Counted from the first letter of the stretch, positions 1 through 64,000 are shown. The stretch: 64,000 nt of DNA from an uncultured Verrucomicrobiae bacterium (GCA_963812605.1 CAWEWF010000006.1:1-64000); one strand, 5' to 3'. The notes: a model not told the origin generated them from the letters alone. Numbers and translations: made by a program.

Positions 1-569
1 TCGTCGAAATTGTTGATGAAGGTGGTGATGGCGCCGGGAAGAAACTGGCCGCCGCCGCTGCCACACCCATCTCCGCCCGGTGGCGGTCCCTTGGACGGAT
101 CCATTGACCCCGAAGTGTCCAGCACCAGCGTCATATAGACATTGGCGCGGGTGGCTTCCGCGGATGATGCCACCGCCAGCGTGGCCCACTGCGGCAGGAC
201 GCGGATGAAAAAGGTATTGATGCTGACCGTGGCCGAGACATCCACTACTTCGTTGTTGTTGGCATCCGTGAAGATCTGGACGGTGACGTTGGGATCCGCG
301 ACGTCGCGACCCGAGGTGCCATAGTTCAGGGCAAACGTCCTCATGGCCACTGTCTGGGCGGTATTCGACCCATGAGAAAGATTCATGACGCCCATCAGGG
401 CCGCGGCGTCAACCGCCTTCGATAAATTTGCCTGGGTGATGTAAGAGAAGCCCAGGTCCACGCCCAATCCAATGAACAGGATCAGCACGACCATCAGGAG
501 CACGAAGAGCACCATGACCTGGCCGCGGTCCCTGCGTGATCCAGCACAGTTCGGCGTAGAGTTCTTCAT
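1..569 (-). CDS. TadG-like pseudopilin with vWA domain (5' part; runs off window start)
   Basis: Manual translation from ATG at 569: MKNSTPNCAGSRRDRGQVMVLFVLLMVVLILFIGLGVDLGFSYITQANLSKAVDAAAL...LVLDTSGSM. It has the Tad prepilin RGQ + hydrophobic helix and the MIDAS DxSxS motif, and is a paralog of 712..1967. Confidence 0.85.
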   Translation of the reverse strand, partial: MKNSTPNCAGSRRDRGQVMVLFVLLMVVLILFIGLGVDLGFSYITQANLSKAVDAAALMGVMNLSHGSNTAQTVAMRTFALNYGTSGRDVADPNVTVQIFTDANNNEVVDVSATVSINTFFIRVLPQWATLAVASSAEATRANVYMTLVLDTSGSMDPSKGPPPGGDGCGSGGGQFLPGAITTFINNFD

Positions 570-711
570 CTATCGTTCTCCCCAGCGATCAGAGAAAATA
601 CCACCAACCGGATGTTACCAGATGAGGGGGGGTCTTGCCAAACAGTTTCGCTGTAGGGAAACCAGTGAAAACCGTCCAACGGGGAGAGAGATCAACCGGC
701 GCTACGCGGGC

Positions 712-1967
712 CTACTTGGTCAGTCGCAGCAGGATTTTGGTTGCGATCTGGTCGAAAACGGCTTGCAGTTGACTGGCAGTGCCGGCGAACTCGGCTTCGC
801 CGGCGATTTGGTTCGGATTGTATAACGACCCCGTCGGATCATTGGCGATGTTCTTTAAGAAGTCCTGGTTGGGATCGGTACCCACACCAATCGAGTAAAC
901 GAGAATGTTTGCCGAACGTATTTGGTTGGCCACGCTCAAAGCATGCAACTGTCCCTCGGTCCAGACGTTTTGGGTATTTGGGTCGATCGCCTTGGTGGTG
1001 CCGTCGATCGATTTGAACGTGGTATCACTGCACGACGGATCGGGTCCACCCGCCGGATCTATAAACTCCGTGCTCCATGGGGCACCCGCGGTCGTCGTAC
1101 CGTTAAATGTGGGATCGCCCTGCCCAAGGATGATGGGAGCGGTGCGACAATTGAAATTGGTCTCGAACGTGTTGGCAAACCCATCGGTAAAGAAGATGAC
1201 CACTTTTACGACGGTTTCGCCCGTCGATCCCGCTGTGTTATTGACCTGCCCGAATCCAATCATCAAGCCGCCCTCGGAAAATGTTCTGCCATTCCAGCTC
1301 AGGGCATTGGCCGCAGTCGTGATCGCGCTCTTGAATGGCTGTCCCATCGGAAAGTTCGTTATGGCTGTCGATCCAAAACTAGCCATGGACGCCTTATCGA
1401 GACTGTCGTCAAAATGACTGATGAAGCTGCTCACTGCACCAGGAAGAAACTGCGCCGCCACCACTACCGCATGGGCGGAGGACAGCCCATCGATCCCGAG
1501 TGATCCAATACCAGCCCCATGATCACGTTGGCCCGCGTGGCCTCCGCTGCGGAACCCACTGCCAGCGTCGCCCATTGGGGCAGAACGCGAATGAAATAGG
1601 TGTGAATGGAAACGGTCGCATTCACGTCGATCACGATGTTTTTATTGACGGTATTGAAGGTCACGGTAACAGCCGGCGCCGCGACGTCGCGGCCCGAGGT
1701 TCCGTAGTTGGCGAAAAAGGCGCTTTGGGCCGCAGTAGTGGCCGCGGTCTGGCCATTCAACAGGTTACGTACTCCCGTCAGGCAGGCGGAATCCACCGCC
1801 TTCGACAGCCTGGCCCGGGTGATGTAGGCAAACCCCAGATCGACGCCGAGGCCGACGAAAACAATCAAGACAATCATGAAGAGCACGAACATCAAAAGCG
1901 TCTGTCCACGCTCGGCACGGATGATATGAGCGGATTTCCTGCGCATCGCATTGACCTTGGAGTTCAT
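712..1967 (-). CDS. TadG-like pseudopilin with vWA domain (apparent frameshift near 1450-1480)
   Basis: ORF 1464..1967 (ERGQTLLMFVLF..., LVLDHSGSM) joins ORF 712..1575 (IFFTDGFAN, VYSIGVG). Comparison with the paralogs (CGSGGG..LPGAV) implies two extra bases. Confidence 0.85.
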
Positions 1968-1973
1968 TGAAAC

Positions 1974-2525
1974 CTAAAAATACGCCGCATCGTAAAGCGT
2001 ATTGGTCATGTTGAAGTTCAACAGTTGGCCAATCGGGGTCGCCGCCTGGTATTTGTAGAACACTTCGCTGACGAACATGGTTTGATTCGATTGCGGAATC
2101 TGATACGTGGTGAAGGGCACCGTCACCGTGCTCCCCACGCCACCCGGAGCGATTCGGCTGGGGGCCGTGTTGGAGAGTGCCCCCTCCATGATTTGGTTGG
2201 TGACCAGGTAATTGCCATTGCTATTGAGCACTGCCGTGATAATCACCAATCCATTGGTATCGATGGAGAGTGGGGCGTCTCCCTCAATCACGGCGTTAAT
2301 CGCGTTGGACATCGCTGCGTCGGGGGTGCTTCCCGTGCCGCGGGCGGCCAAATTGGCCGCTTCCCGGGACAGGTTGATAAGCACCTGACGGGTGGAAATC
2401 GCGCGGCAGAAATCGATCATGCCGAACAACATGAACAGCAGGATGAACCCCACGAACATGAATTCAATCAACGCCTGACCGGATCGCTCGCGGCTTCTTG
2501 ATGCCCAGTTGCGCAAACGGTTCAT
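1974..2525 (-). CDS. TadE/TadF-like pseudopilin
   Basis: SGQALIEF prepilin motif + TM helix, SREAANLAAR. Confidence 0.85.
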   Translation of the reverse strand: MNRLRNWASRSRERSGQALIEFMFVGFILLFMLFGMIDFCRAISTRQVLINLSREAANLAARGTGSTPDAAMSNAINAVIEGDAPLSIDTNGLVIITAVLNSNGNYLVTNQIMEGALSNTAPSRIAPGGVGSTVTVPFTTYQIPQSNQTMFVSEVFYKYQAATPIGQLLNFNMTNTLYDAAYF

Positions 2526-2534
2526 GGTTGTCTC

Positions 2535-3020
2535 CTAGTTCGCCTGGCTGAAGTCAAAGGGTTCGTTTCGGAATGACGTCTGGACGGTAAACGTGTACGT
2601 CTGGCTCGGCCCGAAGAACCTGCCAATCATGGGGGTGATTAGCTTCAGGTTTGTCGTCAGGGATACGACGACGGTGTCACCAGGATTCCCCGCAAACCCG
2701 CTCACACCGCCGCTGCTAATCGAGATATTGGATACATCGATCCCGATCGCCTTTTGTTGGGCGATGGCCTTGATGGAGGCTACCCGGGTAATATTGGTCC
2801 CGCCCTGCGACATATGCTGGCCGGTCACGGCGTAGCGTCCCGCTTCCCGTAAGGCAAATTGCAGTGTTTCCTGCGTGAAGAACAACCGTCCAAAATCCGT
2901 GATGCCGAAGACGAGGAGAAAAAACAGGGGGGCGACCAGGGCAAACTCGACAAGCGACTGGCCCCTCCGCGATCGAACGGCTTGGCCGAGATTAGGCTCT
3001 TTACCGGTTGACAGTTTCAT
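2535..3020 (-). CDS. TadE-like pseudopilin
   Basis: RGQSLVEFALVAPLFFLLVFGITDFG...ALREAGRYA. Confidence 0.9.
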   Translation of the reverse strand: MKLSTGKEPNLGQAVRSRRGQSLVEFALVAPLFFLLVFGITDFGRLFFTQETLQFALREAGRYAVTGQHMSQGGTNITRVASIKAIAQQKAIGIDVSNISISSGGVSGFAGNPGDTVVVSLTTNLKLITPMIGRFFGPSQTYTFTVQTSFRNEPFDFSQAN

Positions 3021-3091
3021 AATCCTCTTCCCCCCCGTGTTTCACGATCCTCAGTAACCAAGCGTACCACGCAGGTTCCATCTGTGCATAG

Positions 3092-3107
3092 CGCATTTTC
3101 CGTGCCC
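3092..3107 (-). promoter_or_regulatory. putative sigma-54 (-24/-12) promoter of the tad cluster
   Basis: Minus strand GGGCACGGAAAATGCG = GG-N10-GC, close to TGGCACG-N4-TTGC. Confidence 0.5.
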
Positions 3108-3251
3108 GTTCCCATTGATGGAAGGCAGGTTAATCCAAACTGTCGCGAGCGACCGCCGTGTAAGTCAAGTCTGGCGGGTGCTAATCCGATACGCCTCTTT
3201 TTTGGGCATTTTGAAGCCTCTCTAGCAGGAAAGTTGCCCACTCACCCGCGT

Positions 3252-3301
3252 TGTTCAACGTGTGAACAGAAATGTTCGAAAAATGTCAACGTAGTTGAAC
3301 A
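3252..3301. promoter_or_regulatory. two TGT-N11/12-ACA palindromes, putative enhancer-binding-protein sites
   Basis: TGTTCA-ACGTG-TGAACA (3252-3268) and TGTCAACGTAGTTGAACA (3284-3301), ~150-190 bp upstream of the putative sigma-54 site. Confidence 0.4.
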
Positions 3302-3369
3302 TCCCGAGCCGTCAATTTCGCAAGAGTTTTGTCAATTCGGCGAAACTTTCTCATTGGCCGGGATGGCGG

Positions 3370-4008
3370 CTATGAACCCTTCCGCCATCGGGACCGATAA
3401 ACTTCCTTTCCCGCGACAATAAACTTACGCTCAAAGTCAGTCTGCGCCTCCTCAGGCAATGGCACTGGCTCCTCTTTTATAAACCCGCCACTTTTCTGAA
3501 ACTCTCGCTGGATCCACTCGAAATACTCTTGATGATCAGTAGCGCAATTGACGATACCGCCGGCTGCCAGCGTGCGGTGCACGTCCGCAAGAAATGGCGC
3601 GGCAATAAGTCGCCGTCCGCGATGTCTGCGCTTCGGCCATGGATCGGGGAATAAAACGTGATACGCCGAAACCGAATGGTCGGGAATGACCTTGGAAACC
3701 AGGTAGGTCGATTCAATCCGCAGGAGCTGCAGGTTCTGCAAGCCGGCGCGGACCGCCCTGCGGTCCACCCGCCGCAATCGTCGCAACAACCGATCCACAC
3801 CCACAAAATTTCGGTGCGGCTGCGTATGCGCCGCCCAAAACAAGAACGATCCTTTGCCGCACCCCACGTCAATTTCAAGGGGCTGCTCCTGCGGAAATAC
3901 CCTTTTCCAATCCAGTGGTTCAAACCAGTTGGCCGGGGTATAGATCACGGATGGGCTGGCGGGAGACAATGGCTCGCCGGGCTTGCGGGTCAATTCAGTA
4001 ATTGGCAT
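3370..4008 (-). CDS. trmB: tRNA (guanine-N7)-methyltransferase
   Basis: LEIDVGCGKGSF, FPDPWPKRRHRGRRL, ATDHQEY, TDFERKF. Confidence 0.93.
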   Translation of the reverse strand: MPITELTRKPGEPLSPASPSVIYTPANWFEPLDWKRVFPQEQPLEIDVGCGKGSFLFWAAHTQPHRNFVGVDRLLRRLRRVDRRAVRAGLQNLQLLRIESTYLVSKVIPDHSVSAYHVLFPDPWPKRRHRGRRLIAAPFLADVHRTLAAGGIVNCATDHQEYFEWIQREFQKSGGFIKEEPVPLPEEAQTDFERKFIVAGKEVYRSRWRKGS

Positions 4009-4076
4009 TCCTGGCCCAGTGTAGGGATCGAATGCAGTCGTGGCAAGCCGTCGCTGCCGTCCAGCAAAGAGGAAGG

Positions 4077-4152
4077 TGGTGGCTAGGGACGGGATCGAAC
4101 CGCCGACACCTGCATTTTCAGTGCAGTGCTCTACCAGCTGAGCTACCTAGCC
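4077..4152 (-). tRNA. tRNA-Phe (GAA)
   Basis: GGCTAGGTAGCTCAGCTGGTAGAGCACTGCACTGAAAATGCAGGTGTCGGCGGTTCGATCCCGTCCCTAGCCACCA: 76-nt cloverleaf, anticodon GAA, CCA end. Upstream promoter-like TTGACA-17-TAAACA. Confidence 0.97.
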
Positions 4153-4351
4153 GCGCGATGGTTTCCGCGAAATGGCCTTTATGTTTATCGCACGCGTTAC
4201 GGAGTGTCAAGGTCGCGGGTCAGCTTGTCCCAAAGAATGGCGCGCTGTCACACTTGCCATTGGCCAGAGTGGCACAAACAGCTATCCATCGTTCCCCGTG
4301 TTATTGCAAAAGTCATTCGCCTACAGCTTGTTACCAATGTTCCCTAGAGCC

Positions 4352-4367
4352 GGGCATAAGCTCTGCT
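4352..4367 (+). promoter_or_regulatory. putative sigma-54 promoter of hsp20
   Basis: GGGCATAAGCTCTGCT = GG-N10-GC; TATAAT immediately downstream (4371-4376). Confidence 0.4.
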
Positions 4368-4410
4368 AAGTATAATTCTCGAAGAAAAAACAGAAATGGA
4401 GGTGTTCGAT

Positions 4411-4865
4411 ATGGCACTTATTCGCTGGAGTCCACGCAGGGATCTTTGGGATCCGTTTGGCAGTCTCGCGGAGATTCAAAATGAGATGAACCGGTTGTTT
4501 GAACGTCGCTACGACATCCGAAAGGTCTGGACGCGGTATTCAGTCCATCGATTGATGTCGTTGTCGAGAAGGACAACGTGGTCGTCAAAGCTGATTTGCC
4601 CGGCCTGACCAAGGATGACATCACGGTGACGTTGCAGGACGACTATCTCACGATCAAAGGCGAGAAGAAGCACGAAGTCGAGCAGCAGGAAGCCAACTAC
4701 TTCCTGAGTGAGCGCGTTCACGGTTCTTTCACGCGTACCGTCGAATTACCGATGGCGGTAAATGCGAAGAGCATCGACGCGCGGTTCAAAGATGGCGTGC
4801 TTCATGTCACGTTGCCGAAGACCGAAGAAGCCAGGCCGAAGCAGATCGAAGTGAAGGTCAACTAA
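4411..4865 (+). CDS. Hsp20/alpha-crystallin small heat-shock protein (frameshift near 4510)
   Basis: MALIRWSPRRDLWDPF..EMNRLF joins VKADLPGL..LTIKGEKK..ERVHGSFTR..FKDGVLHVTLPK; GGAGG SD. Confidence 0.9.
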
Positions 4866-4876
4866 CGGCCCGTAGT

Positions 4877-5416
4877 TCAACCGCCAGGGCTGGGCTCGCT
4901 TGCGGGCTCGGCCTTGACGTTTCCGGCGGTCGGCTGCAGCAATGCGGCCACTTCCTCTTGCACATGCGCCAGTTGATCCAGGCGCAGATGCGGATCGGGT
5001 AGCGTGAAGGATTCTCCCGTGCGCGCATGTTCGTAGACCAGCAAATCGTTCCCATTTTCTTCACGCACGGTGTCACGGTGCTTGAGAATCCGTTTCCGCT
5101 CCAACATGACCGCCAGGATGTATCGCGCCGTTTCGTGTGACGGGTCGGTCGATTCGACCAGTTTTCTTAGCAGTGTTTCGGCCGTTTCCTTCTGGATCGG
5201 CTCTGGTGGGGGCGGTGGCGGCATTTTGTATTCGCCCTGCCAATACGAACCCACGCCATCTCGCGACGTGCTCGCAAAGCAGGCGCCACACAGGTCGCGC
5301 CGCGTGTAGCCGGCTGCGTCGACGCTCAAGAGCGTGTGGTACGCCTCCTTGTCCGTAAACGGACGTAGGCAGGCCGTGCAGGCATCCGCGCGAGATTGAA
5401 TGTCCCATTCGGTCAT
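4877..5416 (-). CDS. conserved hypothetical protein with CxxC pairs
   Basis: 179-aa ORF, CTAC/CGAC, YILAVMLERKRILK; promoter-like GTGACA-17-TATAAT upstream. Confidence 0.75.
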   Translation of the reverse strand: MTEWDIQSRADACTACLRPFTDKEAYHTLLSVDAAGYTRRDLCGACFASTSRDGVGSYWQGEYKMPPPPPPEPIQKETAETLLRKLVESTDPSHETARYILAVMLERKRILKHRDTVREENGNDLLVYEHARTGESFTLPDPHLRLDQLAHVQEEVAALLQPTAGNVKAEPASEPSPGG

Positions 5417-5487
5417 TTTTGTTGCGAAATCCGGGGCCGATTATAAGATGCATCCGATTGTTTGTCACGTTTTGCATGGACTTCTCG

Positions 5488-6952
5488 ATGAGAAAAATTT
5501 TCTGTCTCGCCCTGCTTGCCGCGTTCGCTTGCGGCTGTGGTCGCAAATCGACTGGCGAAAATGCCTTCGCCAAGGGGATCGCGTATTACAAAGAGGACAA
5601 GTTCGACAAGGCCATTCCCTACTTTGAGCAGGCGCTGACCTCCATGCAGACCAATGCGCTCGCATTGAATTTTCTCGGCGTCTGTCACCTTAAGCAAGGC
5701 GAAACCGCAGCGGGCCTGGCGAACCTGCAGGACGCCGTGAAACTTGACCCAGCCTATGTTCCGGCGCGCTACAACCTCGCGCTGGCAGAACTCGAAGAGG
5801 GGCACGCCGAAGATGCGGTGGCGAATCTTCGGCAAGCTTCGCAGAACGGTTCCGCGCCCGCTGAACGTCTACTACCAACTCGGTCTCGCCTATATGGGTG
5901 TCTCGGCCTGGGGCCAGGCGGAAGAGGCGTTCAAACATCACCTGCAATCCAATCCAAATTCCGCCGATACGCTCAACTGCCTCGGCATCGTTGCCGCCCG
6001 CAAGCGCGAGTTCCCCCTGTCCCAGCGCTACTTCGAACAGGCCATCGCCGCCGACGCGAAGTTCGCCACGGCCTACCTGAATCTCGCGTCTCTTGAGAAT
6101 CGCCAGCTCGCCCATAAGAAGGAAGCGCTCGCACACTACGAAACGTACCTCGGGTTGCTCCCCAAGTCGCAGCCGCGCGAAGATGTTCGCCTCGCCATGC
6201 TCCAAATCAACCAGGAATTGGCGGCGGAAGCGAAGCAACCGCCCAGAGCAACCGAATTACCGAAAACGACCAAGCCTCCGGAGCCGCCAGCTCCTCCCGC
6301 CGCCGAAGTCGCGCCGACACCCAAACCTGCCACCCAGCAGCCGGCAACCCCCGCGCCGAAACCGGTGGTGGCGGCTCCCGAGCAGCCATCCGTTACCGCA
6401 ACGGTAGTTTCGGCAACGCCACCATCACCACCGGTACCGGTGAAGAAAATGCGCACATCCATGGCCGTCAAGGCCCTCAAACCCGGTAATCGCGCGAACG
6501 CGACGGCGTACTACAATGAAGGTGTTCGATACCAACAGAGCCAGCCAACCACGGCGATTGCCAACTACACGAAGGCCGTGGCTGCCGACCCGACCTTCGC
6601 CAAAGCGTACTATAATCTCGGCATTGCCTACAGCAATGCCGGTCAGCCCGAACGCGCGCTGGAGAATTATGAAATGGCGCTCCTTGCCGACCCGAACTAC
6701 GTGGATGCCCGTTTCAATTATGCGATTCTGTTGCGCGAGCAGGGTTACACCGACGATGCCGTCATCCAATTGGAAAAAATGATTGCGGAAAACCCCAACG
6801 ATGCGTCCGCCCACTTGTCAGTGGCCACCATCTACGCCCACGATCGCGCGACCTTTGCCAAAGCGCGCGAACATTATCTGGCATTCCTGCGACTCTCGCC
6901 GAATTCTCCGCCAGCCCGTGACATCCGCCGCTGGCTCGACCAGAATCCTTGA
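5488..6952 (+). CDS. TPR-repeat lipoprotein with Pro-rich linker (frameshift near 5860)
   Basis: Lipobox-like LAAFACGC; many TPR motifs (ARYNLALA, AYYNLGIAY) across ORFs 5419..6096 and 5744..6952. Confidence 0.85.
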
Positions 6953-7200
6953 GAGGCAGCGCTTTGCTCACGTCGCGCGACTTTGCTGGTAGTACCACTA
7001 GAGTTGCGTCGCATTGCCGCCCTCATCAAGGTTTTCCTCACGCACAGACTCTTCACCGTGGAGTGAAATGTAGGGTTGATTTGTACACATTGGGATAGCG
7101 GATCTACAGGGGTTTTTGAAGATTCAGGCGGTCGGCTCGTTTGGCTTGCTTCGCAGTCGGATCAGTAGCAGAATTTGGGCGTTGCGTACGGGAGTTCGGG

Positions 7201-7746
7201 ATGATGATGGAGAAACCGTCAATTATTAACCCGCCTGCTGGAGCGAATAAAAGAAACTCCATCTTCGTGGGATTGGCAGTACTGTTTGTGATAGTACCCT
7301 TTGGACTCTGTGTGCTGCATGTCGCTAAAAAACTTGAACCTGTGCGAGAGGAGCCAAGATTTCTCCAGCAATTCCATGACAACCGTGATGCGTTTGAACA
7401 GCTTCTTACGATGCTCCTAGCCGATGCCAAGGTGAAAAACATCTCAAACTCTGAAACGCAACCGTTCTACTCCTCAGCGAATGAAATCTCTGCGACTCGG
7501 TTAGAAGAGTACAAGTTTCTGATGAGGAGGGCTGGAGTTAGGAGTGCCTTTCGGGATGGAGATGATCTCGGTTTCTCGGTTGCATCGTGGGGCGGCTTAG
7601 ACCACGGCTGGAGCATTTCTGTCACTTGGCGACAAGAACCACCAACAAATACGGTTGCCAGCCTAGATAGCCCCCGCAAGAATCCGCTTGATCGTGCCTA
7701 CCGGCATATTGATGGCAACTGGTATCTTCGGCTTGTAAGAATATGA
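7201..7746 (+). CDS. hypothetical membrane-anchored protein (AT-richer orphan)
   Basis: N-terminal TM (IFVGLAVLFVIVPFGLCVL), C-terminal AYRHIDGNWYL; codon usage differs from neighbours. Confidence 0.7.
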   Translation: MMMEKPSIINPPAGANKRNSIFVGLAVLFVIVPFGLCVLHVAKKLEPVREEPRFLQQFHDNRDAFEQLLTMLLADAKVKNISNSETQPFYSSANEISATRLEEYKFLMRRAGVRSAFRDGDDLGFSVASWGGLDHGWSISVTWRQEPPTNTVASLDSPRKNPLDRAYRHIDGNWYLRLVRI

Positions 7747-7976
7747 CGGTACCAAACGCTTCGCCTTCGCCAACGACAACCCGCTGACAACTCCGATGCG
7801 TAGCACTTTCGTCCTCGAATCCTGATTTGTACGCATAAGCTACCTCACAAAATCGTCAATGTTTGCAGGCATTTCCTGAGCAAAACGCTTTTTATGCGTG
7901 TTGGTATCGCGGGGGTATGATTTGTGTAAACATTTCCCAGGTCGCGCGCCGAGCTCGAACTAGCCAAGAACCATCG

Positions 7977-9413
7977 TCACCGAAATGTCTCGGCGAGCGC
8001 GATGGCCTTGAGCATCGCCTTGGATTTGTTCACGGTTTCCTGAAATTCATACTTCGGGTCGCTGTCCGCCACGATGCCGCCGCCGGCTTGCACATAAGCG
8101 ATCCCGTCCTTCAGCAGCGCCGTCCGCAACGTGATGCAGCTATCGACGTTGCCGTTGAAGCTGAAGTAGCCCACCGCGCCCGCGTACGGTCCGCGCTGGG
8201 TCTGCTCCTGCCCGCTGATGATCTGCATCGCGCGAATCTTCGGCGCGCCGCTGACCGTTCCCGCCGGGAACGTCGCGCGCATCAGGTCGTACGAGGTGCG
8301 GCCCTTTTGCAGTTTCCCTTCCACGCCGCTGACGATGTGCATGACGTGGGAGTATTTCTCAATGACCATGAACTCGGGCACACGCACACTGCCAAAATCG
8401 CAGACGCGTCCAATATCATTGCGCGCCAGGTCCACGAGCATCAGGTGCTCGGCGCGTTCTTTCTCATCCGCCAGTAAATCTTTCTCCAAACGCTCGTCTT
8501 CCTCGGGCGTTTTCCCGCGCCACCGCGTGCCGGCGATGGGGCGAATCTCCACCTTGCCGTCCTCACAGCGCACGTGCACTTCCGGCGACGCGCCCACGAG
8601 CTGGAAATCCCCGAAATCGAGCAGAAACATATACGGCGACGGGTTAACGGAACGCAGGGCGCGATACACATCGAGGGCCGAGGATTTCAGGGGCGTTTGG
8701 AATCGCTGGGCCAGCACCACCTGGATGATGTCCCCGGCTTTGATGTATTCCTGCGCCTGCGCGACCATCCCGGCATAACGCTCCGTCGTCATGTTCGATT
8801 CGACCGGGACGTTAGGAGCATCCTTCTGAAATTCCAGCGGCGGCGAGGCCAGCGGCTGCGACAGTTGCCCCAGGAGACGCTCGATCTGCGAGCAGGCGCG
8901 GGTGTAGGCGTGCGCGGCATCGCCTTCCACGTGGGCGTTGGCCATGATCTTGATGGTCTGGCTGACGCGGTCGAAGATCAGGATCGTGTCGGTGATCATG
9001 AAACAGAGCGTCGGCGTGCCAAGGTCGTCCCGCTGCGGGCGCGGCACACTGGGTTCGATCTGGTGGATGTATTCGTAGCCGATGAACCCGACCGCCCCGC
9101 CGGTGAATCGCGGCAATCCCGGCAGGGTGACGGGTTTGTACTTCGACATTTCCAATTCCACGGCGCGCAACGCGTCATCGCCGCTGCGCTGGGCAACGCG
9201 AATCACCGTGCTCGGGTTGGTGCCGATGAACGAATAGCGTCCGATGCGTTCCCCGCCCTCCACGGATTCCAACAGAAACGACGGCCCCGTCTTGAGCAAC
9301 TTTTGATAGGCGGACACGGGCGTCTCCGCGTCGGCAATGATCTCGCGGTACACGGGGATCAAATTCCCGCGCTTCGCGTATTCCAGAAACTCAGCTTTTG
9401 ACGGAGTAAACAT
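7977..9413 (-). CDS. trpE: anthranilate synthase component I
   Basis: [61 protein letters not shown]. Confidence 0.96.
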
Positions 9414-9440
9414 GCTCTTGTCTGCCGCGGACAGCGCGTG

Positions 9441-9824
9441 TCATTTCTTCCCGTAGACCGTCTCCGGATCAACGAGCCGTGGTTCGGTCACTTTGACTTC
9501 GCCGTTGACGATGCTGCGGAAGAAACACGACTGGTATCCTTCGTGACAAGCCGCGCCGCTTTGTTCGACTTGAATCAACAAAGCGTCCTTGTCGCAATCG
9601 AAGGCGATGTCCTTCACCTTTTGCGTGTGGCCGCTCGTGGCGCCCTTGTGCCAGAGTTCCTTGCGCGAACGGCTCCAGAAAACCGTCTCGCCGATTTGCA
9701 GCGTCTTTTCCAACGATTCCCGGTTCATCCACGCCACCATCAAGACCCGTCCCGTCCCGTGCTCCTGCACAATGGCGGGAATGAGGCCGTTCGCGTCGTA
9801 TTTCAATTCATCGAGGACTTTCAT
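9441..9824 (-). CDS. hisI: phosphoribosyl-AMP cyclohydrolase
   Basis: [37 protein letters not shown]. Confidence 0.95.
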
Positions 9825-10579
9825 AGTCGCACACAAACACCCTTCTCTTGCAAAAACTGCTTAACATCACTGACCGTGTACTCGCCAAAATGGAAAACCG
9901 AAGCAGCCAAAACCGCATCCGCCTTTCCTTCCGCCAGCACCTCCACCATGTGCTCGAGCGTGCCGGCGCCGCCGCTGGCGATCACGGGAATGGGCACCGC
10001 TTCACTGATCGCGCGGGTCAACGCGACATCGTACCCTGCTTTTGTCCCATCGGCATCCATGCTGGTCAACAGGATTTCACCGGCGCCGAGCGCTTCCACG
10101 CGCTCTGCCCATTCCACCGCGTCGAGGCCGGTCGGCGTGCGACCGCCATGCGTGTACACCTCCCAATGTCCCGCGTTTCCCCGCTTGGCGTCGATGGCGA
10201 CGACGATGCATTGCGAACCAAACCGCTCCGCGCCGGCACGCACCACCTCGGGATTTTGCACGGCGGCGGTGTTCAAGCTTGTTTTGTCGGCGCCCGCCTT
10301 GAGCATCGCGCGGATATCCTCGACGTTGCGAATTCCGCCGCCAACCGTCAGCGGCATGAAACACTCGCTGGCGGTCCGTTCCACCACGTCGATCATCGTC
10401 GCGCGGTTCTCCGAGCTCGCCGTGATATCAAGGAACACCAGTTCATCCGCGCGCTGGCGATCATATTCCTTCGCGCATTCAACGGGATCGCCCGCGTCGC
10501 GCAGGTTCAGGAACTTCGTCCCCTTCACCACACGTCCGCGGTCCACGTCAAGACAGGGTATGATGCGTTTCGCCAGCAT
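9821..10579 (-). CDS. hisF: imidazole glycerol phosphate synthase cyclase subunit
   Basis: [44 protein letters not shown]. Confidence 0.97.
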
Positions 10580-10654
10580 GAGGCGGGAACAATAGCGCAG
10601 CAACACCCCGGAATCCAGAATGAAGGTTACAACCCCTTATTTCAGGCCGCATCC

Positions 10655-10712
10655 TGTAGCCGCGAATCGCATTCGCGGCGCTTCCCGGCCGCGAAAATGT
10701 TTCGCGGCTACA
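10655..10712. repeat. GTAG-type REP doublet (REPIN-like)
   Basis: TGTAGCCGCGAATCGCATTCGCGGC...GCCGCGAAAATGTTTCGCGGCTACA; near-identical copy at 59763. Confidence 0.85.
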
Positions 10713-10754
10713 AAGGGCAACTGGCCCGTTGGTGGCAGGAGCAAGATGCACCCT

Positions 10755-11564
10755 CTATTTCACCTTGAGTTTCGAGATATCGAAGGCGGGCTTGGGAAAC
10801 TTCGGGTTCAGGCGTTCGAGCGTCTCGACGATGATCTGGGAGACCGCGAGGTTGCGGAACCATTTCTTGTTCGACGGGATCACGAACCAAGGAGCCGTCG
10901 CAGTGCTGCATCGGGCCAAAACGGCCTCGTACGCTTTTAAGTAATCGCCCCAGCGCTCTCGCTCCTTGAGATCCGCGGGACTGATTTTCCAGTTGTGGGT
11001 CGGATCCTTGAGCCGCGCCTCCAGTCGCTCTTTCTGCTCCTCTTTGCTGATGTGCAGGAAGAATTTCAGGATCGTCACGCCGTTTTTACCCAGTAATTTC
11101 TCGAAGGTATTGATCTCGTCGTAACGCGCGGACCAGACGGATTTCGGCACGAGTTGGTGCACGCGAACCACCAGGACATCCTCATAATGCGAGCGGTTGA
11201 AGATACCAATTTCACCGTGTGCGGGCGCGGCTCGATGAATGCGCCAGAGAAAATCATGGCTGGCCTCCTCGGCCGAAGGCACCTTGAATGAGGTCACGCG
11301 GCAACCTTGTGGATTCAATCCGGACATCACGTGCCTCACGGTGCCGTCCTTCCCACTGGCATCCATGCCCTGCAAAACGATTAACATGGCGCGCCGGTTC
11401 TCGGCGTACAGCCGATACTGCAAGTCCTCCATCCGCGAGATATTTTCCTCCAAACGGGCATGGGCTTTGTCGCCCTTGTTGAAACCGGCGGTGTCATCAG
11501 GGTCGAACTCGCCCAATTTTATTCGCGCGCGCGGTTTCACCAGGAAGCGTTCGCCAAGTTTCAT
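10755..11564 (-). CDS. ppk2: polyphosphate kinase 2 family (polyP:nucleotide phosphotransferase)
   Basis: LQGMDASGKDGT, FNRSHYEDVLVVRV, KFFLHISKEEQ. Confidence 0.92.
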   Translation of the reverse strand: MKLGERFLVKPRARIKLGEFDPDDTAGFNKGDKAHARLEENISRMEDLQYRLYAENRRAMLIVLQGMDASGKDGTVRHVMSGLNPQGCRVTSFKVPSAEEASHDFLWRIHRAAPAHGEIGIFNRSHYEDVLVVRVHQLVPKSVWSARYDEINTFEKLLGKNGVTILKFFLHISKEEQKERLEARLKDPTHNWKISPADLKERERWGDYLKAYEAVLARCSTATAPWFVIPSNKKWFRNLAVSQIIVETLERLNPKFPKPAFDISKLKVK

Positions 11565-11595
11565 AAGCTCTGTCCCTTTCTCTTTCGCAAGGCCG

Positions 11596-12580
11596 TCATC
11601 CCTCCACTTCGCCGACGATTTCCTCGACGATATCTTCGATGGTGAGGATGCCCACATGCTTGCCTTCGGGATTGATGACGATGCTGATCGGACGGCGGCC
11701 GGCCCGCAGAACCGGAAGGACGCGGTTGACGCGCTCCGTCGAGAGCACGAATTGCGGTTTTTGCATGAGTTGCCCGGCGGTTTTTCCGTCGCTCCCAACA
11801 TTCTCAAAGAGGATTTCGTAGACGTTGACGATCCCGACAACTTTGTCACCCTCACTGACAGGGAAGCGGGCGAAGCCGGTGCGCTCGGAAACCTCCAGGA
11901 GGTTTTTCACGGGCGTATCGCGCATGACAGTAACGGCCCGGGTGAGCGGCAACATGATGTCGTAAACCGTCTTGTAGGGGAAATCGAAAACGCCGTCGAT
12001 CATCTCGCGTTCCTCCGCGCTGAGCGCGCCGCCCGCCTCCCCTTCCTTGGCGAGGTGTTTCAATTCTTCGCGGGTGACAAAAAAACTTTTCGGCGCCTCG
12101 GTGCCGCCGCTGAGGCGAACGACCGCGCGCATCACGAACCCGAGCAGCACCACGAGCGGAGCAAACAACCACGCCGTCGCATTCAACGCGTCGGCGATGG
12201 TCATGCAAAGACGGTGCGAGATAATGGCGGAAGAGCGTTTTGGGGACAATTTCCCCAATCACCAGCAGGAACGCCGAGGCGACAATCGTCGCGGCAAAGT
12301 CGAGCCAGAAGTTATCGAATTGGAAAAGGCGTGTCACGAGCACCGAGGCGTAGACGCCGACCAGCACGTTGGCGAGGTTGGTTCCAAACAGCGTCGTGCC
12401 CAGCAAGCGTTCGGTATTTTCGACGAACCCGTTCAGGATGATCGCGCGGCGGCTCTTGCGCTCGACCTCATGGCGCAAGCGGACGCGGTTCAAGGAGATC
12501 AGGCCCGTTTCCGCACCCGCAAAGAATGCCGAGCCGAGAATGCCCAGGACAATAATTACCAGATAGTTGGCAGTCTCCAT
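11596..12580 (-). CDS. CNNM/hemolysin-family CBS-domain membrane protein (frameshift near 12220)
   Basis: SAFFAGAETG, GEIVPKT, CBS pair, GILTIEDIVEEIVGE. Confidence 0.88.
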
Positions 12581-12581
12581 T

Positions 12582-13842
12582 TCAGCTTCCCTTGACCTCC
12601 AGCAGGACTTCGCCGACGCGATTCTTCAGGACTTTGCGGGCGGTGGCGCGAACGTTTTCGAAATACACCCGGTCCCCTTCCTTCGGCAACGCCCCGAGTT
12701 GCGCAATCACCCAGCCGGCGATGGTCTCGACGTTCGGGCGCTTGCAGCGCCAAACCGCACTGCTCGTTGACCAGTTCCAGCCGCGCTTTGCCGTTGATGA
12801 GATAGCGGCCCTCATCGAGCTTTTGCACCATGATCTCGCTTTTGTCGAATTCATCTTCGATCTCGCCGACGATTTCCTCGAGAACATCTTCCAGCGTGAC
12901 CATCCCCTGCGTCCCGCCGTACTCGTCGACCACGATGGCGACGGGATGCTCCTGTTTGCGGAAGTTTTTCAGCAGCTTGGCGACGGACATCGTTTCCGGC
13001 ACAAAATTCGGCAACTCCACGACTTCGTCGAGTTCGCGCAACGGATTAATCAGGAAGTCCTTGACCCTGAGGATGCCTTCGACGGTGTCCGGCGTTTCAT
13101 GAATGATGGGCACGCGCCGGTGTTTGATGTGGCGCAAGACCCCGGCCATCTCGTCGGGCTGGAGCGTATCCTCCACGCATTGCATGTCCACGCGCGGGGT
13201 CATGATTTCCTTTACCTGCATTTTTTCCAGCGCGAGGATTTTATTGACCATATAGCGCTCTTCTTTGCGAACGACACCGGCGTGTTCGCTGGCGGTGAGC
13301 AACGTGCGGTACTCGTCTTCCGTCGGCGCGGCGGAGCGCGCCTTCTGCGCCGAAAAATACGGCAGCCGCTCGATCCGCTGGACGATCCACGCGGACACCG
13401 CCTCGATCGTGTGGCGGAGTTGGGAAGTTGAGATGACTGTCCAACGGATGGGCCGGGCGAGGTGGAGGGCGAAAAACCCGGCGCTGCGGATGACCAGGGT
13501 CTTCGGTGTGACCTCGCCGCAAAGGAGGATCACGATGGTCATTACCGGCACGGCGACCGCCTCGGCATGCCGCGAGAGAAGCGTCCGAAAGATCGCGTAA
13601 CCGAGAATGGCGGCGGCGACGTTGGCCACGGTATTGCCGAACAGGATGGTCGAGAGTAATCGATGCGGCTGGTCGAGAAGTTCGCTGATGATCTGCCCCT
13701 GGGCGGGATGTTCCTGCCGCAGCCGGCGGAGTTGCAGTTTGCTCAACGAGAACAGTGCGATCTCGGTTCCCGAGAAAAACGCCGACAGGACCAGGAGTCC
13801 TCCCAGCGCGAGCAGTTGGAGAATCAGCGTAATCGTGAGCAT
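12582..13842 (-). CDS. CNNM/hemolysin-family CBS + CorC/HlyC protein (frameshift near 12735)
   Basis: SAFFSGTEIALFSL, GEVTPK, MTPRVDM, VVDEYGGTQGMVTLEDVLEEIVGEI; C-terminal ETIAGWVIAQLG lies in a second frame. Confidence 0.9.
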
Positions 13843-13865
13843 GAGCGCCGGCGCGAGTCTACGAG

Positions 13866-13892
13866 ACTTCCGCCGTCGGCGTCAATCGCACG
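13866..13892. repeat. 27-bp direct repeat, copy 1 (contains -35 TTGACG of the CNNM operon promoter)
   Basis: ACTTCCGCCGTCGGCGTCAATCGCACG, identical at 14975-15001. Confidence 0.95.
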
Positions 13893-13979
13893 GCAAGGCG
13901 ATCCACGAGGGATAGATCCAGCGTCACGGACGGGTTCAGCAGCTCGCGGACCCGAGCCAGCGAGACGACGACAGTTCTC

Positions 13980-14020
13980 AAAAACCAAAGAGCCGTCGAC
14001 CCATCGGTCGAGCGGCTCTC
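13980..14020 (-). terminator. intrinsic terminator of the PEP-CTERM gene
   Basis: GAGCCG-TCGAC..GTCGA-G-CGGCTC hairpin followed on the minus strand by TTTGGTTTTT. Confidence 0.65.
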
Positions 14021-14041
14021 TGAATCGGAAACGGATGCTCC

Positions 14042-14809
14042 CTATTTTCGTCGTCGGCAAACCGCCACCAAGCCCGCCAGTGCCACCACCACCAGCCCCT
14101 GCGAGGCGGGTTCGGGAACGGTCTGCACCATGATGCTGGCCGGATCGACCACGAATGTAAGGCTGCCCGTGACCACCAGCGTGGAATTGGCACCGAGCGC
14201 GGGCAGGTTCGGGTTAACGGGAACACCCACGACGGAAATACCGCTGAACGGGCCCGGGGTGTTGTAGAGCCAGTTGTAATTCACGGTGTCAACGAAACTG
14301 CCGACTCCCGCGGCATTAATGGCAAAGTAGTTAATGTAGCCGGAAAGCGAAGCGTAACTGGTGGACGCCGGCTGAACCGTGCCGCTGATCAGAAAGTTCG
14401 GGTATTGCACGGCCGCCGCTGGCAATCCGCCGGCGCCAATCTGGTATTGGACGCCGAATTGGACATTCAACTGGGCGAAGCCGGTGTTACCGCTCGGTTG
14501 CGTCAGCGTAATATTGTTCAACAGGATCGGGTAAGTGGACGGGCCGAAACCGCTGGCATCCAGAACGCCGTTGGCAAAATCCAGCGTGGTCGGGTCCGTC
14601 TGGGACAAAGACACGGGTGCGCCAGTCCACGGGCTCGAGCCCAGGCTATACGTGCTGCCGGGAAGGAGACTGGGGTTGAGAGAATTGACGTCGTTAAACG
14701 TGATCGTGCCGTATGAGCTTGCAGGGTTGATGGTCGTGATCTGCGCTTCAACGGAACCGGCAACAAGCAAGGCACACGTGATGAAAAACCTCAGCAAGGT
14801 ATTCTTCAT
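14042..14809 (-). CDS. PEP-CTERM surface protein
   Basis: Signal peptide MKNTLLRFFITCALLVAGSVEA; C-terminal VPEPASQGLVVVALAGLVAVCRRRK. Confidence 0.92.
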   Translation of the reverse strand: MKNTLLRFFITCALLVAGSVEAQITTINPASSYGTITFNDVNSLNPSLLPGSTYSLGSSPWTGAPVSLSQTDPTTLDFANGVLDASGFGPSTYPILLNNITLTQPSGNTGFAQLNVQFGVQYQIGAGGLPAAAVQYPNFLISGTVQPASTSYASLSGYINYFAINAAGVGSFVDTVNYNWLYNTPGPFSGISVVGVPVNPNLPALGANSTLVVTGSLTFVVDPASIMVQTVPEPASQGLVVVALAGLVAVCRRRK

Positions 14810-14974
14810 GATTGGATCCCCCGCGTTTTTTGTGATTTCCAAACTCGCTTTGGAAATTCACCCGCCAGCCGTCCTTGTAAACCTTCAGGCCTTCCAAAAG
14901 CAAGGTAAATCTCGGGATGAATTCAACTGAATTGCCCAAGACAATAGGTGCGTCTCGCAAAACTATTCAATGAA

Positions 14975-15001
14975 ACTTCCGCCGTCGGCGTCAATCGCAC
15001 G
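14975..15001. repeat. 27-bp direct repeat, copy 2
   Basis: Identical to 13866-13892. Confidence 0.95.
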
Positions 15002-15035
15002 ACCGAACCGCCGGTTTCGGGCGAGACGCCCGCAG

Positions 15036-16109
15036 TCACTTCGTCGGGGCTTGCACGGGCGCGGTTTCGACCGCCGGCGTGGGAGGCGGTAGTGGTATGA
15101 GAATTTCAACCTTCGCCTCTTTGCGCAGGCTCGCGATCTGGTCCCGGGTAACATCGGCTCCCTTGCGCTGCTTCAAAAACTGTGCCAGATCGTCTTTCAC
15201 CTGCTCGAAGGGGACGATCTGCGCTGGCTTCCGGTCCGTGACCATCAGGATGTGATAACCGTATTGCGTGGTAATGACGTCGCTGATTTCGTTCGTCTTC
15301 AGCGAAAACGCCGCGGTATCGAATTCCGGCACCATCTGGCCGCGCCCGAAAAACCCGAGATCACCGCCGTTTGCGGCGCTGCCGGGATCCTCGGAAAACT
15401 TCTTGGCGACGTCCGCGAATTTCTCGCCGTTCTTGATCAGCGTATGCACGCTGTCAATCTGCGTGCGCTTCTCTTTTTTCACGTCGTCGCTCGCATCCGG
15501 GGGGACACGAATGAGGATATGGCTGGCGCGGACCGTCTCGGGCTGTTTGAACTGATCGGGATTCTTGTCGTAAAACGCCCGCACCTCCTCGGGGGAGATT
15601 TTTACTTCCTTGTCGACAATGCTCTGAACCGCGTCGCGAATAATAACATTATCACGGACCCGTTTGGCATAATCGTCGGGGGTAATACCGGTTTCCGCGA
15701 GTGCTTTCTTGAGTTGTTCTTCGCCGCCAGCCTGGGCCGTCACCTGGGCGATCTGTTCCTGCACCTTCTTGTCAATGTCCGCGGGAATACGTTTGCTGCC
15801 TTCCTGCAAGAGCAGTTGGCGTCCGATCAACTCATCCAATATGTCCCCCTCCGTCCCCGCTCCCTGGCCCGGCGCAGCGGAGCGCCCCCGTCGGGACATT
15901 TGGTACGCATACGCCTGCATCGCCGCATCGAGTTCCTTGCGCTTGATTTCCGCGCCATTGACTCGGGCCACCACTTCGCCAGACTTCGAATTGGTCGAGA
16001 TGATGGGGGCATTGGTTTGAGCAGGGCCCTGCGACTTGTCGGCGGCAAATGTCCGGCAAGCGAGGCTGACCGCCATGGCAAACGTGACGAAAACGACGCG
16101 GATCTTCAT
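15036..16109 (-). CDS. PpiC/PrsA/SurA-type peptidyl-prolyl isomerase
   Basis: VVARVNG, VRASHILI, FSEDPGSAANGGDLGFFGRGQMVPEF, TQYGYHI. Confidence 0.93.
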   Translation of the reverse strand: MKIRVVFVTFAMAVSLACRTFAADKSQGPAQTNAPIISTNSKSGEVVARVNGAEIKRKELDAAMQAYAYQMSRRGRSAAPGQGAGTEGDILDELIGRQLLLQEGSKRIPADIDKKVQEQIAQVTAQAGGEEQLKKALAETGITPDDYAKRVRDNVIIRDAVQSIVDKEVKISPEEVRAFYDKNPDQFKQPETVRASHILIRVPPDASDDVKKEKRTQIDSVHTLIKNGEKFADVAKKFSEDPGSAANGGDLGFFGRGQMVPEFDTAAFSLKTNEISDVITTQYGYHILMVTDRKPAQIVPFEQVKDDLAQFLKQRKGADVTRDQIASLRKEAKVEILIPLPPPTPAVETAPVQAPTK

Positions 16110-16310
16110 GAATTCCTTGTGGGTAATGTGGTTCCTTCTCCGTCCTAAAGTGCGGGGGACGCTAACACGCAGCCCCCACTGCGTCAAGCAACATTGAACC
16201 AACCAAATCCGCTTATCCCTCTCCCGCCGCGTCCCCACAAATCATTTCCCTCCCGCCAAATTCTCCCAATCCCGCGAAGTTATGCGTTAAGGACGTTGAG
16301 TGTTGAGCGT

Positions 16311-17396
16311 TCAGGTGTTCTTCACCGTTTTCCATTCCTGCCAGTCCTTCACCGTGGCCTTGGTCATGGCCCGGCTGGCATCGCGCAACCATTTCGCCGG
16401 TCGTTTCCTCAAATCCCGCATGATCTTCCTGACGGCCTTCTGGCTCCCGCAGTGCACATTCGCCGATTCCCATCCCATTTCATAAAACAACCGCAACTCA
16501 TCCCATTGCTTCGGCAACGAAGACAACTCGATCCGCGAACAATCGGGTGCCAGCCGCCGCACGACCCACCGACCACACTTCCGCACAAAAGGATCACGGC
16601 AACGAACCGCCCGCTCCAGCGCGTCCTGGTAAAGAACCTCGTGCTTGATTTTGCCACCGGCCGCCCACGCATAGGCTGAGGTCAACAGGGCTTTGGCTTC
16701 GCGGGCGATCTTGCCGCCCTGCCAATCCGCAATGGCCGTGTAGCGCTCTCGTCCCAGACTCCCGATCCCCGCCGTGCGCTGCGCCACGCGGTATTTCACA
16801 TTCGCATCCGGCATCAGCCTCTCAATGGCCTTGATGGCGCTCCGCGGGACACGTCGTTTGAGTTTGGGTAACTGGCTCATCTTGTCCCAGAACCGGAGTG
16901 GATCACGGGCCTCGCTGGTCGCCAGTTCGCGCAACCAGTGATGATGTTCCCCCAGTACAATCGGGCATCCACCCGCCTTCAACGCATCCCGGTACCCGGT
17001 CAGGATCGAATCACAAGCACTGGTCGCGTCGGCGCGGAGGTGGTCGGCCTCGATGGCCAGACGCGCGCTCGCAGCCAGCCGCACCAGGTCCAGGGTGTAC
17101 GGCATCACGGCTACTTCATCGAAATCATTGATACCCCACACCAGCCGCCCGTCGCGGTCCCGCCAGGTGCCGAAATTCTCCACATGCAGGTCCCCGACGG
17201 CAAGAACCGCCGGGCTCCCGGCAAGATCGGGACAAATCTCCGGCCAGAGTTGACACCAGCGGTAGAACGTCGCCCGCAAAAAGGGAAACACCGCCTGCCT
17301 CATCAACTCATGCTTCAACCGCAGATCTTCCGCGATCAACGGGATCTGACTTTTTAGCCAGCCCTCGTATTTGTCAGTCGCCTTGTGGATGTTCAC
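16311..17396 (-). CDS. DUF2252 family kinase-like protein
   Basis: FPFLRATFYRW, AVGDLHVENFGTW, WGINDFDE, AGIGSLG. Confidence 0.85.
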   Translation of the reverse strand: MNIHKATDKYEGWLKSQIPLIAEDLRLKHELMRQAVFPFLRATFYRWCQLWPEICPDLAGSPAVLAVGDLHVENFGTWRDRDGRLVWGINDFDEVAVMPYTLDLVRLAASARLAIEADHLRADATSACDSILTGYRDALKAGGCPIVLGEHHHWLRELATSEARDPLRFWDKMSQLPKLKRRVPRSAIKAIERLMPDANVKYRVAQRTAGIGSLGRERYTAIADWQGGKIAREAKALLTSAYAWAAGGKIKHEVLYQDALERAVRCRDPFVRKCGRWVVRRLAPDCSRIELSSLPKQWDELRLFYEMGWESANVHCGSQKAVRKIMRDLRKRPAKWLRDASRAMTKATVKDWQEWKTVKNT

Positions 17397-17462
17397 CGTT
17401 TCACTCCGCTTGGACGATAATTGCAGATTTTCCTAATTACATTATGCTCGTCCGGCGTGGAC

Positions 17463-17868
17463 TACTAAATGAAGATGTCGTTGTTCAAGCAGTTGAGGCG
17501 GCTTCTTCCAAAATAGAACGCAGCGATTTCCAAGGCAACCAACTTGTCGAAGTCGACCCGAACCAAAGATTTGCCTAATCTCGCGGCGAAAGTGGTCCTG
17601 TTGCGCAGCGCTGCAGTCTGCAATACCAGTCCGGCTTTCGGCCTTTCAAAGTTCCTGTTCGATCAAGCGTTATCAGTGCATTGCTAATGTCTTGTGCCAA
17701 ATGCTCGGTCCAAATGACTTCGCAATTCTTTCCCGGTGGGCTAAAGGCTACCAGTTGAAATTCACAGTCTTGGGGCCATCCCGAAGCTTTTAGTTTCACT
17801 CCATGGTTGGTTTCGATGATCGTTTTTCGTTTGAAATCGGTTTTGGTTGAAATAGCCAAGTCAAGCAT
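17463..17868 (-). CDS. hypothetical AT-rich protein (probably frameshifted near 17640)
   Basis: 97-aa ORF with a plausible continuation in another frame (...RLGKSLVRVDFDKLVALEIAAFYF). Confidence 0.4.
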
Positions 17869-17894
17869 CGCGTTTTTCTCAGTCCTTTCTGTCC

Positions 17895-18660
17895 CTATAC
17901 ACTAGCCAGCCAAGAAACGTGAACCAGTACTCTCTCTTTCTTCGTGAAGCGAAGCCTGCCAGATAGCGGGTTTTGGAAGATTTCGTGAAACGGCTCTTCC
18001 CGGAAGTTCTTTACGACAAAAAGAAAGAATCGATTTGTCAATTTCGTGGCGACTTCATGTTCCTTTGGTGTCAGTGAAAGACTTCCCATTCGGTCCTTTA
18101 AACCTTTGACCTCGACGGCCAGGAAATCTTTCTTCGTTGGAGTTTGCAGTCGAAAGTCATACCCGCACCCGAGACGCGTTGTGTTTTCAACGGTATAGCC
18201 TTTGAATTGAGCGAGGCCCTGGCCGAACCGATTCAAAATACTGTTCTGCGGCCAAGCCGGTAATCAGTCTCTTGGCGAAGAAGGATTCAGACTCGTGCTT
18301 TCCGTCTTTGGCCTTCACTTCGCTCAAGATGTTTTCGTCGTATCCGACGAAGGATTCGACCAAACCGGTGAATGTTGCGAAATCCAAACGTTTGTATTCC
18401 TCAAACACTTTAAGGCAGTAGTCGCGAGTGGGGCGTTTATGCCAGCCTTTTCTGCGATGTGAGACCAAAGGATCGAACTCGTCACGATAATTCTTTATAG
18501 AGGCAGGCTTTCCTCCCAACGCGTAGCCAATGACGTTGAACGCTTCCGCGAAGCTTTCAAAGCCAAGCTTTTTCAAGCCGGCCGCATCGTATTTCGAGAG
18601 ATACAGGCCCGAGAGGATTAGCTTTTCTCTGCCCGCGATTCGTTGCGGATTCAGTACCAT
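17895..18660 (-). CDS. DUF3883/NOV-C type PD-(D/E)XK nuclease-domain protein (frameshift near 18222)
   Basis: TGLAAEQYF...GCGYDF...AVEVKG...LTPKEHEVA...FFLFVV. Confidence 0.75.
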
Positions 18661-18709
18661 ATCTTCAGCGTCGCGTGGTGTCAGATGAGCATGTTCTCGC
18701 GTTTCACGT

Positions 18710-18907
18710 TCATTTCCTATACAGAATCACTCGCTGACCTTCAAACACGAAATCGGGCTTACCGGCCAAGCGCTGATTACGACGCCAACCGGTAATGCTA
18801 TTTACTCGTAAAATCGAAATGAGCTTCAGTTCGGTGGCTCTGTTACCCGTTGAGCGTACCGCCGCCATAACTTGCGAACGCTGCTTTCGAGAGAAAACAT
18901 CCGTCAT
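18710..18907 (-). pseudogene. vsr: truncated very-short-patch repair endonuclease
   Basis: MTDVFSRKQRSQVMAAVRS..TEL..LAGKPDFVF; stops before the FVDGCFWHG motif. Confidence 0.8.
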
Positions 18908-19494
18908 TCATGTCCTTTCAAATGGCAGAACTGCATGGTGGTGCCGGATTTCGTTCCATGACAACGGCATTGGCGGATAATAGCAAAGTCGGTACGCAGG
19001 TCGAGCGTCGGATTCCGGCCGCTTTCCCGTTTCCGCTTCCCACCTCCGCCCTTCGTCTCCTCCTTGGTATCATCCTGCCGCCTCTTCTTCGGTGCCAGAG
19101 CCTGATACATATCTATCAGATGTATCGACCCCCAACGCCCCAACCCGCCTCCCTCCCGTCTCGTCCGCCGAAGCGGCTTCGCGAAGCCTCCGTGTCTCTG
19201 TGGTTCATCCTGCCGGCAGCGTCTCGTCTGCCGTAGCGCTTCGCGAAAGAGGATTCCCTTTCGTGCCCTTCATGTCTCCTTTGGGCCCTTCGTGCTACTG
19301 CCTTCCCGCTCCCCGTGCGACCCCTCCAATCCCCAGTCCAAAATCCAAAATTGCCCGCCCCCTTGGCTACTGGCTGCTTCCCTACCCTGTCGCGCCGTAG
19401 GCTTGGCGAAGGCGGATGGCCGCTTTTTTCATCGCCCCTTGAATATTTCCCCATCGGTAGTAGTCTAATTATGTAAGCAGAAATGGAGTGCGTC

Positions 19495-20193
19495 ATGAAA
19501 CAAACAGCAAAATTTCTCGTAATCGCGGCGCTGGCCCTTGGCACCAGCTTTTTAGGCACAAACACCTTCGCGCAAGGCGGTCACTTTGGCGGTGGATTCG
19601 GCGGTGGATCCCACGGTGGAGGTTTCCATGGCGGCGGCGGATTTGGAGGCGGTTTTCACGGCGGTGGCGGTTTCCGCGGCGGGTTCGGAAACCGCGGATT
19701 CTTCCCGTGGGGCTTCTCGTTTTACTACGCCGCTTCACCCTACTACTACCCCTACTACCCGTACTATTATTATCCACCGCCCGCTTACTACGCGCCGACC
19801 TACTATTCGCCACCGGCGGTCTACAGTTCGCAGCCGACCTATGTCTACGACTCACCGCCAGCCCCAACCGTAACGGACACTTCGCCACAACCGGATGGTG
19901 ATCGTCCGCTTTCACCGACCGCTGTGGACAGAGATTCGCCTCCGCCGCCACCGCCATCACTGGCCCAACCGCCACCGCAAATCCTGCGCGGCGGTCCTGG
20001 TCAATCGATCAGCGTGGAAAACGTCAAGGCGCTGTCAAAAGCCGGCCTCAGCGATGAAGTCATCATCAGCCACATCCGCAATTCCGGGGCGGTGTATCAC
20101 CTGAGGACCGCCGAGATCATCGACCTCAAGAACAGCGGCCTCAGCGACAAAGTGATCGACTTCATGATCAACACCCCCGGCGCGTATCGCTGA
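19495..20193 (+). CDS. secreted Gly-rich / Tyr-Pro-rich low-complexity protein with small C-terminal helical domain
   Basis: Signal peptide, GGGFHGGGG repeats, YYYPYYPYYYYPPP, C-terminal VKALSKAGLSDEVII..IIDLKNSGLSDKVIDFM. Confidence 0.85.
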   Translation: MKQTAKFLVIAALALGTSFLGTNTFAQGGHFGGGFGGGSHGGGFHGGGGFGGGFHGGGGFRGGFGNRGFFPWGFSFYYAASPYYYPYYPYYYYPPPAYYAPTYYSPPAVYSSQPTYVYDSPPAPTVTDTSPQPDGDRPLSPTAVDRDSPPPPPPSLAQPPPQILRGGPGQSISVENVKALSKAGLSDEVIISHIRNSGAVYHLRTAEIIDLKNSGLSDKVIDFMINTPGAYR

Positions 20194-20223
20194 ACTAAAA
20201 AAGGGAGAATTGACCATCCATGC

Positions 20224-20289
20224 TGTAGGCCGACTCTGTGAGTCGGCGAGTTTTCCAAGGATTTCGCCGCTTCGCAGAAGCGGCCTACA
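20224..20289. repeat. GTAG-type REP doublet
   Basis: TGTAGGCCGACTCTGTGAGTCGGC...GCCGCTTCGCAGAAGCGGCCTACA. Confidence 0.75.
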
Positions 20290-20589
20290 ACTCGAAAAAC
20301 TTTTTTAGCGATTTACTGGGCGTCTCGCCCGTTGACCCCGCCCTCTCCTCCTTTCCCCCTTCGTGTTACCGCCCTTCCCTTCGCCCTTGGCTGCTCGGCT
20401 ACTTGGTTACTCGGCCCCCTGTTTTCCGTCTCCCCGATTTCTTCCTAGGGGCCAACGCGTATTTGGAAACCCGGAATTTGCTCGACACTCACACGGCACT
20501 TTGGTTTAGTCCGCCCTTGTAGAAGCGGAGAGGCTGGCGTCCCGTCCGCGTTTTCTCTGACCGCCTGCAAGAGTCGCAGAAAGCCAACC

Positions 20590-23500
20590 ATGAAAAACAA
20601 ATCTCTTATCATCAGCGCCGTTACCGCATTGCTCCTGGCCGCCCAGGCGTTCCTGCCACTGGCCGCCCGCGCCCAGGACAACAGTTGGACAAATCTATTG
20701 AGCGACAAATGGGAGAACAGTACCAACTGGTCGCTGGGCTTCGCGCCGACCAACACGCAGTCGGACATCCTCATCACCAATACCGCCACGAAAACCGCCA
20801 CCATCGACGCCACCACCTCGGGCACTTTCCCGACCACCCTCACGATCAGCAACCTGCAAGTATTCGCCCCGGCGACTTTCACCAATACCCTGTTCCTCAA
20901 CAGCGCGGGAACGGCGGTTCCCTTGGAAGTGTTGAACGGCCTCACCATCACCAGCGGCGGCGCGTTGGTCGTCACCGATTCCGTCCTCCTTGTCGACGGC
21001 CAGAGCGGGGGCAACTTTTCCGACGACGGAAGCGTGGTGCTTGCTGGTATAAACGGCAGCATTATCGCCACAAATTTCACGACGGATGTGGGCAACTCTG
21101 GCGCCGGCCAATTGACCCTCTCCAATGGCACATGGCTCGCTCGCAAAGTGGTTGTGGGCTTACATACCGGCTCGTCAGGAACCTTGACCCTGGCCGGCGG
21201 CACGAACTCCCTGGTGCTCACGAATAACTTCTTCATAGCTCTCACCGTAGGCTCGAATCCGCAGGCAACGGGTACCGTGTGGGTCACCGGCGGGAATCTC
21301 ATCGCCAGTAACAACCTGGCAACGCTCCTGGGCCAGTCCGGCGTCGGGCAAATGATTGTCAGTAATGGCTCGGTGTCGCTGCCATCCCTGACCCTTGGCT
21401 CCGTGGCTGGTTCCGAGGGCACGTTCACAATGGCCGGTGGAACGTGCAATCTTACGGACCTGGAAGTGGCTTCTCTCGGCAACGGAGCGGTCTGGATGAC
21501 TGGCGGTCAGCTTGCCATCAGCAACGATCTGGGTGTGGGGAATGCCGCGCCGGGACAGATGACCCTCAGCAACGGCACGGTCTCAACATTATTGCTGAAT
21601 GTTGCCGAGAACGGAGGCGCAGATGGAACGTTCACGATGGCCGGCGGAACATGCACGTCCTCGTTTTTTGATGTAGCGAACAGCTCGGGAGCTACCGGAG
21701 CGGTGTGGATCACGGGCGGCCAACTTGTTATCACCAACCAGCATGGGCGTCGGCGGCTTCGGCATGGGCCAGATGACGATATCCAATGGCGCCATCAACG
21801 CCACGAATGTATTCGTCGAAGGGCAGCCGGGCGGTACCTTGACGATCGCAGGCGGGACGGTGCAGAGTTCATCTTTGATAATTGGTGATGATTTCAACAC
21901 CACCGGTGCGGTGTGGGTAACGGGGGGACAACTGGTGGGGACCAACGGCAATTCAACCATCGTGGGGGATAACGGCGCTGGCCAGATGACGGTTTCCAAC
22001 GGAACGGTGCTGCTCCACTTGGTCGAAACCGGCTCGTCCGGGACCATTACCATCGCCGGGGGCACGAATCAGTTCTTCGACTTGTCGATAAGCGAGTTCT
22101 CCAGTTCAACGGGTGCTGTCTGGGTAACCGGCGGCCTCTTGTCAGCGAGTAGCGGACTCAATGTGGGCGCCATGGGTGCCGGCGAAATGACCGTCTCCAA
22201 CGGCACAGTGGTTCTTGGTTCCCTTTTTGTGGGCGCGAATGCGGGTTCTTCCGGCGCCCTGACGGTTGATGGTGGGAGCCTGACCGTCACCAACCCGCTT
22301 ACAACCGCCCTCTTGGTTGTGGGATTTTTCGGCCAGGGAGCGTTGACGCTCAACGGCGGCACGGTCACGACGGAGGCCCTCATCATCACCAACGGTGCGA
22401 ACAGTGTCTTTAACTATAACGGCGGCGCGTTGAATACAGTGGATACCACCGTCGCGAACGGCTCCACATTCGCCGTGGGCGACGGCACTCACGCGGCCAC
22501 GTTCCACCTGCTCGGAGGAGTTCACTCTTTCGCGAATGGCCTGCTCATCTCAACCAACGCTTCGCTCACCGGCTGCGGCACCATCATCGGCGCCGTGGTG
22601 AACCAGGGAACGATTACGAATAATTGCACCACGTTAAACTTCAACAATGTCATCACCAACAATGGCACCATCGTGGTCGGCGCCGGTGCGACCGCGGTAT
22701 TTGACGGCACAGTCGTGAATAACGGCCTGATTGACGCGACGGCTGGGACCGTGGTGTTTTTATCGAACGTCGTGAATAGCGGGACTGTCGACACGAATCA
22801 TGTTCCGGTCGCCAGCTTCAACGGCTCGCCGACCAACGGCGCCTCGCCGTTGACTGTGACCTTCAGCGATACTTCTACCGGCACGATCACCAACCGATCC
22901 TGGATATTCGGGGATGGCGGCACCACAAACACCCTCAACACGACCGTCCTCTACACCTACAATTTCCCCGGCACGGACACGGTCACCTTGATTGTCACCG
23001 GCCCGCTCGGCGCCAGTACAAATACGGTCGTTAATCTCATTGTCGTCACCAACGGTCCGCCACATCTCGTGGTCACGCCCGGCAGCGCCAACTTCGGCCT
23101 ACAGGCAGTGGGCCAAACCGCTACGCAGACGTTCTCCGTTGGCAATACCGGGTTCCAGACGTTGACCGGCACCGCAACCGTGTCGGGTGCGTCCTTCGCG
23201 ATTGTCAGCGGCAGTCCGTTCAGCGTGAACGGCGGGCAAACCGGTCTGGTAAACGTGACTTTCAGCCCCGGAGCCGTCGGTGCCTTCACCGGTTCGGTTC
23301 TGTTCGCCAGCAACGGCGGAGCCTCAAGCAATGCCATAACCGGTTCAGCCGCCATCGCGCCGGCCGCCGGCTTCACCGCCGCCCCGACCAACGGGACCGC
23401 GCCGCTGTTGGTGAATTTCACTGACGCTTCCAGCGGTACGGTCACCAGCAGTGTCTGGGCCTTCGGTGACGGTGGGACGAGCACCCTGACCAGCCCGAGC

Positions 23501-24772
23501 CATTCGTACACCACCGCGGGAACCTTCTCGGTCAGCCTGACGGTATCGGGCCCGCTCGGCTCGAATACACTTATGCTCGCAAACCTGATCACGGTGACGA
23601 ATGTGTTCGTGCCGCCGCCCGTGGCCGCCTTCACCGCCACCCCGACCAACGGCGGCATACCGCTGCTGGTGAACTTCACCGATGCTTCGACCGGCGCGAT
23701 CACCAACCACTCCTGGACCTTTGGTGACGGAGGCGCGAGCGCGGCCGCCAGCCCGAGCCACACGTACTCCATCGCCGGCATCTATTCGGTCGGGCTGACA
23801 GTTTCGGGCCCCGGCGGCTCGAGTGCGACCAACCTCGCGAACCTGATCACGGTGACCAATGTTGTGGGCGTGCCGCCGACGGTGAACATTCTTCGGCCGG
23901 CCAATGGCATGTTGTATCCGCCGGCCACCAACCTGACGATCACCATTGTCGCCAACGCCACCGCCAACGACGGCACCGCGATCACCAAGATCGAATTCTT
24001 TGCCGACGGCAACAAGTTTGCGGAGACCACCTCCAATCCGGGAACCAACTTCCTGCTCAATCCCACGCTCGGCACCCACGTCCTCATGGCGCGCGCCACC
24101 GACGCGGTCGGCGCGACCAATACCGCCACCGCCACGATCACCGTCGGCGCCAAAAACTCGCCCGTGGGCGATTGGGAAGTCACAATCAGTAGCGCTGATA
24201 AGGGAGCCCAGTTCCTGACATTCGAGGATGACTTCACCGCCAGCGGCTATGCGATTCGCTTCAAGACGTTTGGATTGGACCAGGTCTCGGGTCAATGGGG
24301 CTTCGACGCGAAGGGACAGGTGACGGGACCGTTTGTCGAGCAAACCGATGGTGTGACCAACTGGACCGGCACGCTGTCCAGCAAAGTAAAGAGCTTCAAG
24401 AGCGTCATCGGGACCGTGCCGACCTCTGTCGGCACTTTCCACTGGAAGGGCATCCCGGCGACGACGTTCCGGGATCTCAGCGGCACATGGACCGGACTGG
24501 TGACCGTGGCCAAAGTGTCGACGGCGGTGAGCTACGCCATCACCAACAACGCCAGCAATTCGGCTGTTTTCGATATCGCCGCGACCAACGCTCCAGCCAC
24601 GGTGGTGGGACAGTTGCTGGTGACATCACGCAACCAAATTTACGGCTACATCACGTTCGCCAGTAAGCCAATCAACTTCTCGGGCAGCTTCAACGTCCCT
24701 CGCGGTGCGCTGCTATTGAAGGGTACGGACGCAACCGCGGAGAAGGTCACCATCAACCTGTTCCAACAGTAG
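20590..24772 (+). CDS. large secreted protein: beta-solenoid repeats + 3 PKD + ASH/Ig + Big-like domains (frameshift near 21740)
   Basis: Signal peptide; ~50-aa repeats (GQMTVSNGTV...GTxTxAGGT...GAVWxTGG); PKD motifs (PLxVxFxDxSxG..WxFGDG..SHxY); PPTVNILRPANG..KIEFFADG. Confidence 0.85.
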
Positions 24773-24903
24773 ATCCCGGCACCAGTAATGTGCCGGAATA
24801 ACGCCAAACAGAATCAACTGAAAGAGGTTCTGCTCTCTGCCGTATCCACGCTTTTTGCCGCTGCGCCGGTAAAAACTAGTGCTGCGACACAGTTCATTCG
24901 ATG

Positions 24904-24973
24904 GGTAGAGCGCGGTGGCCCACCGCGCCGCGCCAGCGCGGAATCGCGGACGGCTCGGCGAGCCGTCCCTACC
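24904..24973. repeat. GTAG-type REP doublet
   Basis: GGTAGAGCGCGGTGGCCCACCGCGC...GGACGGCTCGGCGAGCCGTCCCTACC. Confidence 0.75.
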
Positions 24974-25004
24974 AACGACCCTGCAAATGAAGCGTGTCGC
25001 ACCA

Positions 25005-25691
25005 CTAGCCGATTGATTTCCGCCGCAACAAGCCCGCTAATCCCAAGACACCAAAACCAACCAGCGCCAGGGTGCCGGGCTCCGGAACGACCGTGTCAGT
25101 AGGCGTGTCAAATCCGAAAAACTCCTGCGGACCACTCGCGCTCATGTCGGTCGGCGTATAAATAACCACGTCGCTGAATTGCGCCGGGGTCAACCCGGGG
25201 CCTGCGGCTACAGCCGCCGCCAGGTAGGTCTGTACCTGCGCTTCGTCGCCGGCGCTCAGGACCGCCCCCGAAACATCCTGCCCCGTCAACAAATCCCACA
25301 CCGCCCAGTTGTAAAGACCTTGGGGATCGGAGTTGCTCGCATTGAACGCGCTGACTCCTTCCAGGAATAAATAGGACCCCTCCAGATAGCCCGCCACGCC
25401 CGCGGCAGGAGATTCCAGGGTTAGCACCGTGTTGGTATCCAGGTTCGCCACGTTAAGCGTAGTGGCAGTCCACTGGTCCCCGGCCACGATGTGTTGGTTG
25501 AAGCTGCTGCACATCAGTTGGTAGGGCCCCCCGCCGTTAATGGTGAAATCGTAGGGAAACGTATACACGCCCCCGGATTGATTGCCCTCCGCCCCGATGA
25601 AACCCATCGCAACGGTACCGGCGCTAGCGATCACCGCCGTGAACGACGTACTGAACAGCAACAAGGAACCAACCAGAAGAGTTTTTTTCAT
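25005..25691 (-). CDS. PEP-CTERM surface protein
   Basis: Signal peptide; VPEPGTLALVGFGVLGLAGLLRRK. Confidence 0.92.
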   Translation of the reverse strand: MKKTLLVGSLLLFSTSFTAVIASAGTVAMGFIGAEGNQSGGVYTFPYDFTINGGGPYQLMCSSFNQHIVAGDQWTATTLNVANLDTNTVLTLESPAAGVAGYLEGSYLFLEGVSAFNASNSDPQGLYNWAVWDLLTGQDVSGAVLSAGDEAQVQTYLAAAVAAGPGLTPAQFSDVVIYTPTDMSASGPQEFFGFDTPTDTVVPEPGTLALVGFGVLGLAGLLRRKSIG

Positions 25692-26103
25692 GGATAGCCT
25701 GTGAATAGGAGTTTGAGTTTAACGTCGTTTTGCTGCTTGGCCTCATGGTTTCCACTTCCGACGAAGCGATCGCGACCAAACAACAAAAACCTCCAGCTTG
25801 GTCGCGCCACCACGCCAGTAAACACAGCGCGGCATTATCGCCAAACGGGGGCGGTGAAGAGACCCAACGAAGAGGCGAAAGCACTCGCAACGCTCTTAAT
25901 CTCTCTCCCCTGGCCGACTCTCGCAAATCCTGCCAGTGCGCCCATAATGCATCTCCGTGTTTGTAATTCAAGGAAAAAGACGGCTAAGGCAGATAAAGTA
26001 AGGGTTCAGCGCCTGACTCTCGACCGCTCACAGAGGTGGGGAAGCGCAAAAAAAGGAATTTGCACCGGCCATCGCACACCGAGGCGTCCAAAAACGTCCG
26101 CCG

Positions 26104-26358
26104 TTAGTGACGAAAATAGCCGGCGGCGCTCAAACGCGCGAGATTCCGCGGGGTGATCGGCTGTTCCGCCCGGGCGAAGAGCGCCTCGATGGCTTCATGC
26201 GCCACGAGATCGATCTGCTCATCGGTAGCTCCGGCTTTCACGGCCATGGCCACCAATTGCTCATACCGCCACGTCGCGCCCTCGAGGATCGCGCCCTTGA
26301 GCGCGAGTAGCGCCAAGCTAAGGGGCGTAAGGGGTCGGTTGGCTCGTGCGGTCTTCAT
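26104..26358 (-). CDS. small hypothetical protein, weakly CMD/AhpD-like
   Basis: AMAVKAGATDEQIDLV motif; 84 aa from the internal ATG. Confidence 0.5.
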   Translation of the reverse strand: MKTARANRPLTPLSLALLALKGAILEGATWRYEQLVAMAVKAGATDEQIDLVAHEAIEALFARAEQPITPRNLARLSAAGYFRH

Positions 26359-26432
26359 CTCGCCGGGCAAAATAGCAATACCCGCGCCAAGTTCTTCCGC
26401 CAGAGAGAAAAAAGAACGCCGCCACCCCGCAA

Positions 26433-29400
26433 TTAGTGCGTGATTATCACGCCGCCAGGCAGTGTGACCGAAGACGGCGGCTGGTTGGATTGCTGACCGA
26501 TTATTTGCTGGAACCGCGCCTGCTGCCGGCAATTATCCAAACGCGGGTCGCGACGAATCGTCTCGAGAACATGCCGGCTCGCGTCGTCCAGCGCAACCGC
26601 GCGCTCCAGCGCCGCCACCGCCGCGTCGCAATTCTTTCGCGCGCATTGCACGACGCCCAGATTGTACCAGGCCACCTGGTTTTGCGGATAACGCTGCGTC
26701 ATGACCGCCAGCAGGTCGGTCGCCCGATCCAATCGTCCCAGCCCCAGGTAGCGCTGCGCAATTTGCAGGAACGTTTCGGGAGGCAAATTCGGGCCGCCGA
26801 GCAGCGCGGTGACGACTCCATCGATGGCCTCCGTTCGCTGATGCCGGGCGTAGGAATCGATCAACAGCAGCGCCAGCGACAGGTCGCCGGGCTGCGCCGC
26901 ATACTCCTGTTCCAACCCGTGTTCCTCGGCCGTCTGGCGCTTCAATTCCTGGACGACCCGGATCGCTTCGCGAATCCGCAGGTTGTACCGGTCACGCCTT
27001 TGGTACTCTTCGAGGACCGCGTCGGCATCATCAAACCGGCCGGCGCCCACATAGAGTTGCGCGAGCCGAAAGTTTCCATCGGGACCGTCGGGACAGAGGG
27101 CAATCGCCTGCTTGTAGGCATACTCCGCTTCCGCGGCCATCTGACGGAACGCGTAAAGGCCGCCGATGGCCGAGCGCAGCTTGGCAAATGTCTCTTCCGC
27201 CGCGTTGTCGCGGTTGAAGCGCGGATCGTGGTGCAGGTCCTCGAACAGCGCGTCCCAATATTCGCGATCGCGCGCGACCGTCTCGGGCGTAATTTCCGGC
27301 AGCGGATCGCGGTTGATCTTCAAAATAATCCCATACGGCTCCAGGTAAGGATACAACCAGGGAATGGGGTAGCTCTCCTCGATGTAAAGCGCATGCTGCT
27401 CCTTGTTATGGTCGAACACCTCCCGGATAACATAGCCGTTGACAGCCATGACACTCGCCAGCCCCTGCACATTGACGCGACCGTCTTTGACTGTCACGTC
27501 TTCGCCCGGCTGGCGCGGGCGCGTGCGCAGTTCATTCAGATACCCTTGAAAAGCCATCTGGAGATCATTCTCTTCTGGCACCCAGATCGGTTCCTGCGGG
27601 TACGCTTCCCTGCGCCCCAGGTGTTGCCATGCAAAATCAAACAATGCGCCCTGCCAACCGGTGCGGTCCTTCACTGTCCCTGGATTTCTCGGGTCAGGCC
27701 GGCCCATGCCGTAATGGTCACGGACGGAATGCATGTAGGTTCGGTCCGCAAGCGCGTTCTGCGTGAGGATGTAAACATCGCGGCGATCGAACGTGCCGCT
27801 CTCGGGGAATTGGGCCAGTTGGGTCCTGGCGCGCGGCGACACCTGGCTCTCGACGTAAATCATGTACGTCGGCACGAAGCGGCCCGGGTCCGTGCCGCCA
27901 AACAGAATCGCCCCCTTCTCCATCTCGGGATAGCCGCTGCCGGGTTTGAACATCCGATAGCCAAATTGATAGCCGAAATCATGGTCGCGTTGCTCGTTGT
28001 CCGCCCAGTTGAGCGCGACGGACACGAGCGGGAGGGCCGACACGAGCAGGGCCAGCGGCAGCGCGGCTCCCTGAAGTTGCGGGTTCTCGGTGAAGAGATA
28101 ACCCGATCCGAGAATCAAGCCATACCCGATCCACAGGGCGTAGATGCAATGACAGGGCATAAAGAAAACGCGGTCGGTGAACAGCTTCTGCTTCCCAACA
28201 CTTGGGTTGGAAAAAAAGATATAGTCCAACCCCAGGAAAAGGAATGCGACCAACAGGAAGACCAGCCAGTCCCGATCCTCACGCGCCAAATCCCGGAAAA
28301 AGAACAGCGCCAGCCAGGGCAACCAGGGCGTACACGATATTGAACTGCGCCTTGAGGTCGTCGAAGAACATGTTGACCTGGCCCCAGAACTGCAACGCAG
28401 TGCGCTCCGGGCGGACTTTCTCGTATTGACCGCGCAGAAAGTGGTGAAAGAACTCGGTTGGTATGCGGGTGTAGCCCCAATTCATTGGCGGATTCGTCGC
28501 GGACGACAACGGCAGGTAACCATACGCCGCCAACCCGAGAAGTACCGCGCCATACGTCGCGATTGCCGGCCGCCACATCTGCATCAATCCCGGCCCCTCC
28601 CTCCACAGCAGGTACAACCATATCCCCGCGCCAACCCCGTGCGCCAGGGTCCATGCCGCTGAGAATGCTCCCTGGTGGATCAGGCTGCCCGACGTCACGA
28701 TCATTTTTATGACACCGAGTATGATCACCAACAAAATCGGCGCGAGCATGCTCCGTCCCAGCTTCCGGTCCGCAAACCAGACGAACGTTGGGAAAGCTAC
28801 CGTCAACAACACCAGCGTCTGGTGGTTCGTCAGGCCCACTCCCCACAAAAATGCCGCCAGGTAAAGCTGCCCGCGCCGTTCCGTCTCGAAACTCCAGCGA
28901 TACAACAGCGTCAGCGTTGCCATCAGGAAAAACGCGTTCAAGCTGTGCACCTCGGTGATCACTGACTGTGACCACATCATGGGGGAAAACGCCAATAGCA
29001 GCGACGCGGCCACCGAACTGGCGAGGATGATCGGTGGCAGGACATTTTCGTTCTCGATCCGCTGCAGGAACCCGCACCGGGACGCCATCACGCGCCCGCT
29101 TTTCGAGATCAGCAGAGCCGCGAAGCCGACGGCCAGTGCGCCAAGGAATGCGGACAGCAAATTTACGCGCCAGGCGACGCTGCCAAAGGGAATAATCCAT
29201 TGCCAAGCCCACGCGAGCATCGCCCAAACCGGATAACCCGGCGGATGCGGCACGCCCAGATTGTGCGCTGCGGTCAGAAAACCGCCCGAATCCTCCAGCG
29301 TCACGCTCGGCGCCAATGTGTACCAGTAGACCGCAAAAGTCAGGACAGTCGCGATTCCGAACGCCAGCTTGTCGCGGACGCCAAAGAATGCCGCTGATTC

Positions 29401-29433
29401 TGTCGTCCCGGTTGGCTCTGGGAAATCACTCAT
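26433..29433 (-). CDS. DUF2723/TMEM260-like GT-C protein glycosyltransferase with C-terminal TPRs (frameshift near 28320)
   Basis: TLAPSVTLEDSGGF..LGVPHPPGYP, WSQSVITEVHSLN, GLTNHQ, NPPMNWG; GGTDPGRFVPTYM; TPRs. Confidence 0.88.
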
Positions 29434-29476
29434 GGTGTTAAGGCCTGGCGCGTGCGCTTAAGGGCCGCGGCCGTCC

Positions 29477-30229
29477 TCACTTCTTGGTCTTCGGTTTGGC
29501 GTGCGGCTTGCGTCGAAATCCGTGCATCAATGCCAGTGACCACACCATCCAGAGCGCCTCGCGAACGATGTGGCCGGACATTTTGGATTGGCCCGCGTAG
29601 CGGTCAGTGAACGTAATGGGAATCTCACGGACCCGAAACCCCTTCATCCATACTTTATGTGTCATCTCAATCTGGAAGGCGTAGCCGTTGCTCCGCACCT
29701 CATCGAGGCCGATCGTTTCCAGGACAACCCGGCGGAAGCATTTGAAACCTCCCGTCGGGTCATGCACCGGCAACCCGGTAAGGATTCTGACATAGTACGA
29801 AGCCCCTTTGCTCAAAATCAGGCGCGAGAGCGGCCAGTTCACGACGCGGATGCCGTCGATGTAACGCGAGCCCAGCACGAGGTCGGCTTCCTGTATCGCT
29901 TTCAACATATTCGGGATCTCGCGGGGGTCGTGGGAAAAATCCGCGTCCATCTCGATGAGGTAGGCGTAATCACGCGCCAGGCCCCATTTGAACCCGGCAA
30001 TGTACGCCGTGCCCAGGCCCAGCTTCCCCGCCCGGCTCAACAAATGCGCGCGCGGATTGGCCTGCGTCATCTCGGTCACGATGGCCGCGGTGCCGTCGGG
30101 CGAGTTATCATCCACCACCAGTACGTCGAGATTCGGGGACTGGGACAACACCAGCTCGACGATCGAGCGGATGTTCTCCTTCTCATTGTACGTCGGAATA
30201 ATGACCAGGGCCCGTTCGTCTTGCGCCAC
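29477..30229 (-). CDS. polyprenol-monophosphomannose synthase-like GT2 (Dpm1/Ppm1)
   Basis: IIPTYNEKENI, VDDNSPDGT, GLGTAYIAGF, EMDADFSH, GYAFQIE. Confidence 0.92.
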   Translation of the reverse strand: MAQDERALVIIPTYNEKENIRSIVELVLSQSPNLDVLVVDDNSPDGTAAIVTEMTQANPRAHLLSRAGKLGLGTAYIAGFKWGLARDYAYLIEMDADFSHDPREIPNMLKAIQEADLVLGSRYIDGIRVVNWPLSRLILSKGASYYVRILTGLPVHDPTGGFKCFRRVVLETIGLDEVRSNGYAFQIEMTHKVWMKGFRVREIPITFTDRYAGQSKMSGHIVREALWMVWSLALMHGFRRKPHAKPKTKK

Positions 30230-30230
30230 G

Positions 30231-31925
30231 CTATTTCGTCTCCTTCACAAACCGCGGATTGGCCAGCACCAGGTAGATGCCCTGGTGAAATACCACCGGC
30301 CATTTCTCTTGTTGTGTTTGCTGGATCACTTCCCGTACGCCCCGCAGGCCCATGGTATACACCGCATCGATGCCCACAGGCAACTGCGCGGTTCGCCCGT
30401 CGGGAAGCAGCCGCTGCTCGACTCCGTACTCCAACACGAGGAACTTCGCCTCCGGTAGCCGGCAGTCGAACCAATAAAGCTCCTCCGGAATGTGCGCGGG
30501 CACCGGCATGTCATTGTCCACGCCTTCGTAACGCGCGCAAAACGTCAGCATGCTCCGCCGGTCGCAGCGCGCCAGCCAGTAAATCTGCTTCGGGACAATC
30601 ACGAAATCATCTTTCGCCGTGTGCGCGTTCACGTACGCCATGGCCGCCTCGGCGTCCGTCACCGACTGCTGGGCCCACATGTCGATGCGGGTATGAAAAT
30701 GGTCCCACGCGCCGGAAGCCGACTGCAGGCCGAAGCCGGCAAGCACGATAATGGCGACCGTCGTCGCCATCGCCTCCTTTGATTTTCCCGCAAGTTTTTT
30801 TGCCAACTCCCCAGCCCACGTCAGCGCGCCGGCAAAACCCACCGCCATCAGCGGCAGGAAGATCGTCGCGGGATAGAAGAACAACGGAACGTTATTGAGC
30901 TTCTTGAACACGCCGTACATCAGCACCAGCAGCCAAAACGGCACCCACAGTCGCAGTCGCCAATCACGCGTCGGCAAAAACACAAACCCGACCGTCGCCA
31001 CGGTCAGCCACCAATCCTGTCCCTGCGGCAAATTCATCGGAACAAGCTGTCCGGCTGGACCTGCCGGGACGAGCTGCAGCACAATCTTCGTCGGCGTCTT
31101 GAAACCAAGCGTCCACACGTTCTCAATGAATCGCTCCACCTCGCCGCCAAAAGTCGGGCGCGCCTCGTTGTTCGCGATGCTCGTCAATCGCCCCACCTGC
31201 GTCATCAATTGTCCCCAGCCGTGCGCCGCGCTGTACCACAGCACAAACAAACCCGCGTACGCGCACGCCAGCGCACCGGCGACGATCACATCCCGCCACG
31301 CGCGCGGCGATTTCCATTCGCGCCAATTCACCACCGCCACCGTCGCGACCACCGCCCCAACCAATGGATACGTGAAATAATTCGTCGCCGTCGCCAGCGA
31401 GCAGAATATTCCCGCCCACGCCGCGTCCCGCAGCCGCTTTTCCTGGACGTAACGAACCAGAAATCCGACGGATGCCAGCGCCCAGGTTCCTGCCATCGGG
31501 TGGGAACGCACCCAGCGGAAATTGATGTTCGCTTCGGAGTAAACCAGGAACGCCGCCGCGCAAAGAAAACCGAAGTTCTTGTCGCGAAGACGCGTCCCAA
31601 TCCAAAATAGCAGCGCCGCGGCAGCCAGCGCGGTCACTGCGCCCAGCGCGCGCGCCACGACAATGTCGTTGCCGAACACGCGCAGCAACGCGCCGTTCAC
31701 CGCCATGTAGAGCGGCGGGTACGGGTACGGGAAAATGTAGTCAATAGTGATCGGCCCGGCCCGCGGCGTCCCGTGGATGAACGTCCAGCACTTCTCCATC
31801 CACTCCCCCTCGTCGCCGTACCAGTTCGGGTTCGTCCGCAGGTTCGGGAGAAACAGCAGCGCCCACAATACCACCAGCCCGACGGCGATGTTACGCTCCC
31901 ATTTTGTCTGGAAAGGCAGTTTCAT
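30231..31925 (-). CDS. GT-C (ArnT/PMT_2-like) membrane glycosyltransferase
   Basis: WYGDEG in first loop, YPPLY, multiple TMs, periplasmic C-terminal domain. Confidence 0.8.
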   Translation of the reverse strand: MKLPFQTKWERNIAVGLVVLWALLFLPNLRTNPNWYGDEGEWMEKCWTFIHGTPRAGPITIDYIFPYPYPPLYMAVNGALLRVFGNDIVVARALGAVTALAAAALLFWIGTRLRDKNFGFLCAAAFLVYSEANINFRWVRSHPMAGTWALASVGFLVRYVQEKRLRDAAWAGIFCSLATATNYFTYPLVGAVVATVAVVNWREWKSPRAWRDVIVAGALACAYAGLFVLWYSAAHGWGQLMTQVGRLTSIANNEARPTFGGEVERFIENVWTLGFKTPTKIVLQLVPAGPAGQLVPMNLPQGQDWWLTVATVGFVFLPTRDWRLRLWVPFWLLVLMYGVFKKLNNVPLFFYPATIFLPLMAVGFAGALTWAGELAKKLAGKSKEAMATTVAIIVLAGFGLQSASGAWDHFHTRIDMWAQQSVTDAEAAMAYVNAHTAKDDFVIVPKQIYWLARCDRRSMLTFCARYEGVDNDMPVPAHIPEELYWFDCRLPEAKFLVLEYGVEQRLLPDGRTAQLPVGIDAVYTMGLRGVREVIQQTQQEKWPVVFHQGIYLVLANPRFVKETK

Positions 31926-33565
31926 GGCCGGTTAATGAAATAAATGCGCATCGGGCCAAAGTTGGTGCTGGTACCGCCAAAGTTTATCCGGGCGGCGTCG
32001 AAGCTCGTTCGATTGTCATCCACGACCAGCACGAGTGAATTGGTGGGCAACACGTCTCCGTGACCATACAACATCGCCAGGAAGGGTAAATCCAACTGTG
32101 CCGGTTCCGCGCGCTGCCAATGATCCATCTGCAACAGCCGGTTCTCCTGGACCAGCTTCCCGGTGTCCGCTTGCGCCGCCACAAATTTCGCCGCCACCTG
32201 TTTGAATCCAAGCCCGGATCCATACGTGCCCTGCGCCCCGCCATAACGGCTGAGGTACGAATTCACATCCAACAAAAAGATGACGTTGCCGACGAGGAAC
32301 ACCGCGATAACGGCCATCAGGATTTTTACTGGTACAGCCCGTTGGGCCAGCGCCCCAAAAATCAGGAAGAACACGGGATACATGATCACATAGTACGACA
32401 AATACGTCCACAACCCGGCGACAAGATACACGCCCAGCGGCACGATAAACCACAGCACCAGAATCCAGGCCCGCTTCGATTCTTCATCCGCCGTCACTTC
32501 CCGCCGGAAAACGGTTTTCTGGGACTTCGCGGCCACCACGCCGAACCACGCCAGGGCTGCGAGAACCGCCAGCCGTTGCAGTGCCGGCAGCCAATCCCCC
32601 AGCGTCAGCGTCGAATCGAAATACCGATTCTGTCCCGCGCCCTTGCTGATCCAAATCCGGTTCGGATCGAATCTCTCGCTGGTGCTCAATCCCAGCACGT
32701 CCTCGATCTCGCCGCCATTCATGATCGACAGCGCATGTTGCCACGCCTCCGTCGGTCGTCGCGGAAATGGATAGCCGCTCTGCGGATTGATCGTCACGCC
32801 GAGCGGAAGTTGCTCCCAGCGGCTGCTGCTGCGCTCTTCCGACATCCGCTTCCATTCCGCCCAGCCATTCCTCTGTTGCGCCATCACGTACGGCACTGCC
32901 AGGGCCATCGCCAGCAGGACGCCGGCAATCGCCAGCCGCCAATCGATCTTCGGTCGCAGGAGAAGCAGGATCGCCACCACCGTCGCGGTCAGCGCGAACC
33001 CACTGTAGTGAATCTGGATCACGCAGAGCGGCAGGCACAATGCCCAAAACACCGCTTTCGGTTTCTTTCCGAGGACCAGCGCGTGCACCGCCCACATCGT
33101 CGCGGTGGCGAACACCGGCACAAAATCCTGCGCCCAGATTTTCCGGGAATAAATCACCGCCCACGGCGCGGTGGCAAACAAGGCCGCCGCCAACAGGCCG
33201 GTCAGCGGACCATAATACTTCCGCCCGATCCACCACGTCGCGACCACCGCTGCCAGTCCGAGACTGGCGATCAGGCAGCATACCCCCGTGATGCTCGACG
33301 TGACGAAGAACATCGGGATCAGCAACCAGATGAACAGCGGCGGGTTCGACACGCCTACGCTCGACATCAAACCCGACGTCGGCAGCTTGCCGCCCCGCAC
33401 AAACTCCAGCGCCCGGTTCGCCGCAAACGCCTCGTCGCCCTTGAATTCCAGCAATTCCAAGTGCTGAAATCGCAACCAGGCACCGACCGCGACAATTACC
33501 GCCAGAATGAGCCACTCCGCCTTGATCGAGAGTGGCAAGCCGGGCGTTGACTGCGGTTTTTTCAA
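31922..33565 (-). CDS. GT-C (ArnT/PMT_2-like) membrane glycosyltransferase
   Basis: GAWLRF..FKGDEA, NPPLF, APWAVIYSRKIW. Confidence 0.85.
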   Translation of the reverse strand: MKKPQSTPGLPLSIKAEWLILAVIVAVGAWLRFQHLELLEFKGDEAFAANRALEFVRGGKLPTSGLMSSVGVSNPPLFIWLLIPMFFVTSSITGVCCLIASLGLAAVVATWWIGRKYYGPLTGLLAAALFATAPWAVIYSRKIWAQDFVPVFATATMWAVHALVLGKKPKAVFWALCLPLCVIQIHYSGFALTATVVAILLLLRPKIDWRLAIAGVLLAMALAVPYVMAQQRNGWAEWKRMSEERSSSRWEQLPLGVTINPQSGYPFPRRPTEAWQHALSIMNGGEIEDVLGLSTSERFDPNRIWISKGAGQNRYFDSTLTLGDWLPALQRLAVLAALAWFGVVAAKSQKTVFRREVTADEESKRAWILVLWFIVPLGVYLVAGLWTYLSYYVIMYPVFFLIFGALAQRAVPVKILMAVIAVFLVGNVIFLLDVNSYLSRYGGAQGTYGSGLGFKQVAAKFVAAQADTGKLVQENRLLQMDHWQRAEPAQLDLPFLAMLYGHGDVLPTNSLVLVVDDNRTSFDAARINFGGTSTNFGPMRIYFINRP

Positions 33566-34314
33566 CGCGTTCTCGCTTTCAATGCCCGAACGACTTTTTG
33601 GACCCGGTTGATGCGAAACAGTTCAAGCCAAATACTCACCGCACGGCGCAAGTTATAGGGAATGCGCGTGTCGGGATCGTGGACCCACGGCACCGCGACT
33701 TCCGCGATCCGATACCCTTCCCGCGTGGCCACCACCAGCATCTCAATGTCGAAGATCGCCGAGTTTGACGTGACCTGCGGAAATACTTTCCGGGCCACCT
33801 CGCCCTTCATCGCCTTGAAACCGCATTGCGTGTCGTAAAAGCCGCGGATGCAGAAGAGTTTCGTCCCGACCCCGAAAAGTTTTCCCGCCAACGCGCGATA
33901 CCAGGCCTGTGGTTGTTCCACGCGGGCGCCCGGCACCGCCCGCGAGCCGATCGCCATATCGTATCCTTCGCGTTCCAATTTCGGGAGCAACTTCTCCACG
34001 GCCGTGATCGGCGTGCTCTGGTCCGCATCGGTGAAAAGCGCGAACTGACCGCGCGCGTCGAGCATGCCCGCCTTCACCGCGCCGCCTTTGCCTCGATTGG
34101 GATTGAGGTCGATCAGTCGCAACATGGGAAACTCATTTGACAATTCGCGCGTCACTTTCGCCGTGTCGTCCCGGCTGCCGTCGTTGACCACGATAATCTC
34201 AAAGGATTGCCCCTTCGATTGCAGAAACTTGACGATCCCGGGTACGAAACGCTTGAGTCGTTCCTGCTCGTTGTACGCGGGAATAACGACCGACAGGTAC
34301 GGGCGCTCTTCCAT
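33562..34314 (-). CDS. dolichyl-phosphate beta-glucosyltransferase-like GT2 (Alg5-like)
   Basis: LSVVIPAYNEQERL, VNDGSRD, NRGKGGAV, FTDADQS, DTQCGFK. Confidence 0.9.
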   Translation of the reverse strand: MEERPYLSVVIPAYNEQERLKRFVPGIVKFLQSKGQSFEIIVVNDGSRDDTAKVTRELSNEFPMLRLIDLNPNRGKGGAVKAGMLDARGQFALFTDADQSTPITAVEKLLPKLEREGYDMAIGSRAVPGARVEQPQAWYRALAGKLFGVGTKLFCIRGFYDTQCGFKAMKGEVARKVFPQVTSNSAIFDIEMLVVATREGYRIAEVAVPWVHDPDTRIPYNLRRAVSIWLELFRINRVQKVVRALKARTR

Positions 34315-34321
34315 CGCTGGT

Positions 34322-35446
34322 TCAGGTTGCTTTCCGCAACGCGCCCATTTCGCGCAGCTTCGTTAGCGCTTCCGCGGCGTAATCCCTGTCCAGCTTTTGC
34401 CCGCGGATCCACTCAACATAATCGCGCACGCTGTCGCGCGGGGTTTTGGTCGGTTGCCAGCCGAGACGCTGGAGTTTGGAAATATCCGAGACGCTGTGGC
34501 GCGTATCGCCAACCCGGTACTCGCCGCTGATATTCGGCTCGAGGTTCACCCCGAGGGTTTCCCCGACGATCCCGGCAAATTCGACGACGGTGTAGCCGCG
34601 GCCACCGCCCACGTTGAACACCTCATAGTTCGCCGCATCGCTCTCCAGTGCCAACCGGTTGGCGCGAGCGACATCGCCGACGTTCACGTAATCCCGCAAC
34701 TGCCTGCCGTCCTCAAACACCGACGGGCGTTGTCCCTTCATCATCTGCAAGGTGAAAATGCGCAGCACGCCGGAATAAGCGTTGCGAAACGATTGGTGCG
34801 GCCCTTGCACGATCGAGTAGCGCAACGCCACGCTGGGGATGCCGTAGTTGCGCCCCAACGCGACCGCCATCAATTCCTGCGAGTACTTCGCGATTGAATA
34901 CTGGTTCTTCGGTCCCGCATGCGTCTCCAGTAACGTCAAGGATTGGATCGGCCCGCCGCACTTCGGGCAAAGCGGTTCCCATAAGCCCTTTGCCAGCCGT
35001 TGCGGATCGCGTCCGTCGGGGAAAACTTCGCCATCTTTCGCGCATTGATAGCGCCCCTCGCCATACACGAACTGGCTGCTGGCAACGACCACTTTCCGCA
35101 CCGGTAATTTTTCCGCAACAATCAATTCGTACAACAACGCCGTGCCGACCGAGTTCACGTGGAAAAATTGCGAAAAGTTCGGGAGCAAATCCTGGTAGGC
35201 GGCAAGATGGATGACGACATCGACTCCCCGCAGCGCCTTCGCCCAGTCTTCGCGATTGCGCACATCGCCCGACACGCGCTCAACGTCGCCGGACAACCAA
35301 TCGGGCCACGCGCCGTCGCCGGTATGCACCGGCGGCGTGAGATTATCGAGTACGCGAACTTCGTAGCCGGCGCGCAGGAGTTCGATCGCCGTGTGCGATC
35401 CGATGAAACCCGCCCCGCCTGTAATCAGCGCCAGACCTTTACCCAT
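34322..35446 (-). CDS. NAD-dependent nucleotide-sugar epimerase/dehydratase
   Basis: LITGGAGFIGSH, YSIAK, RDYVNVGDVA. Confidence 0.9.
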   Translation of the reverse strand: MGKGLALITGGAGFIGSHTAIELLRAGYEVRVLDNLTPPVHTGDGAWPDWLSGDVERVSGDVRNREDWAKALRGVDVVIHLAAYQDLLPNFSQFFHVNSVGTALLYELIVAEKLPVRKVVVASSQFVYGEGRYQCAKDGEVFPDGRDPQRLAKGLWEPLCPKCGGPIQSLTLLETHAGPKNQYSIAKYSQELMAVALGRNYGIPSVALRYSIVQGPHQSFRNAYSGVLRIFTLQMMKGQRPSVFEDGRQLRDYVNVGDVARANRLALESDAANYEVFNVGGGRGYTVVEFAGIVGETLGVNLEPNISGEYRVGDTRHSVSDISKLQRLGWQPTKTPRDSVRDYVEWIRGQKLDRDYAAEALTKLREMGALRKAT

Positions 35447-35450
35447 GCGC

Positions 35451-36050
35451 TTACCGGGAATGTGTTTCCTTCAATTTCTCGTACAAGTAGCCCGTGATGA
35501 TGTGGTCGAGAATCATGTGAACGTCTTCCACGGGACCGTATCCATCCGAGGGAACGACGAAACATATCTCCGCCAGCTTCGCCAGCTTGCCGCCGCCAAA
35601 TCCCGCCAGGCCGATTACTTTCACGCCGATCTGTTTCGCCGCCTCGACGGCGGCGACAATATTGGGCGAGTTGCCCGAGGCGGAGATCGCGATCAGCAGG
35701 TCGCCGCGCTGCGCCAGGTTCTTCAGCGGTTCGCTGAAGATGCGGTTGTAGTCCGTGTCGTTCGCCCACGCGGTCATCAGGGAAACGTTATCGGTCAGGG
35801 CGATGACGCGCAATCGCGGCCATGGCGCATCCCCTTTGTGGCCCAGCGTGCCTTTGCAGAGGTCGTTCATCATGTGCGACGCGGTCGCCGCGCTGCCGCC
35901 GTTCCCAATCACAAAGATTTGTCGTCGCTCCTTCTGCGCCAGTTCGATGGCCTGGATGATTTCGTCAACCGGCCCGAGCGGGATGCGATCCAGCACGTCT
36001 TTCAGCCCCCGAATATAATCCTTCGCGAAATCGCCTGCCTTTTTCATCAT
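35451..36050 (-). CDS. gmhA: phosphoheptose isomerase (SIS domain)
   Basis: IGNGGSAATASH, TAWAND, ISASGNSPN, GFGGG, EDVH. Confidence 0.82.
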   Translation of the reverse strand: MMKKAGDFAKDYIRGLKDVLDRIPLGPVDEIIQAIELAQKERRQIFVIGNGGSAATASHMMNDLCKGTLGHKGDAPWPRLRVIALTDNVSLMTAWANDTDYNRIFSEPLKNLAQRGDLLIAISASGNSPNIVAAVEAAKQIGVKVIGLAGFGGGKLAKLAEICFVVPSDGYGPVEDVHMILDHIITGYLYEKLKETHSR

Positions 36051-37031
36051 TCAATACCTTTGCATGTTCACGACAATGCGGCTGCCGCCGCGCTCCAGCC
36101 GAAAGGGCATTTCGCGCAGGTTGGCCAGCGCCTGGCGCACCGCCTGTCGTTTGTTGCTCGGCACGCACAACAGGAAAAATCCGCCGCCACCGGCGCCGGA
36201 AATCTTGCCGCCCAGCGCCCCGGCTTTCACCGCGCGCTCGTAAATCTCGTCCAGCTCCGTGCTGCTGACGCCTTGCGCAAGTTTTCGCTTGGCCTCCCAG
36301 CCCTGATGCAGGATCGCGCCCAACCCGTCGATGTCCGACGCCTCGATCAACTGCCGCACCTGCGCCGCCTGTTCCGTCATTTGTTGCAGCACTTCGACCT
36401 TGCCACCGATGTTGGATTTCTGTTGCGAGAGAATGCTCGACGCCTGCCGCGTCTTGCCCGTGTAGAACAGCATCAGCATGTTATCGAGGTCTTCGAGCAC
36501 CGTGCGCGTTGTCTTTACCGAGGTGATCTTCACCGCGCGGCCCGGGCCGAACTCGAAACAGCGCAAACCGCCGTACGCCGCGATGTATTGGTCCTGCACG
36601 CCAATCGGTTTGCCGAGAATGCCGATCTCGATTTCGCAGGCCTCGCTCGCCAGTTGCTCGACCGTGGGTGTCGCGCCCACGTGATGGTACAACGCGTTCA
36701 GCACCCCCACGGTGACGCTGCTCGACGACCCGAGCCCCGAACCTTCCGCGGGAATGTCCGAGAGAAAAGAAATCTCAATCCCCCTCTGCACCCCGACCTT
36801 GCGCATCGCCTCGCGCACCAGTTCGTGCTCGATCTGGTCAACGGACTCCACGATCTCCTTCTTCGTCCAGTTGACATAGATCTTGTCGTCGAATCGTTCC
36901 TTGGCGATACAGTACACATATTTGTCGATGGCCGTGCTGACCACGCGTCCGCCGTGTTTTTCAAAAAAGTCGGGGAAATCCGTCCCGCCGCCTGCGAGCG
37001 AAATCCGCAATGGTGTCTGCGTGATGATCAA
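36051..37031 (-). CDS. hddA: GHMP sugar kinase, HddA (heptose-7-phosphate kinase)-like
   Basis: TPLRISLAGGGTD, GSGLGSSS, GVQDQY, GGKISGAGGGGF. Confidence 0.8.
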   Translation of the reverse strand: MIITQTPLRISLAGGGTDFPDFFEKHGGRVVSTAIDKYVYCIAKERFDDKIYVNWTKKEIVESVDQIEHELVREAMRKVGVQRGIEISFLSDIPAEGSGLGSSSSVTVGVLNALYHHVGATPTVEQLASEACEIEIGILGKPIGVQDQYIAAYGGLRCFEFGPGRAVKITSVKTTRTVLEDLDNMLMLFYTGKTRQASSILSQQKSNIGGKVEVLQQMTEQAAQVRQLIEASDIDGLGAILHQGWEAKRKLAQGVSSTELDEIYERAVKAGALGGKISGAGGGGFFLLCVPSNKRQAVRQALANLREMPFRLERGGSRIVVNMQRY

Positions 37032-37745
37032 TTCAACACTCCCTGTTCAAAATCGTGCTGGGCTTTCGCCAACCGCTCGGGCGTGCCCACGTCCTGGATA
37101 TACGCCTCCGGCTTCATCGCGTACACCGGTCGGTCTTCGGCCAGCAACTTCGGAAACACGTCCTTTCCGAAATCGTAAAACTGTCCCGCCGGAATCGTTT
37201 CCAGCACGGTCGGTTCGATGACGAAAATACCAGCGCTGATGAGATTTGTCGAAACCTGTTTCGGGTCCGGCTTTTCGACAAAACGCAGCACCCGACCGTT
37301 CGAATCCGTCTCCACCACCCCGCCCGTCCACGGCTCGGGCGACGCAAATAGCGCCACCGTCACCTCGGCCTTGTGGGCCCGATGAAACTCGATCAGCGGA
37401 GCAAACTCAACCCGGACCAGGTTATCTCCGTAGAACACGAGGAATGTCCCATCGAGCAGTTCAGGTTCCATTTTCTTTACCGCCCCGGCAGTGCCCAGCA
37501 ATTCCGGCTCGCGCGAATAGGTGATCTTCACGCCGTACCGGCTTCCATCGCCAAAGTAGTTGGTGATCTTTTCGGGAAGATAGTGGAGGTTCACGATCGA
37601 GCTCGCGGATGCCCTGCCGCTTGAAAAGTTCCAGGTGATGTTCGAGCAGGGGCTTGCCGCCCACCGGTACCATCACCTTCGGAAGGTCCAACCCAAGCGA
37701 ACGCAAGCGTGTGCCCAGTCCCGCGGCCAGGATGAAGGCCTTCAT
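37028..37745 (-). CDS. sugar-1-phosphate nucleotidyltransferase, HddC/GMPP-like (frameshift near 37600)
   Basis: MKAFILAAGLGTRLR..LPKVMVPVGGKPLL joins NLHYLPE..LGTAGA..YGDN..FVEKP..DVGTPE. Confidence 0.85.
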
Positions 37746-37772
37746 CGCTTGCCCGTGTCGCCATTCATTTCT

Positions 37773-37807
37773 CCTCTCCCCTTGGGGGAGAGGATTAAGA
37801 TGAGGGG
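37773..37807. repeat. CCTCTCCC..GGGAGAGG palindromic repeat
   Basis: CCTCTCCCCTTGGGGGAGAGG..TGAGGGG; related copy at 49553. Confidence 0.7.
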
Positions 37808-37841
37808 AAAGGAAACCGTTAGGCGTAGGAAGATCATTGGG

Positions 37842-38492
37842 TCATACCCGCTCGCGCTGCGGCGGCGGAGGCGGCGAATCATCGGCGCCCGTGCTGCGCT
37901 CGCGCAGATAGCGGGACAACACGGCCCACGCCTTCTGCATCGCTTTCGCGCGATGACTGATGCGGTTCTTCACTTCCGGCGAAAGCTCCGCGAAAGTCTT
38001 TGTCTGGCCGTCGGCGATGAAAAGCGGATCGTACCCGAACCCGCCGCCACCGCGCTCGGCCTCGAGGATCGTCCCGTTGCAGATGCCTTCCACGCAGTCG
38101 CACAGGCCGTTCTCGTCGGCAATCGCCACCACGCATCGAAATCGCGCCGTGCGCTTATCATACGCCACGCCTTCGAGCCGCTGGAGCAGTTTCTTGTTGT
38201 TCTCGTGATACGTCGCGTCCTCGCCGGCAAATCGCGCCGATCTCACGCCCGGCTCGCCCTTCAAGGCATCTACCTCCAGCCCCGTATCGTCGGCCAGCGT
38301 CAACTTCTTCGCCGCCCGCGCCGTCTCCACCGCTTTCTTGATCGCGTTATCGCGGATTGTCGCGCCGTCCTCCACGACTTCCGAAAGCCCGCGAATGTCC
38401 GATGCCTGGACGGCCTCCAACGGCAGGTCCTTCAGCAAGGCAGTGAGTTCTTTCAATTTGTGTTTGTTGCGCGAAGCGACAAGTAATTGCAT
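37842..38492 (-). CDS. rdgB: XTP/dITP diphosphatase (Ham1 family)
   Basis: ASRNKHK, ADDTGLEV, PGVRSARFAG, GFGYDPLF, KNRISHR. Confidence 0.95.
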   Translation of the reverse strand: MQLLVASRNKHKLKELTALLKDLPLEAVQASDIRGLSEVVEDGATIRDNAIKKAVETARAAKKLTLADDTGLEVDALKGEPGVRSARFAGEDATYHENNKKLLQRLEGVAYDKRTARFRCVVAIADENGLCDCVEGICNGTILEAERGGGGFGYDPLFIADGQTKTFAELSPEVKNRISHRAKAMQKAWAVLSRYLRERSTGADDSPPPPPQRERV

Positions 38493-38556
38493 GGCCGCGC
38501 ATTATACCGCCCCGCCGCCAAAAATGAAGGACAGAGTGCGGGTCGTTCCCACCCCT

Positions 38557-38583
38557 TGTCATTCCGAGCTTGTCGAGGAATCT
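38557..38583. repeat. TGTCATT...GAATCT REP-like element
   Basis: TGTCATTCCGAGCTTGTCGAGGAATCT; related copy at 60980. Confidence 0.7.
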
Positions 38584-38624
38584 CCTGCGCCGCTACACTA
38601 CAAGCGAAGTCATGAGGGAAATCG

Positions 38625-39482
38625 ATGGCAAACGCCCAGCCCGATAAACAGAGTATTCTCGAAGCGATCAGACAAACTGCCAAAACGGTTGGTCATCCGC
38701 CCTCACGCACTGAATTCAAGGCGAATACCGGCATGACGGAGTACCGAGTCATGCAGCACTTCCCGAGTTGGCGAGAAGCTGTCCGTGCCGCAGGACTTCA
38801 ACCCGACGTAACACGCATCAAGATCGATGACGATCAACTCTTGAAGGACTGGGGCGAGCTTGTCCGGAAACTCCGCCAGATTCCCACCCGCTATCTCTAT
38901 GGACGAGAAGGCAACTATAGTCCCGGATCATTTGAAAAACATTTCGGTCCTTGGTCGGCAATCCCCGCGAGATTCCGTGAGTTTGCTCATGGCAAATCCC
39001 AATGGGCCGATGTCATTGCTCTACTGCCGCTGGTGACTCCCAAACCCAGCGTGGAGGTAATCACAAGCACAACAAGCTTTCCACCGGAAAGCCCTAGTCA
39101 GATTGTCGCTCGGCCAAGACATACAAAACTGGACGACCGTTCGACGTATGGCAATCCCATCGACTTTCGAGGACTTCGCCACGAGCCGGTGAATGAACAA
39201 GGCGTAGTATTTCTCTTCGGGATGGTGGCGAAGGAACTTGGTTACATGGTCGAAGCTGTTCAAACCGGATATCCAGACTGCGAAGCCAAGCGGCAAGTCG
39301 CAGGAGGCAGATGGCAAAGAGTAAGAATTGAATTCGAGTTCGAGAGCAGAAACTTTGACCATCCCCCTGAAGGCTGCGACGTCATTGTTTGCTGGCGACA
39401 CAACTGGCCTAATTGCCCGGAGAGAATCGAGGTCGTCGAACTTTCATCCGTGATTAAGACACTGGCCAAATCCGAAGATTGA
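38625..39482 (+). CDS. nuclease: 2x homing-endonuclease-associated helical repeats + PD-(D/E)XK-like domain
   Basis: Repeats (LEAIRQ..GHPPS..HFPSWREAVRAAGL; LLKDW..RQIPT..HFGPW); C-terminal NEQGVVFLF..YPDC..RIEFEFESRNF..IVCW. Confidence 0.78.
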   Translation: MANAQPDKQSILEAIRQTAKTVGHPPSRTEFKANTGMTEYRVMQHFPSWREAVRAAGLQPDVTRIKIDDDQLLKDWGELVRKLRQIPTRYLYGREGNYSPGSFEKHFGPWSAIPARFREFAHGKSQWADVIALLPLVTPKPSVEVITSTTSFPPESPSQIVARPRHTKLDDRSTYGNPIDFRGLRHEPVNEQGVVFLFGMVAKELGYMVEAVQTGYPDCEAKRQVAGGRWQRVRIEFEFESRNFDHPPEGCDVIVCWRHNWPNCPERIEVVELSSVIKTLAKSED

Positions 39483-39500
39483 CCGCCCTTTTTATTGCGC

Positions 39501-40937
39501 ATGAAACCGCGAAAGCGTGACGAATGGGAACGGCGGTTTACGGAACTGCAAGCTTTTCGCCGTCGGTTCGGTCATTGTCGCGTACCGGCGAATTGGCCGG
39601 AGAATCGAATGCTCGCCAAATGGGCCGTCGCGCAACGACAGCGATGGGGACATTCATCCATAGCGCAGCTACGGCGTTTGCATAGATTAGGCTTGGACTT
39701 CTGGTGGCGAGATCGGGAGTGGTTGGAAAAATTCTTCGAGCTGGTGGCCTACCAGCGTCGGCATGGTGATTGCCGCGTGCCACAACGGTGGCGCCCAAGT
39801 CCCGCATTGGCGCACTGGGTCGTGGGTCAACGCAGCAATGAGCGTTCTTGGGCACAGCGGCGCCATCTTGACCAGCTTGGCTTTGACTGGGGACCTCGCA
39901 AGACATGTTGGGACCGGTTCTTCGAGGAATTAAGAGCGTTCAAGCAGCGCCACGATCACTGCCGCGTGTTGAAGAAGTATGGGGCCAGCACTTCGTTGCG
40001 TTATTGGGTGGCAAATCAACGAGGCCGCTGGCGGCGCTACCCGCTTTCGGCTGCGCAAAAGGCAAGGCTGGATAGTTTGGGTTTCGAATGGAACCCGGCC
40101 ACTCGTCTACAGGAACCTATTGAAAGACATTTCGGTGAATTGCAACGGTTTAAGGCTCACTTCGGCCATTGCCGCGTGCCGCATGATTGGCCAGAGGATC
40201 CCAGATTGGGACAATGGGTGAAAAATCAGCGTTCCGCCAAACTATCTTCCAAGAGACGGCAACGGCTCCAGCAATTGGGATTCGATTGGAATCCATTCGA
40301 GACGATTTGGGAAACGCGCTTCGGAGAGTTGCTCGCCTTTCAACAGCGCTTCGGCCACTGCCTTGTCCCGCAACGATGGCCGGAGAATCGCGTCTTGGCC
40401 AGTTGGGTTGAAAGCCAACGGCAACTGTATCGACACGGCCAGCTTTCCAAGAAAAAGCAGGCGCGGCTGAACACGCTGGAGTTCGTCTGGGATGTGCCAC
40501 GTTTGTTCTGGGAACAGCAGTTCACCGATTTGAAGCGATTCAAAACACAGCACGGACATTGTTTGGTACCGCAAAAACAGCGAGCAGATCGCGCGTTGGC
40601 AACCTGGGTAGCCAATCAACGAGTTCTGGCGCGCCGGGATCGGCTCTCGTCCGATCAGAAAGCAAAGCTGGACGCACTGGGCTTTGTCTGGAGCGTCCTT
40701 CACCTCCAATGGGAGGAACGGTTTGCCGAGTTGAAACAATTTAAGACGCTTTACGGTCACTGCCGGGTGACGCAGCGCTGGCGCAGCGACAGAAGACTTT
40801 GGAGTTGGGTGTGTCGTCAACGAGAACGAAGACGGAGACGTCACCTGCCTGCCGAGCAGTTAACACGTCTGAATGCACTAGGATTTATTTGGCAACCTGA
40901 ACGAACTGCGCGTGTCGTACTGCGTAGACAATTCTAG
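39501..40937 (+). CDS. stand-alone protein of seven tandem helicase-associated (HA) domains
   Basis: Seven ~65-aa units W..F.EL..F...GHCxVP......L..WV..QR......L..LGF.W; no helicase motifs. Confidence 0.88.
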   Translation: MKPRKRDEWERRFTELQAFRRRFGHCRVPANWPENRMLAKWAVAQRQRWGHSSIAQLRRLHRLGLDFWWRDREWLEKFFELVAYQRRHGDCRVPQRWRPSPALAHWVVGQRSNERSWAQRRHLDQLGFDWGPRKTCWDRFFEELRAFKQRHDHCRVLKKYGASTSLRYWVANQRGRWRRYPLSAAQKARLDSLGFEWNPATRLQEPIERHFGELQRFKAHFGHCRVPHDWPEDPRLGQWVKNQRSAKLSSKRRQRLQQLGFDWNPFETIWETRFGELLAFQQRFGHCLVPQRWPENRVLASWVESQRQLYRHGQLSKKKQARLNTLEFVWDVPRLFWEQQFTDLKRFKTQHGHCLVPQKQRADRALATWVANQRVLARRDRLSSDQKAKLDALGFVWSVLHLQWEERFAELKQFKTLYGHCRVTQRWRSDRRLWSWVCRQRERRRRRHLPAEQLTRLNALGFIWQPERTARVVLRRQF

Positions 40938-40967
40938 CGTCCGCCCGTTATAGTGCGCGCTCTCAAT

Positions 40968-42128
40968 ATGAGCCAGCTTCAGATCCTCTATTTCGTTTCG
41001 CTGCTGATGGATTTGAGCGTGGCGGGGGTGACGTTTGCCATCGGCCGGCGCGCGGCGGAACTGGGTGCGAGTGCGGCGCAGCTCGGCTGGCTCGGCGCGG
41101 TGTGGATCGGCGTTTATGCCGTGGTCGCGCTGGTGACGGGCCGGCACTCCGACCGCGTGGGCCGCCGCCACTTGGCGATCATCGGCTGCCTCATCGCGGG
41201 AAGCATGGCGTTTGTGTGTTCGCTGACAACGCAAATCGGGTTGCTCCTGTTGTTCAGCGCCATCTTTGGCGGTGGCCTGGCGTGTTTCTGGCCGGCGATC
41301 ATTGCGTGGCTCGGGGAAGGACTCCGCGGACACAAACTCGCGGCCCGGCTGACCGCTTTCGGCGTGGCCTGGAACCTCGGCCTGCTGCTCGGCTTCATTC
41401 TTTCCGGCGTTCTCTTCAAGCACGGGCCGAAACTGGCATTCTATGCATCTGCAGCCTCAATCCTGCTGATCGCGGTCCTCTTGCTACTTCCAGCAAGGCA
41501 GTTGGGGAACAATAATAATGAACCCGCTGATACAGATCTCGCTCCGCACATTCCGCAAGGCCGTGGTTTTCGCAAGACGGCGTGGGTGGCGAATTTTGCG
41601 ACCAACTTCGCGCTGGCCGGCACCACCGCGCTGTTCCCGCAACTCGCCATGCATCTCGGCATTACCGCGGACGTGCATGGCGCACTGCTCGCCGCCGGGC
41701 GCGGCGCGGCACTCGTGGCGTTCGTCGCGCTGCAACTGCTGGTGTCCTGGCGAACGCGTCTCTGGCCGCTGTGGGCGGCGCAATTGGTCTGCGCGGCCAG
41801 CCTCGTGTGGATCGGGCTCGCGAATGCGACGTGGATGTTCGCCGCGGCCTGGATCGTCTGCGGCGCCGTGTCCGGCTACGCGTACCAGGCGAGCATTTAC
41901 TTCACGCTCGAAGAGATGACCGAGAAGGGCAAAGGCAGCGGATTTCACGAGGCCATCATCGGAAGTGGAATGTTCGTCGGCCCGGTGCTGGCGGGTTGGG
42001 TCGGAAGCCATCACTCGCTACGCGCACCATATTTCTTTTGCGCAGCCGTGCTCGTCCTGTTGATCGTCCTCCAGATGGCGCTGGTGTGGACGCGCCGTCA
42101 CTCCGCCAACGTCGTCGTTCGGGTATAA
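40968..42128 (+). CDS. MFS transporter
   Basis: Motif A GRHSDRVGRR; about 12 hydrophobic segments. Confidence 0.88.
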   Translation: MSQLQILYFVSLLMDLSVAGVTFAIGRRAAELGASAAQLGWLGAVWIGVYAVVALVTGRHSDRVGRRHLAIIGCLIAGSMAFVCSLTTQIGLLLLFSAIFGGGLACFWPAIIAWLGEGLRGHKLAARLTAFGVAWNLGLLLGFILSGVLFKHGPKLAFYASAASILLIAVLLLLPARQLGNNNNEPADTDLAPHIPQGRGFRKTAWVANFATNFALAGTTALFPQLAMHLGITADVHGALLAAGRGAALVAFVALQLLVSWRTRLWPLWAAQLVCAASLVWIGLANATWMFAAAWIVCGAVSGYAYQASIYFTLEEMTEKGKGSGFHEAIIGSGMFVGPVLAGWVGSHHSLRAPYFFCAAVLVLLIVLQMALVWTRRHSANVVVRV

Positions 42129-42135
42129 CCGATAC

Positions 42136-42906
42136 TCACTGCCGCACTCCCGCGCGCCCGAACTTCACCGCCTTCTTCTGGATCGGTTCCAGCGCGGGCG
42201 AATTCGGCGCTTTGTCGGTCGCCATCGTGACACGGCGGCGCGCCCAGCGGCAGGCGTTGGCGATCACGCGGATAACATTCGCATCATGATACGTCGGGTA
42301 CGTCTCGTGTCCGGGACGGAAGTAGAAGACCCGGCCATTGCCACGGTCCCAACAACAGCCGCTGCGGAACACCTCGCCGCCCTCGAACCACGAAACAAAG
42401 ATGAGCTTGTCGGGTTCGGGAATATCGAAGCGCTCGCCATACATCTCTTCGTAGGGCAGTTCGAAATACTCGCCCAATCCTTCCGTGATGGGATGACCGG
42501 GCGCCAGGTTCCAGAGGCGCTCCTTCTCGTCGGCCTCGCGCCACTTCAGTGAGCAGTTCGTGCCCATCAACGCACGGAATATCTTCGAGTAGTGCCCGGA
42601 GTGCAGCACGATCAAACCCATCCCCGCCAATATGTGCTGTTGCAGGCGCTTGACCACGTCATCCTTCACGTCCCCATGCGCCACGTGGCCCCACCAAATC
42701 AGCACATCGGTCGCAGTTAAGGCTTCCTCGGTCAATCCATGCTCCGGCTCCTCCAGCGTCGCCGTGCGACAAACCAAATCCTTCGCGCTCGCCAGCCCCT
42801 TGGCAATGGTGACATGCATGCCCTCGGGATAAACCTTCTTCACCGCCTCGTTCTTGCGCTCGTGGCGGAATTCATTCCAAATCGTGACGCGAACCTTGGT
42901 GCTCAT
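42136..42906 (-). CDS. thuA: ThuA (trehalose utilisation) family protein
   Basis: [46 protein letters not shown]. Confidence 0.88.
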
Positions 42907-42979
42907 GGTGCGGGCTCAATAACAAAATCACCGCTTCGAGGCGAGCGTTTTGTATTTGGAGAGAAACCTACCGCGTCGT

Positions 42980-44095
42980 TCACTGATACAGAACCTTGGT
43001 TGCGATCATATTAAAAACAGCTTGCAGTTGACTGGCGTCGGAAGCGAAGAGAGCTTCGCCGGAGATTTGACTCGGATTGTACACCGACCCCGCCGGATCG
43101 TTGGCGATGTTCCTTAAGAAGTCCTGGTTGAGGCCAGTACCCACACCAATCGAGTAGATGAGAATGTTCGCCGACCGGATCTGGTTAGCCACATTCAAAG
43201 CATGCAGATGTCCTTCATTCCACACATTTTGGTTATTTGCGCTGATCGTCTTTGTCGTGCCATCGATCGAGAGGAACGTGGTGCTATTGCAACTCGGATC
43301 GGCTCCCCCCGCCGGATCCAAGAACTCGTAGCCCCATGGGGGACAACATGAAGTTGAACCCACAAATGGCGGGTCGTCCTGTCCAAGATTGATGGGAGCG
43401 GCACGACAACTGAGATTCGTCTGGAACGTGTTCGCATATCCATCCGTAAAGAATACGATCACTCTTGCGACGCCTTCATTGGTCGGTACGGGCGTATTAT
43501 TGACCAGGTTGAATCCAATCTGCAAGCCGCCCTCGGCGAATGTTCTGCCATTCCAAACCAGGGCATTGGCCGCAGTCGTGATCGCGCTCTTAAACGGCTG
43601 TTGCATCGGCACGTTCGTTACCGCCGTCGATCCAAAACTACTCATGGCTACCTGATCGATGCTGTCGTCGAAATTATTGATGAAGCTGGACACTGCCCCG
43701 AGAAGCACTGCACCGCCGCCACTGCCACACGGAGGAGCACAGCCCATCGACCCAGAGTGGTCCAATACCAGCGCCATGATCGATGGCACCCTGGTCTTCC
43801 GAACTTTATAGAATCGTTGCGTAATAGCCAAAGTGTTCGTGTCTGTGTAGCAGAGCGACAAGTCATTGCTGCCCGCCGTCACCTTGCCATCGGGAAAATC
43901 CTGCCACACACCATTGGGCGAATCCGCAAACATGACGTGATAGGGAATCAGCGGCAGTACCGGCCAGGTAATCGTGACCGAACTGTCCGGGTTTACCTGG
44001 ATGTTTTGAATGAAGAAATTCGTCTGGGCCTTCGCCAGACTGGCGAAAGCCAAAATCCAGATTAGAACGACGCGGGTCACGCGCACATTTTCCAT
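42980..44095 (-). CDS. secreted vWA-domain protein; vWA is a close paralog of the TadG-like vWA
   Basis: Sec signal, small beta domain ending QRFYKV, then LVLDHSGSM..FFTDGYAN..IYSIGVG. Confidence 0.85.
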   Translation of the reverse strand: MENVRVTRVVLIWILAFASLAKAQTNFFIQNIQVNPDSSVTITWPVLPLIPYHVMFADSPNGVWQDFPDGKVTAGSNDLSLCYTDTNTLAITQRFYKVRKTRVPSIMALVLDHSGSMGCAPPCGSGGGAVLLGAVSSFINNFDDSIDQVAMSSFGSTAVTNVPMQQPFKSAITTAANALVWNGRTFAEGGLQIGFNLVNNTPVPTNEGVARVIVFFTDGYANTFQTNLSCRAAPINLGQDDPPFVGSTSCCPPWGYEFLDPAGGADPSCNSTTFLSIDGTTKTISANNQNVWNEGHLHALNVANQIRSANILIYSIGVGTGLNQDFLRNIANDPAGSVYNPSQISGEALFASDASQLQAVFNMIATKVLYQ

Positions 44096-44112
44096 GCTCC
44101 ATCGAAAGAATA

Positions 44113-44125
44113 GCACGAATCGTGC
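44113..44125. promoter_or_regulatory. palindromic operator inside a putative sigma-70 promoter spacer
   Basis: GCACGA-A-TCGTGC within minus-strand TTGCCG-18-TATTCT. Confidence 0.4.
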
Positions 44126-44192
44126 AAAAGCGGCAAGAATCAAGGCGGTCGGGTAGTATCTTAATTTGCCGCACCTCTCATCGTTCGTGTTT

Positions 44193-44256
44193 TGTAGCCG
44201 AAGCGTAAGCTTCGGTGGTAGCAATGCGGATTCCCGAAGCTTACGCTTCGGCTACA
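44193..44256. repeat. GTAG-type REP doublet
   Basis: TGTAGCCGAAGCGTAAGCTTCGG...CCGAAGCTTACGCTTCGGCTACA. Confidence 0.85.
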
Positions 44257-44295
44257 GTTGGCGGATGAAAATTAAGACATCACCGGCGACCGCGC

Positions 44296-45537
44296 TTAGT
44301 CGTGGCGCTTCACAATGATCGTGGCGTTGTGACCGCCGAAGCCGAGGGAATTATTCAGGCAGACATCGACCTTCATCGGACGGGCCTTGTTGGGCACGTA
44401 GTCGAGGTCGCAGTCGGGGTCGGGATTCTCGTAGTTGATCGTCGGCGGAACGATCCCGTCGCGAATCGCGAGCGCGCAGACCGCCGTTTCGACCGCACCC
44501 GCGGCGCCGAGCAGATGGCCGGTCATGGACTTGGTGGAACTGACCGCCAGCTTTTTCGCATGCGCGCCGAAGACCTTCTTGATCGCCTGGGTTTCGCATT
44601 TGTCGCCGACAGGCGTTGAGGTGCCGTGAGCATTGATGTAATCGACCTGCTCGGGATTGAGATTCGCGTGCCCCAGGGCCATCACCATGGAACGCGCGGC
44701 CCCTTCGCCCTCGGGAGCGGGCGCGCTCATGTGATACGCGTCCCCCGTGATGCCGTAACCGGCGATCTCACAATAAATTTTCGCGTGACGTTTGCGCGCG
44801 TGTTCAAGCGACTCGAGAATGCACACGCCGGCGCCTTCCCCCATCACAAAGCCGTCGCGCTGCGCGTCGAACGGACGGCTGGCGCGTTCGGGTTCACTAT
44901 TGCGGGTGCTCATGGCTTTCATGGCGCAGAAACCCGCGTAGCCCATTTGCGTGACGGCGGCCTCGCTGCCACCCGCGATCATGATATCCGCGTCATTATG
45001 GACGATGGCTCGCGCCGCTTCTCCCAGCGCATGCGTCGCGGTGGCGCAGGCGGAAACCACCGCAAGATTCGGTCCTTTCGCGCCGAGCAACATCGACACA
45101 TAGCCGCTGGCCATGTTGACGATAAGCATCGGGATCATGAACGGCGACACGCGGCTCGGGCCTTTGCGGACGAGCGTTCCCACCTGGTCTTCAATGGTCT
45201 CCATGCCGCCGATGCCGGAGCCGATGAGCACGCCCACGCGGTTGGCGTCTTCCTTCGACATGTCGATGCCCGCATCCACGACCGCCTTCTTGGCCGCCCC
45301 GACGGCGTACTGCACGAACCGGTCCGTGCGCCGCGTCTCTTTGATGGGCATGAATTCTTCCGGCTTAAAGTCCCGCACCTCGCCGCCGATCTTGCAGTCG
45401 TATTCCGTGGTATCGAAGCGGGTCACGGGCGCGATGCCGCTCTTGCCGGCCAGCAGATTTTGCCAAAACAATTCCAACTCACTGCCCAGTGGCGTGAGGA
45501 CCCCAATACCGGTAATGACGACGCGTCGTTCGCTCAT
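44296..45537 (-). CDS. fabF: beta-ketoacyl-ACP synthase II
   Basis: RRVVITGIG, VSACATA, YINAHGTST, KSMTGHLLGAAG, GFGGHNA. Confidence 0.96.
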   Translation of the reverse strand: MSERRVVITGIGVLTPLGSELELFWQNLLAGKSGIAPVTRFDTTEYDCKIGGEVRDFKPEEFMPIKETRRTDRFVQYAVGAAKKAVVDAGIDMSKEDANRVGVLIGSGIGGMETIEDQVGTLVRKGPSRVSPFMIPMLIVNMASGYVSMLLGAKGPNLAVVSACATATHALGEAARAIVHNDADIMIAGGSEAAVTQMGYAGFCAMKAMSTRNSEPERASRPFDAQRDGFVMGEGAGVCILESLEHARKRHAKIYCEIAGYGITGDAYHMSAPAPEGEGAARSMVMALGHANLNPEQVDYINAHGTSTPVGDKCETQAIKKVFGAHAKKLAVSSTKSMTGHLLGAAGAVETAVCALAIRDGIVPPTINYENPDPDCDLDYVPNKARPMKVDVCLNNSLGFGGHNATIIVKRHD

Positions 45538-45561
45538 GGCTTGTCGGAATCAGGAAAAATT

Positions 45562-45600
45562 GGGGCATAAAGTGTGAAATAGCAACTCACTTTATGCCCC
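45562..45600 (-). terminator. stem-loop/terminator between acpP and fabF
   Basis: 13-bp perfect stem GGGGCATAAAGTG/CACTTTATGCCCC followed by AATTTTT on the minus strand. Confidence 0.7.
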
Positions 45601-45662
45601 GCAATTCTACGGCCCTTGTTTCGTCCTCGCTAACTGCGGAACGCCGGGCGCTATCGATCAAA

Positions 45663-45908
45663 TTACTTCTCGCCCCGCTCCTCGATGTATTTGACCACAT
45701 CGCCGACGGTCTGGAGCTTCTCCGCGTCTTCGTCGGGGATCTCCGCGCCAAACTCCTCTTCAAAGGCCATCACCAATTCGACCGTATCGAGGGAGTCCGC
45801 GCCCAAATCTTCGATGAACTTCGCCTCGGGCGTCACCTGGTCGGGATTGACGCCGAGTTGTTCGACAATAATCTCCTTCACTCGGTCTGCTATGGATTTC
45901 TCTGCCAT
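45663..45908 (-). CDS. acpP: acyl carrier protein
   Basis: [20 protein letters not shown]. Confidence 0.97.
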
Positions 45909-45992
45909 TGGCTCCTCCTGTTTCAAATCGTTCGTTTGTTTATGCGAAAACCGGCTCGGTTGTCAAAGTTTTGTTTGCGCTCAAATTCGCCA

Positions 45993-46739
45993 TCACATCG
46001 CGAGGCCGCCGTCCACCGTGACGACTTGCCCGGTCACGTACGCCGCCAGGTCGCTGGCCAGGAACAACACGACGCTGGCCACATCCTCGGCCGTGCCCAA
46101 TCGCCCCAACGCAATCCGCGTCTTCAACATCTCCCGCGCCTCTTCCCCCAGCGCGTTCGTCATCTCGGTCACGATGAAGCCCGGTGCCACCGCATTCGCG
46201 GTGATGCCGCGGGACGCCAGCTCGCGGGCCACGGATTTCGTGAATCCGATGAGGCCCGCTTTCGACGCGGCATAGTTAGATTGACCCGCATTGCCTGTCA
46301 ACCCAATAATTGACGTGATATTGATGACGCGTCCGCTGCGCTGTTTCAGCATCCCCCGGCTGAGCGACTTGGTGAAATTGAACGCGCCTTTCAGGTTGGT
46401 ATTGAGCACCGTGTCCCAGTCATCATCGGTCATCCGCAGCAGCAATTGATCGCGCGTGACGCCCGCATTATTTACCAAAACATCCACACGCCCAAATTCC
46501 TTGAGGATCTTCTCGCAAGTCTCGGCAACCCGCGCGCTATTGGCCACGTCCACCGCAAACGCCGTCGCCTTCCCGCCCGCCTTCACGACCTCCGCCGCCG
46601 TCTCTTCGACATTCGCCAGTGTTCGCCCGCAAGCCGCAATCGCCGCCCCCTCGCCCGCCAACCTCAAAGCGATGGCCTTCCCAATCCCCCGTCCCGCCCC
46701 CGTCACCACCGCCACCTTGTTCTCCAAAAGCTTCTGCAT
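45993..46739 (-). CDS. fabG: 3-oxoacyl-ACP reductase
   Basis: TGAGRGIG, NNAGVTRD, GNAGQSNYAASKAG. Confidence 0.96.
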   Translation of the reverse strand: MQKLLENKVAVVTGAGRGIGKAIALRLAGEGAAIAACGRTLANVEETAAEVVKAGGKATAFAVDVANSARVAETCEKILKEFGRVDVLVNNAGVTRDQLLLRMTDDDWDTVLNTNLKGAFNFTKSLSRGMLKQRSGRVINITSIIGLTGNAGQSNYAASKAGLIGFTKSVARELASRGITANAVAPGFIVTEMTNALGEEAREMLKTRIALGRLGTAEDVASVVLFLASDLAAYVTGQVVTVDGGLAM

Positions 46740-46970
46740 AACGCCCTTCTTAACTGCCTGCGACAGGAAATGTCAACCCCACATCAAGAATTGCGACCTG
46801 AACCAGATCGGACGTTGTCATATCCAGCAACCGAACCCCGCTGGTTTGCAAACCTCGCCCGCATAACGCCTTGCAAACAGCCAACATAACTGGGGGGTTC
46901 GTTTCGCAAAATGGCATGTTTTGGGGCTCCTTCTGCCCTCTATAAACCACTTTCATTCCCGAAGCTATAT

Positions 46971-47025
46971 TGTAGGGCAAGCGCTCTGCTTGCCGCTGGT
47001 GTAGCAGCGTCTCTCCGAGACGCTC
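46971..47025. repeat. two tandem GTAG-type REP hairpins
   Basis: TGTAGGGCAAGCGCTCTGCTTGCC and TGTAGCAGCGTCTCTCCGAGACGCT. Confidence 0.6.
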
Positions 47026-47278
47026 CCCATATCGTTCTTCAATTTACAATTCACGTCCCGACCATACCCCTCCCGTCACATCGAGTCCAGGAAAATTATC
47101 GTTTTTAGATATTCAAGTACGCTTCTCCACCGCCGTGTCCGCCAGAAGTTCACTGACAGCGGGAGCTTTAGCGAAGGAGGATTCACCTCCTCGGAGGGGA
47201 TGCGGGGCGCTCCAGACCACCCAGTAGCGAAACCTGAAATTCACTTCGCACGCTTCATTGGTCGTTAATATCCCCAAG

Positions 47279-48550
47279 CTACTGATGGTGCTCGCGACTA
47301 TCTTGCCACCAAGGACTGCTCTCAAGAAACTGAAGGGTTTTCGCAGCAGTCGAGGCTATAGCGGGGTCTCCATCGCGACTTTTCTTCTGCAAGAAAGCGA
47401 TGATTGCCTCATCAAATTCATGGCAACTGCTCAAGCTAGAAATTGCTTTAGCGGCGAGTTCCTTGTCCGGCCCGTCGGCTATTTGGAAAAGCAGAGAAAT
47501 ACACTCCTTGTTGTCGAACTTGCCAAGTTCAGCTATCGCAAATCCTGCAACGTACTTGCTACCGCATTTGGCCAGTTTCATCCAGTACGAAATCTTCCAG
47601 TCACGAACGCCTCCGCCACCGACCGATTCAGTGACCTTAAACGTGTTTGCACTGAGCTCGTAGGCTAACCGAAACCACTCGTCGTTGTGAGTACATTTGA
47701 GATTGTCAGTGTAGTCGAGTATTTGATCGGTAACTACTTGAATGACCTGCACTCGCTCCTCCGGATTCAACTCTTGGTAGAACGCGTTTCGCGTGGAGCT
47801 CCAGAATTCCCGAGCTTCCGCGTCCGACTTCTCCCAGAGTTGCCACGGTTTTTTGCAATCGCGCCAACTAATTCCAAATTCTTCGTCCACTCTATGGTCA
47901 CTGTTGTTCGAGAAGTACGAATTTACCTTTAACATCTTCCCGACCGCCTCTCGCATTCGTCCCGGCTCTGACCATTTCTTTTTTATTGCAGCGTCAATCG
48001 TAGAGGAGTCCACCACAAGAAATGTGATTGGAGAACTTATATGTACTCTCCCATCTTCCAATTGATTCCGGAATTGAAGTGTGTACACCCCGGCCTTGGC
48101 GATCTGGAATAAATCGGTAAGCTTGAATTCAAACTGCTTGACCGACTTCGGACCCACGTGGATGTCCGCTTCATGAGCGAATGTGTGCGGTGTTAGTGCC
48201 GACATTCCACCTTGAGCCCCGCATGCACTCAAAGAAAGGCTTTGACGGAATTCGTCCAGACTTATAACTAGATCGATGTTGGTCAGATTGACCACCGAAA
48301 CAGTGAGCGGCACCGGATCGCCGAGGTTGAAATAACACTTCTCCAGATCCAAGAATACGAACGGCAAGGAGGAGTCAACCTGCTTAAACGACGCTTCGGC
48401 ACGATAGTGCGAATCGATTACGTTCTGCGGCAGCCAAGGAATGTCGGCGCTAGACTGTGCGGAGCAGCAAACGCTCAGGGCGATGCCGATTAACCACTGA
48501 CCGGCTTTCGAAACTTGAAACTTCACCAATTCCCCTTCTTTATTTATCAT
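47279..48550 (-). CDS. hypothetical exported protein: Ig-like N-terminus, HEAT-like C-terminus (AT-richer insert)
   Basis: Hydrophobic N-terminal segment, LGDPVPLTVSVVN..AGVYTLQ, AIAELGK..AAKAISSL..AAKTL. Confidence 0.72.
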   Translation of the reverse strand: MINKEGELVKFQVSKAGQWLIGIALSVCCSAQSSADIPWLPQNVIDSHYRAEASFKQVDSSLPFVFLDLEKCYFNLGDPVPLTVSVVNLTNIDLVISLDEFRQSLSLSACGAQGGMSALTPHTFAHEADIHVGPKSVKQFEFKLTDLFQIAKAGVYTLQFRNQLEDGRVHISSPITFLVVDSSTIDAAIKKKWSEPGRMREAVGKMLKVNSYFSNNSDHRVDEEFGISWRDCKKPWQLWEKSDAEAREFWSSTRNAFYQELNPEERVQVIQVVTDQILDYTDNLKCTHNDEWFRLAYELSANTFKVTESVGGGGVRDWKISYWMKLAKCGSKYVAGFAIAELGKFDNKECISLLFQIADGPDKELAAKAISSLSSCHEFDEAIIAFLQKKSRDGDPAIASTAAKTLQFLESSPWWQDSREHHQ

Positions 48551-48586
48551 GGGGTCAACTCTCCACCGAGCACGCTTAACGCCACT

Positions 48587-49516
48587 CTAAACCTTCAGCT
48601 TCACCACCGTCGCCTCCAGCGTCGGCACGTCGCTCACCGAAAGCATCTCCACGTCCTTGTTGATGCGTTTCATCAGGCCGCTGAGGACGTTGCCGGGGCC
48701 GAGTTCGATGAAACGCGTGAAGCCTTCCGCAACCAGCCACTGCATGGATTCGCTCCAGCGGACCGGGGAGGTGACCTGGCGCACCAACAGTTCCTTGATC
48801 TCGGCGACGCCTCCTGCCGGGCGGGCGGTGACGTTGGAAACAACCTGGACCTTCGGGAACTGCATCGGCAAGCCGGCCAGTGCTGCCGCCACTTTGACTT
48901 TCCCGCTCTCCATGAGGCGCGAGTGATATGCGCCGGCGACCGGCAGTGGGATGGCGCGTTTCGCACCCCTTTCCTTGGCAAGCTCGACCGCCTTCGCAAT
49001 CTTTTCCTTGTCACCGGAAATGACGACCTGTCCGGGAGAGTTGATATTGGCGATGTCCACATCGGCTTCGCGGCAGACTTCCGCCAGCGCCGCGTCGTCC
49101 ATGTTGAGAATGGATGCCATGCCGCCGTTGGTCGCATCGCAGGCTTCCTGCATGAACTGGCCCCGCTGCTGGACCATGCGCAGGCCATCGTCAAAGCTGA
49201 CCGCTTCCGCCGCCGCCAGCGCAGTGAACTCGCCCAATGACAGACCAGCCGTCGCGTCGAACACGAGATCGGGGACCTGGGATTTTAAGGCTTCGAGGCA
49301 CGCGAGGCTCGTGAGAAAAATCGCCGGCTGCGCGTTGTCGGTTTTCGTGAGAACGTCAACGGGTCCTTCAAAACAAATCTTCTGGAGATCGCGTCCGAGC
49401 ACTTCGTTGGCGCGGGCGAAGAGTCGGCGGCAGACATCATACTTCTCGCAAAGATCGCGCCCCATGCCGACAGTCTGGCTGCCCTGCCCCGCGAAAAGGA
49501 GAGCGGTCTTCATCAT
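48587..49516 (-). CDS. fabD: malonyl-CoA:ACP transacylase
   Basis: FAGQGSQ, AQPAIF, AGLSLGE, GAYHSRLM, QVTSPVRW. Confidence 0.96.
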   Translation of the reverse strand: MMKTALLFAGQGSQTVGMGRDLCEKYDVCRRLFARANEVLGRDLQKICFEGPVDVLTKTDNAQPAIFLTSLACLEALKSQVPDLVFDATAGLSLGEFTALAAAEAVSFDDGLRMVQQRGQFMQEACDATNGGMASILNMDDAALAEVCREADVDIANINSPGQVVISGDKEKIAKAVELAKERGAKRAIPLPVAGAYHSRLMESGKVKVAAALAGLPMQFPKVQVVSNVTARPAGGVAEIKELLVRQVTSPVRWSESMQWLVAEGFTRFIELGPGNVLSGLMKRINKDVEMLSVSDVPTLEATVVKLKV

Positions 49517-49552
49517 AAAGGACTAGCGTTCCCGCCCGAAGATGGTTCGACC

Positions 49553-49621
49553 CCTCTCCCCTTGGGGGAGCCGAGTTGGACGAGACGCCGTCGTCGTATA
49601 CGGCAAAGGTTGGGTGAGGGG
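49553..49621. repeat. CCTCTCCC-type repeat interrupted by a ~36-nt insert
   Basis: Same left part as the 37773 copy, insert at 49571-49606, then AGGTTGGGTGAGGGG. Confidence 0.6.
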
Positions 49622-49661
49622 TACGCCCGTCTCATTGTAAAGACCGTGGAAGTATTCCACA

Positions 49662-50614
49662 TTACGGCGTTTTCGTGACCTCGGCGCGCGCCTCGGCCGC
49701 CAACGCGGTGCTGAGGTAACGTTCGCCCGTCGATGGCGCAAACGTGACGATCAGCTTGCCCTTGTTCTCCGGGCGCTTCGCGTATTGGATTGCCGCCCAG
49801 ACGTTGGCGCCGGAAGAAATGCCGCAGAGAATTCCTTCCTCCTTCGCCAGCCGCCGCGCCATTATGAACGAATCATCGTTCGACACCGTCAGCACCTCGT
49901 CGATGATGGCCGTGTTGAGGTTCTTCGGGATAAATCCGGCGCCGATGCCCTGGATTTTGTGCGGCCCGGGCTTGCCCCCCCGATCACCGGCGAATCGACC
50001 GGCTCCACCGCCACCGCCTTGAAGCCCGGTTTCTTCGCTTTGATGACTTCGCCAACGCCCGTGATAGTGCCGCCGGTCCCTACTCCCACCACAATCGCAT
50101 CAACCCGGCCACTTGTGTCATCCCAAATCTCCACCGCGGTCGTGCGCCGGTGAATCTCCGGGTTGGCGGGATTGTTGAATTGCTGCGGCATGAACGAGTT
50201 CTTGGTTTCCTTGAGCAATTGTTCCGCTTTGCGGATCGCGCCGGGCATTCCTTCGGCGCCCGGCGTGAGAACCAGTTCGGCTCCGAGCATGCGCAGCAGC
50301 ACGCGGCGCTCGACGCTCATCGTTTCCGGCATCGTGAGCGTCAACCGATAGCCCTTGGCCGCGCAAACAAATGCCAGGGCGATGCCCGTGTTGCCGGAAG
50401 TCGGCTCGATGATCGTTGATTCTTTCCCGATCAGTCCATCGCGCTCCGCCGCTTCGATCATCGACACGCCGATGCGGTCCTTGACGGAACTCACGGGATT
50501 GAAGAACTCGCATTTGACGGCAACCTCCGCGTGGAGTCCTTCTGTGACACGGTTCAGTCGCACCAGCGGCGTTCGCCCGATTGTTTTGGTGATGTCGGCA
50601 AAGATTTGGCCCAT
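49662..50614 (-). CDS. cysK: cysteine synthase A (frameshift in C-run near 49975)
   Basis: [56 protein letters not shown]. Confidence 0.93.
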
Positions 50615-50832
50615 GATCTCCTCGTAGAAAGAATTCGCAGTTGAGAATCCGCAAGTTTCAACTAACCTTGGCTGACTTTTAGGTGAAGCCTGTGGCAAAC
50701 GCAAGCTTGAAAGGTTCCGGCTTGGTCGCCGGCATATCGCGCGTGGCCGGACCGCGATGGATGTCCAGCGGTTTTCGATTTCACAGATACCGTGCCAGCG
50801 GCAGGGAGAATAGATGAAAACCCGTAGAAATG

Positions 50833-50904
50833 AGATTCAGGAGTTGCACGCCAAGGAGGTGGGGGTGGGGAACCCCTCTGAAGAACGTGCAAGCTCCTGA
50901 ATCT
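50833..50904. other. long inverted repeat with a single bulged G
   Basis: AGATTCAGGAGTTGCACG (50833-50850) pairs with CGTGCAA-G-CTCCTGAATCT (50886-50904). Confidence 0.75.
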
Positions 50905-50995
50905 TCAAAATCGTTTTTCTCTCCGGCACAGAATATAATTACTTGCACTATATTGCAACTAGTTTTTTGCATCGGCAATCCGTGATGGTAACCAC

Positions 50996-51433
50996 ATGAC
51001 AAACCCTGATCTGAATGAGCAAATGGCCGCCTCCGTCGAGCTGGTTAATACGGCGCTCCAGGACTACTCGGACAAGGACTGGAACTATAGCCGCATCTCA
51101 TTGATTATACGCCCATTAGACACATTGGATGGCCCGTATATCCTGCGGCTTGAGTCTCTGGACTTGAAGACAAAACAGGGCCGCGCCGACCTTAAAACGC
51201 TGTCAGACGAAGTGAAATGGGGAGAGCGCCACACTTCCGAACTCGGTATGCTGGAAGTAGTTAGCTTGCGAATCAACAAGGCGCTTCTGGAAGTCAGCAG
51301 TGACGAGCGCTGGCAATTCAAGCGGCCTGTCCTTCGTATCGCGAAGAAAGAATCCCTTGCAGGAAAACAGGATACCTACGCTCTTTGGTATCAAATCAAG
51401 GAGGTGGCAGGCGAGGATTTCGAGAACCGCTAA
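50996..51433 (+). CDS. hypothetical protein (AT-richer orphan)
   Basis: 145-aa ORF convergent with thiS; no recognised motif. Confidence 0.6.
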   Translation: MTNPDLNEQMAASVELVNTALQDYSDKDWNYSRISLIIRPLDTLDGPYILRLESLDLKTKQGRADLKTLSDEVKWGERHTSELGMLEVVSLRINKALLEVSSDERWQFKRPVLRIAKKESLAGKQDTYALWYQIKEVAGEDFENR

Positions 51434-51645
51434 CCGCCGGCCACTGGCACAATCACCTCAAGGTTGTCGCCGCTCCCGAGCATCGTCTCCGTCAATTCCA
51501 CGCGGCCCAACACCCGTCCGTTGTATTCGACCACGACCTGCGTGGCCTTCCAGCCACACCTAGTGACGAAATTGGCCACCGAGCAGGGCGACCCAATCTC
51601 CTCTTCCTTACCGTTGGCGAAAATCTTGATGGACTCAGGCTTCAT
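51430..51645 (-). CDS. thiS: sulfur carrier protein
   Basis: IFANGKE..VVVEYNGRVL..GDNLEVIVPVAGG (C-terminal GG). Confidence 0.92.
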   Translation of the reverse strand: MKPESIKIFANGKEEEIGSPCSVANFVTRCGWKATQVVVEYNGRVLGRVELTETMLGSGDNLEVIVPVAGG

Positions 51646-52840
51646 TGAGGGCCGATTCCCAATCCTTCCACACCGTTTCATAGCCCATTTGTTCCAGCCG
51701 CGCCGCGACCTCCGCTGGCGAGCGATTATCGGCAATTTCAAATTGCACCGTTGCATGCTCCCCTTCGGACTCGATTAGCGGTGCTGACTGCTTGATCATG
51801 CGACCGCCCTTCGTCACATGCAACTCCGCCTTCCCCTGCCCCGTGTAACCGCCCGGCTCGGTATGACTGCCCGCGCTCATCATCGTGATGCCCAGGGGAA
51901 TCAAGTTGTCGCGCAGTTTCGCCGACTCGCGTGTACTCAGGACCAACCCAATCTCGGGGAACGCCAGACGCAGCGCGCAGATAAATTGCACAAGCTCGCG
52001 GTCGCTCATGTTCACCAACGGCTCGAACTCCCCGGCTGCCGGCCGCAACCGCGGCGCGCTGATCGTCAGTTGCGCCATCCAACATTTCCTCAACAAATGT
52101 GTCGCGTGCGCCGCCAGCGCAATCGCCTCGTTGCGCCACGGCGCCAGGCCCAGTAACGCGCCAATGCCGAGCCGCTTGAACCCGGCCGCGTAGCCGCGCT
52201 CCAAAGTATCCAACCGCCAGTCCATGTCTTTCTTCGGCCCGCTCACGTGCATCGCGTCGTACACGCCGCGATCATAGGTTTCCTGGTAGACAACAAGCCC
52301 CTCCGCACCCGCCTGCGCGATCGGCACGTACTGCTCCGTCTCCAGTGGACCCACCTCCAGTGAAATGCTCGGCCAATCGGCATGCAGCCGCGCCACACAG
52401 TCACGCAGGTAATTGTCGGAGATAAAATGCGGATGCTCGCCCGCGACGAGCAAAATGTGGCGAAAACCCTGCTCGCGCAGGTATCGAGCTTCCGTCGCCA
52501 CCTGCTCCACGGACAACGTCACGCGCAAAATAGGGTTGTCCCGGGAAAAGCCGCAGTACTGGCAAATATTGATGCACTCGTTGCTAACGTACAACGGCGC
52601 AAAAAACCGCATCACCCGCCCAAAATATTTCTCGGTCAGATCGTGCGACTGTCGGGCCAGCGCTTCGAGATAAGGCGGCTTGGCCGCGGCTGGCGAAATC
52701 AGCGCCGCGAAATCGGTCGCCCCTAGGCGACCGCCCTGAGCTTGTCGAAGGGCCCGCTCCACGTCGGCAGCCGTCGCGTTTTGCGAAAACGTGGAAAGCT
52801 CCGCCAAGGCGAGGCTGTCAAACTCGGAGGAAAAGCTCAT
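51635..52840 (-). CDS. thiH: 2-iminoacetate synthase (radical SAM)
   Basis: [47 protein letters not shown]. Confidence 0.95.
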
Positions 52841-53631
52841 GGCTCATCGAGAAACCCGGTCAGCGGACTCGTCGCCTCGGCCTCTTTCCGTTTCGGGGCC
52901 AGACCCACTTCATACGCCGCGCGACCAGCTTCGACCGCCGCCCGAAACGCCGCCGCCATGCGCACCGGGTCGGCGGCAACGGCAACCGCGGTGTTCACCA
53001 GCACGGCATCGGCCCCCATCTCCAGCGCTTCCGCCGCATGCGACGGCGCGCCCAGTCCCGCATCGACCACCACCGGCACGGTCGCCTGCTCAATGATGAT
53101 TTCGATGTTCGCCCGCGTCTCGATGCCGCGCGCGCTGCCGATGGGCGAACCGAGCGGCATGACCGTCGCGCAACCAGCATCTTCCAGCCGTTTCGCCAGC
53201 ACGGGATCGGCATTGATGTAGGGCAACACCGTGAAGCCTTCCTTCACCAAAATCTCCGCCGCTTTCAAGGTCTCGATGGGATCGGGCAGCAGGTAGCGCG
53301 GATCGGGATGGATCTCCAACTTCAACCAGGCCGAACCCGTGGCCTCGCGTCCCAGGCGCGCCAGCCGGCAGGCTTCTTCGGCATTGCGCGCGCCGCTGGT
53401 GTTCGGCAGCAACAGATACCTCTTTGCGTCAACGAACGTCAGGATATTGGCGAACTTGTCGCGTTGGCCGGACAAATCCGCGCGCCGCAACGCCACGGTC
53501 ACCATCTCCGCGCCGCTGGCTTCGAGGGCCGCGGCCATGATCTCGCCCGAGGCGAATTTGCCCGTGCCCATGATCAGGCGCGAACTGAAATCGCGGTTGG
53601 CGATGCGTAGCTTTTGTGGCCTGTCGGTCAT
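52837..53631 (-). CDS. thiG: thiazole synthase
   Basis: [41 protein letters not shown]. Confidence 0.96.
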
Positions 53632-54335
53632 TCCGGACGGTATAACTCCTGGTTGAGCGGGTAATTCCCCGGCGTGCGCGCGACGACCAGGGAACCGTCC
53701 TTCACGAAGTAACCGTGATTGCCCATGGCGTATTCCGCGCGATCCAGCCGCTTGAGTTCCTCCACCCGCTTCTGATGCAATTCCTGTTTCACGAGGTAGA
53801 TTTGGTCCTTCAAGGCCTTCAGGTCATGCAGCTTCGCGTCCAGCGCGACCTTCTCATTGTTCAGGCGGACGTATTCCTCCCGCATCGCTTGCAGGTGCGC
53901 GACTGTCGTAGTGTGGGCCTTTTCCAAATCCGCATATTTCTGGTCTATCTCCGAGATTTGATCGCTGAGCACCTTCAACTCGCTCGCCATGTTTGTCTTG
54001 TCCTGCGAGAGCGCGTCCACTTTCGCCTGCTCCTCTTGTAGTTTCAGTTGAGACTGCTGCTCCTGGTTGTCCATGTCGGCCTTGAGCGACGACATTTTCT
54101 TTTCTGTGTCAGTCTTCTCATCGGTCAATTTCGAGATTGTCTGCTGCAGTTCCTCGACCTTGGCCTGCATCTGCGTTTTGACCGTGCTGGTTTCCGTTCG
54201 CGCTGCCGCCAGCTCATTGGTCGCGGTCGTCAACTGCTCCTGCGTTTGCTCCAACTTCTGGTCCGAACCGCAGCCGGCCAACAACATTGCCGCGGCGATC
54301 ATTCCGATCCCCGTCCCCACGATTTGATGTTTCAT
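53628..54335 (-). CDS. coiled-coil lipoprotein
   Basis: Lipobox LLAGC, ~170-aa heptad-rich helix, short C-terminal [10 protein letters not shown] motif. Confidence 0.8.
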
Positions 54336-54338
54336 TAC

Positions 54339-55154
54339 TCATTTCTCCTTCAGTTTTACCAACACTTCATTTGCGCTGCCGCGCCGGTACCCCTGCAGAT
54401 CGAGCGTCACATACGCATACCCGATCTTCCTCAATGCCTGGGTTACCGCCCCCCGCACTTCCTCCTCGAAAAATTTCTGAAACTCATCCGCGCCAACCTC
54501 GATGCGCGCCATGTCCTTGTGATGGCGCACCCGTACTTCATAAAACCCCGCGTCCCGCAATACGTTCTCCGCCGCCTCGATCATCCGCAATGCCTCTTCC
54601 GTCACCGGCTCGCCGTATGGAATCCGCGACGACAAACAGGCCATCGCCGGCTTGTCCGCCGTCGGCAAGCCCAACTCCGCCGATAACTCGCGAATCTCCG
54701 CCTTCGTCAATCCCACTTCCTTCAACGGCGCGCGCACCTGATATTCCTTCGCGGCCACAGCGCCCGGTCGATAATCCCCCACATCGCTGGCATTCTCTCC
54801 ATACAGAATCGTCTGCCAGCCTTCGCGCTGCGCAATTTCAGCCAAGCTCTCAAACAACTCGCTCTTGCAGAAATAACAGCGGTTCGACGGGTTGCTGGTG
54901 TAGTTCTCATCCCCCATCTCCTCTGTCTTGATCACCCGCACGGGAAACCCGAATTGCTCCGCAATCTCCAGCGCCTCCTGCAACTCCCGCCGCGGCAAGC
55001 TCGGGGAATCCGCGATCACCGCCAGCGCCTTGTCTCCCAGCGCATCGTGCGCGACCTTCGCGAGAAACACACTGTCCACCCCGCCGGAATAAGCCACGAG
55101 CGTGCGTCCCCCAGAGCGGAGCGCAGCCTTGAGTTGATCGAGTTTCCCGGTCAC
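54339..55154 (-). CDS. larE: ATP-dependent sulfur transferase, LarE/TIGR00268 family
   Basis: PP-loop AYSGGVDS, RCYFCK, DYRPG, ACLSSRIPYG, VRVRHH, LDLQGYRRGS. Confidence 0.92.
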   Translation of the reverse strand: MTGKLDQLKAALRSGGRTLVAYSGGVDSVFLAKVAHDALGDKALAVIADSPSLPRRELQEALEIAEQFGFPVRVIKTEEMGDENYTSNPSNRCYFCKSELFESLAEIAQREGWQTILYGENASDVGDYRPGAVAAKEYQVRAPLKEVGLTKAEIRELSAELGLPTADKPAMACLSSRIPYGEPVTEEALRMIEAAENVLRDAGFYEVRVRHHKDMARIEVGADEFQKFFEEEVRGAVTQALRKIGYAYVTLDLQGYRRGSANEVLVKLKEK

Positions 55155-55189
55155 AACAGAATTCTATCGCCGAACCGCAGGAGTGTCAA
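55155..55189 (-). promoter_or_regulatory. sigma-70 promoter, leaderless larE mRNA
   Basis: TTGACA-17-TAGAAT-6 nt-GTG. Confidence 0.75.
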
Positions 55190-55212
55190 AGCGGAAGGCC
55201 GACCTGCTGGTC

Positions 55213-55509
55213 TCAACCAAGACGCGTCGGGTCCAGCAATTTGGCCCCGTGGTGAATCGTCAACAATTCAACCACGTCTTCGCGGAGGCGGTACACAATC
55301 CGATAGTTGCCGAAAATGATTTCGCGAACCGCTGGATCTTCCTTTTCGGGAACAATCCTGCCCGATTCCGGAAACGGCCCCAGGCGCTCCACAGCGGCGA
55401 ATACATCAATCACGAAGAGGCTGGCGTATTGTGGGGAATCCTGCGCTATAAAGTCTGCGATCGCCTCAAGATCGCTGGCAGCCTGTGACGTCCATCTTAC
55501 TTCAGCCAC
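55213..55509 (-). CDS. RelE/ParE family toxin
   Basis: VRWTSQAASDLEAIADFIAQDS..FPESGRIVPE..REIIFGNYRIVY..IHHGA. Confidence 0.9.
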   Translation of the reverse strand: MAEVRWTSQAASDLEAIADFIAQDSPQYASLFVIDVFAAVERLGPFPESGRIVPEKEDPAVREIIFGNYRIVYRLREDVVELLTIHHGAKLLDPTRLG

Positions 55510-55679
55510 TTGGCCATCTGCTCCTTCACCTGTGCGTGAGGGATCGTTTGCCCGGCATCCGCCTGCTGCAGTCCGCGGTCAATCTTCGCAAGAAACAACA
55601 ACCGCTGCATGGCGTCTTCAAACGTCGCGTCATCCGGCAAACCTTGAACCGCTTGAAGGACTTTTTGCTTGGTTGTCAC
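55497..55679 (-). CDS. antitoxin of the RelE/ParE module
   Basis: LPDDATFEDAM..KIDRGLQQADAGQTIPHAQV; overlaps the toxin; own promoter TTGACA-17-TAATAT-6-GTG. Confidence 0.85.
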   Translation of the reverse strand: MTTKQKVLQAVQGLPDDATFEDAMQRLLFLAKIDRGLQQADAGQTIPHAQVKEQMAKWLK

Positions 55680-55726
55680 AGGCGAATATTAGACCTAATT
55701 GCTGTGGGTGTCAAAGCTAAGCACGG

Positions 55727-56179
55727 TCAGGGGGGAGGTGGCAAACGAAACGGTTCATCCCTTTCCAGTCGTTTTCCCATGCTGACAACATCATCAACCT
55801 TGAAGCCGATGCTCTTGTAGACCTCAATCACCTGCGCATTTGAGGTTCTGACCTGCAAGTTGATCTTTGGACAACCCGCCTGTCGCAACAATCGCTCCGC
55901 CTCCTCCATGATTTGCCGGGCAAAGCCGCGCTTCTGGTATTCAGGAGCAACCGCCAGATAGTTGATCCATCCCCGGTGCCCCTCATACCCCACCATGCAA
56001 GTGGCCACAACCTTCCCGTCCAGTTCGCCCACCAGAAACCACTCAGGGTTAACGCGCAGTTTTCTCGTAATGTCCCGGTGCGGATTGTTCTGGGGCCCTA
56101 CCAACTGACAAGCCACCCACAACCCCACTACAGCGTCTTCGTCAGCGGAACGGTACGGGCGTATTTGAAGCGCAGTCAT
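55727..56179 (-). CDS. GNAT acetyltransferase (YpeA-like)
   Basis: MVGYEGHRGWINYLAVAPEYQKRG..GCPKINLQVR. Confidence 0.88.
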   Translation of the reverse strand: MTALQIRPYRSADEDAVVGLWVACQLVGPQNNPHRDITRKLRVNPEWFLVGELDGKVVATCMVGYEGHRGWINYLAVAPEYQKRGFARQIMEEAERLLRQAGCPKINLQVRTSNAQVIEVYKSIGFKVDDVVSMGKRLERDEPFRLPPPP

Positions 56180-56216
56180 TGTGAGATCAAATACGAAGAT
56201 GGAGTGTTACGAGCAC

Positions 56217-56702
56217 TCAACGCGGCACAGCCCATCGAAGCGTATGCTGCATCGTTCTGAGAAGCATGTACTGCTCTGGGATTGCTTTAGGCCAGCCTTC
56301 CTTTTTTGCCTTATCCTTCAAGTCGTCGGCAATCATCTCGTAGATTCTCGGCACAGTATAAACCGTCCCTCCTCCGAGTGTCTTATGTGCAGAGTCGCTG
56401 CCCATAATGACTGCCCACTGTTCGATCTTGGTGCTCTTGTCGAGAGAGGGGAACACCTGGGGGAAAATGTACTTCGTTCCCGTGGCGAACTTCTTCTTGA
56501 ACCGAGTCTCCCGCTTCGTCCAATTGTGAGAGTCCATCGACGGCTCGATGTGTAAAATCCGGTTGGTCTTGGGATCGTACGCGACAACATCGAGTTCGCC
56601 AGCGTGCCCTCCATGCTTAAGAGGGCCGACCTTGACATTGTTTCGGACAAAGTAACCCTTAAACTCAAGCCATTCCGAAATCAATTGCTCCAGATGGTTC
56701 AT
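56217..56702 (-). CDS. PD-(D/E)XK-like putative nuclease
   Basis: LEQLISEWLEFKGYFV..GELDVVAY..LHIEPS. Confidence 0.7.
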   Translation of the reverse strand: MNHLEQLISEWLEFKGYFVRNNVKVGPLKHGGHAGELDVVAYDPKTNRILHIEPSMDSHNWTKRETRFKKKFATGTKYIFPQVFPSLDKSTKIEQWAVIMGSDSAHKTLGGGTVYTVPRIYEMIADDLKDKAKKEGWPKAIPEQYMLLRTMQHTLRWAVPR

Positions 56703-56712
56703 CCTGCTGTCT

Positions 56713-56801
56713 TACTTCACATCCTCGCCCAACTCGACGTTCCAATACGCCAGGTCGAGGAAATGTTTCCAGCTATCGTGGGCGACGCTGCTGATGGTGA
56801 C
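56713..56801 (-). repeat. 89-bp duplicate of the 3' end of the HNH gene
   Basis: Matches 57408-57496 with 3 substitutions. Confidence 0.95.
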
Positions 56802-56826
56802 GAATAAACGCATCCACGCCTCCGAG

Positions 56827-57132
56827 TCAGGCTTTCTTCTTGGTCCGCGCGTCCAACCACTTGCGGAGCGATACCTGTGATTCGCCAGAGGGTCGTCCTG
56901 CGAGAATCCCTTCCAAGCTTATGTCTTCGTCGAGATCGGGCCAGTGAATGCCCACGCCGCGTCCGAGAAGCTCCCAATGAGAACGCTCGGTGGAGGTCGC
57001 ATGCACAAGACGGGGAAACCAGGCAAGCGGACAGGACATCGTCCGTCCGTCCGTGAGATCAACGGACAGGGACTCCGCCGTGATTTTCACATCTTGAATG
57101 GCGACTTTCTGTTCACCGACCAAAGTACTCAT
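56827..57132 (-). CDS. DUF2442 protein (putative antitoxin)
   Basis: LTDGRTMSCPLAWFPRL..GVGIHWPDLDEDISLEG. Confidence 0.88.
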   Translation of the reverse strand: MSTLVGEQKVAIQDVKITAESLSVDLTDGRTMSCPLAWFPRLVHATSTERSHWELLGRGVGIHWPDLDEDISLEGILAGRPSGESQVSLRKWLDARTKKKA

Positions 57133-57349
57133 GCCACGACTCCATTATCTTGGCTGTATTATCTGCCACAATCCGCTGAATGTCCATGAGTTCCGACCGA
57201 CTGAATCCACCGCTTCGGGAAAGACGAACAGGCTCCAGCCAAAACTTTGCCAGCCGATTCTCGCGTTGCACATGAATGTGTAGTGGTTCGTCACGGTCAC
57301 TGGAATAAAAGAAAAATCGGTACGGCCCGTGATGAAAGACGGTCGGCAT
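57113..57349 (-). CDS. DUF4160 protein (putative toxin)
   Basis: MPTV..YRFFFYSSDRDEPLHIHV..AKFWL. Confidence 0.88.
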   Translation of the reverse strand: MPTVFHHGPYRFFFYSSDRDEPLHIHVQRENRLAKFWLEPVRLSRSGGFSRSELMDIQRIVADNTAKIMESWHEYFGR

Positions 57350-57406
57350 CGACGCAGAATAGAAAACGTTACCAAGCCGAGCAAGCGCATTTACTGCGCC
57401 CCGCCC

Positions 57407-58024
57407 CTACTTCACATCCTCACCCAACTCGACGTTCCAGTACGCCAGATCGAGGAAATGTTTCCAGCTATCGTGGGCGACGCTGCTGATGGTGACATTC
57501 ACGAAGGGACGCCACTTCGGGCGCTTGGGTTTCTTGATGAGGTGCATGCCGGCCTCCGTCGGCGTGCGGTTGGCTTTGCGCGTGTTGCACGGGATGCACG
57601 CGCAGACAATATTTTCCCACGTGGTCGTGCCGCCGCGGTCGCGCGGGACGATGTGGTCGAGATTCAATTCGCGGCGGTCGAAATGTTTGCCGCAATACTG
57701 GCAGGTGTTGTGGTCGCGCTCGAAAATATTGTGCCGCGTGAATTTCACTTCCTTGTGCGGCAGCCGGTCGAAAAACAGCAACAGGATCACGCGCGGGATG
57801 CGGATCTTGAACGAGACGGTGTGGACCACGTCCTCGCCGTGGTGTCCCTGGCTGAATTCCCGCCACTCGTGGAAATCAAAGGTTTGGAAATCGCCGCTGT
57901 CCTCGAGGACCACCTCGGCGTGGCCCATGTACAGGAGCATGAACGCGCGTTCGACCGTGCAGACGTTGATCGCCTGCCACAGACGATTGAGCACCAACAC
58001 GTTTTCGTTTAGCACGTTCCTCAT
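57407..58024 (-). CDS. HNH endonuclease family protein
   Basis: VLVLN, IPRVILL, RHNIFERDHNTCQYCG..LNLDHIVPRDRGG..WENIVCACIPCNTRK. Confidence 0.92.
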   Translation of the reverse strand: MRNVLNENVLVLNRLWQAINVCTVERAFMLLYMGHAEVVLEDSGDFQTFDFHEWREFSQGHHGEDVVHTVSFKIRIPRVILLLFFDRLPHKEVKFTRHNIFERDHNTCQYCGKHFDRRELNLDHIVPRDRGGTTTWENIVCACIPCNTRKANRTPTEAGMHLIKKPKRPKWRPFVNVTISSVAHDSWKHFLDLAYWNVELGEDVK

Positions 58025-58191
58025 GGCCCATTCCCAGAGGGTCGCACCGACTCGAAGCGATGCGCTGGCAAAATCTTATCATAGCCGCCGGATGTCGTCA
58101 ATCAGCGACCTCCAGCCCTGCGCGCCAAAGAATTGCGAAGAAAATATCTGGGTACTGGCTAACCGTCAACGCAATTACTAGAATGCCCACC

Positions 58192-59736
58192 ATGTCGAAA
58201 CGGGGGAAATCTGCCGCGCTGCTGTTGATCATTATTGGCGGTTTTCTCCTCCGGTTGGCCGGACTCTATTGGGGGCAGGCATTTCATCACGCATCCTCCG
58301 GAGACGAAATGGATGCCTACCGCATCGCCTTGGAGTTCGCTTCCGGTGAGCCGCACGCACAATACATCGGACAGCCAACCTTCAAAGGCGGTCACGTGCC
58401 CGGCCCGCTCTGGGCGCTCTTCTGGCTCGCCGGTTTCAAGATCAGCGGCTCCCCCGATTCCGTCTGCTTGCTGATTATCCTCCTCGGCACGGCCACGATT
58501 TACCTCGTCCACCGGCTGGCGGAGAAACTTCTGGGACCGGAGTATTCGCTGTGGGCGGCACTCTTTTGCGCCACGTCACCTTGGGCCGTCCATTATTCCG
58601 TCGGCGCGACGAATCCCCTGCCGATGGCGTTCCTCGGTGGATTGTTATACCTGGCGTTGTGGGATGTGCTGACGAGAGAGAAATCTCCAAAAATTTTCTG
58701 GGTCTGCGTCGTCCTGGCCATCATGCCGCAATTTCACATGGTGGTCATATTCCTGGCGCCCGCCGTTCTGTTGCTGCTGGCCTTGAACGCATCGCGCATA
58801 AATTGGCGCTGGCTGGCGGCGGGCGTGGTTGTGTCTGTTGCGCTTTATGTCCCGTACATCCTCGGCGAAATGCATCATGGATGGGGAAATACCCACGCCA
58901 TTCTCACCGGCCACCAAAATTCGTCCCCCGGAGTCCTGAAGGCCCTGATCCTGCCCTTCACCGACCTCTCCAACCTCATCAGCAGTATCACGGGCGATAA
59001 ATTCGCGGACTACCGTGCATTCGGCGATACTTGTTTCGGGTCAATCTGGGTCTTGATCGCCTTCAACGTCCTGTCGCTCGCTCTGGCAACCGCCATCATC
59101 GCCAATTTTCTGGTTTCATTCATTCGCGTCCTGCGCCGTAACTGGCCCTCGCCTCGCCGGGCCTTTGCAGTCGCTCCCGCCGAGGTATTTATCGGTCTGC
59201 TTTTTTTCCTGCCACCGCTCCTGTTCATCGCGTCCTTCAGTAATTTCAGCAGCCGCTACCTGATCATTGAATTCCCGCTCTCGTTCCTGCTGCCGGCCCT
59301 GTTTGTGGTTCGCAACCTGGCGAAAAATCGCTGGCGAAAACCGATTCTGGCAGCGTTGCTCGCGACGGTTGTGTTCAACGTCTACCTGACGCTCGCCTCC
59401 TTCCGCTATCAGGGAACGCTCATCGAAACTGGCGACCGGTTCCTCCCCAGCTTTCGGAAAATGGAGACGGTCCGCCAGCGACTCAAAGCCGATGCCGGCA
59501 CCGGCGCGCGTTTCCAGATTGATCAAGTGCCGCTTCTCGCAGACAAGAGGCGCTGGACGGCTGCGGGAGCGGTGACCCTGGCGGACTATGTCAACCTGCG
59601 CGAGAAGTACGACCCATCAAGCGCGACGGCGCAAAACATTAAGACCTATCGCGTGCTCCAAGCGACGGACTATGTAGCGACGAGCGACCATGTCGCCTAC
59701 GCCGGCAATGGCCTCGTCATCGTGACATCGAATTAG
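58192..59736 (+). CDS. GT-C (ArnT/PMT_2-like) glycosyltransferase, paralog of 31922..33565
   Basis: GFLLRL..SGDE..PGPLW..SPWAVHYS..QFH. Confidence 0.8.
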   Translation: MSKRGKSAALLLIIIGGFLLRLAGLYWGQAFHHASSGDEMDAYRIALEFASGEPHAQYIGQPTFKGGHVPGPLWALFWLAGFKISGSPDSVCLLIILLGTATIYLVHRLAEKLLGPEYSLWAALFCATSPWAVHYSVGATNPLPMAFLGGLLYLALWDVLTREKSPKIFWVCVVLAIMPQFHMVVIFLAPAVLLLLALNASRINWRWLAAGVVVSVALYVPYILGEMHHGWGNTHAILTGHQNSSPGVLKALILPFTDLSNLISSITGDKFADYRAFGDTCFGSIWVLIAFNVLSLALATAIIANFLVSFIRVLRRNWPSPRRAFAVAPAEVFIGLLFFLPPLLFIASFSNFSSRYLIIEFPLSFLLPALFVVRNLAKNRWRKPILAALLATVVFNVYLTLASFRYQGTLIETGDRFLPSFRKMETVRQRLKADAGTGARFQIDQVPLLADKRRWTAAGAVTLADYVNLREKYDPSSATAQNIKTYRVLQATDYVATSDHVAYAGNGLVIVTSN

Positions 59737-59762
59737 CGCGCATCCTGGCAGTGCCACCAGAT

Positions 59763-59815
59763 TGTAGCCGCGAATCGCATTCGCGGCCCTGCCCGCCGTG
59801 AAAATGTTTCGCGGC
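59763..59815. repeat. GTAG-type REP doublet (degenerate copy of 10655)
   Basis: TGTAGCCGCGAATCGCATTCGCGGC...GCCGTGAAAATGTTTCGCGGC. Confidence 0.85.
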
Positions 59816-59910
59816 ACCAAAGAGCTCCGTTCATAACAGGGTCAAGATGCGTCCCGTTCCCAAAAAACCATCAGGATTCGGCTCGACAGCACTCGCGTTT
59901 TCCTTAATAA

Positions 59911-60885
<975 letters not shown>

Positions 60886-60936
60886 TGCCGCCGGTATAGC
60901 GGCGCTGCTGTGAAGCGCTCTTCTGCGTTTCAAGGC

Positions 60937-60966
60937 AACACAGAGGTCAATCGCCTCTGTGTTTTT
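60937..60966 (+). terminator. intrinsic terminator after mdh
   Basis: AACACAGAGG-TCAATCG-CCTCTGTGTT-TTT. Confidence 0.75.
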
Positions 60967-60979
60967 CGTCCCCTCACCT

Positions 60980-61006
60980 TGTCATTCTGAGCGAAGCGAA
61001 GAATCT
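60980..61006. repeat. TGTCATT...GAATCT REP-like element
   Basis: TGTCATTCTGAGCGAAGCGAAGAATCT. Confidence 0.7.
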
Positions 61007-61051
61007 CTGCTGTTTTGCCCGGAGCAGGGAGTTCTCCGCGTCACGAAGCAT

Positions 61052-61297
61052 CTAAGGAAAATCTGTGCAAGGATTTATATTTGCTGGATTACAGCGACGA
61101 ATTCGGCGAATGGTCAAGATACTTCCCCAAACGAGGCCGTGCTTCAGGTAAGCTGCTACAGCATATTTTGAACAGGACGGGTGAAAGCGACAGATAGTGC
61201 GGGTGCGTGTGTTATACCAAGGACCGAGCCGCCGACACCACAAAGAGTACACAGTATACGCCGCTATGCGACCGAATCTGCCGCCGCTGCTAGCCAC
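61052..61297 (-). CDS. YidD-like (haemolytic domain) protein
   Basis: CRFHPSCSKYAVAAYLKHG..GSILTIRRIRRCNP; GTG start with GAGGAG SD. Confidence 0.78.
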   Translation of the reverse strand: MASSGGRFGRIAAYTVYSLWCRRLGPWYNTRTRTICRFHPSCSKYAVAAYLKHGLVWGSILTIRRIRRCNPANINPCTDFP

Positions 61298-61547
61298 GTA
61301 CGATCTCCTCCTTGTATGAACTCGATTGGCATTTTGGACATTGCTTGAGTCGATGCAATTCGGATTCCGACGACTGCACATTGCGCTTTGCCTGCATTTC
61401 TGTTGCATTCGGGCCACAACAGCCGATTGAACTGGACTTATCACAATTGCCGCAGGTTACGTTCCGCTTAACCTTTGCCTCGCGTGAAACAAGAGAATGC
61501 CAAACCGTGCCGCATCGCTTACAAGTGCGCCTGTATTCCTTTGCCAT
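61290..61547 (-). CDS. small Cys-rich zinc-ribbon protein
   Basis: CKRC, CGNC, CC, CPKC; overlaps the yidD-like gene. Confidence 0.7.
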   Translation of the reverse strand: MAKEYRRTCKRCGTVWHSLVSREAKVKRNVTCGNCDKSSSIGCCGPNATEMQAKRNVQSSESELHRLKQCPKCQSSSYKEEIVRG

Positions 61548-61589
61548 CTCGCGACCTCTCCTTTTCTATTCGATAGGCACTGGTGATAA

Positions 61590-61940
61590 TCACATTCGGA
61601 CACTTTTCCGAAAGGAAGAAGAAAGAGTGGACTGGAGATAAACGGTGTTGCTGGTTCCCGGAATAAACGTGCGTTCTACCTGCGCTTTCAGAACATCCGG
61701 AACTCTCCCTATCTGCTTCCACTCACGGAACGATTCCCGGTGTCCACGGTTAAATCCTTTCTTGTACCAAACCTTAGATGATCTGATTAGAACCCTCTTC
61801 AACTTTGCCCGCAGCTTCTTTCTTTTTGGCCCAGCGGGGAGCAGTTTTTCGCCGTTCCAAATAGCTTCGATTTCTCCTAGGGTTTTCATAATTGAGGCAC
61901 TTGCGCCCTTAGCGTAACCTGTCCCGTGATCGTATCTCAT
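61590..61940 (-). CDS. basic hypothetical protein
   Basis: GGAGGAGG SD, Lys/Arg-rich 116-aa ORF. Confidence 0.6.
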   Translation of the reverse strand: MRYDHGTGYAKGASASIMKTLGEIEAIWNGEKLLPAGPKRKKLRAKLKRVLIRSSKVWYKKGFNRGHRESFREWKQIGRVPDVLKAQVERTFIPGTSNTVYLQSTLSSSFRKSVRM

Positions 61941-62081
61941 CAAAACCTCCTCCGAGTTTCAATCTCTACAATTCGCCTTCCCTTGCGGGAATGCAGCCTA
62001 ATTCCGATGTGGCTTGGAAACAATCTGAAAATGGCCGAAGCAATACCGGCGCGCCCTACCGGCGGATCATTGCGTTGCCGG

Positions 62082-62315
62082 TCACACTGAACGTAGCAGC
62101 CCAGTCACAGAAAGGTCTTCATCGAGCAGTGGCCAGTGGATGCCGTAGCCGCCGGGGGAAAGCTCGGCGCGGTTGCGCTCGACGGGAGTAGCACGAGCCA
62201 ATTTGGTGGAACATTTTTCCCACGGAATCGAGACACGCCGGTTGACTAGAACAAGAATCAACGCTTCCGGCGTTGTCTCCACGCCTGTGGCAGTATTGAT
62301 TTCAGTGGCCGGCAT
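62082..62315 (-). CDS. DUF2442 protein
   Basis: GYGIHWPLLDEDLSVTGLL. Confidence 0.85.
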   Translation of the reverse strand: MPATEINTATGVETTPEALILVLVNRRVSIPWEKCSTKLARATPVERNRAELSPGGYGIHWPLLDEDLSVTGLLRSV

Positions 62316-62568
62316 CTCGCGTTCCCTTCATGTGACGATTCCATTCTTCGACAATCAAGTCGAAGTGCTCAAAGATAATCTGCCGGACCTCGCGCCGCAA
62401 GGGCGGAGTCAGCCCGTGCGACCAAGCCTCTTCAATTTCATAGAGATCGGTCCGCAGCCAGAATTTGCACTCACATTCGGCTTTGCGGGCATGAATGTGT
62501 ATCGGCTCATTCCGCTCGTCTGAGTAGAAGAACAATCGCCAGCCTCTCACAAGAAGCACGGTTGGCAT
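62302..62568 (-). CDS. DUF4160 protein
   Basis: MPTV..WRLFFYSDERNEPIHIH..CKFWL. Confidence 0.88.
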   Translation of the reverse strand: MPTVLLVRGWRLFFYSDERNEPIHIHARKAECECKFWLRTDLYEIEEAWSHGLTPPLRREVRQIIFEHFDLIVEEWNRHMKGTRDAGH

Positions 62569-62677
62569 TTCAGGATTCTATCCCAAAGAATGGCCGCCCG
62601 ACAAGTCGCCTTTGGAAATGTGAACGATCTCTTCCGGCTTTGCCGTGTTCGCGAAATCATGCTACTCTGTGCCAGCC

Positions 62678-62863
62678 ATGAAACGCGCTTCCAACCGCCG
62701 ATCACGCGCCAAGCGGCCTTCCGGGGTGGATGAAGGGCAGATTATCGAGGCGCTTCGTTTAACACCTACGGAGCGCTGGGAAAAGCATCGGGTATTCGTA
62801 GATTTCATTGAGGAGATGGAACGTGCCGCAAGATTACGCCCGCGTGATCCGCAACCTCGATGA
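62678..62863 (+). CDS. small partner protein of the nucleotidyltransferase
   Basis: GVDEGQIIEALRLTPTERW; overlaps the next gene. Confidence 0.65.
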   Translation: MKRASNRRSRAKRPSGVDEGQIIEALRLTPTERWEKHRVFVDFIEEMERAARLRPRDPQPR

Positions 62864-63320
62864 ACATAAGGTTGAGTTCGTCATCATTGGCGCGATGGCA
62901 GCGGTGAGCCTGGGCGTGCCCATCATAACGCGCGATCTCGATATCTGCTATCGCCGTTCCAAACCAAACATGGCGGCCCTTGCAAACGCCCTTGGACCAT
63001 TCCATCCCAAACTGCGCGGTGCGCCATCTGATTTGCCGTTCAAATTCGACTGCGTGACCATCGAGCATGGTAACAATTTCACCCTGGTTACCGACGTGGG
63101 CGACATCGATGTTCTTGGGTACATCACTGGCGTGGACGGTTATGATGAGATCATCAAGACCGCCGAGACTTTGGAGGTTTACGGCATCCAGGTCAAAGTG
63201 ATGTCGTTGGAAACCTTGATCAAAGCCAAGAAGGCCACTGGCCGCACGAAAGACAAGCTTCAACTTCTGGAACTAGAGGCCGCCTTGCGCTTAAAGCGCG
63301 AGCAGGCCAAAGATTTGTGA
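62823..63320 (+). CDS. minimal nucleotidyltransferase-fold protein
   Basis: VEFVIIGAMAA..TRDLDI..GDIDVL..SLETLIKAKKATGRTKD. Confidence 0.82.
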   Translation: MPQDYARVIRNLDEHKVEFVIIGAMAAVSLGVPIITRDLDICYRRSKPNMAALANALGPFHPKLRGAPSDLPFKFDCVTIEHGNNFTLVTDVGDIDVLGYITGVDGYDEIIKTAETLEVYGIQVKVMSLETLIKAKKATGRTKDKLQLLELEAALRLKREQAKDL

Positions 63321-63354
63321 CCGAACTCTCTAACATTGCTATTCCGAACTCCGC

Positions 63355-63600
63355 CTACGGCGCGTGGGCCCGCTCGATGGTGACGATACAAGCATAGGGC
63401 CGGACAATTTCATTGGTCTGGCTCGGCAATAAGTAATACAGATTCTTCTCGCGCTGGCGATCAGGCGAGGCGGTGTCGGTCAGATACATGATTGTCTGCG
63501 CCGCCAGGATGCTGCGCCACGCGTGCGGAGTTCTTTCGTTGGCGATAATCGCTGGCGGCAATCCGATGGCGATCCACGCGAGAAGCCAGTTCTTTGCCTA
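63355..63600 (-). pseudogene. possible remnant of a membrane glycosyltransferase-like gene
   Basis: WLLAWIAIGLPPAIIANERTPHAWRSI fragment, no clear start. Confidence 0.3.
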
Positions 63601-63697
63601 TCAATTCGCTCAATTTCCTGCCGGTTGCGTTGCGCAACTGCCCAGCGGGTGCTAGTGTGTTTCCGTCGCGCTCGGCCGCGGTGCCGTGCGACAATTT

Positions 63698-64000
63698 GTG
63701 ACCGAGAATCGGTTGGTTGAGACAGCGCTGGGGTCTCCGTTGATACCCCTCATCAAACGGAGACTCAATGCGGGGGACTTTTTGTCTCTAAATTCCCTGG
63801 CCGACGCTGGAAAACCGTTTATTGCCTCCCTCCTTTCCCGGATCGCCAATCGCCCCATCCTCATCGTGACGGACGGGCTCAAGTCGCAGGAAGCTTTCTT
63901 CAATGACCTGCAAACCCTCCTGCCCGGTGTCCAATTCTATCCCGCGTGGGAAACGCTCCCGCACGAGGACGTGCTTCCCCATGCCGACACGATTGCGGAT
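63698..64000 (+). CDS. mfd: transcription-repair coupling factor (N-terminus, partial)
   Basis: Manual translation: ...RPILIVT..DLQTLL..FYPAWETLPHEDVLPHADTIAD. Confidence 0.8.
   Translation, partial: MTENRLVETALGSPLIPLIKRRLNAGDFLSLNSLADAGKPFIASLLSRIANRPILIVTDGLKSQEAFFNDLQTLLPGVQFYPAWETLPHEDVLPHADTIAD

Follow-up and report, generated by a model that had tools for sequence, protein, structure and literature searches.

Nine co-directional genes of an uncultured soil Verrucomicrobium, on the minus strand at 26433-37745 of the window (the 64,000-nucleotide stretch of DNA analysed), have about an even chance of forming a polyprenyl-phosphate-dependent periplasmic glycosylation operon of two modules: module A, handling a heptose; and module B, handling mannose. 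Module A comprises a sugar cassette (nucleotidyltransferase or NT, kinase, SIS isomerase and SDR), a GT2 enzyme (GT2a) and a GT-C membrane glycosyltransferase (GTCa). Module B comprises a Dpm1-like GT2 (GT2b) with a second GT-C enzyme (GTCb) and/or a TPR-bearing GT-C. Family and fold assignments, gene order, conservation and genome context were obtained by computation. Neighbouring genes in the block overlap by up to 4 nt or lie up to 43 nt apart, in keeping with the preliminary description of mostly abutting or overlapping genes, and the families it proposed for all nine were upheld by profile, PDB and fold matches. Upstream, a Ham1/RdgB-type NTP pyrophosphatase gene (37842-38492, minus strand; PF01725, 215.8 bits) is a conserved neighbour, adjoining the operon in 11 of 14 relatives' loci; it is probably co-transcribed with the operon and has no evident role in the pathway.

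The proposed route through module A would involve: formation of an NDP-heptose, probably GDP-heptose, by the GmhA-like isomerase, the HddA-like kinase, a GmhB-like phosphatase encoded elsewhere and the NT; alteration of this NDP-heptose by the epimerase-type SDR; loading of the altered sugar onto polyprenyl phosphate by GT2a at the cytoplasmic face; carriage of the lipid-linked sugar across the membrane by a putative flippase; and transfer to an envelope acceptor by GTCa. In module B, GT2b would supply polyprenyl-phosphate-mannose to GTCb and to the TMEM260-like TPR enzyme, which would most likely carry out O-glycosylation of secreted or membrane proteins. We infer each of the chemical steps, the nature of the sugar, the pairing of each GT2 with a GT-C and the acceptors. 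Tentatively, GT2a makes polyprenyl-phosphate-heptose and GTCa transfers the heptose to an acceptor in the periplasm or at the surface, which may be a protein.

The two GT2 enzymes, each of 250 residues, are predicted to be polyprenyl-phosphate sugar synthases of the DPM1/GtrB/ArnC type. GT2a (33562-34314; PF00535), of the small polyprenyl-phosphate glycosyltransferase type, and GT2b (29477-30229), a candidate Dpm1/Ppm1-like polyprenyl-phosphate mannose synthase, share their best PDB match, the P. furiosus Dol-P-Man synthase (DPMS) 5mlz, at 74.9 and 122.4 bits, and for both the top matches also include ArnC and GtrB. The GT2b alignment to 5mlz covers residues 4-234 (E 2e-34). GT2a matches the PgfS model weakly (60.5 bits). 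No hydrophobic segment was found in either protein. A 63% identical orthologue of GT2b occurs in another family with neither cassette nor GT-C nearby.

The three membrane proteins are all GT-C enzymes: GTCa by fold; GTCb by Pfam and fold; and the DUF2723 protein by Pfam (PF11028). GTCa (31922-33565, 547 residues) has no Pfam match of its own, and 18 of 30 homologues match PMT_2. Its AF2 model (pLDDT 81.6) retrieved ArnT 5ezm in Foldseek (E 2e-7), with 23 PDB matches at E<=1e-3 and only GT-C enzymes among the matches listed. GTCb (30231-31925, 564 residues) scores 27.1 bits for PMT_2, just above the cut-off of 26.1, and its AF2 model (pLDDT 72.9; 35 matches at E<=1e-3) retrieved AglB (E 6e-8) and ArnT (E 3e-7). 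The acidic residues of the first external loop are present as an invariant D-E pair, D44 and E45 across 30 homologues of GTCa and D38 and E39 across 10 sequences for GTCb. For both enzymes, ArnT, which acts on lipid A, was matched as well as protein transferases, a point against the proposed scheme.

 The preliminary description had made synteny of the heptose genes with the GT-C genes a test of its proposal, and the cassette adjoins GT2a-GTCa in every relative that holds it; GTCa always adjoins GT2a, and module A is contiguous in 14 of 14 relatives' loci holding its genes. Among 14 loci fetched around GTCb matches, the order from the NT to GT2b is complete in 12, and one more is truncated at the edge of its contig. 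Within the family, GTCb occurs in 23 of the 24 other genomes, whereas 0 of 16 genomes representing other families in the order or class carry it. In one relative (G019) the genes run NT-kinase-SIS-SDR-GT2a-GTCa-GT2b-DUF2723-TPR, and GTCb lies elsewhere; modules A and B are therefore separable. A distant Verrucomicrobiota genome of another class (G271) carries the SDR (52%), NT, kinase (54%), SIS and a GT2a-type GT2 (44%) in another order, together with a convergent, GT-C-like 689-residue multi-pass protein grouped by the Atlas with PMT_2 clusters (score 0.98, TM 0.60-0.64). A Saccharibacteria locus combines such a cassette with a YfhO GT-C and two small proteins, a GT2 and an EamA protein.

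This conservation bears on whether cassette and lipid-carrier enzymes belong to one pathway. They might instead be co-transcribed but unlinked, with GT2a loading a common sugar (Glc, Man, GlcNAc or similar) and the NDP-heptose passing to soluble glycosyltransferases elsewhere for LPS core, EPS or capsule. GT2a falls in a clade (support 96/99) of GT2s adjoining GT-Cs, some of which, in G025 and a Gottesmanbacteria MAG, stand beside PMT_2 GT-Cs with no cassette; the constant partner of the clade is thus a GT-C, not heptose. The kinase and SDR have their closest outside relatives in classical GT4/GT2/Wzx/PGT polysaccharide clusters (L068, L067, L086), WecG also occurring there. Elsewhere, the genome also holds an RfaE-type kinase and 4-5 GT9 genes, which leaves the heptose other possible uses. 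Such a separation is nevertheless unlikely, given the contiguity of cassette, GT2a and GTCa in all 14 loci and again, reordered, in G271, the overlapping or abutting genes, and a separate canonical GmhA available to an LPS route in 15 of 15 same-genus relatives. As the preliminary description had stated for the block, a domain search detected no Wzx, Wzy, ABC exporter, GT4 or GT9, either there or in the flanking sequence (15-26 kb and 38-51 kb), and no other glycosyltransferase, soluble ones included, or exporter was found in these regions. Its proposal of lipid-carrier heptose glycosylation stands as far as the conserved unit of cassette, two GT2s and three GT-Cs and the lack of cytoplasmic polymer machinery are concerned; heptose as the lipid-borne sugar and proteins as the target are points we infer.

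Within module A as proposed, the cassette enzymes appear to resemble those of the GDP-heptose pathway above all others, with all four below the NCBIfam equivalog cut-offs. The GmhA/HddA/GmhB/HddC pathway yields GDP-D-glycero-alpha-D-manno-heptose for the Aneurinibacillus S-layer glycan and for Campylobacter and Burkholderia capsules. Here, too, one operon encodes members of its isomerase, GHMP kinase and nucleotidyltransferase families. In contrast to those systems, the operon members score under the cut-offs, and their partners are a lipid-carrier GT2 and a GT-C rather than soluble GT4/GT2 enzymes. The kinase (36051-37031, 326 residues) scores best against NCBIfam HddA (174.5 bits; cut-off 600), with fucokinase as runner-up at 104 bits, and its best PDB matches are the heptose kinases 3k85, 4usk and 4n3o (E 2e-46 to 2e-41). 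The NT (37028-37745, about 238 residues) is a sugar-1-phosphate nucleotidyltransferase whose PF00483 match is split between two frames (profile positions 1-48 and 56-244). Its best NCBIfam match is mannose-1-phosphate guanylyltransferase (137.7 bits), and its two pieces reach 45.6 and 43.4 bits against the HddC model, short of the cut-off of 300 for an HddC. It thus looks more like ManC than HddC, a further departure from the GDP-heptose pathway.

The SIS isomerase (35451-36050, 199 residues) finds phosphoheptose isomerases in all 13 of its best PDB matches (E 5e-26) and scores 110-112 bits against NCBIfam GmhA models with cut-offs of 209-276. Its H59, D63, E175 and H183 align to what we take to be the metal and catalytic positions of GmhA. 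All 15 same-genus relatives carry both this operon copy (about 107-118 bits) and a canonical-type copy elsewhere, which scores 191-201 bits in 14 of them and 133 bits in G001, where the gene is split. The operon SIS reads as a dedicated second copy, divergent from the canonical GmhA that the relatives also carry. The SDR (34322-35446, 374 residues) is of the extended, epimerase type: PF01370 matches in two stretches; the best PDB matches are UDP-hexose 4-epimerases; 9 of 9 aligned sequences share S123, Y183 and K187; and there is an insertion of about 40 residues with three conserved Cys.

Neither the operon here nor those of G271 and L081 contain a phosphatase gene, a point against the proposed route. 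The preliminary description correctly noted that the window lacks GmhB; the sole match in a genome search lies on another contig (G000:C4:315775-316212; 144.3 bits, cut-off 149.6), and the absence from the window is no obstacle because this GmhB-like gene is encoded elsewhere in the genome. The Campylobacter capsule locus has the same arrangement, with the phosphatase of the heptose pathway encoded elsewhere.

The cassette could also make something other than D-glycero-D-manno-heptose, from another ketose phosphate or with the phosphate kept, which would then be lipid-loaded. The scores well under the equivalog cut-offs, the divergence of the SIS paralogue (about 110 bits, versus about 200 for the canonical copy), and an SDR family that at about 40% identity also occurs without a cassette would suit such a sugar, as would the three closest versions of the cassette (the operon's own family, G271 and L081), none of which has a phosphatase in the operon. 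However, the kinase and SIS match heptose enzymes best by a wide margin, with the presumed SIS active-site positions and the GmhB-like gene in agreement, and more distant cassette relatives (L067, L068, L082, L086) carry a transaldolase and/or HAD phosphatase, which points to sedoheptulose-7-phosphate chemistry. A different sugar is therefore improbable.

Two genes of the operon are interrupted. The NT is read in two frames (37461-37745 and 37028-37594) separated by a one-base insertion near 37599, an extra C absent in three relatives whose NT reads through; the DUF2723-TPR gene is split by a single additional base near 28313, as comparison with three relatives shows. The preliminary description had missed both breaks. 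The insertions are most likely assembly errors, because the genes are intact in relatives and 9 of 87 comparable genes (well covered, >=250 residues, judged against a congener) are split over frames genome-wide. That the operon is decaying, with real frameshifts inactivating the NT and the TMEM260-like enzyme, is very improbable: both insertions do lie outside homopolymer runs, and contigs from four soil runs, which may not bridge either site, show no indel difference, but the RfaE domain I and one GT9 gene are likewise split in this assembly, operon frameshifts fall at other places in other MAGs (SDR and GT2a in L024, NT in L035), and the broken genes hold 76-96% identity to their orthologues either side of the break.

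The two-module arrangement recalls the three-component periplasmic glycosylation systems. Like GtrA/GtrB/Gtr, ArnC/ArnE-F/ArnT and the pentofuranose systems (Kelly et al. 2024, PMC11127046), it couples a GT2 synthase to an extracytoplasmic GT-C encoded with genes for a special sugar. Unlike those systems, it pairs with a heptose-like sugar pathway, heptose being unmentioned in PMC11127046; its GT2s lack C-terminal membrane helices; two synthases and three GT-Cs share one operon; and no flippase gene (GtrA, SMR, MATE or EamA) was found within the operon or in its flanking sequence (15-26 kb and 38-51 kb). A bacterial precedent for GT-C protein O-glycosylation from Und-P-sugars comes from streptococci, where, according to a preprint (bioRxiv 10.1101/2024.05.05.592596), GtrB/PgfS-type synthases and GT-Cs glycosylate Ser/Thr-rich regions of membrane proteins. 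As described there, these systems differ in phylum, cell envelope, their hexose/HexNAc donors and the lack of a sugar-synthesis cassette.

Module B has its closest parallel in O-mannosylation from Dol-P-Man or polyprenyl-P-Man (DPM1 with TMEM260, PMT or TMTC; actinobacterial Ppm1 with PMT), as GT2b aligns with DPMS across its entire catalytic domain. The downstream gene (26433-29433, about 1000 residues) encodes, across its two frames, a TMEM260-like DUF2723 domain (28279-29433; PF11028, 118.5 bits) followed by a part matching several TPR families (26433-28322); the L160 orthologue is a single 985-residue open reading frame. This is the architecture of human TMEM260, which uses Dol-P-Man as donor and grips peptides with its TPRs. 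By analogy with the human enzyme, the one characterised member that a literature search returned (no characterised bacterial DUF2723 protein was found), mannose may be transferred from polyprenyl-P-Man to protein Ser/Thr, and it is this analogy that suggests proteins as acceptors. In contrast to eukaryotic and actinobacterial O-mannosylation, the host is a diderm bacterium. The TMEM260-like gene, which the preliminary description had counted in the block, is present here and adjoins in only 7 of 15 relatives' loci, with a PMT_2-TPR protein replacing it in G007. It is a variable neighbour outside the conserved core.

To our knowledge, all heptose incorporation proceeds from ADP- or GDP-heptose through soluble cytoplasmic glycosyltransferases. 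The lipid-linked donors known to serve GT-C enzymes form a short list of Man, Glc, Gal, GlcNAc, GalN, Ara4N, arabinose and ribose. A literature search for polyprenyl-, undecaprenyl-, dolichyl- or decaprenyl-phosphate heptose found no paper, in agreement with the earlier statement that no described polyprenyl-phosphate-heptose route was known to its author. If confirmed, the operon would represent an undescribed lipid-linked heptose route, by which heptose would enter the envelope through a lipid carrier and GT-C enzymes alongside the soluble nucleotide-sugar routes already known. Heptose loading by GT2a, if real, would extend the range of lipid-linked donors for GT-C enzymes and provide a directly assayable enzyme pair. 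The operon also sets a bacterial relative of TMEM260, a human disease enzyme, beside a Dpm1-like synthase, and in this it provides a simple model of the TMEM260 family and a lead to protein O-glycosylation in Verrucomicrobiota.

The operon occupies 37745 to 26433 on the minus strand of the window, which is C6:1-64000 in a source genome of 4.17 Mb in 15 contigs, estimated to be 89.96% complete. Its nine minus-strand genes lie close together, the tightest junctions being 4-nt overlaps and the widest a 43-nt gap. This confirms the nine-gene block of the preliminary description and adds to it two probable assembly frameshifts. Families were assigned by Pfam, NCBIfam and PDB sequence searches. The first four genes, hereafter the cassette, encode a sugar-1-P nucleotidyltransferase (NT), a GHMP-family kinase, a SIS protein and an extended SDR. 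The top model for the kinase is HddA at 174.5 bits, followed by fucokinase at 104, and its closest solved structures are heptose kinases (3k85, 4usk, 4n3o); the 13 top solved relatives of the SIS protein are all phosphoheptose isomerases. GT2a and GT2b, of 250 aa each, match the Dol-P-Man synthase of P. furiosus best among solved structures, then ArnC and GtrB, and a simple 19-residue scan found no hydrophobic segment in either. GTCb has a marginal PMT_2 match and GTCa none by sequence family search, and the last gene encodes a TMEM260-like (DUF2723) domain with TPRs C-terminal to it. Promoter and terminator patterns across 24800-38800 are at chance level (3 promoter-like sites versus 4.1 expected; 19 terminator-like sites versus 16).

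Divergent from the operon is a plus-strand pair at 38625-40937, in which an HNH_repeat gene precedes one whose product has seven Helicase-associated (HA) domains. Directly downstream of the TMEM260-like gene is a PEP-CTERM sorting-signal protein (25005-25691, minus strand), adjoined by a large PKD/Ig-domain surface protein (20590-24772, plus strand) whose coding region apparently falls in two frames (20590-21888 and 21725-24772). In relatives, neither the PEP-CTERM nor the PKD/Ig-domain gene was found beside the operon.

The NT and DUF2723-TPR genes are each read in two frames. DNA alignment with three relatives for each gene shows a single additional base in the NT gene of the window, near 37599, and another in its DUF2723-TPR gene, near 28313, both outside homopolymer runs. 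Both genes are unbroken in relatives, and the DUF2723-TPR orthologue of the related genome G019 is a single ORF of 985 aa. For a genome-wide survey, 156 ORFs of at least 250 aa from 20 contig starts of the congener G006 were compared with the source genome: 96 matched at 65% identity or more, and 87 of these were covered over at least 90%. In 9 of those 87 the match is spread over several reading frames; the remaining 78 are intact. RfaE domain I (G000:C4:74942-75899 in the source genome) is likewise divided, with 171 and 176 bits on two frames and one TGA, as is a GT9 gene at G000:C5:405922-406714. Two other MAGs (loci L024 and L035) carry frameshifts elsewhere in the same operon. Together, the intact relatives, the 9/87 split genes, the broken RfaE and GT9 genes and the frameshifts in other MAGs make it very probable that both breaks are assembly indels. 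A read search yielded six soil-metagenome runs, the best containing 0.33 of the sampled words, and no RNA runs. Logan contigs from four of the six were short, low-depth pieces; among those listed, none had an indel and none spanned 28313 or 37599.

With GTCb as query, the gene was recovered from 23 of the family's 24 other genomes and from none of 16 genomes that represent other families in the order or class; in G018 (75% complete) the kinase, GT2a, GT2b and GTCb are all without a match. The full order NT-kinase-SIS-SDR-GT2a-GTCa-GTCb-GT2b is present at 12 of the 14 loci fetched around GTCb matches. Another is truncated by a contig end and otherwise the same, and contig 29 of G019 holds only a 44% relative of GTCb. 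On a second G019 contig the order is NT-kinase-SIS-SDR-GT2a-GTCa-GT2b-DUF2723-TPR, without GTCb. The cassette, GT2a and GTCa always co-occur (module A), and they are contiguous wherever found in the family, which bears out the expected synteny of heptose-type genes with GT-C genes. Module B consists of GT2b together with GTCb, a TPR-bearing GT-C or both. The gene orders of the relatives, including G019, thus define two separate modules. The DUF2723-TPR gene adjoins the operon at 7 of 15 loci. Downstream of GT2b, G007 has a small MOSC gene and then a PMT_2-plus-TPR protein, and at several other loci a SurA-like gene comes next. A 63% orthologue of GT2b occurs in a different family, where neither a cassette nor a GT-C lies nearby, which fits a general polyprenyl-P-mannose synthase.

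Searching the PDB by sequence alone gave no useful match for GTCa (best E 0.46) or GTCb (best E 1.3), so a fold search was needed. For GTCa, an AF2 model based on a 30-sequence alignment (pLDDT 81.6) matched ArnT at E 2e-7 and gave 23 PDB matches at E<=1e-3; among those listed, all are GT-C enzymes (OST/AglB/PglB, Pmt4, AftB, ALG12). PMT_2 is matched at E<=0.1 by 18 of 30 homologues of GTCa, and some of the homologues carry the source label ArnT-like. The GTCb model was built from 10 sequences (pLDDT 72.9), one relative being left out because its GTCb piece holds a stop codon; its matches include AglB and ArnT (E 6e-8 to 4e-7), and 35 of them reach E<=1e-3. An Asp-Glu pair right behind the first helix is invariant in both alignments. 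The corresponding position of PMT1 and TMEM260 is described as holding an acidic residue that faces the donor (PMC10214176). Comparison of the GTCa alignment profile with GTCb gave a low probability of 6%; by their folds, both proteins are GT-C enzymes. With the TMEM260-like protein, three GT-Cs and two lipid-carrier-type GT2s were rightly recognized in the preliminary description. LPS or lipid A, as for ArnT, was also considered as a target of GTCa and GTCb, and the evidence neither favors nor disfavors it.

A protein target is supported, by analogy, for the TMEM260-like enzyme alone, which does not belong to the conserved core. Human TMEM260 is described with Dol-P-Man bound and with its TPR domain gripping an extended peptide (PMC10214176). 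In the literature searched, DUF2723 is named only in the 2023 TMEM260 paper, which says of bacteria only that distant homologues exist.

Whether the cassette is a heptose pathway is a separate question. None of the four enzymes reaches its equivalog cut-off in NCBIfam, and the NT is closer to mannose-1-P guanylyltransferase than to HddC. In favor of heptose, the HddA and GmhA models lead all others by a wide margin. The PDB-search alignment also places SIS residues H59, D63, E175 and H183 at positions that we take to be the metal and catalytic residues of GmhA. Finally, distant kinase, SIS and SDR relatives lie beside a transaldolase and/or HAD phosphatase in G211, G282, a Saccharibacteria MAG and an Acidiferrales MAG. 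The G211 locus L067 also contains a nucleotidyltransferase-HAD phosphatase fusion (6901-8244), in a second heptose-type cassette with its own transaldolase.

The operon SIS is a divergent second copy: it scores 107-118 bits, and a canonical copy elsewhere scores 133-201 bits in 15/15 same-genus relatives. The canonical GmhA of relatives has 191 aa and about 200 bits (in G001 it is split, at 133 bits). It was not found in the source assembly (90% complete), where the operon copy is the sole strong GmhA-like gene. GmhB is missing from the operon, as first noted, but a GmhB-like gene is present elsewhere in the source genome (G000:C4:315775-316212; 144.3 bits, the cut-off being 149.6), as are an RfaE-type kinase and 4-5 GT9 genes. 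The second SIS copy and these dispersed genes indicate that the LPS heptose route is separate from the operon, and that a phosphatase is available in trans.

The SDR (34322-35446) retains S123, Y183 and K187. The motif behind S123 is epimerase-like, without the Asp-Glu pair that marks 4,6-dehydratases. Residues about 133-177 form an insertion of ~40 residues with C134, C160 and C163 in the pattern C...CPKC. These cysteines, which may form a metal site, are conserved in six aligned family members; a 52% homologue in G271, from another class, has the insertion without them. An SDR alignment search of genome contigs returned 79 loci, with an HddA-like kinase nearby only at L081, L082 and L086; most relatives at 40% identity or more adjoin a second SDR instead. 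In many phyla, homologues of 39-45% identity lie directly upstream of a second SDR that is 27-31% identical to the query (L083-L085, L089, L096, L098, L100, L104, L105, L107, L109, L111, L114, L115, L118, L124).

Coupling of the cassette to GT2a was assessed outside the family. Of 251 genomes sampled across the phylum, 50 contain an HddA-like match at E<=1e-30. Beyond the family, the kinases most similar to that of the operon are those of G271 (54%), G282 (49%) and G211 (48%), others being at most 43% identical. G271 has the order SDR-NT-kinase-SIS-GT2, unlike that of the window, and its GT2 is 44% identical to GT2a. Adjoining this GT2 is a convergent 689-aa protein in which at least nine segments are hydrophobic, the first being followed by a W-Q-D-E motif. 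Atlas groups this protein with PMT_2 clusters (feature score 0.98, TM 0.60-0.64), a lead to a GT-C rather than proof of one. With phmmer it has no match to the operon proteins, and comparison with the GTCa profile gave a low probability of 2.6%. A Saccharibacteria locus encodes, in one direction, a GHMP kinase, SIS, HAD, transaldolase, small EamA protein, SDR (49%), NT, 243-aa GT2 and YfhO-type GT-C; rhamnose and UDP-sugar dehydrogenase genes there make its lipid-linked sugar ambiguous. Against coupling, related cassettes in G282, G211 and the Acidiferrales MAG sit in ordinary GT4/GT2/WecG/Wzx/PGT clusters. In a tree of 20 hand-picked GT2s, a GT2a-type clade (support 96/99) unites seven family members, G271, a G025 enzyme and a Gottesmanbacteria enzyme, leaving the branching order of the four lineages unfixed. 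The G025 and Gottesmanbacteria enzymes adjoin PMT_2 GT-Cs without a cassette. The constant partner of GT2a-type enzymes is thus a GT-C, and the sugar source varies. Loading of heptose by GT2a in this family is suggested by the invariable adjacency and by there being no other transferase in the operon, not by the GT2 sequence.

A Candidatus Gottesmanbacteria MAG (L099) carries at 714-13337, in one direction, a GT2a-type GT2 and another small GT2, two PMT_2 proteins, a pair of SDRs of which one shares 40% identity with that of the operon, and two PTPS_related membrane proteins, with no kinase, SIS or NT. It is a dense cluster of lipid-carrier glycosylation genes in a member of the CPR.

Systems that pair a polyprenyl-P-sugar synthase with a GT-C are well described (Gtr, Arn, teichoic acid, mycobacterial and pentofuranose), and the account of the pentofuranose systems nowhere mentions heptose (Kelly et al. 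2024, PMC11127046). No lipid-phosphate heptose route was found in the literature searched, which omits most subscription journals. The interpretation first offered is partly supported: the protein target stands by analogy only, and for the TMEM260-like enzyme alone, and heptose as the lipid-linked sugar is plausible but somewhat less than an even prospect. Assignment of the operon to lipid-carrier periplasmic glycosylation is well supported.
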